A DNA stretch of 63,266 nt, the filler included. It is 11 parts of 11 records of this genome, joined end to end, with 100 filler letters (N's around TTAATTAATTAA, not from the genome) between each part and the next. Parts side by side here need not be neighbours in the genome. Positions count along the whole stretch, not along the records: positions 41,322 to 45,382 come from SRR15195285_255; 10 more parts are not named here. The stretch is one strand, 5' to 3'. Positions within the stretch are counted from its first letter, which is position 1. Every line of letters begins with the position of its first letter. Under the pieces are notes generated by a model. It was not told the origin of the DNA. It did not search any database and saw only the letters and a list, made by a program, of their open reading frames with translations. The translations under genes were made by a program, and so were the position numbers. Of this stretch, positions 1 to 63,266 are shown one piece after another.

Positions 1-117
1 GATAGAATCAGATAAGTCGATTTGGATTTTGGGGGCCGGGTGGGGCGAGTGGGCCAGTACCCCCCAAAATACATCCACTAGTACATGCCGTAAATCTCTG
101 CAACATGATACATTGGA

Positions 118-2918
118 TCAAATCCCAAACACGCGTGCACTGCACCCTGCCTCTCTTAACATTCTATGCAATTCCCGTGTGCACTTTGATCCAACGACGT
201 TCAGTCTGCTAAGGTGTGGCGACGACAATGCGAGGCCTACAATCGTTGAGTTTGTCACAGCTGAGTGTGATAAATCAACTACCCGTAGTGCAGAAAGATG
301 GCGTCCGTGACTATCCACCATTAGTGCTGCAGTCAAGCCGCTGTCGCTGAAAGCTTGGTCACCTGAACCACCAACCGTCGGCCAAGGAACATCAGTCCTG
401 CTGCCCATGCCTCCCAGACGTAAACCTTGTAATTTGCCCGCACATCTGGCAGTAACAAGCTGAGCTAAGTCCAGATCAGTGATAACCCGAGCGTCGACTG
501 ATATTGGCACTATATCTGCGCGCTTGTGCGGCCTGAGCGCATGTGCTCGAGCGCGCCCGCGAGCTTCTGCTGTCGCAACCTGAGCATGTTCCTCGTTGAA
601 GCAGTACCCTAAATTGAGATCCACAAGCTCAGGACAGGTGCGCAGCAACGCCACAAACGTCTCTCCGCCAAGACGTCGACAGCCTGACAGATTGACACGC
701 TCCAGCACGGGGATAGCAGATTGTCCTTCGCCACTGCTCCGAAGCTGGAGGAACGCGCTCGCTATCGCTCCTGCACCGATATCTGTTTCGCTGCAGTTGA
801 GATCCACAAGATGCGGACATGCTGTAAGAACGGCTTCAATGACGACATCCGCTGGGCGATGCACGCTGAGTAGGCTGTCTTCAACCGCCACTGCACTAGG
901 CCGCATGGCTGCAAACCCAGCAAGAGCGAGCGTTTTCATGTGTGAGCACTGTCCAAGCGCGTATGCGAGTGTTTCACACATCACCACCGTGTCATCAGCA
1001 GTTTTACAGAAAGATAGATCTAACTGAGTCAGACCCCGTGCCGTCATGATGCCGCCCCATTTATTCCCCAGTGCGCAGATGAACTGCACACTCACCGTAG
1101 CATATGCAGCACGAAAGTTGGTCATTCCGGGGCATCCATCTACAAGCGCAACCAATGCTTCCTGTACATGTCCGTCACACACAGACATAACAATGAATCG
1201 TCACACCAAGCAAATTTTTGATGCGATGCCATGTGGATTCTAAAACATGCGGTCCGATCTGTGGTGCGCACCGAGGACAGTGGCATGGCGTCTTCATGAC
1301 CAGAGGACATGTCGAGCGTGGTTAGGGCGGCCCCTGTAGCTGCTAGACAGCGCAGGGTCTGATCTCCAATCCGGCGACGTGACGCGAGCTCAAGCGTTGT
1401 GAGGGATTTCGTTGCGACACAGCAGGCGCCGTCGTCGGACACAGACCTGCAATCGTTAGCGTGAAGCGTGCGTAGTTTCACGCCCGCGCTTCGTATTGCC
1501 TGCAGGCCCCCATCGGACATGGCTATGCAGCCAGAGATGTCGAGGTAGGTCAGTGTCGAACATAAACAAGTCGCCCCGTCTGGACACTGTAAATGGGGTC
1601 GGCCAAGGTCGGGGTCGACCGCACCCGACTCCGGCATGGGCTGCATTTTAGCAAGCACAGCACGAGCTATTTCCCCATCGACCAGAGCTTTGATGGCATG
1701 TCCATCGATACTAATGCAGCCATCCAATGAAAGAGACTGCAGAACTGGACACCATGCGCCTATAGCTGCTAGTGTGGTGCAATTCGGCCCGGCATCCCCA
1801 CCGCCTCCAGCCAATGCGATTGTATGCAGCTGGACGCAAGAGAATAGAGCACCCGCAAGAGTCACACCAGAGGAATGACCAAGCAGTGCTCCAGTCGCGG
1901 GATCAGTCAGTAGGTCGCCACTATCGGCGTGCTCTGTCAGCTCTGACGCAACCTCGCCTGCAATGAATTCTAGTTGGCGAAGTTCTGAGGCAACGCCTGC
2001 CCCGAGTTCGTTCAGCATTTCTGCGAGACCATTCCACGACAGTGCAGCTTGACCGCTGATGCTCACCGACTGCAGCGGTGCGTGCGCGCGTCTCAGCCCA
2101 GCCGCCAGCGTGCGTGCGAGGGCATCTGCATGCCTTCGTGTTGCACGCCCTCCTCCCTCTCTCCACTCGAGAGATTTAACGCCAGTGCACCGCAGTGCAA
2201 GTGACGCAAACTCTCGTCGGGGCACAAAACTCTGTGCCAACATCTCCCCCACAGACAAGGACTGCAGCTCGGCAAGCTCAGCGTCAACCCAAGCAGCGAA
2301 TCTCTTTGCCACCAGACGCAGAGGCCACAACTCTAAGGCACTCAGCTGCCCGAGCACAGCCTGGCGCAGATCGTCACCGGTCAGCACTGCCATCAGACCG
2401 ACAGCCGCACGTGTGCTCGGACGCAGATCAACCACTGGTAGCTGCAGACCTCCTGGTGCTGCTGCGGCCGCTGCCCGCAGCGAAGCAAGCGCCGCGTGCA
2501 ACTGTCGTACGGCCTCGGGCCGCCCGAAGAGTGGTGGGAGCACCAGTACTGAACCAAATTCCGCGGGGACGAATCCAGCCGCTCGCAAAAAATCTACGCC
2601 TCCAGCATGCTGTGCCACCTCCCTCTCCATACGGGGATTCCCAAGTCGCAATCGTCTCCATCGCGCCTCGGCAGGCTCCTCGGCACACCGCCGAATGATC
2701 GCGTGCAACGTGTGCAGAGGCACTAAATCCTCACCAGTATGCGCTGCCAACACCCGCAGCGCTTCCCTCTGCTCTCGCCTCATGCTGCTTGCTGCCGGCG
2801 GTGGCGGGTGCGTCCGCATGTCGCTAAGTTGGCTAGCTGCGCGCGCGATACGGGCGTCCCAGCTCGCGGATTCCGTGCAGTCCTCGCCGCCGGCGCCGTC
2901 TGGCTCTGGCTCTGCCAT
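118..2918 (-). CDS. PUB domain + F-box-like + leucine-rich repeat (AMN1/FBXL-like) protein; 2 exons
   Basis: ORFs 1140..2918 and 118..1188 join in frame via intron 1271..1162 (GTGCGC...TACAG). PUB-like segment 'TLHAIIRRCAEEPAEARWRRLRLGNP...GGVDFLRAAGF', F-box-like 'LTGDDLRQAVLGQLSALELWPLRLVAKRFAAWV', and many Cys-containing LRRs (LxxLxLxGC). Confidence 0.8.
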
Positions 2919-3629
2919 CGCCCACGGTCAGCGGCTCCGGGTGGCGCACAACGAAGCGGCCTGGAGCGTCCGGCGGACGGACGAACGAACCAACTGCAAC
3001 TCGGTCCGTCCGCTGTCACGTGTGCGTTCGTTGCTACGACGTTCGACGGCCAGGGCCACGGTCAACGAACGCGAAGCCAAATCTTAGGATTTCAAGTCCC
3101 CGGCGGCCTCCGATCGATCCGCGGCCGACGCGCCACCGTACCGCGTACGGCGTACGCCACCGGCCATCACGCATCAGCATCACAACTTGATTGTCGGGTC
3201 TCGGTCTGGCATAATGCACACGGACGGACAGGGATACATGTACACTCACTCAAGACGACGTCAACAGCGCCGGCAGAAGGCAAAGGAGGTGACACCGCGG
3301 CTCGGGCACTGACGCCGGTCTCTGGGGGCTCACAGGACCGATGGTGACCGGGTGCATGTGCTGCGTCCTGGACGGGCCCAGGGTGGCCCTTGCTGTAGTT
3401 CCAGCTCCGATAGGGGTGGCCGTGGGCCCCGAAATCTTACACAATACATTCATTAACCATGGCGCATTGAGAAGGTACATGATTGTACACCATGCTTGAA
3501 GTACAGCCATGATTGCACGTGTGCTTTTGGAGCAGCGGCACCACCACTGCCCGTTCTCGCGCGATTACGTCCGTCACCTGGGACGGTGGCTAGCAATTTT
3601 TAAAGCTGTTAGCCACGTAAGGTTAATGC

Positions 3630-5180
3630 CTACGGAACCCTACCGCTGCTGCTCCTCGTCGAGCGCGGGGAGGGGCGAAATGAGCCATGCCGATCGCCTT
3701 CGTAGCCTCGGGCGCGGTTGATACTCGTTGCCTCTTCTGGTGTCGAATCAATCGAGATTGCACCTTCCAACAACGCGGCGAACCATTGTGCCGTCGGATG
3801 GCGCATGTTAATCAATATTATCTTTGCAGCGGACATGATTGGCACAGAGAGCAATGCCCCCGTGATGCCCCAGAGCATGTTCCAGAATACGAGGGCGAAC
3901 AGGACCACGACTGGATGCAAATTAAGCCGCGCGCCAAACAGTGCTGGTTCCACAAAATTTGACACGGCGAAAGACATCAGGTACGGTCCTGCGATTGCTG
4001 TGATCTTGGATATCCCATCGACTGGCGCCAGCCAGATGATTGGCAATGGGACGCCAAGAGTGGCAACCGTCAGCCCAACAGTCGGTATGAAATTGAGCAA
4101 GAACGTCAGAACGCCAAACACTGCCGCAAGGTCGATACCGCAGGCATTCAGCATAATCGCGTGGGCAACACCACAGAGTGTAGATATAGCCACTTTGAGC
4201 GTCACATAAAGCTGTAGTTGACGCTCGATTGTGTAAAGGACGACCTGCTTCTCTCGCTTGGAAGATGTTTTGGAGCCGAGAAGAATGAAAATCACATACA
4301 GCATAACCAACGTCGCAAAGGTGATCACTTCTGTCGAAACCTGCACCACAGACAAAGCGAGGGAGGAAATACGGCTAGCCTCAGACATAGCAGCGATAAC
4401 CTGCTGCCGCTGGTCTTCTGTAGGTGATATTTGCAGCTCGTCGAGCTTGGCTAGAAAGGTCCGGCTCTCATTTCGGAATGCCGACTCGTATAGAGGCAGC
4501 TGCTCCGTAAACTGCATGACGGACTGTTGCACGATCACACCCACCGCGAAGAAGAACGATAGCATCAGTCCTACCACCAGTATCAGCGCGACTGGATTGG
4601 GAAGCCGGATCGTTAGAAAGGACGTGGCCACTGTGCAGCAGCAGTTGTTCGGGTGCCGCTCCTCCAGGCTCAAGCATGCGCGGCAAGTTCGTTGACACCA
4701 CACGCGGCGGCAGCACCGCAATGGACGCTCAGTCAGGAGATCTAGCATCGGCAGTAGCAGCGTCGAGATGAAAAGCGCCGTGACCAGGGGTACCATGACT
4801 GACTGGAGCATAAACAATCCAACGATGGTGGCGTATGCCGTGAGCAGCACGAGGCATGTCTCTGTTGGCCCTCCAGCCCGCTGTCTCCACGCGCTCGCCC
4901 AGGCTGGACGCAGAGGCGACAACCCCGGGCGGTCATCATCTTGCCGGTCGTCAATACTGCTGTCGAAAGTATCGTCCCCATCGATTGTGTGTGCATCGCT
5001 CGATTTCTGGATGCCTCCGCCTGCTGTACTCGGGCTGCCGGTGAGCGGTTTTAGTTCTGCTGCGCGAGGGTCGAAGTCCTGGTCATGAACATGAGCTGTG
5101 TCGCGTGCACGCATGATGGACGGCGTGAAGTGCAGCGTATATGCCGGCGAGGAGCGTCCAGCAGAGGGTGGCTGCTGCAT
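3630..5180 (-). CDS. AI-2E family (PerM/TqsA-like) transporter
   Basis: 516-aa ORF with multiple hydrophobic helices and family motifs 'VMVPLVTALFI', 'YVTLKVAIS', 'FLLNFIPTVG', 'NFVEPALFG..LNLHPVVVLFALVFWNMLWGITGALLSVP'. Confidence 0.85.
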   Translation of the reverse strand: MQQPPSAGRSSPAYTLHFTPSIMRARDTAHVHDQDFDPRAAELKPLTGSPSTAGGGIQKSSDAHTIDGDDTFDSSIDDRQDDDRPGLSPLRPAWASAWRQRAGGPTETCLVLLTAYATIVGLFMLQSVMVPLVTALFISTLLLPMLDLLTERPLRCCRRVWCQRTCRACLSLEERHPNNCCCTVATSFLTIRLPNPVALILVVGLMLSFFFAVGVIVQQSVMQFTEQLPLYESAFRNESRTFLAKLDELQISPTEDQRQQVIAAMSEASRISSLALSVVQVSTEVITFATLVMLYVIFILLGSKTSSKREKQVVLYTIERQLQLYVTLKVAISTLCGVAHAIMLNACGIDLAAVFGVLTFLLNFIPTVGLTVATLGVPLPIIWLAPVDGISKITAIAGPYLMSFAVSNFVEPALFGARLNLHPVVVLFALVFWNMLWGITGALLSVPIMSAAKIILINMRHPTAQWFAALLEGAISIDSTPEEATSINRARGYEGDRHGSFRPSPRSTRSSSGRVP

Positions 5181-5303
5181 TACTTAGCACGGTACTGTAC
5201 CTCCCCATCCATCGCTGCCCGAGTCCCGCATGAATGCATTGTTTCCCGGCCAGGCAGGACATCGTGATTTTGAGGTCGGGCAGAATGCACACACACTGCC
5301 TCA

Positions 5304-5403
5304 NNNNNNNNNNNNNNNNNNNNNNNNNNNNNNNNNNNNNNNNNNNNTTAATTAATTAANNNNNNNNNNNNNNNNNNNNNNNNNNNNNNNNNNNNNNNNN
5401 NNN
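5304..5403. other. Artificial contig spacer (first of ten)
   Basis: N44-TTAATTAATTAA-N44, which carries stops in all six frames. Identical spacers occur at 8537-8636, 13813-13912, 18571-18670, 24741-24840, 33765-33864, 37485-37584, 41222-41321, 45383-45482 and 58186-58285. Confidence 0.98.
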
Positions 5404-5637
5404 GCACCGTAGGTCGAGTACCATAGCTGCGCGTGCTCGCGATCGTGTCTGTCATTTCTCATGCATGTAGACCGGTTACGCTGTGCACTTAATCCTACAC
5501 GGTACAAGAGTGCGGTGTACAGTGTACCGGTACATATGTAATCTACCGATGTGCCCAGGTATAATAGGCGGATGCGATCAAGGATCATGCATTCGCGAAC
5601 GTGTAGGGAAATTGCACGCGCGCAGCCCACGTGCGTG

Positions 5638-6909
5638 ATGAAGCCGCTGGTGCTGGGAGGAGCAGTGCTGCTGGGTGCACTCATCGCCCCGCTGTTCGCC
5701 CCGCAGCTATTTCTCCGGCTGCGGGGGGTCGATCGTCTCCTCTCCGCCGAGCCAGTGGTGGAGCAGATCGACGAGTTTCTCTCCGCAGAGCAGTGCCAGC
5801 GCCTGCGAGCCATCGTGGAGCAGCGTGGTGGCCCCTGGATTCCGTACGACGAGAATCTAGGGGCGGCAGAGAGCAAGTATTTGCTCCCACTGGAGGTGGA
5901 TGCGGAGCCACTGCTGCGAGAAATTGATCAGCGCGCATCCAAGTGGCTGGGTTTGGATGAGCCAGACCGCACTGGCTTGTGGATCAAGCGTCACTCAGCT
6001 ACAGCGTGGGTCGACACGGCTGAGACGTTGCTTCATCCCCCCGCTGGTACCGAGTACATTCCCGCCAACGTGCACGTAGACAACCACCGAATGCCGCATC
6101 GATTGGGAACTGTCATTGTCTACTGCGAACCAGTGACGGACAGCTCCGGTGGAGAGACTGTCTTCCCTTGCTTACTAGATATGCCACGCAGCTCTGTTGA
6201 AAAGTACAGGACACAAAAACTGCGCGATAGTCGCGTGGCGCAGTGCGTTGCAGCGGGAAGTGCGCCACCCACGGGCAGAGTAACCGCATATGGCCCAAAG
6301 CACGATCCGTTTGGGATCTGGCAGCTGGCCGTGGATGTCTGTCGTGGCAAGGTGCCAGCATTGATGACGCGACCCAAACTTGGCACTGCAGTGATGCACC
6401 GAACAGGTGTACCCGCGAACCCCGACCCGGTGCGATCAAACGCTTTCGTAAGCTTTAGATGCTTTGAAGTCTGATAGACGTGCACGTGGCAGGACGTGCT
6501 GGTGCAGGGTGTTGGGCTTGACTTCCGCCTGTTCCACACAGGGTGCCCTGTGGCAACGCATGCTGCTAAGTTCACGATCCAGAAGTTCGGAGAGCGCCCA
6601 CCGTCAGTGCGCGTGGCTGAAACGTGGGATGAAGATGTGCCAGAAAGCACGCGACAACTGTTTCATCGGGCAGATCTCGACCAAAGTGGACATCTTGATG
6701 CGTCTGAGCTGGATGATTTGCATCCGCGAATTGTTGTATCAAAACATCCCGAGGAGGGCGAAGATCCAACCACAATGGAGGATATGGATGTCGGACAAGC
6801 GCTCCTTTTGGAGACAGACCTCGACCGCAATGGCAATGTGGACGTGCGAGAGTTCTCAGCAAATGGCCACCACTGGAAAGGAGCCGCACGACAGCGCGAT
6901 CAGCAGTAA
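5638..6909 (+). CDS. Prolyl 4-hydroxylase-like 2OG-Fe(II) dioxygenase with N-terminal membrane anchor and C-terminal EF-hand pair; 2 exons
   Basis: Hydrophobic N-terminus; 'IDEFLSAEQC', HxD ('HVD'), 'TVIVY', 'GGETVFP', 'PKLGTAV', distal His 'LFHTGCPV'. Intron starts at 6430 (GTGCGA); the acceptor is 6492 or 6507, both in frame. EF loops 'DLDQSGHLDASE' and 'DLDRNGNVDVRE'. Confidence 0.8.
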
Positions 6910-6956
6910 GATGCACAACTAGCGACGCATCGTGGGCAGCGACGCAACAGATGTAT

Positions 6957-8310
6957 TCAAAGCGCACTGCCACCTTCGCTGGCAATCGCAGCCAGCATGC
7001 GGCGCGCTCGCACTCGCGCTCCGAGTAGACCAACGTCTGCAGTGTCATCAATGAGCATGATTGGAATCGTCCTCAGAATGTCTGCGTTGGTGGCTTCCGC
7101 AGCAAACTCTGCCGCGATGTACTGCGGGGCACGTAGATCGAACACCCGTGGTACAATCAGTGCCAGTATAGTTATGTGATGATGCCAAACGGGCCGATGC
7201 ATGCAACGAGGCAATGAATGTGACCTTCCTGATAATTGTAGCTGGACCACGGGAAGTGGCAGCCACCATATAAGCAGGGGAGCATGCGCGCACCTCGCCC
7301 AGCTTCGGCATCAGCTTTGTACAGACGCCGCCCGCCAAGTACAGGCCACCAGTCGGTAGAAACCGCAGGCTCGCCGCACGCAGCTCTCGAACAAAGGAGC
7401 CCAACCACAGATGCAGAGCCGCAACACAACGTTCTGCAACCCAGCTGCCTTCTCCCGCTGGCACTGTTCCGAGGGCGCGGCTTGCCACGGCAGCAGGAAG
7501 TTCTTCATCCCCAAGGTCATCCAGTGCAGTTGGCTGGATGTTGTCGCGAGGCCCCCAGTGTGGCGGCTGTCGAGCAGACAGAAACCGAAAGCAATTGCCG
7601 AGACCAGGACCCGAGACCATGTTTTCGACAATGACCAGGTCGCCGTCGCCACCTCCAGCAGGACCGCCACGACCGTCCTCTGATTCAAGGAATTGTTTGA
7701 ACGCCCACTCTTCGGCGTTGCGCGCCGCGAACTCCGGCGCGCCGCCCTCGCCGGGATGAGCATCATAGCCTGCCACTGTTTCGTTGTAGGTCAAAAAGCA
7801 GGATCCCAGGCCAGTGCCTGGACCCAAGCAGAGCGCCGTGCTTCGCGGAACCGTGACCACATTGGGCGTCAGCAACTGTACTTGCGGCGGTTCAAGCGCA
7901 TGGATTCCCAGTCCAACAGCCACAAAGTCGTTAATGAGCGTGCACTTTCGGATCACCTTACCCAGTGCCATCTCTACGGCAGGCACCACGTCGACTGACC
8001 AGCTTACTCCACCTGGACCGCAGGTTCGACGCTCATGCTCCACAGGCATGCAGATGGCCACACTACATGCATCAACTACCGGGCCCGCATACTCAGCAAT
8101 CGAACTGGCCGAGCAAGCCTCACCGTCGGGCACTGGCAGCCCAGCTTGGGACAGAAATGCTCGCAGCAGCGGCTCCAGCCCACCGAAGTCTGCAGTGGCA
8201 TATCGCCTGTCTGAGCGCAAAGTTTCCGCCCCTCCTGCGTCAACGTCCCAGAGCTGGAGCCGAGCGTTTGTTCCGCCAATGTCTGCACAGCAGAGCAGGT
8301 GTGCAGCCAT
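6957..8310 (-). CDS. glk: Glucokinase (bacterial Glk-type); 2 exons
   Basis: 'ADIGGTNARL', 'LINDFVAVG', 'LGPGTGLG', 'ENMVSGPGL', 'GGLYLAGG'. Intron 7293..7122 (GTGCGC...CGCAG) restores the C-terminal 'IPIMLI...VGLLGA'. Confidence 0.85.
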
Positions 8311-8689
8311 TGGCAGGGAGTGGGCAAAGCAGCTGCCGGTATAGCAAGTGCTAAAGCATAGCAGCGCGAGAGTACGTCGGTCGCACGCGCGAGCGAGTTC
8401 GGCCCGGGGGGGTGCAGCGCAATAGCACGCGTAGCAGGTCGGAAAAGCGCTCACAGACCGCGCGCCGCCCACGCACGCCGGCAGTCAGCAGGCAGCTCTA
8501 GCTCGTCGCCGCACGCATTCCTCAAGTCCGTGCGTTNNNNNNNNNNNNNNNNNNNNNNNNNNNNNNNNNNNNNNNNNNNNTTAATTAATTAANNNNNNNN
8601 NNNNNNNNNNNNNNNNNNNNNNNNNNNNNNNNNNNNGTCCTGTTTGGCGGTGTCGGGCCTTGCCACCGTAGTGGAAGGCGATCAATGCT

Positions 8690-8884
8690 TACGTGACTCT
8701 GTATGAGAATACATGTATGTGACATCACGAGGAATGTCATGTAAGTATTTTTAAAAATTGAAATGTGACAGTAGGAATGTCATGGAAGTATTGATGTGAC
8801 AATGGGAATGTCATGGAAGTATGGAGTGACTCTAGGAGAATGATGGTAAATGTCACGCTAGTTGTTTTAAAACAGAGTCACGTA
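8690..8884. mobile_element. Putative MITE (~195 bp) with terminal inverted repeats and internal tandem units
   Basis: Perfect 13-bp inverted repeat TACGTGACTCTGT (8690-8702) / ACAGAGTCACGTA (8872-8884), readable as TA plus an 11-bp TIR. The AT-rich interior holds three copies of ATGTGAC-N4-7-GGAATGTCATG(G/T)AAGTAT. Confidence 0.55.
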
Positions 8885-9006
8885 GCGTTGCCGGAATTTG
8901 ACGTTGTTCACCACACGTTGTGGTACCCTACTCTAGGATGGTGATAAGGCCATGGATGCCAGCGTGACGATGAAAGTCTACTTCAGCATGGATGAATACT
9001 GTGATT

Positions 9007-12000
9007 TCAGTCGGTCGACAGAAGCAGTCCCCCTCCTAGACGGACGGGAGAGTGCTCAAGCCCAATATCATCAAGTTGTGGGCTCGATGAGCCACTTCTA
9101 GCAGAACTCGGTCTCCTCGCCAGCCGTGAGCTTAGCTTGGACAATGCAGATTGTTTTGAACCGGTGGAATGCGCGTGTTCCAGCTCAGCGAAGGTGGTAT
9201 CGTAGACACCGACGCGCTTGATGCAGGCTGAGACTGCGTCATGGATGCGGCGTGTGCAATCATTCAAGTCACTCGCGCCTGGCAATGATGACTGCCCATG
9301 ACCGTGTGCCGGGATGTGTGATGCGGTAGCAGTTTGCAGCTTAATGCCTTGAAACTTCAGCAGGGCTGTCACAACACCTTGCACTGCCGGTGCAGGTTGC
9401 CCAGTTGCCTGTTGCAGCAGCTCTTGTAGGCCGTCAGTCGAGCTGTCACCTGTGTGTTCGTGCAAATGTGTAACGACCTGTTGCATGGTTTTCGCCGATG
9501 GTGTAGTCGCCAGCGCTCCGACGCCACCAAAACTCTGCGACTCTGTGAAGAAATCTTCTTCGCCGATCAGGATCGGTAGGACCGCCTTGATGCGCCCTCG
9601 TTGATGCAGCTCAAGCGCTGCAGTCCACTCGAGCAATACATTGTCTATCCAGTCGTCTGAATCCGTGAGCCGCACCATCGGTGCAACAGATCCCACGGAC
9701 ACCAATGGAACAAACACCATGGACTTCGATAGCCCCAGCATAAAGCCAGAATCCCAGCGCTGGCCGTCCTCCAACTTCGTTTGATCCAGGTAAACACGTA
9801 CCTTCTGCCCTGTGTCAACAAGGGTCATGTTAGATAGCTCGTCAAACAGCCGTCGTGCAAGCTCGCGGTCACTTGCTACGCGATAGCTGATAAACACGTG
9901 CGTCGACTTGTTCACTAGATTATCAAGAGTGTGAAAGTAGGCCGATAAAATCTTGAGATCATCGGCACTGGTGAGGCCGAGCTGCAATAGATGAATTGCA
10001 CGCTGTCTGGCTGCCGTGGAGCCCCCGTGCCCGTCCTCGGCGGCTACATCCTGCGTGGATGCCAGATGCTGTGACAGCAGAGCATTGGCCAGCATGGCAT
10101 GCTTTTTCCAAACACTCCAGATGAATACAGTGGGGACGCAAATCACGAAGCTCAGGACCAACACGAAGTCGTAAATGCTGGCCGTCGATGCTGTCGCTGC
10201 CGAAGATGATGACTGATACTCCAGACACTTCAGGGCCAAGGCAATTGTGACAGTCAAAACCAGATGCGCTTCAACGGAAGCCTTCAGCAAGTTGTCCTCG
10301 AAATGTTTGTATGGCGTCAGATGAATCTGAAGGGAGAAGCAGACGAACGAAATACACACTGCAACGAATAGCTGGCCAACGCTGCCTCGCCCAACTACAA
10401 CCAACATTCCTACCATCGCCAGCTTGCGCACCTGCAAGTTCCACACATCAGCAATGTTGTGAGCACCTCTTACGAACCTAGCTCTCCAGTATACACGGTG
10501 TCGCTGGTACCTTCTGATTGCATATCTAGGATGGAGAGAGCTTGTGTAGAGTGCTGAACTTTGCTGCAAGGCTTACCATATCCACACCTTCCCAGTAAAA
10601 GAATCGTGGGTTGAACGCATTGACGAGGAAGCTATACTCGCGACCGGTTGACACGTCGCGAATTGCATCAGACGCCACGGAGTCCGAGATCTTCAGCTCA
10701 TCCGCAACTCGGCGAGCAACGAAGCGATCACTTTCGCTGTTGTCCTCGTACTCTGCTATTCTCGACAACATCAGGACAACCGTTGTTACGGGCACACCCA
10801 GGCTGAAGAACACCACCACTATGCCAGCTACCAGCTGAAATACACCGTGAACTGCACTGTCACAAGAAATGTCATAATCCGCGACTAAAACATGAAGGTG
10901 GGAGTCAAGCACTCTACAATTGAACATGGAGAAGGCACGATTGCAGATCCCAGGATATATCAGGAACACAACCACGAACAAATCGCTTTTCAAGTTCGCC
11001 TTTGAATCTGACTGCTCCTGATCATCCCGGCGAGACTGGTACAGATATCGAAGTAGAACAACCGCAACCATCGCGACAGGAATCAGGAACACTCTGATGA
11101 CCCATATCCTGTAAAAACTTGCGTCCAGAATGCAGTCTAGCTGCAAAATTGACTGCAGATCAACTGCTAGTGGACTTAGCATCGAAAACACCTGCAGAAT
11201 GCCTGGCGGGAAGTCAAAGTGGAGCACTGGACCTATTTGCGTCACGACTTGCCCATATCCGACGAGGATGCGAATCGGTTGATAAAGAGCTCGAAACCAC
11301 AGTCCTATGCGGTATCTCCATGTCGGCGCAGCCCTCAGACCAGGAGTAAGCTCGGATGTTAGATCTCCCGACAGTGGGTTGTCGATTGATTGTCCTGCTC
11401 GGGCCGCCATAGCTTTGTTTTCGTTTCGGCGCTCGCGCCATATATACAAGCCAGGGCAAAGTACCAGTACCACGACAGCAGCCACCATAACGACAATAAA
11501 GTGTGAGCGACCCGCATCTGAGCACAACTGACATTCATCACCAACCTTACCAAAGCCACGCTCGCAAACTGCGCATAAAATACCACGGTGTCCTGGTTGG
11601 CACAAGTGACCATCGGCATGGACGCACGCTGGCTGTATCGGACACCGGAAAATGTGAGATGGGCTGCTGTCAGGGTCAGTAAACGCCCAGCCGTTACGAA
11701 CGCGGACCTCATCTGTGCAGCTGGCAACGCAGTCTAGTCCATCGCACGGGACGCACACTGAATCTGCAGCAATGGTGCCATGCGTCAGGTCTTGCTCCAC
11801 ACACTGCAGCCTGTTTCCACCGAACTCAGTAGCATTATACGTTCCTACCGGACACACGCATTGTGTTCGTGCCTCGTTCGCAACTTGGCCAGCAGGACAC
11901 GATTTACAGTTGGTACCGCTTGGGCTGGTTGCGAATTCGCTACACCTAGAGCATAGATAGGCGCCTGTGACAGAGTTTGGTGACTCTCCAGGCGGACAAG

Positions 12001-13807
12001 GCAAGCACGCTCTACCGACAGCCGAATAGGTACCGTATGCACACTGTTCACAACGAACACGATCGATAGTTGGTTGCTGCCCTCGGCCACATGAGTCGCA
12101 GCGCAATCTTCCATCCTCATCCTGGCGCTCAACAAACCCTTCTGCACAAACGCAAGCAGACCCATGCTCGTTCGGCCGTGCACGAACGTCTGAACACGCG
12201 ATTGGTGCCATAGAAATCGCAAGCAGAGGATAACTTTCACTGGCCGTGACGGCGCCCGTGTTGATGTTTGTGATGGCTCTCATTGGGACTATCGGGGCGG
12301 CATTTGCAGCTAGTGTAAACTCGAACAGGCCTTTTGTGGTCAGCCATGGTCCTGGGACAGCACAAGTGTAAGTCCCATCCTTTTCGTCATCACATTCGAA
12401 AGACGCTTCAGAGACGTGAGCAAACGTAGAGCTCTCCAGCTGAACAACAATCCTCTGGCCACCCCGGCTGATTGCATCGCCACTTGCGGTCCGCGTGATG
12501 ATTTTAAAAGAACACGCATCACCAACAGCGCACTGAACCGGGGGGACTGGAGTGATTAGAGTTTTGCTCAAGTCTGCTACTTCTAGAGATGTTGACAGCT
12601 GTAGAGTCCGCAGATCTGCAAAACCGTTTAGAATAGAACCCAGCTCCGCAGTACCCGCCGGGTCAAGTGGCAGCTGTAGTTGGTTGTGTTCGAGTCGTAG
12701 GCTCCGCAGCTGATGTAAGTTTTTGAGCTCGGTGGGGAGCTCACCAGCGATGAAGTTTTCAGAGATGTCAACTTCGGTCAATGCTCGCAGCATCCCGATC
12801 TCTGGTGCGATAGTGCCTCGCAATCCCAAACCACGCATATTCAGTGCAACGACACGCGCAGTGGAGCAACTGCGAGTGCTGTCTGCACAGCATTGCGTTG
12901 ATAGCAACTTTGCTGAGCTCTCAAAGCAATGTGCATTCTGGGGCGTGTAAGTCACATTAAGCCAAGATCCGTGTGTAGGTATGTGTATAGCAACGTCAGA
13001 CGGCGTCCAAGGATGTGTTGCAATGCTATCAATTTCAAGCGTGAATCCTGCAGCAGTGACACTCACATCCGTAACGAAACTGATGTAAACATTTGGTCCA
13101 GTGGATTCCACCGTGTCAGGAAGATCTGATAAATCACCTGACAGTTGAGCAAGCTCCGGGGATCCACTATTGGATCCGTCGAAAATGGTTACAAAGTCAT
13201 AGCCCTGCTCGGTCGCAAAATCTTTAAGCTGTATCAAAAAGGTGCCTTCGCCACGGAGATGGACTCCACAATGGAGATCGTTTTCGTACGGACCTGCGCC
13301 ACTAGTGACAACACCTTCTCGAACGTCAAACACGGAGCCATCTGACTGACATACAGATATTGCAGCTAATCCAGTATGCACACCAGCTGCACTGACTGCT
13401 GATGTACCATGGTTTCGAGTCGTTGAAACGTTGAACGTCGTTTCGTGATAGTGCCCAGCTACACTTGACCGAATCTGGAACGACGTCGTTGCAGCTGTCC
13501 CCTCTACTGCTGGTGAGGCTTCGAACAGCCTCGATTGTGGTATCTCCATAGGACGATCATCGAAGTTGTTGCTCACCCCAGTCCACACTTCCGTTGCGTT
13601 GCTGTCGACTCGAAGTGAAAAATAATCGAATTCGATCGAGCCATTGGATCTGATCGTGGCTTGCACGTCTTCACGAGGCAGCGTTTGTGCCAACGGTGTA
13701 CTGGACGGCTCCGTGCGGTCACGCACCATTTCCCAGTTTGCCGCGAAACCAAAAAGAGGCCCCCCGTGCCAAGCAGCGTGACAATCAGTACGCCAACGCA
13801 CTAGCAT
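9007..13807 (-). CDS. Multi-pass membrane receptor: CUB, LRR, filamin/Ig-like and Cys-rich ectodomain, multi-TM bundle and cytosolic TIR domain; probably 5'-truncated; 2 exons visible
   Basis: ORFs 10526..13807 and 9007..10569 join via intron 10576..10432 (GTAAGC...TTGCAG), giving 'FFYWEGVDM|VRKL'. CUB 'YENDLHC...FATEQGYDFVTIFDG...FVTDVSVTAAGF', plant-type LRR 'GLRGTIAPEIG', CxxCxxG repeats, TM region with 'QILGYGQV'-like and 'LVADYDISC' motifs, TIR 'HVFISYR...VYLD...VFVPLVS...VLLEW'. Confidence 0.85.
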
Positions 13808-14088
13808 GTCACNNNNNNNNNNNNNNNNNNNNNNNNNNNNNNNNNNNNNNNNNNNNTTAATTAATTAANNNNNNNNNNNNNNNNNNNNNNNNNNNNNNNN
13901 NNNNNNNNNNNNAGCATCATCGATCAAGCGCCGGATTGTCCATTATCACTTCTTTTTCCTCACCGGGGTTGACCCTCGCGAGCGTGCCGGCACGCGTTCG
14001 CACTGCTGGCTGCGCAGCGCGCTCGTGCTGCTGCTGCTGCCGTGCTGCGGCGGCCGCGCCGCCGCCGAAGCCGCCGCCGCCGAAGCTG

Positions 14089-16820
14089 ATGATGGTGGAC
14101 ATGCTGCTGCCATTGCTGCTGCTCACCAGCACCCAGCAGACACCGCCCAAGAACCACACGGTGACCCCGGGAAAGATCCCGGGTGCGCTTGGGCCGACGC
14201 CGCCGCGCCAGACGCAGGTAATGGCTGCCCAAATGGTGCAGGTGCAGGCGGCAGCCGCGGTCGCCTCCGCGGCGGCCAAGCCGCGCCTGCTGAAGCTTCT
14301 GTCCGAGCCAGGCTTTACCACCGCACTCAATGAGTGCTGCCCTGAGCTGGTTTTGATGACACCGCAGCAGCGCTTGGACTGGTTCGACGCGGAATCAGCA
14401 GCTGCCGAGATGGTGCACAACTTTGGCAGCACCGATGGCAACGACGTCGTCGAGGCGGCCATCGTCGGCGGTGACGAGTCCATCGACCTGGGCTCGGCCA
14501 GCAAGTACTTCCACAACCTCTGGGAGATAGAACTGCTGAGGGTCGAGCAGGGTCCGGTTCCTGGCCTACCACCGCCGCCGCCTCCCAAGCTGCATGTGGA
14601 CTGCACAAAGCTCGGTTCTGCCAACAGCTGCGAGAACGCCTCCCGTGCCAATCAGCTGCAGATACGCAACCAGCCGTTGGCCTGCAAGTGGCGCACCGCA
14701 AGCTCGGAGTGTGTGCCCATTCCTAACGAGCAGAGCCAGGCTCAGGTCACAGACATTGTCGAGGTGGGACTCTTTGGCTTTCCCGCCTTTGCTGAAAAGA
14801 ATGCCTCGTCAGATGACATGAAACCGCATTATACGTTCGCCGAGTCGATCAACCGTCCCATCTACACGGCGTTTAACCACAGGAAGGTAGATGTGGGTAA
14901 TCCACAGTTCGGTCATACCAGCGCGATCTTCATGCCCAGTTACGTGCGCAACATGACGCTCATCGCACCTGTGGACACGGGCGCTTGGGATCCTCAATGC
15001 AACTCCACTCTCCAGTCAAAGTTCAACCGAGGGGCTGGCGGCGTAGATGTGTGTCAAGCAGACAATGCATCGACCTGCAACGACGACGCCCCTCAGCGCA
15101 TCCAGTGCGACTGGCGGCGCAATGGATGCGTCGACACCTTTGTTGATCGAGAGCTGTGCCCAACTCAGATCACAGAGCAGGAATGCAAGGTCGCCCAGGG
15201 CAAGTCGTTTGACGATAATTGGTTCAACAATGGGCAAGCGAGAACCACAGCGACGTGGTGGGGCTATATTTTACGCGAGACGGGCTGCCGCTGGGCCTTG
15301 GGCGCTTGCAGCGATTTTGAGTGCAGCGCGCTCAAGACCAAGCGAGCGTGCAACGCCTCAAGCCGGTCCCATTTCAACCGCTCGAACCCGGCCACCTTCG
15401 AGGAAATCACACACAAATGCATTTGGCGCGATGCTGTTGCCGCAGGTGGTGGAAGCCAGGGCCAGCAGCTTCACGCACAGCAAGGACAATGTGTTGCTAT
15501 AACACCTGACATGTGGTGCGCAGACCCAAAACAGCGAGAGGAGTTTTTCCACGTCCCACCAGGGGCACTCGTACCGCCAGGGGCATCCGAAAAAGTCAAG
15601 TGCGAAGCACTACCAAATGTCTTTTCCGGACTCTGCCGATATTCAAACACAAACACCAGTGAACGCGTCTCGAGCTCCCACGCAGCTGATTCATCAGGTG
15701 TGGAGGGTCGATGCATGGCGACGGAGTGCGCTGATCTGACCACAGCTGAAGATTGCAGCCGCTATAGCACGAAAAAGACGACAGCCATCTCCTGTGCATG
15801 GGACCACATGAAGCAGACTTGCCTAGAGTATGGTGGGAACTGCAACGTGCTACCGGATAGAAGCACATGTGTTGCAGAGATGGGCTGCCTCTGGAGTGCG
15901 ACAAACGTTTCGCACGGTAAGGCAGTCTGCCACGCTGGCAAAGGCCACGTCATCCCGGGGATAAACGCCGGAGACACTTTCAATTGTTCGTTCGAGCACT
16001 GGAAGTATCCGGACAATCTGGTGCTCGGCACGCCGACGCACTACTACCACATACTTGAGGCGGGAGTTTCAATCTGGACGAACAATGTGTCGGCGGCCAA
16101 CTTAGGCACACTTTTTGGGCGTATGGCTGCTCCAAAGCAGTTCAACATCACAGGCGCAGAAGTCTTCCGGTACTGGGAAGCGAACATCGCAGGCGCCCCG
16201 TTGTACCCAGATGGCATCAAAATGCTTGTCGGCAGCTTTGGCGACCTCTTCGGGACAATACTGGGGCGACGCCTGCAGGCCTGGTGTGTTCAGCGGGGTT
16301 GGGTACTAGCGTGGGCCCTCGGAAATCCAAGCGCGTCTAGATACGGCGACGATAGCACACCAGCACCGTACGCCAACCGTACTCTTGATCCGATGGTCTT
16401 CGCGCGTAGTGGCGCCTCCCACAACCTATCGCTGGCAAGCTCGCTCGATGGTACGGAATAGTCTTAGCCCTTTCTCTTTCTCAATTTCCATGTCAATTGA
16501 TGAGTTAGTTGGTGAGGAATTCAACAATTTTGTTCGCAGGGTTCCAACAGCTATGGCAAGACATGGCCGCCGCGCAGAACGTCAGCAGCAGCCCAGGGAA
16601 CGGTGACCCTTACGCGCGAGCATTGAATGCATCAACGGTGTACGCAATGTGGGAGCGGCTGGATCAACGATCTCTTGGGCTCGACTTTTTGGGTGGGGGC
16701 AGCTGCATGGACATTGACAGCTGTGTCGGAGTGCTGGCGTCTGATGGTAGCACGTGCGTCTGCTATGCGAGCAGTGTTGTAGCATCAGGGGAAGTGCTGA
16801 AGTCCGCGATGATGGCCTAG
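14089..16820 (+). CDS. Secreted protein with DUF3626-like domain interrupted by Cys-rich repeats; 2 exons
   Basis: Signal-like 'MMVDMLLPLLLLTS'. Motifs MVHNF, YFHNLWE, RPIYTAFN, GNPQFG and YWEANIAG, with several CxW-type Cys-rich repeats. Intron 16451..16539 (GTACGG...CGCAG) joins to ORF 16509..16820. Confidence 0.7.
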
Positions 16821-16889
16821 GACATACTTGGGTATGCTCTGGTGGTCTACTCTGGATCTAGCCATAGCTTATGGCACTGCTGTGTGTGA

Positions 16890-16948
16890 GACACAGTACC
16901 CTCGAGGTGACATTGTGTCACACAAGGTCCCCTCGAGGGTAGGGTGTC
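16890..16948. repeat. Imperfect inverted repeat/hairpin between convergent genes
   Basis: GACACAGTACCCTCGAGG pairs with CCTCGAGGGTAGGGTGTC (2 mismatches), around an inner TGACA-ttg-TGTCA hairpin. Confidence 0.6.
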
Positions 16949-17150
16949 ACAAAGCGATTTCGTGAGAAACGTATTTTAAAATGGTTTCGCTCGCAATAGT
17001 TTTCTATGTTTCAGGTTAAGGTCTCTATGCTTCCGATCTATACTGTCCAGCAACTGTGTTTCATCGCAATCTTCGGTGGTTGGGCCTAGAATGAAGGTGA
17101 TGTGGGCGTACAAAATAGCTTGGCAACTGTCTGTGACACATAGCTGCCTC

Positions 17151-18322
17151 CTAATCGTTTCTCGAAAGAACCACTAGGCCTCGCTTTTTCAAAGATGTTG
17201 TGTCCGTAGTGTCGCACTGGACCAACCGACCGCATCACACACGCAGAAGCAAACGCAACACCAGCACCAGCAGCAGCACATCCTGGTCAAATTGATGAAC
17301 GCTATCCTCACAACGACAGCGAAGGTGAGTGCATCTTCTGCAGGCAAAGCCATACCGCTGCATAGAGGTCTGCGGCCGTAGCCCAGCCCGAGGGTGTGCC
17401 AGGCCATGTGTCCAGCAAGAGAAAACGGTCCGAGTCAGCGTGGTAAGCGGAAATGACTGACATGTGTCCGAGGCCGCTGTCAACGTGGTCAGGATTGGGG
17501 AGCCCAACGAGATAAGCCTCCGAACCGGTCACCCGAGCCAGGACGCCCATGTCGTAGTTGATCACGACAGTCGCAGCAGCAGCCTCACTGCTCGCAAGCC
17601 CCATGTCAAGAGCTGCGCAGATGATCTGTCGGAAGCGATCGATGCTGCCGATCTCATCCGCAAAACATCTCGTGACATGGCCGGCGGCGTTTCGCTCCAT
17701 AATTTCTCCTACCTGATCGATTGTGGTTCCTTGTTCGATCACTTCCTGCATTGGCATGACCGAGGTAGTTGCTGCAAGGCTAAAGATATCGCGCATTTGT
17801 GGAGACTGGAGTCCCTTAGTTGCCTCAGCTCCTGTTGCGAGCATAGCCGTGCCCGAGCTGACCACACCACATGAAGTATCTGTCTCTTGCTTCTGAAATT
17901 TCGACGCTATGAGGCCAGCAACTGCACATGCGAGAGTCAGTACAGGAAGCTTAATGCGACGAAGCTACCAGACCTCGAGGAACGTGCACATGGGTATCAC
18001 ACTCACGCTCGCGGTCGCTCGTACATGCTTCAAGCAGCGACTGTCCAGCATCGGTGTCAAGCTCGACGTACTCCGACCCTGACACAGCGCTCTGATCAAC
18101 AGTGGGGGCGTCCACCACGCCCAAAACCTTCAGCTTCGCAGTCAGGAGCTCCGCTGCAGTGATATCTCCCTCCTCCTCCAGCTTCGCCAGCGCAATGAGG
18201 CGTGGCGCTTCGTCACCTGGCGCATCGACGACTGCATCGATATCTACAGCAACCGCGACAGACGACACCGGTGTGGCACACAGGTGTCTCGCGACAACGG
18301 ACAGGCGCTCCATCGGCGGCAC
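17151..18322 (-). CDS. Phytochelatin synthase-like (papain-fold, catalytic domain only) with N-terminal PTS2 and SHOCT-like motif; 3 exons
   Basis: Introns 18006..17922 (GTGAGT...TGCAG) and 17355..17217 (GTATGG...CCAG) give 'FQKQETDTSCGVVS' (Cys), 'GHMSVISAYHADSDRFLLLDTW' (His, Asp) and the end 'TTDTTSLKKRGLVVLSRND*', all matching PCS motifs. Confidence 0.8.
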
Positions 18323-18743
18323 TGGAAGCCGCTATGACCAGCCCCACACTCGCTGCTCTCGCCGGTGCGCTGCCTGCGTCCGTCGGTCGCGCTCAGCGTT
18401 GCCTACACAGGCCACACTCTACAGGGCAGGCTCGCGCTGCCGGTGCCAGTGTCGCAGCGTGATGAGGTCATCGACCCGCCTGCATGGCAGTCGCATGCAG
18501 GGCGCCCCAGCAACGATCCGGTACATGTACTATTCATCTGTTTCATAAGTCTCTGAATCAGAATCCAGTANNNNNNNNNNNNNNNNNNNNNNNNNNNNNN
18601 NNNNNNNNNNNNNNTTAATTAATTAANNNNNNNNNNNNNNNNNNNNNNNNNNNNNNNNNNNNNNNNNNNNGCTGCTGCTGCTGCTGCTGCTGCTGCCGCA
18701 CAGCGAACGAACGCTTTCTTGCGCCCGAGGGAGGGGTGGCACG

Positions 18744-21700
18744 ATGGACACGGACATGATGGCCCTCCAAACCTGCCTGCAGGAGCTCAAGGCCGCCACG
18801 AGCTTCGAGGCCGCGAAGCAGGTCGCGGTCGACGCGATGGACCTGCGCAAGACGGCGAGCAACCAGTCAGAGGACTTTCGCGCTCTGGTGGAGGACGTGG
18901 CGACGCAGGCGATCCGCAAGGCGGAAGAGCTGAAGACGCCCGCGCCGGAGCCGGAACCAGAGCCTGAATTGCAGCTCGGCCTCCCACCGACGATGGACGC
19001 ACCCAGACCGTACGCGTTCGCAGAGGCTGCGCTGCAGACTGGCACCGTCTATGAACGCGCGGGTGACTGGGCTCGCGCCAAGGAGCTCTACACGGACACC
19101 GTCCAGAAGCTCCTGGCACTGCGTGACTCCGTTTCTGACACGGTCGAGCAGCACGCAATCGGCCTGCTCACGAGCCAGTGCATTGAGCGGCTCGAGCAGC
19201 TCTCGCAGCAGCCGGGGCCCACCCAGGCGGCAGCGCCCCCAGTTTGGATACCCACAGCGGTGATGTCCCACGCGGTGCCAGCTGTGACGCTCGAGCAGGA
19301 CCCAGATATGCCCGACTTGAGTGATGACGAGGAGGATCGACGTCGTGCAGGCGGAGGCGGGTGGTTCTCGTGGGGCGACAAAGGCCCTTCGGATGCTGAG
19401 TTAGCAGAACGGAAACGCGCAGACGAGGCCACGCGCGAGAAGGAGCAGATGCGTGCGCAGATGCAGGCTATGGAGGCCCGCATGAGAGAGCAAGCGCGGC
19501 TTTTGCATGCCAACGTAAACGCAGCGCACCACTACAAGTCACGGGAGCAGCAACTGACGTGGGAACTGCAGCGCACCCAGCAGGCAAACCAGTACACCGC
19601 CGAGCAAGTCAAGCAGCTGGAAGTGAACAGCACACAGCTAATCAGGGAAGGTGTGGCAATCAACGAAATCGAGGCCAAGACGGCGCTGCAAAAGCACGCG
19701 AACGACGTCGACCAAGCTCGCCGATGGCTTGAAGAGCAGCGCAAGCAGCAGGTTGACGAGGCCGTGGCCAAAGCTGATTGGAACACGGAGGTTACCAAGG
19801 ACGAATACAGGAACATGGAGCAGGTGGGACCTAGACCAGGGATTTGGTTGGCCAGCCGAACTGTGCAAGAAGAAGAGGATGGCATGACGATAGAGAAAAG
19901 CAAGAAGGTGGTGCTGAAGCAGTTTGTCTTGAGCGATAGTGTGCAGCCGTTTCTTCACAGAATGGCTTGCCTACAGAAGCTGGAGAAACGGGCCGCCGGC
20001 TTGGTATTGACACCCACACTGTGGTTCAAAGACGAGGAGAGCGAAGCGGGCGTATGCACTGCGTACGCCGAACTTCCGCGATTAGAAACGCCGGTGCCAG
20101 TTAAGGACACAGCAATGTGCAGTGATAGTGCAAGCTGGGGCGCAGCAGATGAGGACGACGCGCCACCAGACCCTGGCTCTCGCGTTGTGATGAGTGGGCG
20201 TAAAGGCGAAATCACAATGTCCGGCGGTTTCGAACGCGGGACGGTGGAGATTAAATGGGATGATGACTACTCCACGTCACGGCACCAGCCACGTGAGTTG
20301 ACAGTTGTTCAGACAGCCATGGAACGCTACGGCGGCGGCACTGCAACACTTGGCGTACCAGAGACTTTTGCAGCTGTCTTGAAAGGCGTCATGCAGCTGC
20401 ACGCGCACGGGATTTTCGGAGTCGTGTCCGTCGACAGCGTGGTACTAGAAATGGGAGGCAGTGGCGGCCCGCGACCAGTGCTAACGGCAGGCTTCACTCG
20501 CCGTGGGATTGACACAACGAGTGCCTGCGATGCTGTGATCCAGGCAGCGGCTGGCGCGCCGGAAATGCAAGAGCCGGGTGCCGAATGGACTGACAAAACA
20601 GATATCTGGGTAATAGGTAGCCTTTTGCACCGAGCGTTGTACGGAGGCAAAGAGCCTGTACTCATGCCCGGAAAACTGCAACCCTCGCTCCCTGCGGCTG
20701 CAGGCGCCACGGCACAGCACGGTCGGGACTTGACTCTGGCCCTCTTGCAACGTAACCCTGCCGCTCGGCCGACGGCGACTGCTGCGTCATCGCACCAATT
20801 TTTCTCCGGCGGAGCCGCAGTCGAGGCATTGAAAGATGAAGGGCACGTTGTAGATGTGGAGACGAAGCTCGCAGTGTTGCGTGATCACGTGGAGCTTCTG
20901 AGGTCTGTGCACTGTGATAGCTCGTTGTCGTTGAACGTGCAACGCACGTCACTCATCGACTCCGTGCTCACAGAACTCATGGCAATATCCAGCAGCCGGG
21001 TTGAGCGCGGGGAGCTTCTTCGGAAGCTTCGCGTGCGATTCGTTGGTGAGGATGGCATCGATGCAGGGGGGCTGACTAAAGAGCTCTACACTTCGTTCGC
21101 ACGCGAGCTGTTTGACCCTGAGAAATGTGGACTGTTCGAGAGTTGTGAAGGCGAGGGTGGGACAACCCCATTATTTCTTCCCTCGGCCTCCTTTGACGGT
21201 GATCCGGACATATTTGAAGGTGTGGGTAGAATGCTGGCGATGATTCTTGTCGCAGGTTATCCGCAGCCCGGTCGGCTTGGGGTACCGGCCACACCAGGAA
21301 TTCCGATATCTCTGCCACTTGCACCCTCGTTGCTGCGGTTTTTGCTGTATCAACAGCCTACACAGAGGGACTATGCCGCATTTGACCCACAGAACGCGAG
21401 TTCGCTACAGCAGGTGCTAGAAATGGAAGACTTTGATGACATGATGATGTGTATGACGTTCGAAGACGCTACCGATCCGTCGCACCCGCTGCACGAAGAC
21501 GAAGTAACTGAGGCAAACCGGAGTGATTATGCAAAGTTGAAGGTCATGCACCAGCTCGTGGGTGTCCGCCGACCGCAGCTAACGGCATTACGCAAAGGGT
21601 TTGAGGCTATCAAACTGCGTAACCAACTGCGGCTCTTCTCTGTCACTGAGCTGATGGATGTTATGTGCGGCCAGCAATCGGTTGACGCAGAAGAGATAAT

Positions 21701-22010
21701 CAATGCCTTGGAATTTTCGGGCTTTCCACGTGGAACTCGCACCCAGCAGTACATCGAAGAGACGCTGCGTGCTTGGCCCGAGCCGTCGCTCAAGTGCTTT
21801 TTGAGGTTCATCACGTCGATGACTTGCGTACCGCCCGATGGTGGCAAGATCAAGATCTTATGCGACCGTGGGGGTACCGAAGCGTATCCGAAGGCGCACA
21901 CGTGTTTCAACCGCCTCGATATGCCCGATTACAACAGTAAAGCGATCGTGACTCAGCGCCTCCAGTTCTGTGTAGACAATGTGGATGCAGCGGGCTTCGG
22001 TGAGGCTTGA
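18744..22010 (+). CDS. MIT-like + coiled-coil + pseudokinase + HECT E3 ubiquitin ligase
   Basis: Single 1088-aa ORF. HECT motifs 'VRFVGEDGIDAGGLTKE', 'FLRFITS' and 'PKAHTCFNRLDMPDY' (catalytic Cys at 21903). Kinase C-lobe motifs APE, 'KTDIWVIG' and 'RNPAARPTA'. MIT-like 'YERAGDWARAKELY'. Confidence 0.85.
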   Translation: MDTDMMALQTCLQELKAATSFEAAKQVAVDAMDLRKTASNQSEDFRALVEDVATQAIRKAEELKTPAPEPEPEPELQLGLPPTMDAPRPYAFAEAALQTGTVYERAGDWARAKELYTDTVQKLLALRDSVSDTVEQHAIGLLTSQCIERLEQLSQQPGPTQAAAPPVWIPTAVMSHAVPAVTLEQDPDMPDLSDDEEDRRRAGGGGWFSWGDKGPSDAELAERKRADEATREKEQMRAQMQAMEARMREQARLLHANVNAAHHYKSREQQLTWELQRTQQANQYTAEQVKQLEVNSTQLIREGVAINEIEAKTALQKHANDVDQARRWLEEQRKQQVDEAVAKADWNTEVTKDEYRNMEQVGPRPGIWLASRTVQEEEDGMTIEKSKKVVLKQFVLSDSVQPFLHRMACLQKLEKRAAGLVLTPTLWFKDEESEAGVCTAYAELPRLETPVPVKDTAMCSDSASWGAADEDDAPPDPGSRVVMSGRKGEITMSGGFERGTVEIKWDDDYSTSRHQPRELTVVQTAMERYGGGTATLGVPETFAAVLKGVMQLHAHGIFGVVSVDSVVLEMGGSGGPRPVLTAGFTRRGIDTTSACDAVIQAAAGAPEMQEPGAEWTDKTDIWVIGSLLHRALYGGKEPVLMPGKLQPSLPAAAGATAQHGRDLTLALLQRNPAARPTATAASSHQFFSGGAAVEALKDEGHVVDVETKLAVLRDHVELLRSVHCDSSLSLNVQRTSLIDSVLTELMAISSSRVERGELLRKLRVRFVGEDGIDAGGLTKELYTSFARELFDPEKCGLFESCEGEGGTTPLFLPSASFDGDPDIFEGVGRMLAMILVAGYPQPGRLGVPATPGIPISLPLAPSLLRFLLYQQPTQRDYAAFDPQNASSLQQVLEMEDFDDMMMCMTFEDATDPSHPLHEDEVTEANRSDYAKLKVMHQLVGVRRPQLTALRKGFEAIKLRNQLRLFSVTELMDVMCGQQSVDAEEIINALEFSGFPRGTRTQQYIEETLRAWPEPSLKCFLRFITSMTCVPPDGGKIKILCDRGGTEAYPKAHTCFNRLDMPDYNSKAIVTQRLQFCVDNVDAAGFGEA

Positions 22011-22227
22011 TGCAGAGGATTTCTCGTACGGCGTCACACGCAATGTAGAAATGCATCGTGTACATAGGTTCAAATCAAATCAACATGCATTATCGCGTCC
22101 CGTGTGGAACACTTAGGCAGCCGGGTGACATTTTGCTAAGCTGTCTTATCGGCACCGTTGCTAGGAACCTTTCGTGTGTAGCTTCCTCTTGGATGAGGAG
22201 ACCATCGCTGCATTGAATGACGAGCAT

Positions 22228-24684
22228 TCATGCAGCAAACGCGCAGTCTTCTTCACAACAGAGCACGGCATGCGCTCGAGACCGTGTCTCTGGACGCAGC
22301 TGAGATCCATGTGGAACGATCACAATGAAAGCTGTCCGATTCTTGCGCGCAACATGACGGTGCGTGCGAGAGGTGTTGCCCTCCAGCATTTCACGAAGGA
22401 TGTACTGACCCTCCTCGTTCGCGGTAGCTGTGATGAGTGCAAATCGACGACGGCCATCGCTCTGTGCTGCTACCTCGGCCGGGTTGGTCACGTCATCTAT
22501 GAACTTGCAAAGACCGCCCCGTACATCGCCCGGATTGCCGAAGATCACAGACTTGTCCTCCATGCAAGTGATGCTGACTTCTTGTTCTGCGAGATCTGGA
22601 TCACACGCAAGGCGGACGTACTTTGCGATCGCATTCGCTGTTCGACGTTGTGCAGCCGCAGAACCAGTGAGAATGACGACCGCAGGGGCAACATGCTCTG
22701 CTGCTAGCATCCCAACAACTGTCGTGATGTCAGCCCGATGCATGGGCTGAACACCAAGTCGAGCCAGTAGCGAAGCCTCATCCCCACGGGGAGCTATTGC
22801 GTGTTCGTTGTGGTAAAAAAAGCCATCTTGTGTGGTGAGGTTGAAATACTCTTTGATCGCCGGGCTGATCTCCACGTTTCGATGAAGTGAACGGAGCCCA
22901 AGGGCCACCGACACCCGCAGATTTCTCTCAGACGCGTCATGGTGAGGTGCGAAAGTGATACGCACTGCTGCAGTTGTGCGGTGGCGATCTGATGGCGATA
23001 CCCGCTGCTTGATATGCTCTGACAGATGAAAGGCCAGGCACCGTCGCCAGACTTCGAGGGGCCGCATGTCGGCCGAGTATACAGGCGGAGCATCAAGCAT
23101 GATTGCAACGCTGGCGGCAGGGATTTCGGCAGTTGCTTCCAAAGATCGGCAGAGCATGTCCTTACACCACGCAAGCTGCCAAGACTTATCTGGCGGGGCC
23201 ATCTTGAGTGCAGTGTACTCTGCAGCGACTTGAGCTGCGGGCGAGTAGTTGGAAACTGCGACGAAGATCAGATTGCCTCGGCAATCTGGATACTTCTTCA
23301 GCAGCGAAACAGCCATGCCTTCGATGAGCGTAAATAGCTTTGTCTGAAGTTCTGAATCCTCTGGAGCTTCTTCCAGATGAAAAATAGCCACGTCGCCACG
23401 GCGAAGTGTCTGCTCAAGGACCCGCTCAATCGACCAGTCACTGATGCCTTGCACATGCAACATTGCCTGAAGGTTTTCTGGCGTGACAGCGTTGAGTGGA
23501 CATTTTATGAGATCGACCCGGCGTGTCGTTGCGATGAACCTTTGGAGAGTAGCTTGGAGGGCAGCTGCAATGGTTGACGTGAACGATGATTTCCCCACTC
23601 CTGCTGTTCCATGAAGGTAAAGACGGAGTGGCTTGCTCGGGGTGAACGCGGCCGAGAGTCTTCGAGCATCTACAGCTGAATGTAGGTATGCGCCAAGCTT
23701 CTCATTGGTGAGCGCCTGGAGCTCTTGCGTTGGAAAGTAGTTTCGGGCATTTACTTCTTCCCATATTTTGTCAAGCAACATGGACGTGAAAGCTTGGTGC
23801 TGAGTATGCCGCATCATCTCGCTGTAGCGGCGGTACTGGTCCCCATCGACCTCGCATCCTGTGAGCATGAAGTACGAGTTGTTGTACTGGAACAGCTCGC
23901 GATGGTCATCAGCGTAGCGAACGTGGTCAACGCGACCTTCGATACCGTTGGCAGCTGACGCTATGGTAAATCGCAATGTCTGGTTGACCAGATTCATCCG
24001 GCGGTCGATGATACCCACGCCAGTCTGCTCCGCAAACCAAAGCAAGCACTGGTTCGCAAGCAACGGCTCGCACTTGTCCAGGCCGTCCGTATCACCCTGG
24101 ATGCGCTGCGTCCACAGCGCCTCGAGTTCCGTCTGTTCTGCACACAAGCCGAGCATGGTCTGCACGATCATCGCGCGCGCCTCTTCAACGTCCGGATCGC
24201 AGTCCTGATATTTCTCGACGGTGTCAAGCTTGTGTTCGTCCTCCTCGAGCATCACGGTGATGGAGATCTCACCTGTCCCGGAGTTGTATCCAACGCGAGG
24301 CCTTTGGTCGAGCGCATTCAGCAAAATATTTTCCAAGCTACAGATCGCGCACGATTCCTTGAGCTTGGCTAGAGACGCGACGCCGTCGACCGAGGACTGC
24401 GCGCCGGGCAGGTGGTTAATTGCTGGCGCCATGAAAGGTGGGTCAGAGGAGTAGACTCCAGGACGCACCGCGAACTGCATGTCAGGAAAGAGTTGGGTGC
24501 CCATCTCGTCGATGATGCCCAGCAGGTGATCAAGCGCTTGGGTGGCAGACCATCCATGTTCTTCCTCGACACCGGTGCTGCCGTCGATGGTGCACTTCGT
24601 CGGCGGTCCTGCTGCGTCGTGCACCACGTCGCCGCACTTCACAGCAGGTGGAGGTTGGAGCTGGCAGTCGAAGGCGGCGGACAT
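22228..24684 (-). CDS. AAA+ ATPase with one intact and one degenerate AAA module and an unknown N-terminal domain
   Basis: 818-aa ORF with Walker A 'LYLHGTAGVGKSS', Walker B-like 'AIFHLEE' and sensor-1-like 'IFVAVSN'. The second module reads 'VVILTGS...GQYILREMLEG' and lacks GKS. Confidence 0.7.
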   Translation of the reverse strand: MSAAFDCQLQPPPAVKCGDVVHDAAGPPTKCTIDGSTGVEEEHGWSATQALDHLLGIIDEMGTQLFPDMQFAVRPGVYSSDPPFMAPAINHLPGAQSSVDGVASLAKLKESCAICSLENILLNALDQRPRVGYNSGTGEISITVMLEEDEHKLDTVEKYQDCDPDVEEARAMIVQTMLGLCAEQTELEALWTQRIQGDTDGLDKCEPLLANQCLLWFAEQTGVGIIDRRMNLVNQTLRFTIASAANGIEGRVDHVRYADDHRELFQYNNSYFMLTGCEVDGDQYRRYSEMMRHTQHQAFTSMLLDKIWEEVNARNYFPTQELQALTNEKLGAYLHSAVDARRLSAAFTPSKPLRLYLHGTAGVGKSSFTSTIAAALQATLQRFIATTRRVDLIKCPLNAVTPENLQAMLHVQGISDWSIERVLEQTLRRGDVAIFHLEEAPEDSELQTKLFTLIEGMAVSLLKKYPDCRGNLIFVAVSNYSPAAQVAAEYTALKMAPPDKSWQLAWCKDMLCRSLEATAEIPAASVAIMLDAPPVYSADMRPLEVWRRCLAFHLSEHIKQRVSPSDRHRTTAAVRITFAPHHDASERNLRVSVALGLRSLHRNVEISPAIKEYFNLTTQDGFFYHNEHAIAPRGDEASLLARLGVQPMHRADITTVVGMLAAEHVAPAVVILTGSAAAQRRTANAIAKYVRLACDPDLAEQEVSITCMEDKSVIFGNPGDVRGGLCKFIDDVTNPAEVAAQSDGRRRFALITATANEEGQYILREMLEGNTSRTHRHVARKNRTAFIVIVPHGSQLRPETRSRAHAVLCCEEDCAFAA

Positions 24685-24840
24685 GTCGCTGCGGTGGTTG
24701 CTTGCTCGACGGTTGCTGCTGCTGCTGCTGCTGCTGCTGCNNNNNNNNNNNNNNNNNNNNNNNNNNNNNNNNNNNNNNNNNNNNTTAATTAATTAANNNN
24801 NNNNNNNNNNNNNNNNNNNNNNNNNNNNNNNNNNNNNNNN

Positions 24841-27800
24841 TTCGACTCGCAAATCTTCCAGTTTCCACTCCATAGCCTCGCAGCGGAGCGGGGTAGTAGC
24901 GAGGCGCTGCGCGTGGAGCTATACCAGAAAAAGAAGATCGGATTCGAGCTGGTTGGGACAGTGGCGCTCGACTTCGGCAGACTGTGCGGATCAGAGTTAG
25001 AGCCGCATGAGCCGCCTTTCCAACCCTTGCTAGGGTGTGCAGAGATGCTACCAGGTCGGTGGAGCGCTGATGCCGACCAGCTGCCAGGACAGCTGAGCTG
25101 CGTAGGAGCAGTGGAAGTGCCGGTGGCTGAGTTCACTGAGAGCTGCCGTGACTTTACGCGTGCTTTCGCTGCAACCGCCAGCGGGTCTGGTGACATGCTG
25201 CTGCTGGGACCGCGTGAGGTCCAAGACCACAACACGATGAAACCGATCAAGTCGGAAATGCGAAGCAGTGGCGACGTGAATCAGGAGGTAAACACAGCGG
25301 CGGTCAGCGAGTTTGAGAGTATCATTGATGCCTCCTTAAGTGCCGCCGGGATCGCTCTGAGCGGAGATCGACTTGCTACGCTCTGCCGGCAGCTAATCGG
25401 CCACCTGACGGTGACTCCGGCGATGCAACTGCTGCTCGATTTTGGTGTCTCGCCAGCGGTGTATCAGCAAAAATTCCTGGTGCTAACAGGCAAGGGCGGA
25501 GTCCGTGTGGCTACGTATGGTTATATTGGCGACAGTCCTGTCGGCGATCGCCCAGACCGGAAGCACACGGGTGTAGTGCTAAGAATGCTTACTGGTGATT
25601 TAGTCAGCTCCAGCACGGCTGGTGGTGGCGATAGTGATAGGGCTGAGAGTGTGTCGTTCTCCTGTAAGCGGACTGCCTCAGAGCTCATGGACGACATCAT
25701 CGCTGAGGACCTGCCGTTGATGATCGAGGCGGTCACCAGCGGTTGCTTCGATGCGTTCGCTGCACCAGAACCACTTCCACAGCAGTGGTTCCAGGACACC
25801 TATTATCGACTGGAGCATGAAACTAGCGACGGCACGCGCTCAACTGGTGCGCTACGTCTAACCTTAGCCATCACGGCTGACGACAGCATCCCTGCTGCTC
25901 CATTGGAGCTGACTGATGAGGACGAACGTGAGGCTGCGGAAGCAATGTATGCATCGCTGGCTGCAGCGGAAGAAGCTACTGGCCAGACAGACTTAGGCCA
26001 GCGTCGCGATCACAATGGCTACGCCGTTCCTGCTGCGATCGGTTTGCGTGAGTGGAGACTCATCCGTGCTCGTGCGCTCCGGGCAGAGGAGATCACGATA
26101 GGCTATTGGTATGAGTACTTGCGGCTCACCCCGCGCGTGTGTCCCCTTGAAATTCGCACGGAGTGGGACGCGAGCACGGGGAAGGAAGTGTCCAAGCCAG
26201 TTGTCTCGCCAGCACTGCATAAACTTATTGCCTCCGGCATGCCGTCTGAATGGGCATGCGGGGAGCATGAATCGATGACGATGAGTTGTATGGAGATGGG
26301 GGCAGAGCTTCTAGCTATGATCAGGCCGAAGCTCTGGCTGGAGCTCACTGGTGCAAAGGATCTCAAGCTCAGTTCGAAGATTGACTATCACAAGATGTCG
26401 GGCTGTACCAGTGGCTCTGCTGTCGTCGAAGACTGGCTTGAGCTTACAGGAGCAGCCGATGCTTATGAAGCGATGGATAAGAGCAGAAAGCAGATAGAAA
26501 AAGACCTCCCGCGCACGAGTTCAGATTTGACGCAGGATGAGGAGGAGCAACTCCGGAGGCTTCTGCTAACCTTTGTGTTGAAGTGGCCTGCAGTTGGGTA
26601 TTGCCAAAGTAAGTACTAGCAACACCTTGACGCATCTTGCGTGCGCCGTCATTGAGTTTTAGAGTCGCCATACCCCAACGTGTTAGTAAGTACTTACTAC
26701 GACGTTGCAGGCATGAATTTCATTGCGTTAGGATGCCTTCGAGTAACCAAGTCTGAGGAGAACGCGTTTTGGCAGCTCTCAGCTATTGCAATGATCGTCC
26801 TGCCCAACTACTATACAAGCAGCATGACTGGCACACAGATTGACATGTCTGTATTGGCGCAGCTTGTAGAGACAAAGCTTCCCCTAATTCATGGGCATTT
26901 AAAATCGCTGGAAGTTCCACTGGAGATTTTGGTATCACAGTGGCTGCTCCCAATTTTTATAACCACTTTCCCAGCTAGCGTAGCCATCGCTATTTGGGAC
27001 TGGCTTTTCATCGATGGACCCGATGTTCTACTTCTGGTTGCGGTTGCATTTATGAGTCTACACGAGACTGACATTCTCAGCGCCGACGACTTCGGTGGCG
27101 TGGTCGCTTTATTTTCGGAGCTCCCGCAGCGAACGTTTCATCCAGGTCCTCTGCTGCGACGTGCACGCAGCATGCAGGGCGATATCGGTGGCAAGCTGAT
27201 TCACCGTCTTCGTGGCGAGACCACTTTTTCTGTCACTTCCTCGGGAGAGGAGCAGAACAAGGAAAGACTCGTGCGTCAGATGGTGAAAGAGACTCACTTG
27301 ACGGAAGAAGACATCAACCAACTCCATCAGCGCTTCATGGACCTCGAGGCCAAGACAAGGAAGCAACGCCAGACAGGGAAGTCCGAGGCGGTGACTTCTG
27401 GCACCAACACCCAGGGTAGTGACAAAAAGGCCAAGCGCCAAAGAAGAGGGAGCGTCGCTGGCAGGCGCAGGCGTGGATCTGTCTTACAGAGTTTCAAAAA
27501 GACTGATCTTGCAGAGCAATCGGACACAGTCTATGAGGACCGAGGTATAGGGTTTGAAGGTTTCGCAGAACTGTTAAGTAAGGAGCTACCTCAATGGGCT
27601 GGGACAGGCGACGAAGAAAAGCTACGCGGGCTTTTTCACGCATTTGACACTGACTCGTCAGGAAAGATTTCAGTCGCACAATTTATCCAAGGCGTGGCAA
27701 CATTTACTGGTGGGGACGTCGACAAGCGACTGCAAATGATCTTTCGAACAGTAGACACTGACCAAACAGGATTGATCTCACACGACGAAATGCTCAAGCT

Positions 27801-29850
27801 ATTCATTGATAGCTATGCCATGTTCTTCCCGGGTATGAGCACAGCAGGCATTCCCGAGCTGGTTACGTCGATATTTCAGCGACTGGAGGTGGAGCCTTCA
27901 CACGGCCTGAATTTTGATGAGTTCTGCGTGACTGTGAAGTCCCAGCCCCTGCTTCTTGAATGCTTCTCACAGCAGGCGCTTGACGCACGAGCTCGAGAGG
28001 ACGAGGCTTCCGCAGAGCGTGCCATTGCGCTTCACGGTTTGGAGAACTTCGAAAGCAAAATGATGGCTGCAGTCATCTCGGATGGCAAGAAGGCCAAATG
28101 GAAGGAGCATTATTTCGTTCTGCAGGAGGGGGTACTGTCTGTCTTTGCCGATAAGAAATCGCATGACAAAGGCAAGCGACTGCAGCGGATTGACCTCAAA
28201 AGCGGAGATGTGCGGGTGGAGCTTCAGCGTGACGGTGGAGGCAAAACTGGCCTCGAAGAATCCTTACTGCTTCAGTGGCCAGAGGGACAGCAGCGTGAGC
28301 TGCGTGAACTGAAAATGAGTGAGCCTCAGTCCTACACATACGACTGGAGTAAGGGGTTGAAAGACGCAGCGACCCTTTACAGATGGTCTCAACTTCTTTC
28401 CCTGTTCACTGCGAGCCATGACCGGTCGACAACGTCGGCAATGGCCGAGATCCAAACACTGTGTGCAATGCCACCGGCAGTGCTAGAGCAACTGATCAGA
28501 GCGTTAGTCTTGGATATGAGAATGACCGACCCAAGAAACGTGGAGACGCCCACAACTCGAAATGTTGCGGGAGAGGCAGCGAGGCTTGCATTGAAGGAAG
28601 GGCTCCCCACAGTAAGTGCGGAACGCCATGACGCCATTCAGGCCTGTTGCAAGCAGGTTCTCTCGACAGGAGGAGAGGAGCAGAACATTTTAGCCATGGT
28701 CCGACGTGGGGTTGCTATCGACCAGGTACGAGCACTTACTCTACTCACCACAGCATTCGTGTCTGGCCCTATGTAATTCAGTTTCGATGGGCAATTGCCA
28801 ACCTCGAACATGTTTTGTCTCGGCAGCTGGAGGAACAACTCAAACCATACGGCCTAGAACCAACGCAAGCGCGCATTTTTTATGACGTGTTAAGCGATAC
28901 GGCACGGAGGTGAGTCGCGCTGGCGAATATTTTTTGTGTGCGTGCGATGGCTGACTTGTGCACGTACACTCACGCGCAGGGAGCGGGCAGCCGCCTTTCA
29001 AGAGCACGAGGATGGCTCTGTTTATGCTAACGGCGAAGGACTTGCCGCGGTGCCGATATTTTCGGCGTGTGCAGCACACGTACGGCACGATGTTGCGTCA
29101 TCATTTGCGAGCTGTCATCACGACGGCGGAACCTATATATTTCGACAAGGTGACCGTGGAGACTCCATGTACTGCATCGGTGAGGGTCGACAAATTCTCT
29201 CGCCGCATTACGAGCTGTTTCCGTCGCATTGTCGCACGTATGACAATACTTGGTTGTTTGCAGTCCGTGGAGACGTTCAGGTTGTCAAAGAGCCAGAGGC
29301 TGAGGGTGACGAACAGAAAGTCTTAGCGGTGCTTTCAGCCGGCCACTGCTTTGGTGAGATGAGTTTGTTGAGCTCTGAAACCCGTTCAGCATCAATGCGA
29401 TGCCTTGGCAACGCTCTTGTGATGCGGCTAGACCTGGACGCCTTCACCAGGCTAACAACGATGTATCCCGAACTGAGAGTTGAGATGACAAAGGTTGCGG
29501 CAGAAAGAGCTGCTTTCGGTGCCTCAAAAGAGACGAGAAAAAAGCTATCGACTCGTGGCGTGACACCTAGCAGTGCCGGTGCAAGCACTCCAGACGCGAC
29601 AACAGCTCGGCGCGTTGGTGTTGCTGCTGATCAGAGCTCGATAAGCGTCAAGTCCGAGGAAGCAATGTCACAAGAAGAAGCGACATTACTGGTGGAGCAC
29701 GCGAGTGGACTTGACAAACAACTGGAGCAAGCGGTAGATGCTGAGGACTTCGATGCTACTCGCCGACTAACGGAAGAACTAGAAGCCCTCTCGCCGACAC
29801 GGAAAATTGCAGCAGCAGTAGTCGAAAAGGCTGCTGGGAATGGGTATTAA
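24841..29850 (+). CDS. TBC Rab-GAP with C2-like, EF-hand, PH, cNMP-binding and UVR domains; 5'-truncated; 5 exons visible
   Basis: Introns 26609-26710, 28726-28781, 28910-28979 and 29180-29263 all keep frame. TBC fingers 'IEKDLPRT' and 'GYCQ|SMNF'; EF loops 'DTDSSGKIS' and 'DTDQTGLISHDE'; PH 'WKEHYFVL'; cNMP 'IFRQGDRGDSMYCIVRG...FGEMSLL...RSAS'; UVR 'LEQAVDAEDFDA'. Confidence 0.85.
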
Positions 29851-30449
29851 ACTCGATTTTCAAAATGATTTTGCAAGCGACTCCCCGGCCGTTGCCCAAA
29901 TGCGCAGACGGGCGCTTGCGCGCCTAGTGAGGGCTCTAGCGGAGGCACCGCGCCTTAGGCGCTACAGTGCTGCGGGTCTAACAAGAATGAATCATGAAGG
30001 TGGGGTGGTCGACCTATTGGCCTTTCTAAATAAAAAAAACGGCTCACAAAACGGATCATATGTAACCTCTCAACCCGCCCGATTTACAAAAACTGGCGCA
30101 AAAAAAATTTCCAATATTCTTCTCATCCTGGCACTGGATCCGGGGTACACTCTGGTTGAATCCCGAGCCCGCACGCTGGCACCTCAACGACATCACCCGC
30201 GTGCGCGGCACATTTGACGTTTTGAACCCGTTTGGGGGCATCGTCACCGTGGAAATCGGTATGGCGTCGCGATAGACGCACGAGGTTGTCACGATGTTCC
30301 GCAAACAACATGAAGACTTTGACTGTCGTATGTACCACTACTAAGAGTCGATTCAACCCAACCACTCAGCATGCTGCACACTACCTCATCCTCGTATTGC
30401 ATGGCCTCGCCCGAGGGTCTACCTCTCTGCCTAAACTTGTTTCATGCGC

Positions 30450-33400
30450 TCACCAAATGCTAGCACCTCTCTCGATCTTCTGTGCGTTTTCTCCAATGCT
30501 TTCCGGGCCATTCTGTTGCTGCTGGCGCCCAAGCTGCTGCTCGAGCTGCTGCAACTGCCGCTGCATTTCGTGAACTCCGTGTGCCTAAACAGAGCGGTGA
30601 ACCAAGGATTTAAACACAGAATTTGTAGAATTGCACCAAGCTGTCAGCGCTATGTGCGCATGTCCCTTTGGTACAGTCAAATCGAATCGTCAGCCTCGAA
30701 CGAAGGATGGTAGGTATATACACACCTCGACGGCAACTAGCAGCTGCTGCACCTGCCCAAGCACCATTGCCGGGCCTTCCACCACTCCTGCTTCTGTCCA
30801 GTTCTCAACCATCTCGCGGAGCGACAGCACTTGTTGGTCTGTGCCACTAGAATTCCCGGAGACAGCTGTATTGGCAACAGCTCCTGATCCTGTGCTTATA
30901 CGAACGCGTTTGGGTGACCGTTGCCAGCAGTCATCTCCAGCTGCATCTACTTCTAAGGCGAGCTCACAGGCGCCATCCTCCTGCTGGTGCATCCCAAAGC
31001 CCGAGGCCCGGGACAAGATAGTTCGCGGCAGTGTGATCGCAGCAGTTTACAACCAGATCAATTGGCATCTACGCGAAGTGCACTGAGTGCAGGAGGTACA
31101 CATACGCAAAAGACACCCAAAAGAGGCCATTGAAGAAAAGATAGTTCTGAAGGCACGCACCGTCACAATGCCTTGGAGATTTCGCGTGTTCTCAACCCCG
31201 CCCAACATACTGCGTTCCACAAATGTGCAAACGCCATTGTTTGCATGCTCTGGTTCATTGTGCAGTGCAAGTGTCCAGCACTCAAAGTGTGCGCACCTTG
31301 CTTTCGTTGAGTATTCGAAAGCATAAACTGCAACTGTTTCTGGAAGTATCTTCTCCACCTAGAACCGAGCATGTCTGTTCAGATTCTCAAAGCTACAGCA
31401 GCGCAGAGAGCTGGGACTCACCTGCTGCAGTTGGCATTTCTGCAACATTCTCTGCGAAGCTTCGTTCAAAATGCTGCACTCTCTACAGGAACACGGCAAG
31501 GGTTTGCCGTGCCGGATTCCCAACAAAACGACAGCGAAAGTCAGATCCACGCAAGACAATCTCCAAATCGAAGCAACAAATGCATTCTAAAATGTGTTGG
31601 ATACGTTGGAGAGACTTCGTACCGCCAACCGCGTGCAGTAGCGACATGCAGCGGGACTGCCTTAACCGCAGTCTGGACTGACGCCAAGCACTGTCTGAAC
31701 AATGACAGGATAGGAGAGCTCTTGGCAGCCGCCGCTGAGTCAAGTGCCGTGACGCCATCCGCTAGTGCTTCCAACGCAAGCAATTTGGTCAATAGCGGTA
31801 TTGACGAAGCAGCTGCGGGCGGACCCATCGCAGCCCGTAATACATCACAGCATGCGTTCCGTAGCCGCCGCGCTGCCGCCACCTGCTCCACAGGACGTTG
31901 GCTGCTTTGCATATGTCGCCCTTCTGGCGGTCTAGACGCGAATTCCAGGCGGGTAGCGACACGCAGCAGCACTGCAGCCCCGCCCAAAGCGTTAGGGGTC
32001 ATCCCGGTGGTTTGGGTGCTTTGCACGAGAACTTTGAGTGCGTTCAGCAGCACCTTCAAGTCAGCCTCTCCCTGTGCTCCGGAGAACGGAGCTGCATCAG
32101 CCGAGACAGAAATCGCAGCAGCAGAGAGAGCCTTCCCGAGATGAACGAGCTGTTTCACTTGCTGTCCATGTTGGGTCTGTGAAGAGGTCTGCGAAGTTGC
32201 ATCCTGCAACAGGCGGAGCGCTCGTGTCGATGGCGGTTGCAGCAGTGCTGGAAGCACCAGCTCCACGCCAGCCCCGGGCCCAGCACTGCGCACTGTTTCA
32301 GCCAGTGATCCAAGAAGAATTTGAAACGTATCGACGCTGTCATCCACAAGAGCCGCTGCCGCCTGGTCATCCGCAGCCCGCCCAGCCTCTGCAGAGAGAC
32401 GGCCGCAAATGGTACCAAGCAATCCGCGAGTGACAGCTCGCAGTGAAGGCAGCAGTACACCGGTGCCAGCTGTGAGGTTGATCAGCGTCTGCGCGTGCGC
32501 ATGCAGTATTCTGGCGTCCTCCATATTGCGCAGGGCGGTCTCCCAGACTGTGACTGCAACAACGGCCATCTCCGGGCAGGCGCCACCGTTTCCAGGCGCG
32601 AGGACCATCTCGAGTAGGAAGAGCTGCAGCTGCGATTGAATCGAGAGCGGAACGCTCGCAACCCACTGCGCCAGGCTTTGGCACGCGTCCTCAAGCACCG
32701 CGCCAAAGGCGTCTGTGTGCTTCACTTGAGCCAGTTTGCACAATTGGTGCATTGCAGTGCGCGCCAGCTGCATGAGCGGTTGCGCTGCGGCGACCTGCTG
32801 GACGGATGCCCAGTTTGACATCAGCGGCAGCAGGCGCACCAGGCACAGCAAGACGCCCAGGGTTTGCACTCGTTCGCTGAATGCGGCAGTAAACCATGAT
32901 GCCAAGGCCGACAACACCTGCACGCCGTGGGTATCGGTCGGAAGCTCTGCTCCAAGGCTAACCAACATCTCCAGCAGCGCGGTCACCGCCATTGAAAGGT
33001 CGCTTGGTCCTTCATCCGCTTTCGGCTGATGCCAGGCTACGAACAGCATCTCCGCCACTATGCCGCACAGAGTCTCAACGAATTCAATGGGATCTGAAGG
33101 CACCAATCCTGCTCCTTTGGTAGCGAAGAAGCGAAGCACCTTCGCTTGTCGCTCGATCCCGTCCGCACTTGCGTTAATCTGTCCTCCAGCGGTTGCGGCC
33201 AGCTCGCTGATGCTGCGCTGACGGTCACCAATCCGCTTGATGAGCTCTGCGCCAATTATCTGCCGCAACTCCTTCCCGTGCGGGTTGCCGAGGCCCAAGG
33301 CACCGGCCTCGCGCAGTGCGTTGAGCTTCGCCCAGGCCGTGTTCTGCAGTGGTGCCCAGAGCGACGGCTCGCACCCAATGGCCACGAGCCGGACGAGCGT

Positions 33401-33763
33401 GTGTACCAGCCGCCCGATTGCGTGGCCGCTCTCACCAGCCATTTGTACTGAAGTACCCTCTGCCCATGTTGCTGCGACAAGCCCTTTGAGGATCCGATCG
33501 CTGCACGCCGTGACCTGGAGCGAGCACTGCTTGAGCTCCTCGCTCGCAACCTTGGACAGCCGCCCGTGGTGCTGCTGCCGCTGCGTCATCGCCAGGATGA
33601 CGGCACGGAGCGCAGTCTCGAGCACCGGGTGCAGGTGACTGGGGACACCGTCGCTCAGCTGCTCTGCGGCCAGCTGTTCGATCGCCTGCATAGAGCGCAG
33701 TTGCTCCGCAAGCTCTGGCGGCGCCTCTCCGGCTGGGTCTGCAAGCCAGCTGCCGAGCCGCAC
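30450..33763 (-). CDS. Large alpha-helical (ARM/HEAT-like) protein of unknown function; 5'-truncated, multi-exon 3' end
   Basis: Leu/Ala-rich 740-aa ORF open to the contig edge, followed by several small exons flanked by GT(A/G)CG/GTGAGT donors and YAG acceptors. The 3' exon structure and stop are approximate. Confidence 0.55.
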
Positions 33764-33864
33764 CNNNNNNNNNNNNNNNNNNNNNNNNNNNNNNNNNNNN
33801 NNNNNNNNTTAATTAATTAANNNNNNNNNNNNNNNNNNNNNNNNNNNNNNNNNNNNNNNNNNNN

Positions 33865-34127
33865 GGCTCCGGCTCTGGCTCAGGCTCAGGCTCTGGGCTT
33901 TGGATCATTGACCAGCAGTTGACGAGTGTACGTCCTCGCCACGTCGCGGTGCGTACCCGGTAGATCTACTCAGAGAGAGTACCCAGCTACCCACCACGCG
34001 TACTTGAGTCCGCAGTCGAATCACATGCCACGCGCTCGCGCTGACGAAGGCTGAACGTTAGAGCGGTCCCATCGTCGCAGTTTCCAAGCAACAAGGAAGC
34101 CCACATGCGCACTGCATCGGCGTCCAT
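33865..34127 (-). CDS. 5' fragment of an unknown gene, divergent from the aldo-keto reductase
   Basis: ATG at 34127 ('MDADAVRMWASLLLGNC...'), a likely GTGGGT donor near 33990, and (PE)n-coding sequence at the contig edge similar to PE repeats in other genes here. Confidence 0.4.
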
Positions 34128-34159
34128 CGCGGTGCCATAGTACCAGTACCGCCGCCGGC

Positions 34160-34230
34160 GTGTAGCGTGTGAACCCCGCCGCGCCGTGTACAGCGAGTAG
34201 TACGCGCCGGTGTAGCGTGTGAACCCCGCC
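34160..34230 (+). repeat. 21-bp perfect direct repeat with 50-bp period
   Basis: GTGTAGCGTGTGAACCCCGCC at 34160-34180 and 34210-34230, in a divergent intergenic region. Confidence 0.85.
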
Positions 34231-34511
34231 AGCCACCGCGGGTGGCCGCGGCGCATTCAATCGATTGAGGAATTACGGGATTCATACAATTCAAATATAG
34301 GAATCCTACTACTAGTAGTACTACTAGTAGTACTCTGAATACTAGCTAGTATCCAAGATGGATCATGAAATTTTGTATCAATAGTATTCGAACCATGCAC
34401 CCGCGCGCGCCGAAGGCGCGCATCGCGATCCCTCCACTCGGTCCCTCGTCGCTGAGGCGTCAAGCGTGAGGGCTAGCCGGCACCGCAGAGGCGGAGTAAC
34501 AGAGAGACGCG

Positions 34512-35755
34512 ATGCCGATCCCGACGAAGAAGCTGGGCAGCCTGGACGTGGAGCTGCCCGTGCTGGGCTTTGGCGGGGTCATCATCTGTGCGGACGAGGT
34601 GCGTGGGATCACGCGCAGCAGCCTGCCGCGAAACTTGCCTGAGCGCTGCGTGCTCCTCACCCCGCCCGGCGGTGCTCTGTGCGCAGTTCGGGGACCCAGC
34701 GTACTGCCGAGAGTTCGTGCAGAACGCGGTCAGCCGCGGCGCTACATACATCGACGTCGCGCCGGAGTATGGCGACGGTGTCTCGCAGGCTCGCCTCGGG
34801 CCGGCTCTGGAAGGTGCGCGGGACAAGTGCTTCCTCGCGTGCAAGACGATGTTCCGCGACGCGGAGGGGGCCAAGAAAGACCTCGCTATCTCACTGGAAG
34901 CGCTGAAAACCGACTACCTCGACTTGTACCAGTGCCACTCCGTAACAACCAAGGAGGACGTCGACGAGATCCTCGGGCCCGGCGGTTGCCTGGAGGTGTT
35001 CAAGCAGGCAAAGGCAGACGGCGTGATCAAGCACATCGGCTTCTCCGCGCATGATGAAGAACAAGCCCTGCGGCTGATCGAGACGGGGGAGTTCGAGACT
35101 GTTCTCTTCCCCCTGAACTTCATGGCGCACCGGCAGGGTGGGGTCGGTACGGACGTGCTGGCCGCGGCCAAGGCCAGGGGCATGGGAATTCTCGGCCTCA
35201 AGGCCTACGCGAAGTGCAGACTCAAGCCGGAGGACGGTGTGGTGGCGATGGACCTTGGAGGCGAGCTTGGGGCGCAGGTGGGCGACCCGGCCACCATCAA
35301 GCACATTCCGACAGGCATTCTCTCGACCTACAAGAAAGACTTCGCAGTGGTGTGCCACCCGAAGTACAAATGCTGGTACACCCCGGAGGACGATCCCGTC
35401 TACGCAGAGAAGCTGTTCAAATACGCGCACAGCCTTGGAGTGACCTCTGCCCTCGCCCCTGGCAACGCAGAGATGTGGGAGATGGGAATGAAGTGGGTCG
35501 AAGGAAAAGACGGCGTGGGGGCGTTCGATGAGGCTGACATTGCGGATCTCGAGGCAAGATACGACGGCCTCACCCCGATTTTCAACAAGTGGTGCGGAGC
35601 ACAACATGCACACCGCGGAGTTGCACCTCCGAAAGCCCTGCACGTACTGACTGGATGCTGATCTTGGCTGATTCTGGACTGCTTCGTGTTCACGCCTGTC
35701 TTGTAGGAATGATCACGGGAACAAAGTCAGCCATGCCGGACCTGCTGCCAAGTGA
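34512..35755 (+). CDS. Aldo/keto reductase; 3 exons
   Basis: 'LPVLGFGG', 'YIDVAPEYG', 'FLACKT', 'SLEALKTDYLDLYQCH', 'IKHIGFSAH', 'GMGILGLKA'. Introns 34599-34686 and 35592-35706. Confidence 0.9.
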
Positions 35756-38246
35756 TTGCGGCAGCTGCAGAACGACTGCAAGTAGTAGCACAGATGACAG
35801 AACCAGGTTGACGAGCTAAGTCTTCCCTGGTGTGTATCGTTGCGCACACCTTGTGGGCTAACAACAGAAAATCCGCGGTAGTGGTCCTGCCTCTCTTATC
35901 CGAATGCCACTGTGTCCAAGATCACGCTCGCTCGGTAGAGTTCGTGTGGCGCTTGTGTTCCAGGGGCGGAGTGCTCTGCTTCCCCAAAGGTTGGCTTTAC
36001 TGGCGTTCATTATTACGCCTCAATATTCATCATAATTTCTACAACTAGGGGCTGCCAGCAAACTGTCTCATGGTGATGAAGCTAGATTCCCCCACGCTCC
36101 TAGAGCCTCGACTGCAACGCGCGAACTCCGTGCCTGTCTTCGCTGAGGCACTCTCCGCGAAGATCAACGGGGCGCACACACGTCCGGCATCCAAAGCGAC
36201 AGGGGCTCTCGAAGGAGCCGCGGCACGCGCGTTGCCGATCTCGCTCAACGTGTCCGATTCCCGAAACGTCTCGTCCCGCGGTGCTAGCAGCTCGTGACAC
36301 GTCGGATCAGCTGGCGGCGTGTTGGGCAAGGACTTCGGCTCTACACCGGGCTGGCGTCGGTGCTCCTCTTTGGTGCGGCGCTCCGTGTTGATGAGCTGCT
36401 CCATCAGCTGCTGCTCTTGCCAGTAGCGCGACTGTGTGCATGCCATCGGCCTGGCGGTGGCGCCGGCCTTCTCGGCGAGCGTGTTGTCTGTGGCGTCCGT
36501 ACGCGCGTCTGCACACAGGCACCGCCGGGCGCAATGCGTCATTCGCGGAGCACAGCAGGCGTGGCATGTTGAGCCATCGGAGCGGGCGAGGGGCGGGACT
36601 TCTTCGCAACGAGGCGAACACGGCGCCGCACGCTAAAATCGCATCGCAGAGCAGCTGGCTGTGCCGTGGCAGCTGCAGCGGTGGCGTGGCAGCAGCGGTG
36701 CGCAGCTCGCACCGTGGCAGCAGTCCCCCCTCGTGCTCCGTCCGCGCTCCGCCTGTGTGACGCACTGCCTCAGCCCCTCCACACGCTCCTCACCGCCCAC
36801 CTCTCCCTGCCACATCCAAGCCCACCGCTCACCACCTCTCACCACGCCTACAAACACCCCAAAAACACCGCCGAGGTGACGTCGATGTTCAGGAAGACGG
36901 TCAGCAGGACCTTGATGAAGTCGTGCGACAAATAGTCAAAAAAAACCCGCAAATTCAGTACTGCCATCGGTGATATGAACATCATATTTATCACTAGTAC
37001 GGTGTATCACAGAGTACCATAATTCACCTGGGTGTATTCACTCGCAAACGGTGATTTTGACCAAATTCTTGCGGTGCCGGGTCGATCGAGAACTCGATTG
37101 GAAATGCTGTTCAGAATGCTGATGGAGCGATATGAAGATTGCAGTCAACTCGCTGTCCCGCGGAGCGCCGTGTTGAGATGACTGAGATTAGCCGACTTGG
37201 CGAAGCAAGCGTGGAATCCACGAAATCGCACCCGCAAAATCCCGTCCGTCGTTCGCGCTCGATACTACGGTAGCTAAATAGTACTAGTAGGCCAGGCGCA
37301 CAGGGCGAGCACGTTTGGTTCAGTCGTTCACCGCATATTTGAGTACAGCCCGGCGCCTGGTGCTGGGGACGCCGGCTCATGCGCCGGCTTGGTCCGGCTG
37401 CTGGTGAATATCGATTCCTGCTCACCAAGTCGTGTGGTGGATTCGCTTGGAAAATGGAGAACTCACTGAGAAATACAGTTGACTNNNNNNNNNNNNNNNN
37501 NNNNNNNNNNNNNNNNNNNNNNNNNNNNTTAATTAATTAANNNNNNNNNNNNNNNNNNNNNNNNNNNNNNNNNNNNNNNNNNNNTACTTGGACATGCTCA
37601 CGTGATCCGTCGCCTCTTCACTTTTCATGATCGGTCAAAATGCGACTTCAATACAACGCGCTGGCCGCCTAGACTCGATAGACACCATCGCATGGATACT
37701 CTAGATCTATGAACATTTAGTGCTACCGCGTACAGTACGCGTGCGCCGGGGCGATACTCGCTACGTACGGTAGTGAAGGCGCGATAGGATTCTCTCTGCC
37801 AGAGAAAGCGGCGGGGGCGGGTCCGTCGGCGTCGCCGCTACTCCTACCCATCGAATAGTGCCTTCAAGCGAGTGCTCACGCAGATAGCAACGGCGGGACT
37901 GGGGGGTCGGTGTCGTTTCGTTAGGACCAAAGCACTTGCATCGATATGATGCTTGTAGGGGTATAGCAGCCCTAGCCTGCACGCAAGAAGCGCCGCGCCT
38001 ACTTTTCATAGTAGAGGCAGCGCTGCGAAACATTCCGCAAACGCGATGGCTGTCAGAAATTTCGGTGGGTTCGGGCCACTTGAGCTGGATGCACTATCGG
38101 GCACTACTGGTGGCTGGGAACCGTGAAGCTATCCGGTACAGCACAGACAACAACCGCTAGCCGTTGAACAAATCCTAATCTCATTGTTTTTTCCTGCAGT
38201 CACTTGACAGTGCAGTTGGCAAATTTCTGCGTAGAATTACCCACAG

Positions 38247-41149
38247 CTACTGGGTTTGTTCGTGCAGCCTGCCATATCGCCCAAGGGCCCAGATCGGAAA
38301 TACGTTGCGGTAGGCAGTATATGTGATGCCGCAGGCACGGTTGAATACTCCTGTGATCCCCTCTTGTGGCCAGTCTGAACAACATCACCGTCATTGATTC
38401 AGGCAGTCTGCTGCGAGTAAGTGAGTGAGCGAGCAAGGGAAAGTCAATACCTCCTGACGGCAGCTGTCGCGCGCGCAGAAACTCAACGCCTCGGCGAAGG
38501 GCCGCCTTGTCAGTACATCCAGCGGCCATCAGTCCGAGCAGGGCCCAGGCAGTCTGCACCACAGCCGAGCCGTCCTATGCACAGTCGTGGAAGCCTTAGT
38601 TGCAATTTTGAATGTCACACTCTTGTGCGTGGCAGATGACAATCGTTGTGAGCCCACGGCCAAAATGCATGAAAACATGGGTCCCAAAATTGCACGAAAA
38701 CTGTGGCTAGACTGACCTGGCCGTAGTCATTAGCACCATGCGCCGCGTATATCTTGTCATAGCAAGACGAAAAGTCCTCCCCCCAGCCACCATTTTCGTT
38801 CTGATGTGCCAAAAGAAAGCGGACGCCACGCACGACCGCCGGTGCGTCGGAGGGCATACCTGCACTGGTGAGGCCTTCGAGGCCGAACCAGGAGGCGTAG
38901 GTGAAGCAGCATCCCCAACTGCCATACCAGCTGCCATCGGGTCGCTGCACTGACTCGATGAAATCTCGCCCTGCAGTGATGGCTCGCAAGATCTGTGCAA
39001 CGTTCATTGACGTCAACAGTCCGAGCAATTTGTGAGTGTTCAGTTCAATAGTGGAAGGCATGGCCTGCCATATTTGTCTTGATACTCGAAGAGTCGTCCA
39101 ATACAAATCAGCTACGGGACTGCGAGATATGGCTGTGATGCGCAACTCGCCTCATCTGGACGGTGTTCAGGAAATTTGTCATGGAACACCTTGAGAGCGC
39201 TGAGAGAAGCGCAGGTACACTCCACGTACGGGATATCAATCATTATGTCACCGAACGTCTCGGACGGGTTCAGCTGTGCAAAAGGCAATGTAATGATTGT
39301 AGGCAGCACCATGACCAGTAGGAGCAGATGGTTGGTAGTGCATACCATGCAGAAAACTAGCTCTGCGAGATGGACAAGGGGCAGTAGTTTGGCAGGAAGA
39401 AGGTTGCAAGGCGTACCAATTCATACCATGCATACCCACGGGTGTTCTCGTATGTAGCCCAACCACCACTGTCTGTGTTCTGTAGCGTAAGTAGTACCTG
39501 CTCCGTTTGTAGAATTCGTTAGAGCAAGTATCTTCGTAGTTGCCACTGCCTTGATGCTAAATTTGCAAGAGTAGAAGATACGTTCACAGCATCCTGCAAC
39601 CGCTCGTCAGAGATTTGCGGTAATCCTCTATCGTCTTCACTGGCTGCAGCCACAGAAAACACTTCTCTCAAAACAAATTATACTGGTCATGTTTGCAAGG
39701 CAATGAGCGCACCGGTCCGCATGCAGGCAAGCGACTGAAGCTCCAACACAGACTTCAACCCCTCGGCTGTGCAGTCCTGCAATCGTGACCACAGTAAACT
39801 TTCCATATTCATCTGACAACAAGACATTTAAACAGAGATGTGCTGCTTGGCGCACCGAAATTGGCCAGCCGTGTGCTGATGTACTGAATGGCCAGCCACC
39901 TTGGCTGACGTGCCGGTAGTACGTTTGCCGCATATTCGGCTCCTCGAAGCGGCAAGCAGGGGAGGTGCGCGACTTGTCCGTCGAGAGTATCTGGGTGCGC
40001 TCAAGGTAGCACCATACTGCCTCGGTCATTCGCGGAAGCTCCTCCGCTGCTCCAGCCTCGATCATCGCCTAAAGAAAAGCAGCATTAACAAAGCCAGTTG
40101 GCTGAGAAAAGGAGCAAGGAAACTGCAAACGGCATACAGCATCAGCCTGATGCGCAGCGCAGCTGCCCTTCTGGTGTGTCATTTTTCAACAGCGTGGTCG
40201 TCCGGTCATAGCATGGCATAATCATCCTACAGTATCTGAACCCACCTGGATCGCAAAGGATGTGTCCCTGTTGCTCCATGACAGACGGAAACGTGTTCGG
40301 TCAGAATGTCTTGACATTGCAGATAGAACTAGCGATTTGGAGAATCCTTAGCCCCGGGCAGGTAGTTTTGTCTCACCAGCACTGTGAGCCGTTGTAGCCT
40401 TGCATCTTCAGGCCATCCTCTGCCACCCACAGATAGTCGCTCACCCGTGCCACGTGTCGGCGAAACGACAGATGCTGCCGTGCTACCTCCCCTGCCTTGC
40501 TGCTAACGTCGCCGCCGGCTGACAACCAGGCACAGAGCAGGTGCATCGCCTTGTTCACTGGGCCAATGCATATGTAGTTCGTCTGTAGATCCTCCGCCTG
40601 GATATAGTCCTCTGCAAATGCGAGGCCACGCTTCCGCAGGCCTGTTGGGCCAGTCTCGCTTTCTCAGTACACACGTTCGAATCATTTGTGGAACAACGAT
40701 CATGCAGCTGTTGGTCGCGCACCGCAGCAGCTAAGCCAGCTCGGAAAGACTTCGTAATACGCGAGGAGGTTGTGGGCCATTCTCATGAAACCACCCACAG
40801 GTGTGTAGTTGTCTGTCGCACAGAACGGCGATCATCAACAACTTGCTCGCTCGCAGTCTGTCTCTTCCTCCTTTGCTTGCGCAACAGCAATTTTTGATTC
40901 TACTATTTGGGTCGACTCACCGATGTCGGCGACTGTATGTCGTGCACAGTCCCAATGAATCGATTCGTACCGAGTCCCCGGAACGTAAAGCTCCTCACGA
41001 AGTGCCGCAGTTGTTTTGTCGGTAGCTGCGCTTGGGTAAGCGAAGCGCCGGCTGTAAATGTATCCCATCGGCAAGTAGACCATACGACAGTGGCACCAGA
41101 GCCGGCCGGGGTGAAAGGGGAACCAATCCGGCAACAGCCACATCTCAAC
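38247..41149 (-). CDS. CAS1: 2,3-oxidosqualene cyclase with cycloartenol-synthase signature; 5'-truncated, intron-rich
   Basis: Spliced motifs '[16 protein letters not shown]', '[17 protein letters not shown]', '[21 protein letters not shown]', '[18 protein letters not shown]', QW repeats '[12 protein letters not shown]' and 'QNENGGWGE', and the end '[13 protein letters not shown]'. Includes a 22-nt exon at 40246-40267. Confidence 0.9.
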
Positions 41150-41494
41150 CTGACATGTCAAGGTGGTACGATTCAGAACAGCGCTACTAGAATTTGCTCG
41201 TGTGTGTGTGTGTGTGTGTGTNNNNNNNNNNNNNNNNNNNNNNNNNNNNNNNNNNNNNNNNNNNNTTAATTAATTAANNNNNNNNNNNNNNNNNNNNNNN
41301 NNNNNNNNNNNNNNNNNNNNNAGACAATTGATATATTCGATTGAATGTCTTAGGGATCCCTACTGCATGACTGAATCTTTTTGCAGTGAATCGAGGATAC
41401 TCGGTAGATCAGTTAGGTCTACACATTGGCGGCGGGCCGGCGGCGGTGGAGCCGACAACTGACCAAGGACTGTTCAATTTGAAATTTAGTATTT

Positions 41495-41546
41495 TGATAT
41501 AGGACATAAGGCCTTATGCCCTATAATTATCCTATGCCCTATATCA
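41495..41546. repeat. Nested palindrome/inverted repeat, possible transposon terminus
   Basis: 28-bp palindrome TATAGGACATAAGG|CCTTATGCCCTATA (41498-41525, 1 mismatch). TGATATAGGACATA (41495) is also inverted to TATGCCCTATATCA (41533-41546). Confidence 0.7.
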
Positions 41547-42619
41547 GTGGCGTACGTCTCGAGAACTACCCGGACCACACATGCATCGGCCCTCATCACC
41601 ATGAATAGGTCTAAAGATCCGGCGATGATAAGCCTAAGGCATGTGTCGCTAACACGACGACGCTACCAAAAGCTAAGGGAACGTATGGAGCGGCTCGCAC
41701 AACGCGAGCGACCACACCAGCAGCAACGTTTTGAGTGGTATGTGTGTGGGTGTGGGTGTGGGTGTGGGGACGTAATACCTCAAAATAATGCATGAATCAT
41801 TCGAGCCATTTCGGAATTCAAATTGTTTGCTTATAAAGCACAGCAAATTTCGCGAATGTGAATTGGAACTATGATCACGTCTTCCTCCTGTTACAGGGCC
41901 ACGAGGTGTCGCTTGCTCTGATCGATCAACTCGGAAGACCACGTGGCGCAAGGGGCAAGGCTGATTTGCAACCGCACGCTACAGCATCTGATTCACCACC
42001 GTAGAGAAACACTATCACATCATTGCGATATCGAACATGGCAAAGTAGTCGTAAAATTGCGTTAGTGAATGATGCTAGTGAATGACACGTTTTCCCATCG
42101 TCCACGACGCTTGAACTCTCATCGCTGGGAACTGGCCACGAATCAGCAAGGTTCCGGCAGCTGTCGTGGGCATAGCGTCGGGCGTAGCGTACATTCTGCC
42201 GTGCCTCCGGTGGGTGCGCAGGAGCATGTGGTACTGGAGCCGAGCGTAATGATGTCTCTGTTCTTTCTTACTGGTAGCTTTGCCCTGTCTGCCCCATCAC
42301 CACTGGCTGTACAGTGGAATTTGCACTCAAGATCGACAACATCGTCTGGACGCCACATTCAGGCACGCTTTCTACGTCACGTGGTCAATCTTATACTAGT
42401 ACAATCATGCTCCGTCCGCCTTCCGTGGTCTTCACTAGCTGGACGTCCGGAGCATAAATTTGGCATAGAATATCAAATCTGAGGCCCGCGGGACGGACGC
42501 CATGTAATCAAACGAGTCGAACGCTGAATCTGCGGGTAGCATCGGGCTCAGCTGCGCCAACACATGCACCACGAGCAGCGAAACGTTGTTGCTAGTACAC
42601 AACCTCCGGTCCCGTTGTG

Positions 42620-45262
42620 CTAGATCGGCATGACTGCGAGATCACTCTCGTCGTCCGACTTGAGTGCAGCGTTGCTGACACTAATGTTGCTATACGTGAC
42701 TGTCGAGTCCGTCGGGCACTCTCCGACGCACCGCGTTCCGTCCAGCCAGCTCATGAGTACCCAGCTCTTGCCCCACAGCTGGAAGGTCAGTACCATGCCC
42801 TGATTCAGTGCTGCACTCATCTTGGCGAGGTATGATCGAGTACCAGTAGCATTGAACGTGAACTTCGATCCGTCCTGCTCGACTGTGTTCTGAATCTCAA
42901 GCAAAACGTCTCCCGTTGTATCTACCACGAACGTCTGTGTGTGTGTGAACGGCCGCCGAGTGTCGATGGTACACGTTGCTGCAGGGCAAAGCGCGTCGCG
43001 TGGCGAGAATCCGGTGGGTGGGAAAGGGCCGGCACCATCGCACGAGCGAATATAGCCACCTGCGGCGTCTGAGCACGAGTGCGGCGTGACCTTCATCACA
43101 TGCTGATTCCCCTCGAGGGAATCCATCTCCCAGCAATCCACGCCCCACACCTTGTTGCTATCACAATAGTAATTGCCCTTCAATGACGGCGCTGGCCGAC
43201 CGTGGATGTCGTAGCCCGGCATGGCCACCCAGTACAAAGCTGCGTTGCAAGAGCAAGGTACGTGACTCAGATCAACCGTGTAGCGCAATGTCTTCCCCAG
43301 CAGACTGAAGTGAACATAGCTGTTTGAGTTCATCTCGCCATCGCGTGACACCCAGATCCGTGTGCCCTGTGGCGTAGAGTTGTTCGAGTAAGTGCCATGC
43401 GCCAGTGTGAGCGTGCGTCGATCCACAGAAATCTGCACAGTGCCTGCTGACTCAGCGAGGGCGACGATATGGTGTGATGTATCGATCCCGTTGACTGCGA
43501 CGATGAAAGTGCCCTGGTCGACGCTGGATGCAGCCGTGTTTGTGTCGTCATCTGTCTTGACCGTTTGCTGCGGTGTCTTCTGCGTCACGCTCCCATGCCA
43601 CGCGCTGACGTTGACGGTCACGCTAACGTGTTCGAACTCCCGCGTAAAGACCCCAAGACTCGCGTTGACGATTGTCATCGGACCCAGCGGCGCCCCCAGC
43701 GGCTCGTCATCTGATCACCACAGCATGTGCACGCAGCATCAAGCGTAGCTACGAGCGAATTTGGCAGAGGTGAGGTGGCGGCGGAGCCAGACGGGGACAG
43801 GAATTTGGGAGGCTTACACGCTTTGAACCACGGGAAGCTTGACTCCACTCCCATCCAGCCTGTGCCCATCGCGACGTACGAGTACTGCTCTGCTCCCACC
43901 AGGAACGCTGCTCGCACTATTCACACGCACATCAGCAGCGACTGAGTATTGCAACGGCAAACTTTTAAGCCACGGCACAGGTGCGTCATTGCTTCACTGC
44001 ACTCACAGAACTCAAAATTGGGATCCATCGCGTTCGCCACCTGCGTGTGAACCATCGTTGGGATGCCGGCTCTGGCGTAGTTTGCTGCAGTGAAAATATC
44101 ATCTGTGAACCACACATAGCAGCGCACAGAGTGTCGGATTCAGGTCGCAAAGCGCGGAACCAATGAGACCAAGCAGTCAGTTAAGACACAAGCAGCAGCT
44201 GTTGGTCGTCGTCGTCCAACTCATCCTTCTGTTTCGGCGGCGGCGGCGGCGGCAGCCTCACTCACCGATGCAACATCGCTCGCGGGACTTGCAGGCCGAG
44301 GCGAACTTGTCCTTAGCCGGGCAAAAGAATTCATTGAAGTACCATGCCTTGGTCTCCGCCAGCACCTGCGTCTGCGCTTTATGAAACGTCGGGTCGGGCC
44401 AGCGCTCTAGTGATTTGATCGACATGATCGCGTATTTCCCCTTGCTCGCGAGAAACCGCGTGATGTTCTGCATTGCGTTCACCCAGCAGGTCTTCGTCCT
44501 TGCCTTGCGGGCCGCCGAAATCTTGCAGCCCATGAAGTCGCTGCCGTCAAGCTCTTTCGGCATCACCCAACGGTCAACTTCGTCGAAGAAAACGCCGCCG
44601 AGCTGCGCGGATGGGTCAACGAAGGACGCCAGGATTGTGTCCTGATAGTAGCGGACCATGTCAGGCTTGCAGAGGTCGTAGATGGGGCCGCGGCCGCGGT
44701 CGGTGTCGGAGTAGCAAACCTTACCATCGTCGCCCGTGAACCACAGCGACTCGTGCTTCGAGGAGTTGAAGTCGTCCCACCACCAGCTGTAGTAGCCCGT
44801 GCAACAGCCGTAGAAGCCGGTGTAGGCGCCGACGAACGTGGATGGGTCAATCGCGTGCACCTTGGCCGCGTCGCTGGCAGTGCAGTTCTCGGTATTGGCG
44901 TAGCCCGGTTTGTTGTCCTTGCACCTGGCCCAGCCCTCGAACCCACTGCCCGTGCAGTTGCTCCAGGTGCACGCGGCGCCGGCCTTCGTGCACGCACCTG
45001 GGTACTGCTGGCCCTGCGTCCAGGTCACAGGGTACTTGGCCATCAGCTTGGCTGCGCCTGGGCTGAAGTCGGAGCTGCCCTGCCCCGAAGCCCACACGGG
45101 TAGTGACTTCCAGCTCCACGGCCACCACGGCTTCAGGCCGTCGCCACCGTCCGCACCGTCCGCCGGTAGCAGTTCGACGACGGGGCTGCTGCCTGTGCCC
45201 CCTGCCTGCATCGACGCGATGAGCAGCAACCGGCCGTGGAGTAGCAGCAGGCCAGGCTGCAT
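42620..45262 (-). CDS. Secreted two-enzyme glycoside hydrolase polyprotein: GH168/GHL15-like (putative fucanase) + GH7 (endoglucanase-type); 4 exons
   Basis: Signal peptide present. Introns 44265..44103, 44006..43917 and 43817..43711 keep frame. Module 1 reads 'WSWKSLP', 'GVFFDE', 'NEFF', 'AAFLVGAEQYSY..GTGW', 'YDEPLGAPLGP', 'FTREFEHVSV'. Module 2 has GH7 motifs 'TVDLSHVPCSCNAALY', 'YCDS', catalytic 'EMDSLEGN', 'TPHSC', 'IDTRRPF', 'GMVLTFQLW', 'MSWLD', 'VTYSNI'. Confidence 0.85.
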
Positions 45263-45713
45263 CCAGCCCGCACCCGTGTGGAGATGGGAGAGAGTGTGTG
45301 TGTCTGGTTACACTGGCATGTTACGGGTTGTATCATTATCATGTTCGAATTACCGCCCGTTCTGAGATCCGGGGTTTGGGCCNNNNNNNNNNNNNNNNNN
45401 NNNNNNNNNNNNNNNNNNNNNNNNNNTTAATTAATTAANNNNNNNNNNNNNNNNNNNNNNNNNNNNNNNNNNNNNNNNNNNNCAACGGTGGGACGATACT
45501 ACTAGTACGTAGTGGCCGCCTAGGAATTCCTCGGACGGACAGAGAGACGGACAGACAGAGAGACAGCGAGGGTGGCATCAACCGCTCCATGTGAGAGTGA
45601 TCAACTGGTGCAGAGACGGGCTCACCTGAGGCGCTCGCTGCGGCGAGTGGTGTGGGGGGCCCGCAGAGTGAGAAGGGAGGTGGGAGGGAGGAGGGGGCTG
45701 TGGCCGGTAGGAG

Positions 45714-48700
45714 ATGGAGCGGACTAAGGAGATGTTGGCGAAGAGCTTCGGTGAGCGCCTCTATCGCTCGTCGATCGCTGCTAGTAGCGCTTGTATCGCT
45801 CCTGTACAGCTCCGCTGCAGCAGCTCATCTATAGCTACTGTGCAGCTGATATACAAATCCTATATAGGTCCTCTGCCAGTCCTGTTTCGTCCCTCTATAG
45901 CTCATCTAGAGCTCCTATGCGCGATCCTCTATAGCTCCTCCATAGCTCGTATGGCTGCGGTCGAGCTGTCGATAGCATCTCTGTCATGGCGGCTGGTGGC
46001 TGACGGCGCTATCTTCCGCAGGCTTGCTCCCAGCCGGCTCGGTGGCGCTGACAGCAGCAGGGACTATGGTCTGGTGTGCTGGTGGCGCTATCTGCGTACA
46101 GGCTTGCCTGGGGCCAGCGGCCACAGCCGTGATTAACTCAGGCGTGCTCGGTTTCGGCGGAGGCAAACATCGAGATATGGACCCAGCCTTGTCGCGGCCG
46201 TCTGAACGGCGACGTGGGCGTCGCAAAAGAAAGGCGTGGTGGTTGACAGCGACAGAAAGTGAACTGCGTAATGACTCAGATCGGCATCGCGCACGGTTTG
46301 GGGTCGACCGCGTCGGTCTGAACTCCCTGGTTTGCATTTTGCCAGATGTGGCCACAGTTGGTGTAGCCACGGCCGTTGCATGTGGTGTTGGCAGTCGTGC
46401 CGCTGGCGCTGCAGCCGTTGTGGCAGTAGTCTGCGTCGCTGGCCTGCGCACCAGCATCGTCGTGCAAGGCTTGGAAATGGGAGAGTCCAACGGCCTGGTT
46501 GCAGCATTTGCGCCAGACTTGCCTGTCGAGGCAACATCGGTTCGTGTAGGCCGGGTCGAGCTCAGACTGTCGTGGCGTTTGCAGTTCGGGCTGCACGTGA
46601 AGGATGTGTCGGTCGAGCTCCGGCCGTATGACCTCGGGTCGAAGGCACTTCATTATGCTCGACTGCGTCGTCGGATCGAGCGACGAGCAGTGGATGCTCA
46701 CAAGGCCAGGCGCCGACTTGATGATTTGGAAGAAGAGCAGCGCTTTATCGCACAGCGGGGCAACACGTGGTGGCTAGGGCAGTCGCCTCAGTCGGGGATC
46801 TACAAAGTAGTCACCAGCTGGTGGCATCCACGAGGCGCTCGCGTTCGCAGAGTTGCTAGCGGAGAGTCAGTCGTTCTTGGATACCTTGGTGTATTTGACC
46901 ACAGCGTTGGTCAAATGCTCCGCCTGGGTGGCGTCGCGGTGGCTGTAGCTGCAATTGCTGGCTCTTGCATGTGCTCTTTGCGTGGAGGTGACGCGAAAGG
47001 TTGCCGAGAAGCCGCTCGGCAATCTGCGAAGGCCGTCAGCGCCACCGGATTGATAGCAGCGTTTTTCGCCGACCGGATTGTTGCAGCTGTTTTGGATCGT
47101 GTGTATATCGAGGTCGACCGTGTTGATTTTAGCTTCACAGATGGAGAGCACATAGCTTGTGTGACGTGCGACGAAGTTCGATGGGGACGGCTTGTGGACC
47201 CAACAACACTAACCGGGCGTACGTTTTGGCAGCGGTGGATCTGGAGCACCTACGGGCCTCTGCCATCTTTACATAGCCTCAGAACCAGCTCAGTAGCATT
47301 CTCAGTTGCCGCGCAGAATATACCGGCAGACGCATGCTTGACGGTGGCACCGTCAATAGCAGAGGTGAGCGTTGTAGCGGCGCACGCATCGGCGCAGGCA
47401 AGTATTGAAATTGGGTTTCCGGCAATCAACGTGACCTCCAGTGGACGCCACACAATGGCCGCACGGAGGTTGCGCCAGCTGAGGTCTGAGTTGTTGCGTG
47501 GCAGCAAGGTGATGCAATTTGGCCTTGAAAGACTCTGGTCACCACAAGAGACTGCGTTGCGCCGATGGCAGTACGCCATTTGTTCTGTTCTGATTGATTG
47601 CCAGCGTCGTGCGGAAAAAGGCACCATTAGTACGGAGCTGAAAACTCGCGCCTTGAAGTATCCTCAGCGTAGGGCTGCACGGCTATGGAGCTATGCATTC
47701 CGCTGCGTGAGAATGGAGTTGCTGCGAGCGCAGTACGGGCGCAGCAAGCTTTTGCAGACTACTGTTTCGGAACCCGTGGCACGAGGCCCGGACGTCAGTA
47801 GGGATTCCGAACGGATCGGCGAGCTGGAAGACCTTGACCTCGACGATCTTCACGAACAGGCTTTGGCCGCGGGGGCAGAGCCCTCTCGCCTCAGACTTGC
47901 TGAGGACAGCCCCAGCCCGCGTGACGCGCTCATCTCCCTGTTGCTGGGCGCAGAGCAGGCGTATCCCATATTGCGGTCTGACAGACGTTGGTGTATTCAG
48001 ATTGGCACAGCTGAAGCAAGATTTGTGGACACTGGTGACGAAGCCGAGGCGACCACTGTCACACTCTCGGCAAAGTCGCTCCGGAGTGTGCAAACTCGCC
48101 GCGAACCCTTCGGGTCTGCGCTTCCGTTAATGGCAGTAGATGCGACCGTTGGAAAGCTGAGTTGTAGTTTCAATTCGTTTCGTGTGCTGCAAACCAACGC
48201 GCACGTCCTGACGGCCCGGTCTGCCAACTGTTTAGAGATTACAATGAACTCCTCGCACGACCTGCGAGCTAGGATGGGCGCGCTCAAGGTGTCACTAACG
48301 CCAGACACTTTGCACACCGCTCTGTCGATCTACAGCGAGTTTGACATGGCTGATGATGAGTATGTTCTCACACTAGTACGAGAAAATGCATTCCGAACGA
48401 ACAATGTTTCTTACTTGTCGGAACCCGTTGTGGACGAGGATCATATTGGAACATTTCGTGAAACCCGGTGGTTACGACATCGACACCGACCGCAGGTGGA
48501 CATCAAGATTGATTTACCAATCATCAATATCGGCAGCGATGATACAAAGCGAATCCTCGAACTGGACCTCGGCACAGTGAATGCTGGCAACACATCGGCC
48601 ACTCTACGGGACCTGTTGACCAGCGCCGCGCAACTGGACGACACCAGATACAACACAGTAGGCTGTAGGTGGGAAGGGGCAAAGGCGACTTTCGCAAGCA

Positions 48701-51700
48701 AGACCTCCGGTGGCCGCCAGCAAGTGTTTGAGGGCTTTGGTGGCACAGCTTCTGTTCAAATTTGCGCTCTCTCGGCCGACTACATGTGGGCACAGAAGTG
48801 CCCTCAACTACAGCTGTCTATCAAGCTTGAACCACTTGCGGCCAAAGCAACACGATCGACCGCTGCCGGGCTTATGGATCTGACGCTTGCCGTGCATCGA
48901 GCACTGTTGGACGGTGAATCCCTCATGGTTGCGCGGGGCGATGTGGTTGAAGTAACTCCGCCGAGCTTGGGGCGATTCGCACACACGGCACACTTGGTCC
49001 GATCACCTGAGTCAGCACGGTGGTGCTTGCGGCACGTGGCTATTGAGCCTCGCGAATGGACCTTCTCAATCTTGGACGAGTGCTCTGCTCGTCCCATGTT
49101 GACGTTTGCTTTCGATGTTGACGATCTTCGCCTACAGCACTTTAATACGCAGCACCACAACTTGCATCTCCAGCTCAAGTTGCATGCATACGCATACAAC
49201 ACGTCCGTTGTTGCTTGGGAACCTATCATTGAGCCGTGGACAGCACGACTGACTTCGCTGCAGTCAAATGATGAAACACACGTCAGATTTAACGGGGACA
49301 AGCTCAATATCAACTTCTGTCCGTCGCTGTTTCGCAGTCTCACGCTTCGGCAGTCAAAGCAAAGCTCAAGCTCAGGCGATGTGCAAACTTGGCTGGTGAA
49401 TTACACAGGCACTGCCATCAGGTACAGAAACGTATGCTCATTTGACTCCCACGGCCGAGCCCTGGCGCGCGACGTCCAAAATCATCAGCAACATTGCCAG
49501 CTGGAGGATGGGGCGAAGGGATTCCTGGACATGGTTGGCCCCTCTGGACCTGGAGTTTCGTTTGATCAGGGCTTGGCAGTTGAGTTTCCTGATCTATTGT
49601 GGCATGACGCAGAGTTCACTGACGTGTCTCGCGAAGGAGTGCAGTCCAAGCTTATTGGCGGGAGTATGGCTGGTATCACTGTTGTCTGCGTCACCGAAGT
49701 TCAGGATGACGGAACACGAGTCATCACACTATGTTCGGGTGTCAAGGTTGATAATCAGACAAATCGAGACATCGAGTTTGGCTTGCGTAGGTGTGATGTG
49801 GCAGGCACCGTGGATCAGCACGTGCGGTCTGCGATGGTGGTGCCGAGCGAGAGCACTGGGTTCTTTCCTGCAGCACTGTGGGCTGCGAATCGGCACGACA
49901 ACTGCTCCTCACAGCTGGTGGTATTCCGGACGTGCGATGGAGGAGATATTTGGACTGATCCGTATGATGTACGGCAACCTATTGCGGCTACATCTGCGGA
50001 GCTAGTTGTTTGTAACGAAGGCACCGAACGCCAGTTCACTGCTTGCCTGTCTACAACACCGGGCTATGCTCCAGCTGGCAAGCTGAGCGTCCTGACGCTA
50101 TTCAACTGTTTGGATGTACAGAACGACTTTGCTTTCCCTCTTGAGCTGCATTTTTTTGAAGAGGAAGTTCCCAGCACCCAGCCGACAGTTCCGTGCGCTG
50201 CAGGCAATCCGACAGTGCGCCCCCAGCGTCGTGCACTGGTCGAGCCTGGGTCACGGGTTGACGTGCCAGAATGGGATCCGAAAAAGGATGCCTGGATGGC
50301 CGTGGCGAACTGCGAGGGCGCTATCTCTTCTCGAGTTTGTGTATATCGCGCACATGACTCAGACGATCAAAGCTTAGCGTCTGACGTGGTCCTGCGTGGT
50401 GGCCGATTTGCTTACGGCGGGATCCGTGCGGAAGATTCTAGTAAACTGAACACAGACAGCGGAATGGAACACGCTAGCTGTATGCCGCTTTCACTACACT
50501 ATGAAGCACAAGGAATCACGGCGGCAACAGCAGCAGATGCATCTCACCTGGTCAGACTATCGTGCTCTTACCTTGTAGTCAACAATACCCCGTTGCCATT
50601 GGTATTGCGTTCTCGGCACGCGAAGCACAGCGATCGAGATGTCGTTGTTGCTCTTCCAGGCTGCGATCTGACTGCTGACGATCGGCCCACCCCTATCCCT
50701 TTCACCAGCCACGGGAACGTTGAAATCGGAAAACGTGTCGATGTGCTCGGCACTGAGGAAGTTGATTCAGACCACCCGGACGCCATGATCCTGTCTCTTG
50801 TCTGCGGCAAAACACTGCGAGCCGGACTGCTTGACAGGCTAACGATGGACGTCCCTGATCCGTATGTTAAGGTCACGTTTGCACCCAGACACGCTACAGA
50901 TAATAGTACTACAGACAAACCGCAATACGTCTTCGGGGACCCAGTTCACATCGGTCGCACAACAGCGATACAAAATAGTGCGGACCCGGTGTGGAACGAA
51001 CGATTCTTAGTCCGTGTACCTCCCGATGGGGGCATGATCGCATTGAAGGTTATGGATTTCGACCGCTGGTCGGGTGATGACTCAATTGGCGAGGTCAAGC
51101 TTGATGTAGAGCACGGAGCCACGATAGAGCAGACCACAGTTGACGTGCTTGGTCTAGGTGGAATGAGAAAGGGCCAACTTGAGATTGGGTTGCAGAAAGC
51201 GACCGGCTGCAGCGTGCCGCCCGTTGGGCTTGTTGTAAGCACATGGGGATCGCGAGTCGTCTCAACAGCCCAAGCAGGACCACAGATGCTGCCGGTGTCT
51301 TTAGGACTAGATGATCTCGGCGTCACAGTGGTGCCTTTGAATAGATCTTCTGGGGCGCCGCACGTAGTGTCCATTGTGCCTCGGTATCGTGTGGATAATA
51401 TGTCGCGCCACAATGTGATAGTGGCTGTCGGACAGTGCGATGGTCATCAGATACGCGTCTGTGCAGGTGAGTCTGAGCTTGTTGGACTCAGATCTGGAGT
51501 AGACCCCAGGTTGTTCTTCAACGCTGGACAGCTGGACGACGGCAGCTCGTCTGCGTGGTCCCGTGGCGTTGTGGCCACTGATGGCCAGTCTGATTTAGCT
51601 GTCGACTCGACCAGAATCATGTCCGGCGATGTCAAGCTTGACGTGCGATACGAAGTTCACGGCGGAACGGGTGTGTTCACTGTTCAGGAGGGAACGCCAG

Positions 51701-54700
51701 CACTTGTTGTTGAAAATTTGGCGTTCGACCAGGTGTGGATTGCAAAAGACTTGGCTGCCACAAGTCGACGCCACAAGCTCAAAAGACGTACGACGCAGAG
51801 CACTAGGCTATCGAGTTCGCGAGGAGAGACGACCAAATGGATCAGATTGAGTAAGACTGAGCGATTTTGCTTCCATGAATGGGATTGGCACACAGAAACA
51901 CATATTCGGCTCAAAACATGCAACGGTCAAAGCCACACTGTTGATGTCAGCACCCTTACTGATTCCAGCTCTGATGAATGGTCTTGGACCACTGCAACGG
52001 GGGAAACATTATGGCCACAGGTCCTCGTGGTCAACAACGTCAGGCTGCTACGGTTGGGCAAGACAGCTGTGCGACCGCGCGGTCCGGGCATCGAGTCTAT
52101 GTTTAGGCTGAATGCATCGCTGCCAGGAGTGGGCCTGTCAGTCATCGGTGACCCAAAACACGGCCGTGGAGCAGAGCTTCTGTACGCAAGTTTCAGCAGC
52201 GTGGCATTACATCACCTGGAGAAGGATGGTAGGCTCACCACCGACTTGTCAGTCGGAAAGTTGCAGGTCGATGAGTACATCAGTGGCGCAGACCGACCTA
52301 GTCAGCGGGACATGATTGCTGGGCCTCTTGTGTCGGAGAGACAATCAAGCCTGTCTTCAATGCTACAGATTCGCACAGTACGTTTATATCAGGAAGGGCT
52401 GGCTCTGTACGAGTCATTTGTGGTGAAGACGCGCCCAATGTTCTTCAACTTGAAATGGTCGACTTTGTCGCGTCTGCTGCGTGAGCAAAGCGTGCAGCAT
52501 CTTTGCCGTGCGCTAGTTTACGCAGAATGGAGCGTCGATAGGCGACCACAGACTAGTACTAAGTCCCTTCTTCACTCTGTAGAGGTCGATCCTGTGAGTG
52601 TTGCGGTCAATTTTGACATGAAAGGATGTGCTAACGGAAGCAATTTGTTGAAGGTTTTAGGGCTGCACAAATATGCACAGCAGCTAGAAGCTGGCGGTGA
52701 GCAAGACACAGGAACGATTCAGAGTCAGCGGCTAAACCTGAGCGACATCTTCTACACGCCACAGCAGATACTGTCGGATGTAGCTGCCGACGTCCTTGGG
52801 CAGGTCGCCACATGTCTGACGTCATCGTCATCGGCTTCAGTTGCAAGATCAGAGTCTGCAGTAGCCATGCACCAGAAATCAGGCAGCACACGTTCCATGC
52901 GCACTGCAGGTGCGGACAATTTCGCACCAGAGGATGCACTTGTCCTTGCGACCGAACCACCGGATATGAAGATCAATGAAATGGTGAACAAAGTGACCGA
53001 CACAACGCCAGGGTGGCGGCATCGCGCTCAGTCCACAAGAAACATTCGCTCAGACAGCCAGCTATTTGCTGAACGCTGGCCGCGCGTTTTTGGCCTGAAC
53101 GGCACTGTCAAGGATTACAGCGTCAATAATGTAGTTCTGTGCACGCTTCTTCAAAAGAGTGGATGTTCCGAAGCAAGCGAACTCGACGAGGACTGTCTGA
53201 GCATCGTTGCTGTCGCAGACCCTGGAAATCCAAAGAGTCGATCGTTGATGCTTTTGACAAAACACACGATTTTTTTCGCGAAGCCGGTCGCCCACGGCAA
53301 CCGATTACACAACCATCGCAGTCGTGTACGTGATATCGGAACCTTGGAAATGGTGTTTGGTGATGAGATCACTGTACGAGACATCCAAGACCTGACGGTA
53401 GAGATTTCTACAGGCACTCTGCTTTTACGGCTGTCAGGTTCAAAACGTAGTTTCACCACTTACGTCGGCGAGAGGGATGAACCGCTCGAGACTGAGTTCA
53501 AACTCGCAGAATTCTTCAACCACCTGGTTGGGTTGCTGGAGAATATCAGGGCAGTTGCCGCTCAGTACAGACGTTTTGGGGGGGCGTTGTTGCCACACAG
53601 ACTGACCACTCATCATTCCGACACCACCAGGGGTCGCAAGAATGGCAGAGGGAACAGTGCACCTACCACAGTTACTTTGACGATACTTGATGCTAGCTGG
53701 GAAGATCTTTGCACTCACGGGCGTCGATACAGCGCGTGCAAAACCTGCAGACGCTTGAGACTGAAACCAAATAGGCCCAGTAGCGACGATTGGTTTTGCG
53801 AGCTGCAGGTGGGCAAACGTAGACCGCGTAAACTCTCGGTCGGCAAGCAAGTCACGTTTGACGTAGGTGGTGGTCCACAATGCGTGGTGGCGTTGAAGAA
53901 CGCAAGTACTGTCGGAGCCAAGTGCATAGGCACAACTGAACTTCGTGTCGACAGCTCTAGTGTCGAGTCCAGTCCAAAGGAACAATGGTGGAGCCTTTCG
54001 CCTCTCCCAGGCAGTAAGGAGACACCAGGCGCGAAAGTGAAGATGTGTATGTCATGCTCACCTCGCATTGACGACACTTTATTGGATGTGCCGAGAGACG
54101 CAACGCTGCTTTCCAATATGTTCGATACGTGCACGGTGTTGCGGATAGATATCAAATCCATTCGTCTGCCGACCAGCGCAGACGCTGCGCATGGCGAAAG
54201 GCTCACCTGTGCGCTGAAAATCGTGCGCGACGGCCTGACTGTGGCAGAAAAAGATGCATTTGTGATAGTCTCAGCTACAGAGCAGCGCTGTGAGGCTCAT
54301 GGCCTGGAACCAGTTCTTTTTGATCTCACGGAACTGAGTGCTGCTGGTCAGGAGTATGCGAAAATGTGTGTGCATGCGCAACTGCTGCTGTATGGTCGGT
54401 CTACAGTTGTGTGCGAAGAAAAATATCCGTTCCCTGGGGCCCAGATTGGATGGGCAAGAGAGGAGGACCCAACAACAATTGAGCAGGAGGTCAACTCGAA
54501 GGTTCGAGTGGCGCGGCGAGGAGACATCGACGTGTCAATGAAAGTGGACGCGATCCGGACTTCTTGGACCAATGTCGATTTGCCTTCGTATCCTCAGTTA
54601 GTTGACTACGAGATTACGCTCAGGACAGGCGAACACGGTGATGCAGGCACTGACGCAAGCATCTTCGTACAGTTGATTGGCGATCAAGGCCACTCACCTC

Positions 54701-57543
54701 GTATACCTCTTCAACTACGTGAGGAGGACCTGAGGACTGGGGGCATTGTCCCTGGTGGCACAAACATGTTCACAGTCGCAGCGCCGCAGGTCGGCAAACT
54801 ACAGCGGCTACGAATTGGCCACGACAACACCGGGAACCCAACGATAGGGCGATCGCAAGCGTGGTTCCTGGAATCAGCGGTGGTTGAACGTGCGGCATCG
54901 TCCATCGATTCAGGAAGTGACGACGAGCCCACGGCTGAAGACTATGCTGTGGATGGTGTCGTTTTCCCTTGCGGTCAGTGGTTTGGTCGACCCTTGCCAG
55001 TGCCCACATCAGGTATGACCCGTGCGGAAGCAAGGTTAAAGAACCCCGGCTTCTATGGCAATCCATTGGCATATACGGGCGATGTTGCCTTGAGTCGTGA
55101 GCTACTGGCGCCATACATGGGCCCAATCTGTCTACTTGAAACTTATCTTGTGACCGTGTCAACTGGCTGTATTGGAACAGACGGGCTGGTTTCGCTCACT
55201 CTGTTTGGGTCCGATGGAGACAGCGGTGCACATGAACTTCGACACCGCACCAAGGGTGGACAAGTAGACGCCGGACGACGAACATTTGAAGCAGGAGCCG
55301 TAGAAACCTTTGCGCTGGAGTCGTTTGGTCTCGGACAACTTAGGTATATCAAGCTGACACTTTCAGCAGTGGATCGCACGAAACCAGGTGTGCTGCCAGT
55401 CTTATTTACCGGCCCTAAGCAGGGAAAGGGCGTCCGGGATGCACACACGGTCGCGGTAGAAAAACAGTTAGCTACAGGCTGGATGTGTGAGCACGTGACA
55501 ATACGAAACCTGCGAACGATGCAATGCTGGGGTTTGCCCATTCACTGTCTGCTTGCAAGCAAGGAAAACGGCGCTGGGGTAATGGATGGGCTGTCTCGTA
55601 CGATCGGGCTCGGGCCAGCTCGGCAGCAAGCAGTTTACCGCGTGACAATATGCACAGGTGATGTGGTTGCAGCTGGTACGGAGGCAAACGTGTCACTGCG
55701 AATGGTAGGCCAGAAAGGCCAGTCAGATCTAGTGAAGTTGCAACGAACCTCTAGCTCTAACCGTCAGCCCACAAAGTCGCTGGACGATGCAGATCAGATG
55801 TTTCAACGCGGGGAAACGAACGAGTTTGAACTCGAGGTCGCTGACATTGGCGCTGTTTTCCAAGTTGAGCTTTCACACGATGGCCGGGGGATTGGCAGTG
55901 GCTGGTTTGTCGAAGAAGTGCTGGTGGAACGCCTGGGGGCTGTGGTTGAAGCTGCCAAGCAAGCTGCAGACGCGCCGACGTTTGGCCAGTCTGCTGCGAG
56001 CCGATCTGGAAGATCCAGAGGCCGACGTCGTACCCACAGCTATGATATTGCAACTTCTGGTAGCCGCAGCACAAATCTTCAGAGTTACGATCGGGGGAGC
56101 ATCAGCGACACCAGAGATGAAACTCTGCCTGACTCTCGAATAGGTAGCCTGACACATCCGTGTGCTCACCACAATCTAGAGAATGACCCACGCAGTAGTA
56201 GCTACGATGACAACCGCAGTTTCAACCCCGTGTCTTATCGAAGCCGACAGACTGCCAATTTCGCGCTTGAGCCGGTGCAGACACGGTTTGTCGCACATGC
56301 GTGGGTAGAAGACTCGCCTTTGGTTGTGGAGGTTGACTTGAATGACCCCACGATAACTGTGGGTGCTGGTCGGCACTCTGTGCATTGGCTAGTTACAGTC
56401 AAGACTGGCACGATGGAGTTTGCTGCAACCACATCAGCTGTGTCGCTTACACTGCATGGGACCAGCGGAGAGGGTGGCACCCATCATTTGGGCAAGACAT
56501 CATCTCTGTACATGCCACGGAAAGGTCCATTCGCTCGCGGTGCAGAGAGTGTATTTAGCATTCGCACAACAGACTTAGGCTCGCTCACTGAGGTCACGAT
56601 CTCGCACGACAACTCAGCTATCACAACGGAACGCGCGGCTTGGTATCTAGAGTGGGTCGAGGCGATTGACGAAGGCACGGGAGTGCACTACCACTTTCCG
56701 TGTGGACAGTGGCTCGGTGGCGGGCGAACGAGACTAGAGTCAGTGGAAGACTTCAATGCTCGTTGCGGCGGGGTGGCTAACGACGGTGCTCTCTTTCGTA
56801 CTCTGACGCCACTAGAACCGGGCTTAGAACGTTACGATCCTACTCGCAGAGTGATGGAGACGGCAGAAGATACTCTCGGTACACTGGTTTTTAAGCGTCT
56901 GAGGGTGCTTGACCCTGTTTCTGAAGGTGTGACCCGTCTTGCACTCTCGAGAAAGCGAACCTACATGATCATGAGCTGTGGTACTGCGAATTCGACTGCG
57001 CATTCCAGCATCTCAACTAGTGTACACGGCTCACACAAAACCCTTTCGAATGCCAGGGCGTCCGAATCCTGGGGAAACGATGAAACGCTCAGGCTTCGTG
57101 TGTCAAACACTGCCTTTGGAAAGGCCGAGCTTAAATTAGTGGCGATGGGCAAAGAGAAAACCTTTGGCATTGAAACTACATCGTTGGTCATGGAAGGGAG
57201 GGACAAGCCCGTTCCTATTGGAGAAGCCATCATTAAGCTGACAGATGTGTTCCCTGCAGCGTTCAGTGATCGTTCACGGTTCCACAGTGTCGGTGGAGTC
57301 CATCACGCAGTGTACGAGCTGCAGTCGCGGAACAGTTATGTTGAGAGTGTAGATGCACCTCTTCGTGTAGAAATACTGATGATGTTTCTGCCGAATCGGG
57401 CTCGCAGCTCCGCGGAGTGGTCACGAAAGAACGCACAGTCACAGCTGCGGAACAGTGTGCCGGAAGATTATGACTTAAATGGGGACCTTTGGGTTGACTC
57501 GGCTGAGGACATTGATTACATTGAAGACCAAGTGTCACATTAG
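45714..57543 (+). CDS. VPS13: VPS13-like bridge lipid-transfer protein with C2 domains and four C-terminal PLAT/LH2 domains; 2 exons
   Basis: Short exon 45714-45750, intron 45751-46021 (GTGAGC...CCGCAG), then an ~11.5-kb exon. Chorein-N-like 'LPVEATSVRVGRVELRLSW', 'WQYAICSVL', 'YNTSVVAWEPIIEPW', VAB-type repeats, 'LPGVGLSVI...ELLYAS...LQVD', 'RWPRVFG'; C2 'PDPYVKV...DPVWNE...DFDRWSGDDSIG'; four PLAT starts (YEITLRTG, YLVTVSTG, YRVTICTG, WLVTVKTG). Confidence 0.85.
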
Positions 57544-57731
57544 AATTTCCAGTACCAACAGCATTGAGCAGCCAGGCTAGTGGCAGCTGGTAGTCGTTGT
57601 AGGCTTGCTGTGGTGGCGGCATCCATTTGCAGCAACAGCTAATGAATTTCTTTTGTGTTTTGCTAGACAATTATGCTAGCATGCACAACATTTTGGCTAG
57701 CCAGGCAGCACTCGTAGTTCTCGACTGCAAA

Positions 57732-58185
57732 TCACCGAGCGTGCCGCGCCAAGCTCTGCTCGGCTGTCCTCAGGTCGTCCAGCAATTTCCGCGCTGTTGC
57801 CGACTTAATCGGCGTGCACGGTGTGAGCTGAAGTTGTTGAGCATTGTCCATCGGGCTCCCTGATCCGTCGGCATTGGATAAACCAACTTGACTGTTTTTG
57901 CTGTCGCATGGGGTAGCAAACGCAGCGCTTCGTGCAATAGGTGGCACGCCCTCAAGTGGCTGATCCTGTGAAAACTGGCTACACGACTGGGACAATGTTC
58001 CATCGAAGTGGTTGTACCGTTTGATCTTCGCTTCCAACTTGGTGGATAAGGTGAGGACACTGCCAGAAAATGACAGGTGTACTTCGTGACGAAAACGATC
58101 CTGCTGTTCAGTTAGGTCGCGCGTCGACACAAGGTACAGCACCATCTCAGACCAGTCAGCAAATGTACCACGTAGCACACGGTAA
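57732..58185 (-). CDS. 3' fragment of an unknown protein
   Basis: 148-aa ORF running to the contig edge and converging on the VPS13-like gene; no recognisable motif. Confidence 0.4.
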
Positions 58186-58285
58186 NNNNNNNNNNNNNNN
58201 NNNNNNNNNNNNNNNNNNNNNNNNNNNNNTTAATTAATTAANNNNNNNNNNNNNNNNNNNNNNNNNNNNNNNNNNNNNNNNNNNN

Positions 58286-58567
58286 CAGCAGCAGCAGCAG
58301 CAGCAGCAGCAATCGGTCGGCCCAGCGATACCGATGTATACACCGCCAACGTCACCAGTGAGACAGCCTATGTATGTCCAAGTGCCGAATTCACCACCCT
58401 CCTTTGACCTGGCCGCTGGCATGGATCCACGGCATGGAATGTCTTTGATTGGACATGCCATGCCGCAGTCACCCGTCGCTGGCTACGCGCACAGCAATTA
58501 TGCAATGGATAATAGTGCGGACGCGGCAGGTGCACTAGCTGGAAGAGCGCCCCCTGATCCAGCATGA
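58286..58567 (+). CDS. 3' fragment of a polyQ/Pro-rich protein
   Basis: Frame open from the contig edge: (CAG)n, then 'SVGPAIPMYTPPTSP...PPDPA*'; low-complexity C-terminus. Confidence 0.45.
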   Translation, partial: QQQQQQQQQSVGPAIPMYTPPTSPVRQPMYVQVPNSPPSFDLAAGMDPRHGMSLIGHAMPQSPVAGYAHSNYAMDNSADAAGALAGRAPPDPA

Positions 58568-58866
58568 GCACAACGCAAATCTGAACACGCTCGACTTCGG
58601 GTGCCAGAGGACGGCGGTGTCTACAGCGCGACAGGAGACGCAGCAGCAGCAGCAGCGGCAGACGTCCCCTCAGCTGCAACTGTTGCCGCTCCGCTCCACC
58701 TGAAGGAGGTGGCGACATGACAGTGTGCAACTCATGCCGGACGACCTAAACTAGACAATGTATTGTTAGCAGCGCGGTATCATGCGTGCATCCTTTCTGA
58801 GTCTGTTGGATAACGTTTGAATGAAAAACATTCTGGATTAACGGTGCCACTGTGAATTCGCGGCGA

Positions 58867-61800
58867 TTATCTCTGCTGCTCTTGGCGGGGACGTTTTGCT
58901 GCTGCCGCGATCTCCCCTGCTGCCGCCTCGCCTGCACTACCTGTTGCCGATAGGCGCCTCTTGGCAGCTTTCTCGCGCTGTGGCTCTCGCGAAGGGGACC
59001 ATGAAGGTGCCGGTGGTGATGCGTCCGTGACCGCGGTCACACTGGCGCCGCCAGTGGTGGTGTCGGTGGCAGCTGGGGCGGCCGCAGGTGCGGGGGCGGC
59101 CGCAGGTGCGGGGGCAGCCGCAGCGGCGGCGCCGGTGGCTCCACCGCTAACGGTTTCGATCCCGACCGTCTTTCCAGTGACTGGGTCAACGGGAGGAATT
59201 ATCATCGGCTTGACGCGCTCTTCACCGCCCTCTGAAACCTCCACGAATTCAAGATTTTTCACGAAATGCGGCACAGCACGGCATCTCCGTGTCGTGCGCT
59301 TGCTTTTCGGCACACTTTTGCCAGCCAAGGTCTTGAAGGCGTCACAGCAGGCGCCAGAGTCATACTTATGGTCGACATCTTGGCCGCAGGCGTTGCAACC
59401 CCACCAGTTCATCTGCCTGACGAGCGTGTACTGCCGGCCAGCTCCCAGCGCTCCATTGGCGGCCTCAATCGCGTCCTCAACGGCCGTCGTGCTCATCCGC
59501 CATTCGCTCTTGTTGCTGTCCTTGTCCTTGCTGCTGCTCTCTATGCCCGCGCCTCCACTCGCTGACGTGCCGTATACATTGGCACAGGCGCGCTCTAATT
59601 CAACCAGTCGTGTCCGGGCACCCTCTCTGAACGCACAGCGATACGACACGCCGCTGTTCTGGGGACAGTGTACTGCAAGTACTGGCTCCCTAGCCAGTAG
59701 CAGTTTGCAGAGCAACGCCTGTTTGCCGGACAGATCCTCAGCCCGCACCTTCGCCACCCACTCCTTCTCTTGCCCCTTCAGAGTCTTGCTCTTCTGCTTT
59801 GAGTCATTCATCCTACGGATTTCCTCGAGGCCAGCGGTTGCAGCAGCAAATGTTGGCTGCATGAATTGTCCAGCTCCACCTCCCTCTAGTTGCATGACCG
59901 GAGCATCCTCACCGATGTCTTCTTGCTTGGCACCAGCCCCCGCTCGCGTGCCCAGCATGACCCAGTCTGGTAGAGCTGATGCTGCCGCTTCCTCATCCGC
60001 CAACTTGGAGCCGGCCTCGTTCTCCCCAACTCCATCCTGTGAGGGATTTGCCGCCCGGACACGACCCCACCGGGCCTTGCACGAAAGACCCGATCGATGG
60101 CCACCGATGGCAGCGGAAACTATCTCCCAGTCGGCGTCGCCGTGACCAAACTTAGCAACCGCAAGCAGCAGTCGTGTGTCCTCGTCCCCGCCCCAGTTAC
60201 GGCTGATATCGCTCAAGGAAAGGTTCTCAACCCCTGCCTCCGCGATCTCCTCGGTCGTCGTAGTGTGCACTTCTGCGTTTAGAAATTCTACTTCATCGTC
60301 TTGTACTGTGAACGTCACTGTCAATTTCGTGGTGTCATCTTTCAGACGTTCGACAGTCTTTGCAAAAACAGCGCGTACTGTGGCTCTGGGGGTGTCCTGC
60401 TCTTTCGCGTCCCTATGCTCACCACAACGAGCTGTCGCAGCAGCATCTGACGTAGAAGCAGCTACAACGGCATCTGTAAGATCAGAGAGTGTCGCTTCAA
60501 CAACAGATCCATCTCCGGAAGCAAGACAAGCAGACGACTCTACGTCAGTACTGGCAGCAGACGGCTGTTCAGATGCGAAAGTAGTAGACGATTCGCCGCC
60601 GCCATCGCTACATGAACCTCCGCCAGCAGTGGTAGCAGACGTGTCTCCAGCGCTAACAGGAGCAGACGATTTTTCACCTGCAGTGGCAACAGACGAGTCT
60701 GCAGCTACATTTGTAGAAACCGTAGCGACGGTGCTGGCAGCACTCGTCGAATTCGTTGCAGTACTGCTGGCAGAATCTTCGCTATGCACCACATGGTGCC
60801 CTGACAAGCTCGCCTCGTGTTGCGACGATGTTGGGATGGTGACTCGACCATCGAAGTAAAGCTTGATGGGGCGAGGGGTGATGCGGAGCGTCTGCATGAG
60901 AGTAAACAATGGCATGTCTGCGACCTGCCGCTTGCGCGCCATGTATTTATCAATCTCGTCTCCGTCAGATGCATGGCCTTCGATATGTGACAGCACAAGG
61001 CCAAGCGGCAGGCCACACTTGTCAGCTGGACAGTTGGTGACCTTGCCGTCCACGATAACTCGGCTGAGTTGCTGGCCGTCCGCTTCGACACACACGTACT
61101 TGCCAAACTCCAACCCCAGGGACTGCTTGCCTGGCACAGAAACATTCACAGCCTCTTTGAAACCTTCGAGACCACCCTCTGCTGCGGCCGCGAGCCGACG
61201 CTTCTTCTCCGCCTCAATGCGCTCTGCATGCTTCGCAGCAATCTTGCTCGCAATCTCAGCCTTCTTCCTTAGTGCGTCAGTGAACGGCGACAGTTGTGCA
61301 CCATGCACTGTGTGAATTGGGTTTGGGACAACCTTTGCTGCCTCCCACTCGACAAGACCACCGAACTCTTCCTCGAACTCCGTCTTTGTATAAGGGAGCT
61401 TCGAGCCGGGACACTCTCGGAGGTCCTCATGGATCTCTGGCTTTTGAGACTTCAGCCTCTCTTCCTCCTGCTGCTTACGAAGGCGCGCTGCCTCCTCTAG
61501 CTGCTCCTGCTCCTGCTTTTTGGCTGCTTCTGCCCAGTACGTTTTCCAGTAGTCTTCCTTGTCATGTCCCTTACTGGGCAATGTAAGTCCTTGCCATCTG
61601 AAGCCACCGGCCAGGCGAGCAACCGCCGGTTGCACGGTCACCGGCCGTGAGGCCAGTCGCTTGTCACCCCCTGCCCCAAGCCGTCCAAGCCGTCGCCAGC
61701 GGCCGCGGCACGCTTGCGCAGGGCGGCGCTTGCCAACTTTTTCTGCAATTTGACTCCAGTCTGACGTCCCAAGCTGGGTTACGGCATCGCGTAGCTTCTT

Positions 61801-63114
61801 GTCTTCATCAGCAGTCCAGTCTGTACCCTGTGCAGGACTGACCAGCTGAGCCCCGCCCGAGTCGTAATTGGCAAACACACTGGTTGACGACGATCCGTCC
61901 ACCAAGGGAATCGGCTTCAGCGGGTCTACGAGGTGGCCCGGAGCGTTCCATTTGCGGCAAATTCCAGCAGCACCCTTGCAGATGCGACAGCTTTCACGAC
62001 CGTCGCGCTCGGGCCCAGAGGCGTTGACCGGAGATGTACCGCGTGCTGCTCGTTGTGGCTGCGCCAGCGGGTTATAGTTGCACTCGTGACCCAGACCCTT
62101 CTCGATGCACGCCTTGCACGGCGAGCCGCCATCGCATTTTCGCTTGAGGCGCTTACATCGACTGCATGCGCCGCTGCCTGATTGCCGCGGAGCAGAGGGC
62201 GCTCTGTCGTCCACCCTCGGAGAGTTTCCTCGCTTCCCCTCAGGACCGAGGGGGCTGCGTCCCTGTTCCACCAAAACCTGGCCAGCTTCCTTGGCCCTCT
62301 TGCACAGAGTCTCGTCGTGCTCTCTGGCCGCAAGTTGCACTGCAGCCTCGATGGCGGGCTGCGTTTTTATGACGTTCCATCTATGCCGGCAGCTGTCGTG
62401 GCTGCGGTTCGTGCCCATGCTGATGGGGACGTCTGGCCAAGCGCCATGTCGACCGTATCTAGAATAAAAGGTCTGCCCGATGGCTGTCGCCAGAGACATG
62501 TCGTCCGTCTCGCTCCAGAGCTTCTCGGCCATCCTCTCCTCCTTCTCCCGCTGCTTGTGCTCCCGTATTTTACGCTGGTCCTCTGCCACCATCTTGCGCT
62601 GCAGTTCCTTCGCTTCTTGATCCACCCGCTTCTGCTCTACCTTGTGCTCTCGCTCAAGCTCCTTGTTGAGCCGATCGCGGTCGTCGTCCATCGCCACGGC
62701 ACCGCCACCGTTCTTCTCGCCCTCAATTTCTGCGATTTGCCGCGTGAGCCACTTCACGCTGCTGGCCTGCCCACCGGTAGGATAGTAGCCTTTGTGGTCT
62801 CTAAACCTGTCCTTGAGCGTCTGCAGCTGTGCTGCCTCCTCGGGGGTGCGGTGGGTGTTGCCCCTCGATACCACGTCCTGCTCGTCGTGGCCGTATTTGA
62901 TGACTTTGCGCATGCGGCCGCTGCGTGACAACGCCATCTGCACACCGGCGGGTTCGGGCTTGGGCCGCATCGTATCGTCGAGGGCCGCCGCGACCGCCTC
63001 TTTCTTCTTCTTCTTCGCTTTGGATCGGCGCGATCCGCGCACTCCAGAGGCAACCGCCTCCTGACCCCGTTTCTGGGAGCCGGGCTGCCAGGACCTCGGG
63101 TTCACATCGACCAT
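58867..63114 (-). CDS. Multidomain nuclear regulator: Zn2Cys6 cluster, two or three Myb/SANT repeats and a PDZ-like domain
   Basis: 'ACSRCKRLKRKCDGGSPCKACIEKGLGHEC'; Myb 'WTADEDKKLRDAVTQLG...CRGRW' and 'WGGDEDTRLLLAVAKFG...CKARW'; PDZ-like 'SLGLEF...PADKCGLPLG'; basic NLS-like stretches. The start may lie further upstream. Confidence 0.8.
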   Translation of the reverse strand: MVDVNPRSWQPGSQKRGQEAVASGVRGSRRSKAKKKKKEAVAAALDDTMRPKPEPAGVQMALSRSGRMRKVIKYGHDEQDVVSRGNTHRTPEEAAQLQTLKDRFRDHKGYYPTGGQASSVKWLTRQIAEIEGEKNGGGAVAMDDDRDRLNKELEREHKVEQKRVDQEAKELQRKMVAEDQRKIREHKQREKEERMAEKLWSETDDMSLATAIGQTFYSRYGRHGAWPDVPISMGTNRSHDSCRHRWNVIKTQPAIEAAVQLAAREHDETLCKRAKEAGQVLVEQGRSPLGPEGKRGNSPRVDDRAPSAPRQSGSGACSRCKRLKRKCDGGSPCKACIEKGLGHECNYNPLAQPQRAARGTSPVNASGPERDGRESCRICKGAAGICRKWNAPGHLVDPLKPIPLVDGSSSTSVFANYDSGGAQLVSPAQGTDWTADEDKKLRDAVTQLGTSDWSQIAEKVGKRRPAQACRGRWRRLGRLGAGGDKRLASRPVTVQPAVARLAGGFRWQGLTLPSKGHDKEDYWKTYWAEAAKKQEQEQLEEAARLRKQQEEERLKSQKPEIHEDLRECPGSKLPYTKTEFEEEFGGLVEWEAAKVVPNPIHTVHGAQLSPFTDALRKKAEIASKIAAKHAERIEAEKKRRLAAAAEGGLEGFKEAVNVSVPGKQSLGLEFGKYVCVEADGQQLSRVIVDGKVTNCPADKCGLPLGLVLSHIEGHASDGDEIDKYMARKRQVADMPLFTLMQTLRITPRPIKLYFDGRVTIPTSSQHEASLSGHHVVHSEDSASSTATNSTSAASTVATVSTNVAADSSVATAGEKSSAPVSAGDTSATTAGGGSCSDGGGESSTTFASEQPSAASTDVESSACLASGDGSVVEATLSDLTDAVVAASTSDAAATARCGEHRDAKEQDTPRATVRAVFAKTVERLKDDTTKLTVTFTVQDDEVEFLNAEVHTTTTEEIAEAGVENLSLSDISRNWGGDEDTRLLLAVAKFGHGDADWEIVSAAIGGHRSGLSCKARWGRVRAANPSQDGVGENEAGSKLADEEAAASALPDWVMLGTRAGAGAKQEDIGEDAPVMQLEGGGAGQFMQPTFAAATAGLEEIRRMNDSKQKSKTLKGQEKEWVAKVRAEDLSGKQALLCKLLLAREPVLAVHCPQNSGVSYRCAFREGARTRLVELERACANVYGTSASGGAGIESSSKDKDSNKSEWRMSTTAVEDAIEAANGALGAGRQYTLVRQMNWWGCNACGQDVDHKYDSGACCDAFKTLAGKSVPKSKRTTRRCRAVPHFVKNLEFVEVSEGGEERVKPMIIPPVDPVTGKTVGIETVSGGATGAAAAAAPAPAAAPAPAAAPAATDTTTGGASVTAVTDASPPAPSWSPSREPQREKAAKRRLSATGSAGEAAAGEIAAAAKRPRQEQQR

Positions 63115-63266
63115 GCCCGCCTCTCTAGAGAGCACCTAGGCGGCGGCGGCGGCGGCGGCGGCCGCGCCCAAGGCGGACGAGCCCGCCGCTGCGTCTCCAA
63201 GATAGTAGAGACCCCCCCGAGGACGGCGCTGCGCTGCCTACAGCTCCAGCTTTCAAGTCCACACGG

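Follow-up and report, generated by a model that had tools for sequence, protein, structure and literature searches.

Bacteria, plants and animals all rely on TIR domains in innate immunity. To our knowledge, the single-span TLR/IL-1R design is the only well-known coupling of a TIR domain to the cell surface. The TLRs of animals and choanoflagellates are multi-copy receptors whose variable, LRR-containing ectodomains face outward and whose C-terminal TIR domains face inward on the other side of a membrane anchor, and they are described as single-span proteins (PMC7075850, PMC6040629). Other TIR domains work within soluble assemblies, such as the octamer of the animal NAD+ hydrolase SARM1/TIR-1, or in cytosolic sensors where they are partnered with NB-ARC, Argonaute or SIR2, as in plant TIR-NLR resistosomes, Thoeris and SPARTA. 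A separate group of membrane proteins, Pkd2/Flc/Trp663 (PF06011), has nine helices, an extracellular N-domain and a cytoplasmic C-terminal part. This arrangement is reported for S. pombe Pkd2, and in the fungal proteins the N-domain is described as ML-like and lipid-binding and the tail as mostly disordered (10.1101/2022.08.11.503631). Reconstituted Pkd2 is reported to pass Ca2+ upon membrane stretch (PMC9727806). Here, we analyzed a window of 63,266 nucleotides, consisting of 11 contig pieces joined by N44-TTAATTAATTAA-N44 linkers, and describe a gene of an uncultured marine protist that combines an ectodomain, a nine-helix channel-like domain and a SARM1-like TIR domain, a receptor design that has not been described before.

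Results

The gene lies on a contig piece of 5,176 bases (8637..13812) bounded by the artificial N/TTAATTAATTAA linkers and consists of two minus-strand reading frames (13864..10526 and 10572..9007) that are joined via an intron; all features given below are on this strand. The part of exon 1 present in the window spans 10577..13812 (frame from 13810, 1078 codons) and is followed by a phase 0 intron of 145 nt at 10432..10576 (GTAAGC...TTGCAG), located between M1078 and V1079 within membrane helix 6. Exon 2 (9007..10431) comprises 474 codons plus the stop codon at 9009-9007, and P0162, P0012 and P0253 share its conserved C-terminal end. The first-pass annotation had taken the ATG at 13807 as the start, which we reject: the frame is open up to the end of the piece at 13812, and the database protein P0001, which is 100% identical to the exon-1 product, continues for 352 residues upstream, so this ATG is internal and the contig end cuts the 5' end of the gene. 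With the 5' end missing, no signal peptide is visible in the window copy itself; the relative P0172 (1,684 aa) begins with a signal-like stretch, and its domains come in the order of the window protein.

Relatives read through the position of the intron. Of the 74 proteins first listed as relatives, at least 11 do so, and we observed this read-through in P0016, P0022, P0026, P0039, P0162, P0164, P0165, P0171, P0172 and P0176, where the junction is unbroken (...FWEG.DM directly followed by.RKL...). Residues 169-408 and 409-698 of P0022 match the end of exon 1 and the start of exon 2, respectively, in a gap-free manner, and P0162 and the spliced window protein are 53% identical in an end-to-end alignment of 782 positions. 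Moreover, the metagenome locus L002 has a single ORF of 1,957 codons, free of stops, that runs from LamG through CUB, LRR, DUF7630 and the membrane domain to TIR_2 and was recovered as a single tblastn segment covering query residues 150-1525, and locus L004 contains an 89-nt GT-AG intron at the same codon, one nucleotide off the intron site in the window. Seven short contigs from four RNA runs in three studies (polyA and oligo-dT included) lie on the exons, four of them identical to the window, which hints at expression. The intron is crossed by none of these seven RNA contigs, and the evidence for splicing comes solely from the comparison with relatives. This comparison supports the first-pass annotation in assigning the CUB/LRR/Cys-rich ectodomain, the multi-pass membrane part and the TIR domain to one protein. 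We conclude that this is one real gene and that it is probably expressed.

The N-terminal side of the window protein contains 38 Cys and 5 N-glycosylation sequons, and most of the modules previously proposed for it were recovered. A CUB domain (residues 161-258, 13037..13330) is matched by the Pfam model (E 3.3e-9; 37.5 bits on the exon-1 product, cut-off 21.4) and by a cubilin CUB domain (E 2.7e-7). It is followed by about 3-4 plant-type LRR units and their Cys-rich cap (residues 304-419, 12554..12901), which clearly match the solved ectodomains of the plant LRR receptors GSO1 (E 4.9e-45) and FLS2 (E 8.6e-33); on the exon-1 product, Pfam LRR models gave only sub-threshold matches (E about 1e-3). 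These LRRs make up a minor share of the ectodomain. A Cys-rich stalk of ephrin-receptor/TNFR-like repeats (11516..12202), defined by DUF7630 and the family profile, ends in DUF7630 (residues 721-763, 11522-11650; E 5.2e-6, 26.9 bits, cut-off 27), and the family profile matches the ephrin-receptor-like repeats of the mastigoneme protein Mst1 (E 3.6e-6). For the proposed Ig-like domain, we found a possible filamin-type beta-sandwich at the matching position (residues 425-483, 12362..12538), but the Filamin match is sub-threshold (E 0.0011, 20.1 bits, cut-off 26.9); a similarly weak match occurs in the relative P0173.

The multi-helix bundle suggested earlier resolves into nine helices (10105..11503). 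We mapped these by transferring an AlphaFold2 model of P0162 residues 1-502 (nine long helices, pLDDT 84.4, pTM 0.80) to the window protein through the 53%-identity alignment, which places helices 1-5 at spliced residues 770-792, 840-863, 899-922, 944-963 and 989-1016, and helices 6-9 at 1073-1090, 1096-1116, 1128-1150 and 1162-1187. Hydropathy by itself counts 7-8 segments. Lys and Arg residues number 21 on the inside and 2 on the outside in the window protein, and 19-33 inside versus 2-8 outside in all nine proteins compared, window protein included. Together, the modelled helices and the charge bias predict that the N-terminus lies outside and the TIR domain in the cytosol, as initially proposed. 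Two predicted cytosolic helices (residues 1217-1255, 9901..10017; helices 463-474 and 480-501 of the P0162 model) link helix 9 to the TIR domain. Judging from its relatives, the membrane domain is probably channel-like and akin to the fungal Pkd2/Flc ‘TRP’ family PF06011. Six relatives score above the PF06011 cut-off of 28.5 bits (P0162 32.7, P0164 35.9, P0180 30.7, P0191 30.4, P0199 35.1 and P0022 29.4), and P0165, P0171, P0172 and P0168 fall below it. Neither exon product of the window, scanned singly, gave a TRP match at E<=0.1; the stretch that matches PF06011 spans the intron. The Pkd2/Flc proteins differ in what flanks their helices: here, a long CUB/LRR/Cys-rich ectodomain is located on the N-terminal side and a TIR domain on the C-terminal side, and no Pfam match to an ML-like lipid-binding domain was found in the window protein or its relatives. 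The earlier reading of this locus had missed the Pkd2/Flc-type character of the membrane domain, which opens a different interpretation.

The TIR domain, previously placed at about 9340-9903, is present and covers 9448..9903 (exon-2 residues about 177-328), as delimited by Pfam, AlphaFold2, Foldseek and the family profile. TIR_2 (PF13676) matches exon-2 residues 179-291 (9559-9897; E 7.7e-9, 36.5 bits, cut-off 28), and the AlphaFold2 model (pLDDT 93.4) shows the strand-helix alternation of a flavodoxin-like alpha/beta fold. Foldseek returned 12 matches at E<=1e-3 with this model, all of them TIR domains at a TM-score of about 0.5, and the best were the enzymatic TIR domains of RPP1, SPARTA, L7, SARM1, Roq1 and RUN1. 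PADLOC and NCBIfam gave sub-threshold ThsB/ThcB4 matches only. The closest solved relative of the family TIR profile by sequence is the SARM1 TIR domain (E 7.7e-6), with which it shares the fold, the FISYR box and residues aligned with Y568, R569, D594, the BB-loop G601, F603 (an aromatic Trp here) and E642 (profile position 37 corresponds to chain residue 561; the structure 7cm7 carries ‘E642A’ in its title).

The Glu of the DNVLLEW motif (9628..9630; exon-2 residue 268, spliced residue 1346), for which a catalytic position had been claimed, indeed aligns with SARM1 residue 642 (cDnVLLEw/KDWVHKEI) and lies on model helix 100-113, between strands C and D. It is kept in 110 out of 111 and 71 out of 71 relatives covering the site, and the equivalents of D594, G601 and Y568/R569 are near-invariant as well. 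The Trp of the W-x-x-x-E motif (SARM1 W638) is replaced by Asn in the window copy and in 87 out of 111 relatives, and 18 out of 111 carry F, Y or W at this position. A Trp four residues before the Glu is reported as a ligand contact in SARM1 (PMC7075850, where the W-x-x-x-E pair is W71/E75), and the same source describes the conserved Glu as common in TIR domains without reported activity and as no guarantee of catalysis. In a preprint, 4 out of 29 Glu-bearing protist TIR domains that were tested made cADPR (10.64898/2026.04.20.719644). The ligand-gated NADase proposed in the first-pass annotation is an inference. Two further differences from SARM1 are that no ARM or SAM match was found in the window products or full-length relatives, and that the TIR domain sits on a nine-helix membrane protein and is followed by a conserved C-terminal extension of about 145 residues (9010..9447; shared with P0012, P0015, P0162, P0164 and P0253). 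This extension ends in a conserved G-G-x-L-(Y/L)-L-(S/A)-(S/T)-x motif, and an Atlas search with it gave no lead.

The gene is a member of an unnamed, multi-copy family found in uncultured marine protists (88 clusters at E<=1e-5), with several copies per single-cell assembly label. The ectodomains vary (CUB, LamG, many LRRs), whereas the chassis of membrane domain and TIR domain is constant; the relative P0168 carries WD40 instead of the TIR domain. TIR domains of the same subtype (D-N/F-V-L-L/M-E) also occur beside Pkinase, Roc-COR, Kelch with Ephrin_rec_like, TNFR with SH2, and PARP. The family resembles the TLRs in its predicted layout, with an outward-facing ectodomain, a membrane part and an inward-facing TIR domain towards the C-terminus, and in being multi-copy with variable ectodomains, but differs from the animal type, as had been anticipated, by having nine helices instead of one, by its mere 3-4 or so plant-type LRRs beside CUB, LamG and Cys-rich modules, and by a TIR domain that matches TIR_2 and SARM1 and not the TLR groups.

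Discussion

We consider it probable that this gene encodes a large integral membrane receptor that signals as follows. The N-terminal part would face the cell exterior, or else a vacuolar or phagosomal lumen, where a particle, microbe, virus or surface may bind the variable ectodomain. Binding would alter how the membrane domain packs or oligomerises and bring the cytosolic TIR domains into contact, a logic of sensing, oligomerisation and active-site formation that is likely common to TIR-NLRs, Thoeris and SPARTA. The assembled TIR domains may then use the helix-C Glu to cleave or cyclise NAD+, resulting in ADPR, cADPR-type products or NAD+ loss, or they may recruit cytosolic proteins with the same TIR subtype, such as kinase-TIR and Roc-COR-TIR, and both routes may coexist. 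Analogy and the size and variability of the family hint at a possible immune role. Should the TIR domain be active, outside-in TIR signalling would have been solved independently here, the family would let nature test whether oligomerising membrane domains can stand in for NB-ARC or SAM scaffolds when TIR active sites assemble, and NAD-derived messengers might be tied directly to a channel permeable to Ca2+.

Alternatively, the TIR domain could be a non-enzymatic scaffold for which NAD+ is not a substrate, and clustering would nucleate TIR-TIR assemblies that recruit kinase-TIR, Roc-COR-TIR and SH2-TIR proteins, in the way that TLRs signal through MyD88/IRAK. The same-subtype TIR domains on Pkinase, Roc-COR, SH2 and other proteins would be ready homotypic partners, the Asn in place of the W-x-x-x-E Trp fits such a role, 25 out of 29 Glu-bearing protist TIR domains were reported to be inactive in bacteria (10.64898/2026.04.20.719644), and in choanoflagellates a role as streamlined signalling partners has been suggested for kinase-TIR proteins (PMC6040629). 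We nevertheless regard a purely scaffolding TIR domain as unlikely, given that the near-invariant Glu and its accompanying residues are what is expected of an active site and that the closest solved relatives are enzymes; moreover, the two roles are compatible.

TRPM2 is a chanzyme with a NUDT9-like domain, and cADPR and ADPR are Ca2+-mobilising messengers in animals. The protein could, along these lines, primarily be a mechanosensitive or adhesion-gated cation channel of the Pkd2/Flc type, with the ectodomain as gate or anchor and the TIR domain as an attached enzyme or nucleotide-binding module. The PF06011 matches of the six relatives (29.4-35.9 bits), the nine helices shared with Pkd2, the PF06011-bearing clusters among the Atlas look-alikes, the stretch-driven Ca2+ passage by reconstituted Pkd2 (PMC9727806) and the Ca2+-mobilising products expected of an active TIR domain are consistent with this. 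However, a search by sequence found no solved structure of this fold, few PF06011 members have documented channel activity, and the exchange of TIR for WD40 in P0168 is more in keeping with a general-purpose receptor chassis than with a dedicated chanzyme, making a primary channel function improbable.

A bolder version of the receptor reading, which we offer as speculation and think improbable, is that a Pkd2/Flc-type oligomeric cation channel serves as a pre-assembled platform for several SARM1-like TIR domains beneath the membrane. Ectodomain engagement would both open the channel and pair active NADases, cADPR/ADPR would feed back on Ca2+ entry, and the whole would be an independent protist invention that diversified into a surface or phagosomal repertoire for immunity or prey recognition. 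If true, this chain of receptor, channel and enzyme would be a membrane-embedded counterpart of both the plant TIR resistosome and the TRPM2 chanzyme.

That the locus represents separate genes or an assembly chimera, or that a reversed topology places the TIR domain in an extracellular or lumenal position, is very improbable and largely refuted by the comparison with relatives: the public gene calls do divide the locus (P0001 ends inside the intron and P0179 begins inside helix 6), the junction is crossed by no RNA contig and hydropathy alone gives 7-8 segments, but the relatives and the single ORF of L002 read through, a protein start within a membrane helix is implausible, and the charge bias is in line with the nine-helix model. 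When genes are called from ORFs on single-cell assemblies, such receptors are cut at their introns, and the architecture is thereby hidden from domain-architecture surveys.

A two-exon gene divided in the public records

The receptor gene lies on the minus strand of the piece at 8637-13812 (5,176 bases), where two open frames, one that reaches 10526 from the contig end and a second that extends from 10572 to 9007, are united in phase by a 145-nt GT-AG intron at 10576-10432 (...GAT ATG/GTAAGC...TTGCAG/GTG CGC AAG...). Exon 1 thus covers 13812-10577 and exon 2 covers 10431-9007. Comparison with relatives bears out the first-pass annotation in treating the two exons as one gene, since the reading is uninterrupted in the database proteins P0022 and P0162 and in the metagenome locus L002. 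Specifically, P0022, P0016, P0026 and P0039 cross the predicted splice site gap-free (...FWEGYDM VRKLLLVGML...). Residues 169-408 of P0022 correspond to exon-1 residues 839-1078 (50% identity) and its residues 409-698 to exon-2 residues 1-303, and P0162 aligns end to end with the spliced protein (53% identity over 782 positions), with a gap-free junction and a common C-terminal end. The junction is also read through in at least 11 of 74 further relatives from a search with the TIR region. L002 is one stop-free 1,957-codon ORF with Laminin_G_3, CUB, LRR, DUF7630, membrane domain and TIR_2, and tblastn matched it in one segment spanning query residues 150-1525. Related loci were searched for with a single exon-2 protein, and in the four others (L001, L004, L005 and L006) the reading is broken close to the junction: in L004 an 89-nt GTAAGT...CAG intron lies 1 nt off the window's splice site, L001 and L005 have an intron about 10 codons upstream of it, and L002 has none. 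A conserved intron position, considered as a candidate feature, is therefore only partly true, the site being the same within 1 nt in L004 only. When the spliced protein was searched against the window by tblastn, the sole match was the gene itself.

RNA matches consist of seven short contigs on the exons, from four runs in three studies (two of the runs polyA or oligo-dT selected). Six fall on 9109-9889 and one on 11041-11284, and four of the seven match the window exactly. None of these short contigs spans the intron and no joints were reported, so they neither prove nor disprove splicing.

Public gene calls split the locus into two proteins: P0001 ends inside the intron, the expected product of an intron-blind gene caller, and P0179 starts at a Met within helix 6 of the membrane domain. 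Architecture surveys built on those calls would therefore miss the fusion. P0001 (1,430 aa) is the same as the exon-1 product at 1,078 of 1,078 residues and extends 352 residues further N-terminally; at its other end it runs into the intron and stops there. The ATG at 13807, taken at first pass as the start, is accordingly internal, in a frame open to the contig end; it is located in the tail of an apparent second CUB domain, and Pfam finds two CUB stretches in P0001.

Ectodomain

The CUB assignment is solid by sequence comparison (Pfam E 3.3e-9; cubilin match E 2.7e-7). Plant-type LRRs occupy residues 304-419 (GSO1, E 4.9e-45; FLS2, 8.6e-33); they stay under the cut-off of the Pfam LRR models because the repeats number three or four. 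The Cys-rich stalk resembles, by family profile, the ephrin-receptor-like repeats of a mastigoneme protein and is closed by the Pfam domain DUF7630, a name of which we found no mention in open-access papers or bioRxiv. Altogether, the ectodomain contains 38 Cys and five N-x-S/T sequons. The CUB, LRR and Cys-rich parts named at first pass thus stand; the Ig-like domain listed with them goes back only to a sub-threshold Filamin match.

Membrane domain and topology

Hydropathy alone is ambiguous, with 7-8 segments in the window protein. We therefore rely on a model of residues 1-502 of P0162, built from a 35-row alignment (pLDDT 84.4, pTM 0.80), in which nine helices are long; one of the loops contains a small beta-sheet, and the large loop that connects helix 5 to helix 6 has three short helices. 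In the window protein the nine correspond to residues 770-792, 840-863, 899-922, 944-963 and 989-1016 (helices 1-5) and 1073-1090, 1096-1116, 1128-1150 and 1162-1187 (helices 6-9), in agreement with the multi-helix bundle proposed earlier, and the intron position is within helix 6. With the ectodomain set outside, Lys and Arg in the loops of the window protein number 21 inside versus 2 outside, and all three loop Cys are in outside loops; across nine proteins (the window protein and eight relatives) the counts are 19-33 inside versus 2-8 outside. With nine predicted helices and the ectodomain outside, the C-terminal TIR comes to lie on the cytosolic side, where the first-pass annotation had placed it. 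We also observe a nearly invariant P-Y-K-H-x-E-D-N motif (10285-10305, minus strand) in the short loop that connects helix 7 to helix 8 on the cytosolic side.

Profile matches relate the membrane domain to Pfam PF06011 ('TRP', fungal Pkd2/Flc type), of which we take Pkd2 to be a member from the Pfam description. PF06011 scores above its 28.5-bit cut-off in six relatives (P0022, P0162, P0164, P0180, P0191 and P0199) and below it in four more, and PF06011-bearing clusters are among the Atlas look-alikes of the domain. Neither window exon product alone gives a score, because the intron interrupts the matched stretch. Against solved chains, the sequence profile of the membrane domain brought up no relative among membrane proteins; the matches were confined to the Cys-rich and TIR parts.

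TIR domain and its glutamate

TIR_2 is above the Pfam cut-off, and a model of the TIR (exon-2 product residues 165-330) reaches a pLDDT of 93.4. Its top structural matches are the TIRs of RPP1, SPARTA, L7, SARM1, Roq1 and RUN1 (E about 3e-4 to 1e-3, TM-score about 0.5). When the family profile was compared with solved chains, the human SARM1 TIR was closest (E 7.7e-6), followed by plant TIRs (about 6e-3) and bacterial TIRs (0.2-0.5). In the SARM1 alignment, cDnVLLEwilAl stands opposite KDWVHKEIVTAL, with the E-x-x-x-A-L pattern kept. Since profile position 37 is chain residue 561 of full-length SARM1, the Glu of DNVLLEW (codon 9630-9628, minus strand; spliced residue 1346) falls opposite SARM1 residue 642, the residue named in the title of structure entry 7cm7 ('Sarm1 E642A'). 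Other aligned SARM1 positions are Y568, R569, D594, G601 and F603 (Trp in the window), and R570 and W638 are replaced by Val and Asn. In the TIR model the helix that links strand C to strand D carries the Glu, which agrees with how the catalytic residue has been defined (10.64898/2026.04.20.719644). The earlier proposal that this Glu aligns with the catalytic position is thus upheld. A single-sequence TIR-1 alignment (E 0.66), which set the Glu 3 residues off, was anchored on a non-conserved 'DW' and is superseded by the profile alignment.

The 'invariant' D, V, L and E of our alignment A1 were set aside as circular, since 34 of its 44 rows had been chosen by the D.VL.E motif and the other 10 carry it too. 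We recounted without the motif filter. Among the best 150 of 1,988 exon-2 matches, 110 of the 111 proteins covering the site have the Glu (the exception, P0029, has Ser), as do all 71 site-covering proteins among the 74 new relatives from the TIR-region search. Four residues before the Glu, 87 of the 111 have Asn and 18 have F, Y or W; in SARM1, W71 and E75 jointly contact the ligand (PMC7075850). After the TIR follows a conserved tail of about 145 residues (9010-9447, minus strand) that contains the motif LLKFQG(I/V)KL and ends in G-G-x-L-(Y/L)-L-(S/A)-(S/T)-x; searched against the Atlas, it scored at most 0.82 and gave no lead.

A family with varying ectodomains

Against 1.84 billion representative proteins, the exon-2 product has 1,988 matches at E<=1e-3, 605 at <=1e-10 and 41 at <=1e-30, and the TIR-region search gave 88 clusters at E<=1e-5, mostly at 64-71% identity. 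All relatives are unnamed or 'hypothetical protein'; their sources are marine metagenomes and the single-cell assemblies COSAG02, COSAG04, COSAG06, SAG22 and SAG31, labels that we take to denote Picozoa. Several copies occur per assembly label (SAG22 on at least four contigs), and on one SAG22 contig the adjacent ORFs _2 (stalk and helices) and _3 (TIR) mirror the window's split. No relative was found on viral contigs.

Compared by domain content, the relatives carry different ectodomains on a constant membrane-TIR chassis. P0172 combines many LRRs with a CUB-like module and has a signal-like start; Laminin_G_3 is an addition in P0173, P0178 and L002; and P0165 has LRRs only. P0168 (1,793 aa), with LRR, DUF7630 and the nine-helix chassis, aligns with the window protein up to the expected TIR start and then continues in WD40 repeats, which may reflect either an exchanged endodomain or two genes fused in the gene call. 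In addition, environmental eukaryote proteins (P0086, P0093, P0099, P0100, P0135, P0144, P0158 and others) join the same TIR subtype (D-N/F-V-L-L/M-E) to Pkinase, Roc-COR, Kelch with Ephrin_rec_like, TNFR with SH2, and PARP domains. These fusions suggest a wider TIR signalling network, in which the fused proteins could serve as TIR-TIR partners.

Comparison with known systems and proposed mechanism

The receptor resembles a TLR in combining an outside sensor with an inside TIR but, with nine predicted helices, is not single-span and hence not a TLR. Its TIR is SARM1-like, yet the protein lacks ARM and SAM domains and is therefore not a SARM1 orthologue. With Pkd2/Flc it shares the type of membrane domain but not the ML-like N-domain. 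In open-access papers and bioRxiv, a TIR attached to a multi-pass or PF06011-type membrane domain was not found described; such proteins may be among the about 16,000 eukaryotic TIRs whose architectures a 2026 preprint lists in its supplementary tables (10.64898/2026.04.20.719644).

We propose, as the probable reading of the whole, a receptor at the surface or in the phagosome lumen whose ectodomain, when engaged by a ligand, would cause the nine-helix domain to rearrange or cluster. Either change would assemble the cytosolic TIRs, whose output would be the cleavage or cyclisation of NAD+, the recruitment of TIR-bearing kinases or GTPases, or both. Whether the TIR is enzymatically competent we put at close to an even chance, because over 70% of all TIRs have the Glu, which alone does not predict NADase activity (PMC7075850), and only 4 of 29 Glu-bearing protist TIRs expressed in bacteria made cADPR (10.64898/2026.04.20.719644). 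NCBIfam and PADLOC gave only far sub-threshold TIR-like or LRR-effector matches. A TIR acting purely as a scaffold, a reading that the cADPR count favours and the near-constant Glu opposite SARM1 residue 642 disfavours, is unlikely. We consider a channel-first 'chanzyme' rather improbable. In its favour, S. pombe Pkd2 lets Ca2+ through when the membrane is stretched (PMC9727806) and is described with nine helices between an N-domain outside the cell and a tail in the cytoplasm (10.1101/2022.08.11.503631); against it, the membrane profile matched no solved membrane protein. An artefact or a reversed topology, for which the RNA contigs, none of them crossing the junction, and the ambiguous hydropathy might be cited, is very improbable given the gap-free junctions and the charge bias. 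The anatomy, the predicted topology and the active-site Glu are shown by the comparisons above, and ligand binding, assembly, chemistry and role are inferred.

Other pieces of the window

Linkers of the form N44-TTAATTAATTAA-N44, with stops in all six frames, join the 11 pieces of the 63,266-base window (5304-5403, 8537-8636, 13813-13912 and seven more sites). As the pieces are unrelated contigs, neighbourhood across linkers gives no context and genes are cut at piece ends. Other pieces carry ordinary eukaryotic genes, including a HECT ligase, a RabGAP-TBC protein with EF hands, a VPS13/C2/PLAT giant and a Myb protein. The giant is a 3,855-codon uninterrupted frame (45976-57540, plus strand) with a weakly VPS13-like middle, a C2 domain and three PLAT/LH2 stretches; its predicted product is an unusual giant lipid-transfer-like protein. 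The Myb frame (58870-63135, minus strand; 1,422 codons) joins two Myb DNA-binding repeats to a fungal-type Zn(2)-Cys(6) binuclear cluster (E 8.5e-7), a combination that is odd outside fungi. On two separate pieces we find an AI-2E family transporter (3633-5183, minus strand; E 2.2e-31) and a bacterial-type glucokinase, PF02685 (7051-8484, minus strand; E 1.1e-39); as these families are mainly prokaryotic, gene transfer or contaminant contigs could explain them. Finally, a partial match to glycoside hydrolase family 7 (cellobiohydrolase-type; 42623-43714, minus strand; E 8.3e-20) presumably belongs to a small heterotroph.

Follow-up and report, generated by a model that had tools for sequence, protein, structure and literature searches.

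The window analysed here is a stretch of 63,266 nucleotides assembled from about 11 unlinked contigs with N44-TTAATTAATTAA-N44 spacers between them, and genes that stand side by side in it are therefore not syntenic. One of these contigs carries a marine protist gene of four exons (45262..42620, minus strand) that encodes a protein of 760 amino acids, in which a GH168/GHL15-like module and a GH7 module are joined and a short acidic motif occurs twice. The features of this locus are as follows:

41322..45382, strand not given: contig carrying the fused gene
44266..45262, minus strand: exon 1, residues 1-332 plus 1 nt, with the hydrophobic N-terminus and most of the GH168/GHL15-like module
45262-45185, minus strand: hydrophobic N-terminus, within exon 1
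44582..44584, minus strand: Asp227 in FFDEVD, an invariant column, aligned with the GH168 fucanase catalytic residue D172 (PMC12534559)
44330..44332, minus strand: Glu311 in YFNEFFCP, aligned with the GH168 fucanase catalytic residue E243 (PMC12534559)
44007..44102, minus strand: exon 2, GH168/GHL15-like module
43818..43916, minus strand: exon 3, GH168/GHL15-like module
42620..43710, minus strand: exon 4, with the end of the GH168/GHL15-like module, linker, GH7 module, tail and stop
43544..43561, minus strand: junction motif 1, VKTDDD, residues 448-453 (GTC AAG ACA GAT GAC GAC)
42665..43534, minus strand: small-type GH7 module, exon-4 residues 59-348, placed by the PF00840 match, the AF2 fold limits and Foldseek
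43112..43129, minus strand: GH7 catalytic motif EMDSLE (E-x-D-x-x-E), aligned to ELDIWE (8pof) and EMDILE (1eg1)
42647..42664, minus strand: junction motif 2, LKSDDE, residues 747-752 (CTC AAG TCG GAC GAC GAG)
42620..42646, minus strand: eight-residue tail SDLAVMPI and stop codon (stop 42622-42620)

The spliced model of these four exons is in frame, and its introns are bounded by GT..AG. In a related contig (L002), one unbroken ORF spans all three exon junctions without gaps (model residues 275-444). The junction between the end of the GHL15-like module and the GH7 module lies within a single open exon, and the fusion is therefore independent of splicing. A putative signal peptide, MQPGLLLLHGRLLLIAS, is hydrophobic yet atypical, and its assignment is based on the hydrophobic N-termini that the relatives also appear to have. 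Small shares of the stretch were found in 11 marine RNA runs. RNA contigs from four marine runs gave 15 pieces, all unspliced and with no exon joints, three of which cross introns. These pieces speak neither for nor against splicing or expression; thus, a single transcript of the fused gene is predicted from homology. No ORF that looks coding was detected in the 1.3 kb between the stop codon and the end of the contig. A third module in this region was considered and rejected, since 41322-42620 contains only short ORFs, most of them with a third-position GC of 0.41-0.67, lower than the 0.75 of the coding sequence. A sequence that may be a weak donor site, GTGATC, lies just after the GAGA closing motif 2.

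The GH168/GHL15-like module begins with LKPWWPWSW at 45136 and ends with NVSAW at 43598 in exon 4. Exon 1 of the window alone had no match in Pfam or PDB, and the window module matched PF14885 weakly, over its last 27 residues only (E 0.016). Homologues at 33-42% identity scored above the Pfam GHL15 (PF14885) cut-off (P0015, 61.6 bits; P0014, 35.4; P0020, 29.3), and the family profile matched GH168 structures (PDB 9joc and 9jof) over the full length (positions 35-412, E 1.9e-16). Membership of GH168/GHL15 therefore holds at the family level and does not come from the window sequence alone. The catalytic residues reported for WfGH168_II are D172 and E243 (PMC12534559); when mapped by eye on the 9joc alignment, their family counterparts are the Asp of FFDE and the Glu of FVE. 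Besides the full-length profile match and these catalytic Asp/Glu positions, the module shares a C-terminal ...W-K end with GH168 endo-1,3-fucanases; unlike them, it is eukaryotic, interrupted by introns and equipped with a Cys-rich insertion. We regard it as a putative fucanase-type TIM barrel. This family is rare, with 37 representatives at E<=1e-3 among 1.84 billion, and the papers listed document GH168 for marine fucoidan-degrading bacteria only.

The second module scored 71.4 bits with Pfam PF00840, for which the cut-off is 27 (E 8e-20), and a PDB search at E<=1 returned 40 GH7 sequences, headed by 8pof (E 2.5e-16). GH7 enzymes have the catalytic motif E-x-D-x-x-E, and in the family alignment D196 of this module is invariant and E194 and E199 are conserved at >=90%. 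The AF2 model of exon 4, which is of medium confidence (pTM 0.70, mean pLDDT 68), has a folded core at residues 59-348; in a Foldseek search with the GH7 model, GH7 chains took up every one of ranks 1-48 (E 3.5e-17 to 3e-12), with 8pof again the best match (E 3.5e-17, TM 0.58/0.65). Sequence and predicted fold thus support a GH7 module of the small endoglucanase type. Its closest known counterpart is RsSymEG1 (8pof), the best match in both sequence and fold, with about 290 residues and the E-x-D-x-x-E motif kept in both. In contrast to that type, to which it is about 24% identical, the window module is fused behind another enzyme and bears an LKSDDE tail. Six stand-alone GH7 relatives (P0002-P0007) have signal peptides of their own and no tail of the LKSDDE type. 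The initial annotation had named a GH168-like and a GH7 module, and both identities were supported, the former at the family level.

Motif 1 is located 14 residues past the end of the GHL15-like module and about nine ahead of the first GH7 strand, and motif 2 comes immediately after the last GH7 strand; the positions first given for VKTDDD (43561-43544) and LKSDDE (42664-42647), and the eight residues that follow the latter, proved exact. In the AF2 model the two copies fall on either side of the GH7 fold, in segments predicted to be disordered (pLDDT below 50). Across all six frames of the window K[ST]DD occurs twice, both times in exon 4, against 0.59 per window under a Markov null. The corresponding DNA pattern, AAGWCNGAYGAY, also has two matches, which are the two motif sites (expected 0.20; two of 100 shuffles reached two). 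A similarly close pair of pentapeptides appeared anywhere in the protein in 200/200 shuffles, compared with 0.5% of 20,000 shuffles when the pair had to occupy both post-module zones. From the window alone, the evidence for the motif is moderate.

The relatives make this evidence robust. All six fused proteins or loci that were recovered, among them the window gene, have a motif of the general form K-[ST]-D-D-[DER] between their catalytic modules. The other five are:

P0008/P0063: GHL15 followed by GH31, SKTDDE
P0014: module without family match followed by GHL15, LKSDDR; second copy after GHL15, WKSDDR
P0051: GHL15 followed by Cys-rich and GH18-like domains, WKSDDR
P0037/P0080: GH123-like followed by GHL15, QKTDDD
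L002: GHL15 followed by BNR/sialidase-like, LKTDDD

For the N-terminal module of P0014, neither Pfam nor PDB gave a match and the ESM Atlas gave no usable one. The motif is missing from 15/15 stand-alone homologues that include a C-terminus (GH7, P0002-P0007; GHL15, P0047-50, P0015 and L001; GH18-like, P0052-54), some of whose ORFs may have been shortened by unrecognised introns. In these stand-alone forms, as read from the sequences, the signal peptide ends 5-20 residues ahead of the fold, which is the place of the motif in fused forms. It had been claimed that the motif is a dedicated delimiter between modules, outside both folds, and the distribution among fused and stand-alone enzymes agrees with this. 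The further claim that it follows each module was true of both window modules and failed elsewhere: stand-alone enzymes do without it, as do junctions with accessory domains (Cys-rich/GH18-like in P0051 and GH31/trefoil in P0063).

In a set of 51 proteins (12,055 aa), K[ST]DD occurs eight times, whereas 2,000 shuffles gave 0.2 on average and never more than three, and 11 permuted control motifs occur 0-2 times each in the same proteins. When the 20 residues on either side were shuffled, P was <=0.002 per site, and the summed expectation was 0.0035 against eight sites. The distance from NVSAW, the end of the GHL15 module, to the motif is 8, 14, 31 or 53 residues, and the linkers cannot be aligned; the five motif positions are kept throughout, in proteins at 35-60% identity. 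That linker length and sequence vary so much around the motif speaks for selection at the peptide level. The motif also recurs in independent assemblies and in other marine samples; a scan of metagenome contigs, made with a narrow alignment, yielded two loci only. Six of the seven distinct sites flank a GHL15 module, the exception being window copy 2 after GH7, and this bias arises because GHL15 was the main query. One K[ST]DD lies within the GHL15 fold of P0018. Terminal copies are found in the window, with its eight-residue tail, and in P0014, where an 11-residue tail (SMMAPERARGA) is present in four assemblies. K-[ST]-D-D-[DER] is thus a real, junction-specific mark that is conserved while the surrounding linkers change.

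As to what this mark does, we consider it possible, at a probability of roughly 0.4, that it is a protease recognition site separating the enzymes of one secretory precursor. The precursor would contain two independent glycosidases, one GH168/GHL15-like and one of the small GH7 endoglucanase type, and the motif would be selectively maintained in an exposed, disordered linker wherever a group of uncultured marine protists fuses two catalytic modules. A putative endoprotease, acting late in the secretory pathway or in that of the digestive vacuole, would then read the motif and part the modules after folding, so that the enzymes would be made as mixed polyproteins. The C-terminal copy might serve to trim the eight-residue tail, or might be the remnant of a lost third module. 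As in a polyprotein, several units (GHL15-like and GH7) lie in one frame behind a probable lead signal peptide, and a short conserved motif stands at each junction of catalytic units. Its complete lack from stand-alone homologues means that the motif is tied to fusion, which is what one would expect of a separating signal. The fused partners are enzymes for unrelated substrates, and this would also seem to fit co-delivery and later separation better than joint action on a single polymer. On the other side, a terminal copy with only 8-11 residues after it has no obvious use as a separating signal, and multi-catalytic carbohydrate-active enzymes (CAZymes) that stay intact are common.

The motif had no match among the protease specificities compared. 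Kex2/furin-type cleavage was rejected, as the sites of the window, P0014, P0051, P0037/P0080 and L002 have a single Lys and there is no common KR or RR; the P0008/P0063 site, VRKSKTDDE, has R-K two residues upstream. An acid-labile Asp-Pro bond was discarded since D-P occurs in L002 only. A GPI-anchor or sortase-like signal was set aside because the terminal tails have only eight and 11 residues and most copies are internal, and a likeness to cytosolic acidic-cluster/dileucine tails was dismissed for its wrong topology.

Several other explanations have to be weighed against a cleavage site. That the two window copies are a chance pair in a linker rich in acidic residues and Ser/Thr could be suggested by the ease with which shuffled proteins yield such a pair somewhere and by the copy inside the P0018 fold; the rarity of a pair in the two post-module zones, the eight sites where 0.0035 were expected and the reappearance of the motif in independent assemblies and samples stand against it, and the relatives effectively refute it. 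A more serious competitor, which we hold to be possible if rather doubtful, is that the motif is a functional element of a linker that stays uncleaved, namely a hinge, a partner-binding site or a modification site, for example for phosphorylation or O-glycosylation of the Ser/Thr next to the acidic patch. Conservation, junction specificity and disordered context fit this equally well, and the terminal copies of the window and P0014 are easier to understand if no downstream module is needed. With acidic residues after an invariant Ser/Thr, the motif resembles the sites of acidophilic kinases; the CK2-type rule is S/T-x-x-D/E, however, and KSDDR, with Arg at +3, does not comply with it. Moreover, one would expect stand-alone enzymes to have such a hinge or modification site as well, and none of the 15 carries the motif.

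The motif may otherwise be an evolutionary footprint without present function, either inherited from an ancestral GHL15 linker or left as a scar by fusion, and not yet eroded. The adjacency of most sites to GHL15 would agree with this, as would P0014 and P0051, which are 86% identical in the GHL15 module and part completely right after KSDDRS, like a recombination point, and the GAT-GAC-GAC common to window copy 1 and the L002 copy. Yet the five positions have stayed intact at identities where linkers of 8 to 53 residues are beyond alignment, and the motif stands on either side of GHL15 and also after GH7, which makes the footprint unlikely. One version of it, a DNA-level junction through which enzyme cassettes are joined, had been proposed in the initial annotation and was not supported: the three DNA copies that could be compared differ by codon (ACA/ACC/TCG, GAT/GAC, GTC/CTC), no out-of-frame or non-coding copies occur in the window, L001 or L002, and stand-alone genes do not have the sequence. 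Less probable still is a sorting or retention signal which, much as C-terminal vacuolar propeptides do in plants, would direct the enzymes to a digestive vacuole or to the surface of the cell. It would account for the two terminal copies with short tails, ESDLAVMPI in the window and RSMMAPERARGA in P0014 and three further assemblies, and would suit relatives whose hydrophobic N-terminal stretches resemble those of secretory-pathway glycosidases. Most copies are internal, though, where a C-terminal signal would be masked, and stand-alone enzymes of the same families do not carry it; the tails, in two examples only, have no clear common pattern, and no transmembrane or GPI-like hydrophobic tail follows the motif.

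Secretory polyproteins that are cut at short junction motifs are known from several lineages, including fungal repeat proteins cut by Kex2 at KR, nematode polyprotein allergens, the light-harvesting polyproteins of Euglena and dinoflagellates, and plant precursors processed by the vacuolar processing enzyme. The window gene would have in common with them a precursor led by a signal peptide, independently folding units and a recurrent linker motif. Known polyproteins mostly repeat one unit or small peptides, whereas this gene joins different full-size glycosidases whose cleavage is putative; they also use dibasic, Asn/Asp or other described sites, in contrast to the single Lys of K-[ST]-D-D-[DER], with no KR or RR. 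The multi-catalytic CAZymes of bacteria and anaerobic fungi have low-complexity linkers rich in Pro, Thr and Ser without a fixed motif, and their partners usually act on one substrate. Like them, the window protein carries several glycoside hydrolase modules and disordered linkers in one polypeptide; unlike them, the fused protist enzymes keep a strict pentapeptide and their partners target unrelated glycans. In titles and abstracts, no description of the K[ST]DD junction motif was found in print.

We put forward, rather tentatively, that a group of uncultured marine protists produces its digestive or secreted glycosidases as mixed polyproteins, in which fucanase-like, cellulase-like, GH31, GH18-like, sialidase-like and GH123-like enzymes are strung together in varying combinations and which a putative endoprotease reading K-[ST]-D-D-[DER] would cut to release them. 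As a cutting site, the motif would be a new processing signal or code in eukaryotes and could provide a ready-made, self-separating linker for multi-enzyme expression from one gene. Fusing the genes of secreted enzymes would then also come at almost no cost, and the promiscuous shuffling among the fused enzymes would thereby be explained. If the linker is instead left uncut, the motif would still be unusual, since pentapeptides are rarely kept so strictly amid otherwise free-running linkers. The motif marks a eukaryotic GH168-like family, and fucoidan is a recalcitrant carbon pool; should cleavage occur, one gene would give several enzymes, and the CAZyme repertoires of uncultured marine grazers would have to be counted differently.

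The initial annotation had reported two copies of a (L/V)K(S/T)DD motif in the window protein (minus strand, 45262..42620; 760 residues), and both proved exact in position and residues:

43561-43544, minus strand: VKTDDD, copy 1
42664-42647, minus strand: LKSDDE, copy 2, followed by 8 residues and the stop

The copies flank the GH7 core, both in segments of pLDDT <50 in the predicted model, and a six-frame search of the whole window (63 kb) turned up no further K[ST]DD (Markov null, 0.59 per window). A comparable motif pair arose somewhere in the protein in 200/200 shuffles, whereas pairs placed in both zones that follow a module appeared in 0.5% of 20,000; by itself, the window pair is only moderately convincing. 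The decisive evidence came from its relatives, in which the GH168-like module is denoted GHL15 (Pfam PF14885).

Motif sites in related proteins (P) and a related metagenome contig (L002)
P0008/P0063: GHL15 end, then GH31 (PF01055, E 5.5e-38); SKTDDE
L002: GHL15, then a weak BNR/sialidase-like module; LKTDDD
P0037/P0080: GH123_N-like module (E 2e-22), then GHL15; QKTDDD
P0014, site 1: N-module with no Pfam or PDB match, then GHL15; LKSDDR
P0014, site 2: after GHL15, then 11 residues and the stop; WKSDDR
P0051: GHL15, Cys-rich stretch, GH18-like module; WKSDDR

All six fused proteins recovered, the window protein included, carry the motif, in the general form K-[ST]-D-D-[DER], in a linker between catalytic modules. 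Distinct sites number seven with the window, or eight if P0014 site 2 and P0051, whose GHL15 modules share 86% identity, are counted apart; the P0014 ending is identical across four assemblies (P0014, P0067, P0069 and P0070; sequences read for three). Within 51 proteins (12,055 aa), K[ST]DD occurred eight times, a count that takes in the window duplicate P0001 and an occurrence within the P0018 GHL15 fold (FMKSDDIGG, where the next residue is not D, E or R); shuffling gave a mean of 0.2 and a maximum of 3 in 2,000, and 11 permuted control motifs occurred 0-2 times each in the same proteins. Shuffling restricted to 20 residues either side of each site yielded ≤0.002 per site.

The motif was absent from all 15 stand-alone homologues with a visible C-terminus (GH7, P0002-P0007; GHL15, P0047-P0050, P0015 and L001; GH18-like, P0052-P0054), although unrecognised introns may have cut some of these ORFs short; in the protein databases searched, eukaryotic contigs with introns are represented by ORF-level predictions. 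One of the 15, P0052, is 81% identical to the GH18-like module of fused P0051. Nor did the motif occur where an accessory domain is joined to a module (Cys-rich to GH18-like, GH31 to trefoil). From NVSAW, the conserved GHL15 end, it is 8, 14, 31 or 53 residues distant, across unalignable linkers. It is a junction-specific pentapeptide of exposed linkers, kept while its surroundings drift and found only in catalytic-module fusions. Six of the seven distinct sites adjoin GHL15 because this was the main query module, and generality beyond GHL15 rests on window copy 2. In P0063, residues 706-738 form a trefoil (P-type) domain (PF00088, E 4.5e-9) on the GH31 module behind GHL15.

Both module assignments made earlier were upheld. 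The first module alone had no match in Pfam or PDB; some members of its family exceed the PF14885 cut-off, and the family profile matched GH168 endo-1,3-fucanase structures over the full length (9joc, E 1.9e-16). The GH168 catalytic Asp/Glu, D172 and E243 (PMC12534559), align by eye with D227 (FFDEVD) and E311 (YFNEFFCP) of the window protein. With 37 representatives among 1.84 billion proteins (E≤1e-3), this is a rare family. Its members (window 44266-45262, minus strand; relatives P0010-P0051) are eukaryotic, intron-bearing and related to bacterial GH168 endo-1,3-fucanases; their start, PWWxWSW, is conserved and their N-termini resemble signal peptides; a Cys-rich insertion (GACTKAGAACTWSNCTGSG) is present in the window copy and P0011, and absent from P0013 and P0014. 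The GH7 module was described as complete, and exon-4 residues 59-348 scored 71.4 bits against PF00840 (cut-off 27). Its closest solved structure by sequence, 8pof (E 2.5e-16), a "smaller GH7 endoglucanase", was also the best fold match to the predicted model (Foldseek E 3.5e-17; ranks 1-48 all GH7), and its E-x-D-x-x-E reads EMDSLE. Stand-alone homologues P0002-P0005 and P0007 span 305-335 aa (P0006 is N-terminally truncated), so the short GH7 form is complete as a module.

As a pseudomolecule, the window consists of ~11 contigs joined by N44-TTAATTAATTAA-N44 spacers, and gene neighbourhood across these is therefore meaningless:

ten sites within 5304-58285, e.g. 45383-45482: spacers, with stops in all six frames
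41322-45382: contig carrying the window gene, 4.06 kb
45262-44266, minus strand: exon 1
44102-44007, minus strand: exon 2
43916-43818, minus strand: exon 3
43710-42620, minus strand: exon 4

The introns (GT..AG; 163, 90 and 107 nt) leave an open spliced frame of 760 aa. A single unbroken ORF of L002 spans all three splice junctions, ungapped there (model residues 275-444), and the second is also spanned by contig L001. Since the module junction lies within exon 4, in one open frame of 364 codons, the GHL15-like/GH7 fusion is independent of the splice model. P0001, from another assembly, shares 99% identity with the window protein and the same linker, motifs and tail. Marine RNA contigs from four runs match 41600-45385 at 95-100% identity, unspliced and without joints; those reading through introns 1-3 (43720-43995, 43938-44099, 44155-44302) are unspliced RNA or carried-over DNA. 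The gene is probably transcribed as a single mRNA. In one RNA contig an inserted CGG follows 44234, within the intron 1 stretch of GCC/GCG. In L002, a repeat of 40-106 nt that is found five or more times, in either orientation (930-984, 1838-1919, 2201-2313, 2514-2566, 2748-2858) occupies gaps between coding pieces of the GHL15-sialidase-like gene and looks like an introner-type element populating introns. Elsewhere in the window, an unbroken plus-strand frame of 3,855 codons (45976-57543) fills nearly a whole contig and contains zero K[ST]DD; a minus-strand frame of 1,112 codons (10526-13864; CUB domain and DUF7630), the only other probable extracellular protein among ten large frames scanned, also has none.

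The initial annotation had offered a cleavage signal or a DNA-level cassette junction, and the latter was not borne out, on a weak basis of three copies. Copy 1 (GTC AAG ACA GAT GAC GAC), copy 2 (CTC AAG TCG GAC GAC GAG) and L002 (CTC AAG ACC GAT GAC GAC) differ in as many as all three bases of the Ser/Thr codon, and an Asp codon varies synonymously; searched on both strands, the window, L001 and L002 gave no additional match to the degenerate DNA pattern, and stand-alone genes lack the sequence. This comparison points weakly to constraint that would act on the peptide. Only one finding would fit a recombination junction, namely that P0014 and P0051 part abruptly right after KSDDRS; a footprint of fusion is an unlikely account of the motif. 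A sorting signal is less likely still, and chance, set beside the shuffled counts, is highly improbable. A separating site is hard to square with the terminal copies, whose tails are 8-11 residues long, and a functional element that stays uncleaved, for instance a site of modification or binding, is a possible though doubtful alternative.

Modular CAZymes and polyprotein junction motifs are already known in kind; the titles and abstracts searched contained no mention of this motif, and its likeness to junction motifs of bacterial and phage giant proteins is analogy only. Our leading reading, held tentatively at a probability of about 0.4, is a protease recognition site, although the motif matched none of the known protease specificities compared. 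This reading is favoured by the confinement of the motif to fusions, as a separating site predicts a signal needed only there, and by the predicted action of the fused partners on unrelated glycans. The fused glycosidases would be made as one polyprotein and enter the secretory or digestive pathway, where a protease reading the motif would separate the enzymes.

Follow-up and report, generated by a model that had tools for sequence, protein, structure and literature searches.

Gene structure and transcript evidence

The window analysed here, the whole stretch of 63,266 nucleotides, consists of 11 short contigs separated by N44-TTAATTAATTAA-N44 linkers, and the gene described below is encoded by the minus strand of the contig at positions 41322-45382, which is 4,061 bp long (Table 1). 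Its three introns are all of the GT-AG type and in phase 1, the coding sequence is divisible by three with a single terminal stop, and the exon joins (CCI/DDIF, EF/LRAAF and KA/YDEPLG, with the slash marking the join) are collinear with the relatives P0025, P0026, P0031, L001 and L002, in which they are uninterrupted. The predicted product follows the layout given in the original prediction, i.e., a signal-peptide-like start, a GH168-like module, VKTDDD, a GH7 module, LKSDDE and eight further residues. Stand-alone relatives possess clear hydrophobic leaders immediately ahead of the module start PWWxWSW. Overall, the gene product is best explained as a secreted or digestive-compartment two-enzyme protein that combines a GH168/GHL15-like glycosidase with a small GH7 endoglucanase-like module. 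The relatives of this gene point towards haptophyte-like organisms within an uncultured marine protist lineage as its source.

The share of the contig's sampled words found in six marine metatranscriptome runs was small (0.05-0.19). RNA contigs from four marine metatranscriptome runs covered bits of the exons as well as introns (43720-43995 and 44155-44302), and none of them covered a spliced joint or the linker. One metatranscriptome contig (41800-41942) had a loose end of ten T before position 41800. A missed exon 3' of the stop was also considered and rejected, as the ORFs at 42435-42641, 42143-42358, 41926-42267 and 42069-42479 (+) had no Pfam match and the tail has no donor resembling the GTRAG donors of this gene.

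Table 1. Features of the two-module gene, in positions of the window
Feature	Residues (aa)	Position	Strand	Remarks
Whole coding span		42620..45262	-	4-exon gene; CDS 2,283 nt, 760 aa plus stop
Exons		45262-44266, 44102-44007, 43916-43818, 43710-42620	-	last exon includes the stop
Signal-peptide-like N-terminus	~1-20	45203..45262	-	MQPGLLLLHGRLLLIASMQA; judged by eye
Module 1, GH168/GHL15-like (beta/alpha)8 glycosidase	~44-441	43580..45133	-	three introns inside
FFDE	225-228	44579..44590	-	Asp aligned with the GH168 catalytic nucleophile
Intron 1		44103..44265	-	163 nt, GTGAGT...CACAG
Intron 2		43917..44006	-	90 nt, GTGAGT...AATAG
Intron 3		43711..43817	-	107 nt, GTAAGC...ATCAG
Inter-module linker, predicted disordered	442-459	43526..43579	-	residues 34-55 of the AlphaFold exon-4 product, pLDDT <50
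Motif copy 1, VKTDDD	448-453	43544..43561	-
Module 2, small GH7 endoglucanase-like beta-jelly roll	460-744	42671..43525	-
GH7 catalytic motif E-x-D-x-x-E (EMDSLE)	592-597	43112..43129	-	intact
C-terminal tail	745-760	42623..42670	-	low confidence, pLDDT ~46-53
Motif copy 2, LKSDDE	747-752	42647..42664	-	followed by SDLAVMPI (8 residues) and the stop (42622-42620)
Probable 3' UTR		41800..42619	-	slight indication of polyadenylation at 41800

The two catalytic modules

When the exon pieces of the window gene were searched separately, PF14885 gave a weak tail match (14.1 bits, below the cutoff of 27; E 0.046), with no match to exon 1 alone. The same family is above its cutoff in relatives (35.4 bits in P0025), and the majority of the best eukaryote-like matches carry it as a precomputed annotation (e.g., P0026, P0058-P0061 and P0065). 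A eukaryote-only profile (A3) matched the GH168 endo-1,3-fucanases 9joc (E 2.6e-6) and 9jof (E 3.8e-6) over profile positions 91-397, and the profile of the eukaryotic module 1 relatives also matched the GHL15 protein 9nhf. In two GH168 reports (PMC12534559, PMC7401878), the nucleophile is an Asp on beta4 (D172 in WfGH168_II, D206 in FunA) and the acid/base a Glu on beta6 (E243 and E264, respectively). D172 of 9joc was aligned with the Asp of the FFDE in the profile, a motif that module 1 of the window gene carries. E243 of 9joc fell within an insert beside the conserved Glu of the profile's 'aEaf', where the window gene has WYFNEFF as a putative counterpart. Module 1 appears similar in fold and catalytic motif to 9joc, 9jof and 8ya6. 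These solved GH168 enzymes are single-module proteins, from which the module 1 clade of eukaryotes is far removed (E ~1e-6 with the eukaryote-only profile).

Module 2 matched PF00840 with 71.4 bits (cutoff 27, E 8e-20), and in an alignment of 18 sequences (A1) E193, D195 and E198 of the catalytic motif show almost no variation. The AlphaFold model of the exon-4 product had a mean pLDDT of 79, with a core above 85 and a confident fold at residues 61-345, and in a Foldseek search of this module against the PDB the best 49 listed matches were all GH7 (top E 6.6e-17). The closest sequence match was the small endoglucanase RsSymEG1 (8pof, 321 aa, E 7e-34), which is like module 2 in fold and catalytic motif but was solved as a single-module enzyme. 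Module 2 had been described as a complete GH7, which has to be qualified: the family match is clear and the catalytic motif intact, but with ~285 aa against the 435 positions of the Pfam model it belongs to the small GH7 subtype, and a classical full-length Cel7 of the cellobiohydrolase type (~430 aa, with tunnel loops) was rejected on the same grounds. The only fused GH7 forms found by our search were P0173, with four tandem small GH7 modules, and P0174, both of them without K[ST]DD.

Position of the motif within the protein

Both copies of the motif lie in low-confidence segments that bracket the confidently modelled GH7 fold, and judging by the model these segments are probably disordered. 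The C-terminal tail is an add-on missing in most stand-alone GH7-like relatives, 7 of 15 of which end 0-3 residues past the last strand. More generally, stand-alone relatives of both modules stop before the position of the motif, and the motif belongs to neither fold. Several stand-alone GH7-like proteins (P0013-P0015) have C-tails with DD plus hydrophobic residues and no K[ST], and the second copy in the window gene may therefore be in part a family tail.

A six-frame translation of the whole window (126,528 codons) contained K[ST]DD twice, both times in the 760-aa gene. From the composition of the protein itself, 0.025 occurrences would be expected (lambda), and the probability of at least two is 3e-4, a value that is uncorrected and refers to a motif chosen post hoc. 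A dibasic K/R-R of the Kex2/furin type is absent at the delimiter, which has a single Lys followed by Ser or Thr at 7/7 sites.

Recurrence of the motif in relatives

The decisive evidence against chance is an independent test with the motif fixed beforehand, in which K[ST]DD was counted in a set of 170 proteins from outside the window (62,957 aa in total) and in 200 shuffles. Seven occurrences were observed against 1.2 expected, and the shuffles reached a maximum of five (0/200 with seven). All seven were found in 51 eukaryote-like module 1 relatives (12,743 aa; 0.17 expected), while the motif was absent from 11 single-module relatives and, unlike in the linker of the window protein, from 101 mostly bacterial GHL15 proteins. 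After removal of the in-domain occurrence in P0029, and with the near-identical P0058/P0059/L002 group taken once, five independent linker or tail sites remained: the junctions between module 1 and GH31 (P0019), between module 1 and a sialidase-like module that matches Sialidase-1 8du5 (L002 group), between a GH123-like module and module 1 (P0048) and between an unknown domain and module 1 (P0025), plus the C-terminal tail of P0025. The N-terminal domain of P0025 had no match in Pfam, Atlas or PDB sequences. The sample is small, with four independent relatives and the window gene, and every motif-bearing protein found includes module 1. Many of the proteins in the databases were called as ORFs from short contigs, so that some of their 'ends' may represent intron read-through. 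A metagenome scan for relatives recovered only two loci, and a scan of viral contigs recovered no relatives.

The canonical motif was present at five of eight inter-module junctions, with SVDD in P0070, KLDD in P0063 and nothing comparable in P0069 as the exceptions. The latter two are junctions to ricin-type lectins, although the contrast between lectin (0/2) and other (5/6) junctions is not significant. Motif sites were located 11-25 residues ahead of the next module within linkers or inside C-terminal tails of 9-12 residues. Module 1 identity among the motif-bearing proteins is just 37-43%, and their linkers (S-rich, A/E-rich or P-rich) share nothing by eye beyond the motif; in the L002 orthologues LK[TS]DDD is kept despite a changing linker length. 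The expectation that the motif follows each module held for multi-module proteins (2/2 modules in the window gene and 2/2 in P0025) but failed in single-module relatives. Its description as a dedicated element of module borders is reinforced by its recurrence in independent relatives, both at junctions where the partner module differs and at the C-terminus of P0025.

Three DNA copies of the motif use differing codons (GTC AAG ACA GAT GAC GAC, CTC AAG TCG GAC GAC GAG and CTC AAG ACC GAT GAC GAC), and the orthologues P0058 and P0059 differ by a swap of T and S that keeps the motif. No direct or inverted repeat linking the two motif sites of the window was found, and the module junctions lie inside exons, with no intron or mobile-element boundary there. 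Given this variation in codon usage and the absence of a DNA repeat connecting the sites, it is the protein that is under constraint, and the data lend no support to a DNA-level junction. Accordingly, [LVWQS]-K-[ST]-D-D-[DER] is best explained as a short linear motif kept by protein-level selection in an exposed, disordered peptide. Our literature search found no description of a K[ST]DD motif or of this two-enzyme architecture, and the comparisons made here suggest that K-S/T-D-D is probably a real, undescribed signal.

Candidate functions of the motif

The reading that we favour, tentatively and at somewhat less than an even chance, is that the motif serves as the recognition site of a site-specific processing protease and that the gene encodes a multi-enzyme precursor. 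A protease acting along the secretory or lysosomal pathway would recognise K-[ST]-D-D, separate the modules from each other and trim the C-terminal tail. Cleavage is a step that we infer, as are the binding of the protease and the position of its cut, for which two formal fits can be given: a cut of the Asp-N type (K-[ST]/D-D), as astacins prefer, or an Asp-specific cut after Phi-K-[ST]-D. The presence of the delimiter after the last unit, ahead of a short tail, in both the window gene and P0025 resembles by analogy precursors that are cut by a single site-specific protease. A ricin-type lectin would have to remain attached to its enzyme, and the lack of a canonical motif at the two lectin junctions was counted in favour of processing. 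It is hard to see what would be gained by trimming a tail of 9-12 residues, and this was counted against it. A broader version of the same proposal is possible but more doubtful, namely that K-[ST]-D-D-[DER] constitutes the code of a dedicated, undescribed processing system, in which an Asp-directed protease would release GH168-like, small GH7, GH31, sialidase-like and GH123-like enzymes from secreted or lysosomal precursors. If true, this would amount to a eukaryotic 'CAZyme polyprotein' strategy.

An uncut short linear motif, with the modules remaining joined, would account for the same conservation and disorder and is also a possible, if on balance unlikely, explanation. It could act in docking to a sorting receptor (e.g., of a digestive vacuole), as a site of Ser/Thr modification or as a small Ca-binding or acidic patch. 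Three points would suit such a role: sorting signals are typically located in propeptides or in tails that are exposed, modules of the partner kinds (GH31, sialidase-like and GH123-like) are lysosomal in other eukaryotes, and acidic-plus-hydrophobic C-tails exist on GH7-like stand-alone relatives. However, a sorting signal is not needed at every junction, the single-module relatives would need one too and yet have none, and we know of no sorting or modification consensus that matches K[ST]DD[DER].

It is less probable that the motif is an evolutionary relic, i.e., a now functionless remnant of an ancestral linker that was carried along with module 1 as domains were shuffled. The invariable presence of module 1 in motif-bearing proteins fits this scenario, as do the three sites after and two sites before module 1, some of which may be homologous by descent, and the resemblance between the C-tail of the window protein (KSDDESDLAV) and the linker of P0019 (KTDDENLAGV). 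Nevertheless, at the module identities observed here a neutral island of five residues should have vanished from otherwise dissimilar linkers, the motif is also found after the GH7 module and at two C-termini, and the T/S swap among orthologues preserves it.

A DNA sequence for recombination or for the joining of cassettes (CTC/GTC AAG WCN GAY GAY), by which enzyme cassettes would be concatenated, is the second mechanism put forward in the original prediction and is highly improbable: module 1 does have different partners attached to it close to the motif, but the synonymous positions of the motif vary among the three copies, the two window sites are linked by no repeat, the junctions coincide with no intron or mobile-element boundary, and the distance between motif and module is variable on either side. 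Finally, a coincidental sharing of four residues by two acidic segments has a negligible chance of being correct even though the motif was picked post hoc and linkers and tails are often rich in acidic residues, since the rest of the 63-kb window is devoid of K[ST]DD and the counts among relatives, above all in the eukaryote-like module 1 group, already refute it for the family.

Should the motif turn out to be a code for processing or sorting, it would open a way to study how glycan-degrading enzymes, among them relatives of bacterial fucanases that are relevant to fucoidan turnover, are packaged and deployed in uncultured marine protists. Fusion proteins of this type could then be split by a simple rule during annotation, and metaproteomic searches would gain a concrete target in peptides that start or end at the motif. 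Regardless of the mechanism, it is unusual for an island of five residues to be conserved between distant relatives in linkers that are otherwise unrelated.

Comparison with known multi-enzyme proteins and precursors

Like the window protein, bacterial and fungal multi-catalytic CAZymes carry several glycosidase modules in one secreted polypeptide with low-complexity linkers, and the module 1 family is fused in bacteria as well (P0084, P0106 and P0116, with GH29+GHL15 and sulfatase+GHL15 fusions among the matches). These enzymes act as intact multi-domain proteins and, to our knowledge, their linkers have no conserved short motif. Precursors with delimiters are known from Kex2-processed repeat proteins, from plant proteinase-inhibitor and cyclotide precursors, and from the plastid polyproteins of Euglena and dinoflagellates. 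By analogy, they would resemble the window gene in having a short motif between units and after the last unit, a short tail and an exposed peptide; in contrast, their units are small repeats of one family rather than different large enzymes, their motifs are KR, Asn/Asp-x-L or decapeptide linkers rather than K[ST]DD without a dibasic site, and cleavage is proven there, while for the window gene it is a proposal.

Phytaspases and caspases cut after Asp, and a cleavage of this kind at Phi-K-[ST]-D/D would fit the motif as well as the Asp-N sites of astacin, BMP-1 and meprin, for which the reading K-[ST]/D-D puts Asp in the P1' position, followed by acidic residues, itself a formal fit. The corresponding reports describe a strong preference of astacins for Asp at P1' (PMC3186203) and astacin-like genes scattered in non-holozoan eukaryotes, including Haptista (PMC9848320).

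Gene model and domain composition

The window gene is interrupted by three GT-AG introns (163, 90 and 107 nt; phase 1 throughout), and its CDS of 2,283 nt encodes 760 aa. Because the spliced protein is collinear with the database relatives P0025, P0026 and P0031, which are contiguous across the three exon joins, and likewise with the exon pieces of the related metagenome loci L001 and L002, these joins are not guesswork. The junction of the two modules lies within exon 4, in a single open frame, and a separately deposited protein prediction (P0003, 99% identical) agrees with the window gene's protein in the linker, the tail and both motifs. The signal peptide was assigned by eye.

Locations of features (window coordinates unless stated otherwise)
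Feature	Location	Strand	Remarks
Contig with window gene	41322-45382		4,061 bp, 56% G+C
Start ATG	45262	-	gene model
Exons	45262-44266, 44102-44007, 43916-43818, 43710-42620	-	gene model
LKPWWPW	45124-45144 (aa 40-46)		window form of the PWWxWSW stretch
Module 1	about aa 44-441	-	relatives and profile search
VKTDDD	43561-43544	-	linker between modules
Module 2	aa 460-744	-	small GH7
LKSDDE	42664-42647	-	tail; then 8 residues and stop
Repeated element	L002: 930-968, 1854-1919, 2203-2313, 2528-2566, 2748-2858		apparent introns between coding ORFs
PLAT/C2 open frame	45976-57540	+	intronless, 3,855 codons

Exon 1 matches 37 of 1.84 billion cluster representatives at E ≤ 1e-3, and module 1 is a member of a rare eukaryotic clade. 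A PWWxWSW stretch, conserved in this clade, opens the module directly after the signal peptide and contains W-x-x-W, the C-mannosylation consensus. Relatives of module 1 pass Pfam GHL15, a language-model search led to GHL15 clusters (Haptophyta being the commonest phylum in one of them), and a profile built solely from eukaryotic members matches the GH168 endo-1,3-fucanases 9joc and 9jof (E 2.6e-6) and one GHL15 structure. The D of FFDE aligns with the GH168 nucleophile Asp, whose role is described in PMC12534559, and there is a plausible candidate counterpart of the acid/base Glu; eukaryotic homologues were already mentioned in the GH168 discovery paper (PMC7401878).

Module 2 is a small GH7: it matches PF00840 (E 8e-20), its EMDSLE fits the catalytic E-x-D-x-x-E, the predicted structure is confident for the GH7 core (residues 61-345 of the exon-4 product), and all of the best 49 PDB fold matches listed are GH7. 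The top sequence match is 8pof, a small endoglucanase of 321 aa; of the relatives with a name, a Prymnesium parvum protein is nearest, at 45% identity. A distant relative of 1,435 aa (P0173), with four small-GH7 modules in tandem, Cys-rich CBM1-like segments, a C-terminal membrane span and no K[ST]DD, is another kind of multi-GH7 protein.

Occurrence of the motif

As the original prediction had claimed, the protein carries VKTDDD between the modules and LKSDDE near its end; no further K[ST]DD was found in the window's 126,528 six-frame codons. Both copies lie in low-confidence peptide of the modelled exon-4 product (pLDDT < 50; linker residues 34-55, tail 353-359). Eleven single-module relatives of module 1 terminate directly past its last strand, and 7 of 15 GH7-like relatives 0-3 residues past theirs. 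As the motif lies beyond the point where such stand-alone relatives of either module end, it is an add-on to both folds and belongs to neither. Some GH7-like stand-alone relatives (among P0013-P0016 and P0008) have acidic-then-hydrophobic ends (…DDAVVVV, …DDGILVV, …FDEYFLI), and such an end may serve this GH7 subfamily as a C-terminal tail of the sorting type; the second window copy overlaps this DD-plus-hydrophobic type.

The motif was fixed as K[ST]DD before counting in 170 fetched proteins; P0001, P0002, P0003 and P0021, the window's own or near-identical, were left out. It occurred 7 times in 62,957 residues vs. 1.2 expected. With groups set by id ranges and names attached to some proteins only, all 7 fell in the eukaryote-like module-1 relatives (n = 51; 12,743 residues; 0.17 expected), with 0 in other, mostly bacterial GHL15 (n = 101; 42,519 residues; 0.92 expected) and 0 in GH7-like proteins (n = 18; 7,695 residues; 0.12 expected). 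After setting aside P0029, whose motif falls within the barrel, as may happen by chance, and counting L002 and the near-identical P0058 and P0059 once, five independent sites are left.

Motif sites and exceptions in relatives
Protein	Sequence	Position
P0019	RKSKTDDENLAGV	from module 1 tail to GH31 start
L002 group	VLK[TS]DDDPAAA	from module 1 to sialidase-like module (FRIP and Asp boxes; BNR_2 E 2.6e-4; Sialidase-1 8du5 E 3.5e-5)
P0048	HQKTDDDVSARL	from end of GH123-like module (E 1.3e-15) to module 1
P0025 site 1	SLKSDDRSRLG	from N-terminal domain without assigned family and Ser-rich linker to module 1
P0025 site 2	SWKSDDRSMMAPERARGA, then stop	directly behind module 1
P0063 (exception)	KLDD	ahead of ricin-B lectin
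P0070 (exception)	SVDD	ahead of module without clear family
P0069 (exception)	Pro-rich linker	weak ricin-like match

In this small sample, in which every motif-bearing protein has module 1, the canonical motif is present at 5 of 8 inter-module junctions. Of the multi-module proteins with a visible stop, 2 of 2 have it at the C-terminus, and of the single-module relatives 0 of 11; the database proteins are gene calls on short contigs, and some of their 'termini' may be artefacts. The five sites beyond the window gene support the notion of a dedicated delimiter; the observation holds and, unusually, gains strength from independent relatives. No description of the motif was found in the literature when searched by its letters.

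Possible function of the motif

Among motif-bearing proteins module 1 is only 37-43% identical, and the linkers (Ser-rich, Ala/Glu-rich or Pro-rich) share, by eye, nothing beyond the motif. It stands 11-25 residues ahead of the downstream module and 0 to > 50 behind the upstream one; in the two tails 9 and 12 residues follow, a similar spacer with no module beyond. A short stretch conserved in this way, lying in exposed peptide and repeated after each unit up to the last, is characteristic of a site that another protein reads.

Cleavage is our hypothesis, and a processing protease that cuts the multi-enzyme protein is tentatively put first, because precursors cut by one site-specific enzyme have such an arrangement, the partner-enzyme kinds are lysosomal in other eukaryotes, and the canonical motif is missing at both lectin junctions, at which the parts would do harm if separated. 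Formally, the motif would suit either a protease specific for Asp, cutting behind Phi-K-[ST]-D, or a cut of Asp-N type at K-[ST]|D-D. As to the latter, astacins have a strong P1' Asp preference, as characterised in PMC3186203, and are scattered among non-holozoan eukaryotes, Haptista included, according to PMC9848320. Nearly as likely as a protease site is a motif that stays uncut and serves in docking, sorting or modification.

L002 orthologues vary in linker length and keep LK[TS]DDD, a change that a neutral remnant would not survive, so the motif's five residues are under selection; a relic without function is rather improbable. This selection acts at the protein level, because the Ser/Thr, Asp and flanking-residue codons differ among three DNA copies, no repeat linking the two window sites was found, and the motif junctions fall within exons; the same points leave the DNA-level junction, offered originally as an alternative to cleavage, unsupported and very unlikely. 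Chance is the least credible reading, as 7 occurrences were reached in 0 of 200 shuffles (highest 5).

Genomic context and transcripts

The 11 contigs that make up the window are each 3.1-12.7 kb long and have N44-TTAATTAATTAA-N44 as spacer between them; because the window concatenates separate contigs, genes on either side of a spacer are not genome neighbours. No glycosidase was found on any other contig of the window; the genes on these are of ordinary eukaryotic kinds (glucokinase, RabGAP, a Myb protein and the PLAT/C2 open frame, whose domains are three PLAT/LH2 stretches, one C2 and, in the middle, a weakly VPS13-like region).

L002 contains five copies (four direct, one inverted) of one 40-106-nt element, which suggests an introner-like repeat; no repeat of this type was found in the introns of the window gene. 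Contigs from marine metatranscriptomes align with stretches of the window-gene contig at 95-100% identity and, because they also cover introns and no splice joint was seen in them, are neither for nor against splicing. One of them (41800-41942) terminates in a T10 run before 41800, about 820 nt past the stop codon, which hints that a transcript from the minus strand has its poly(A) tail here.
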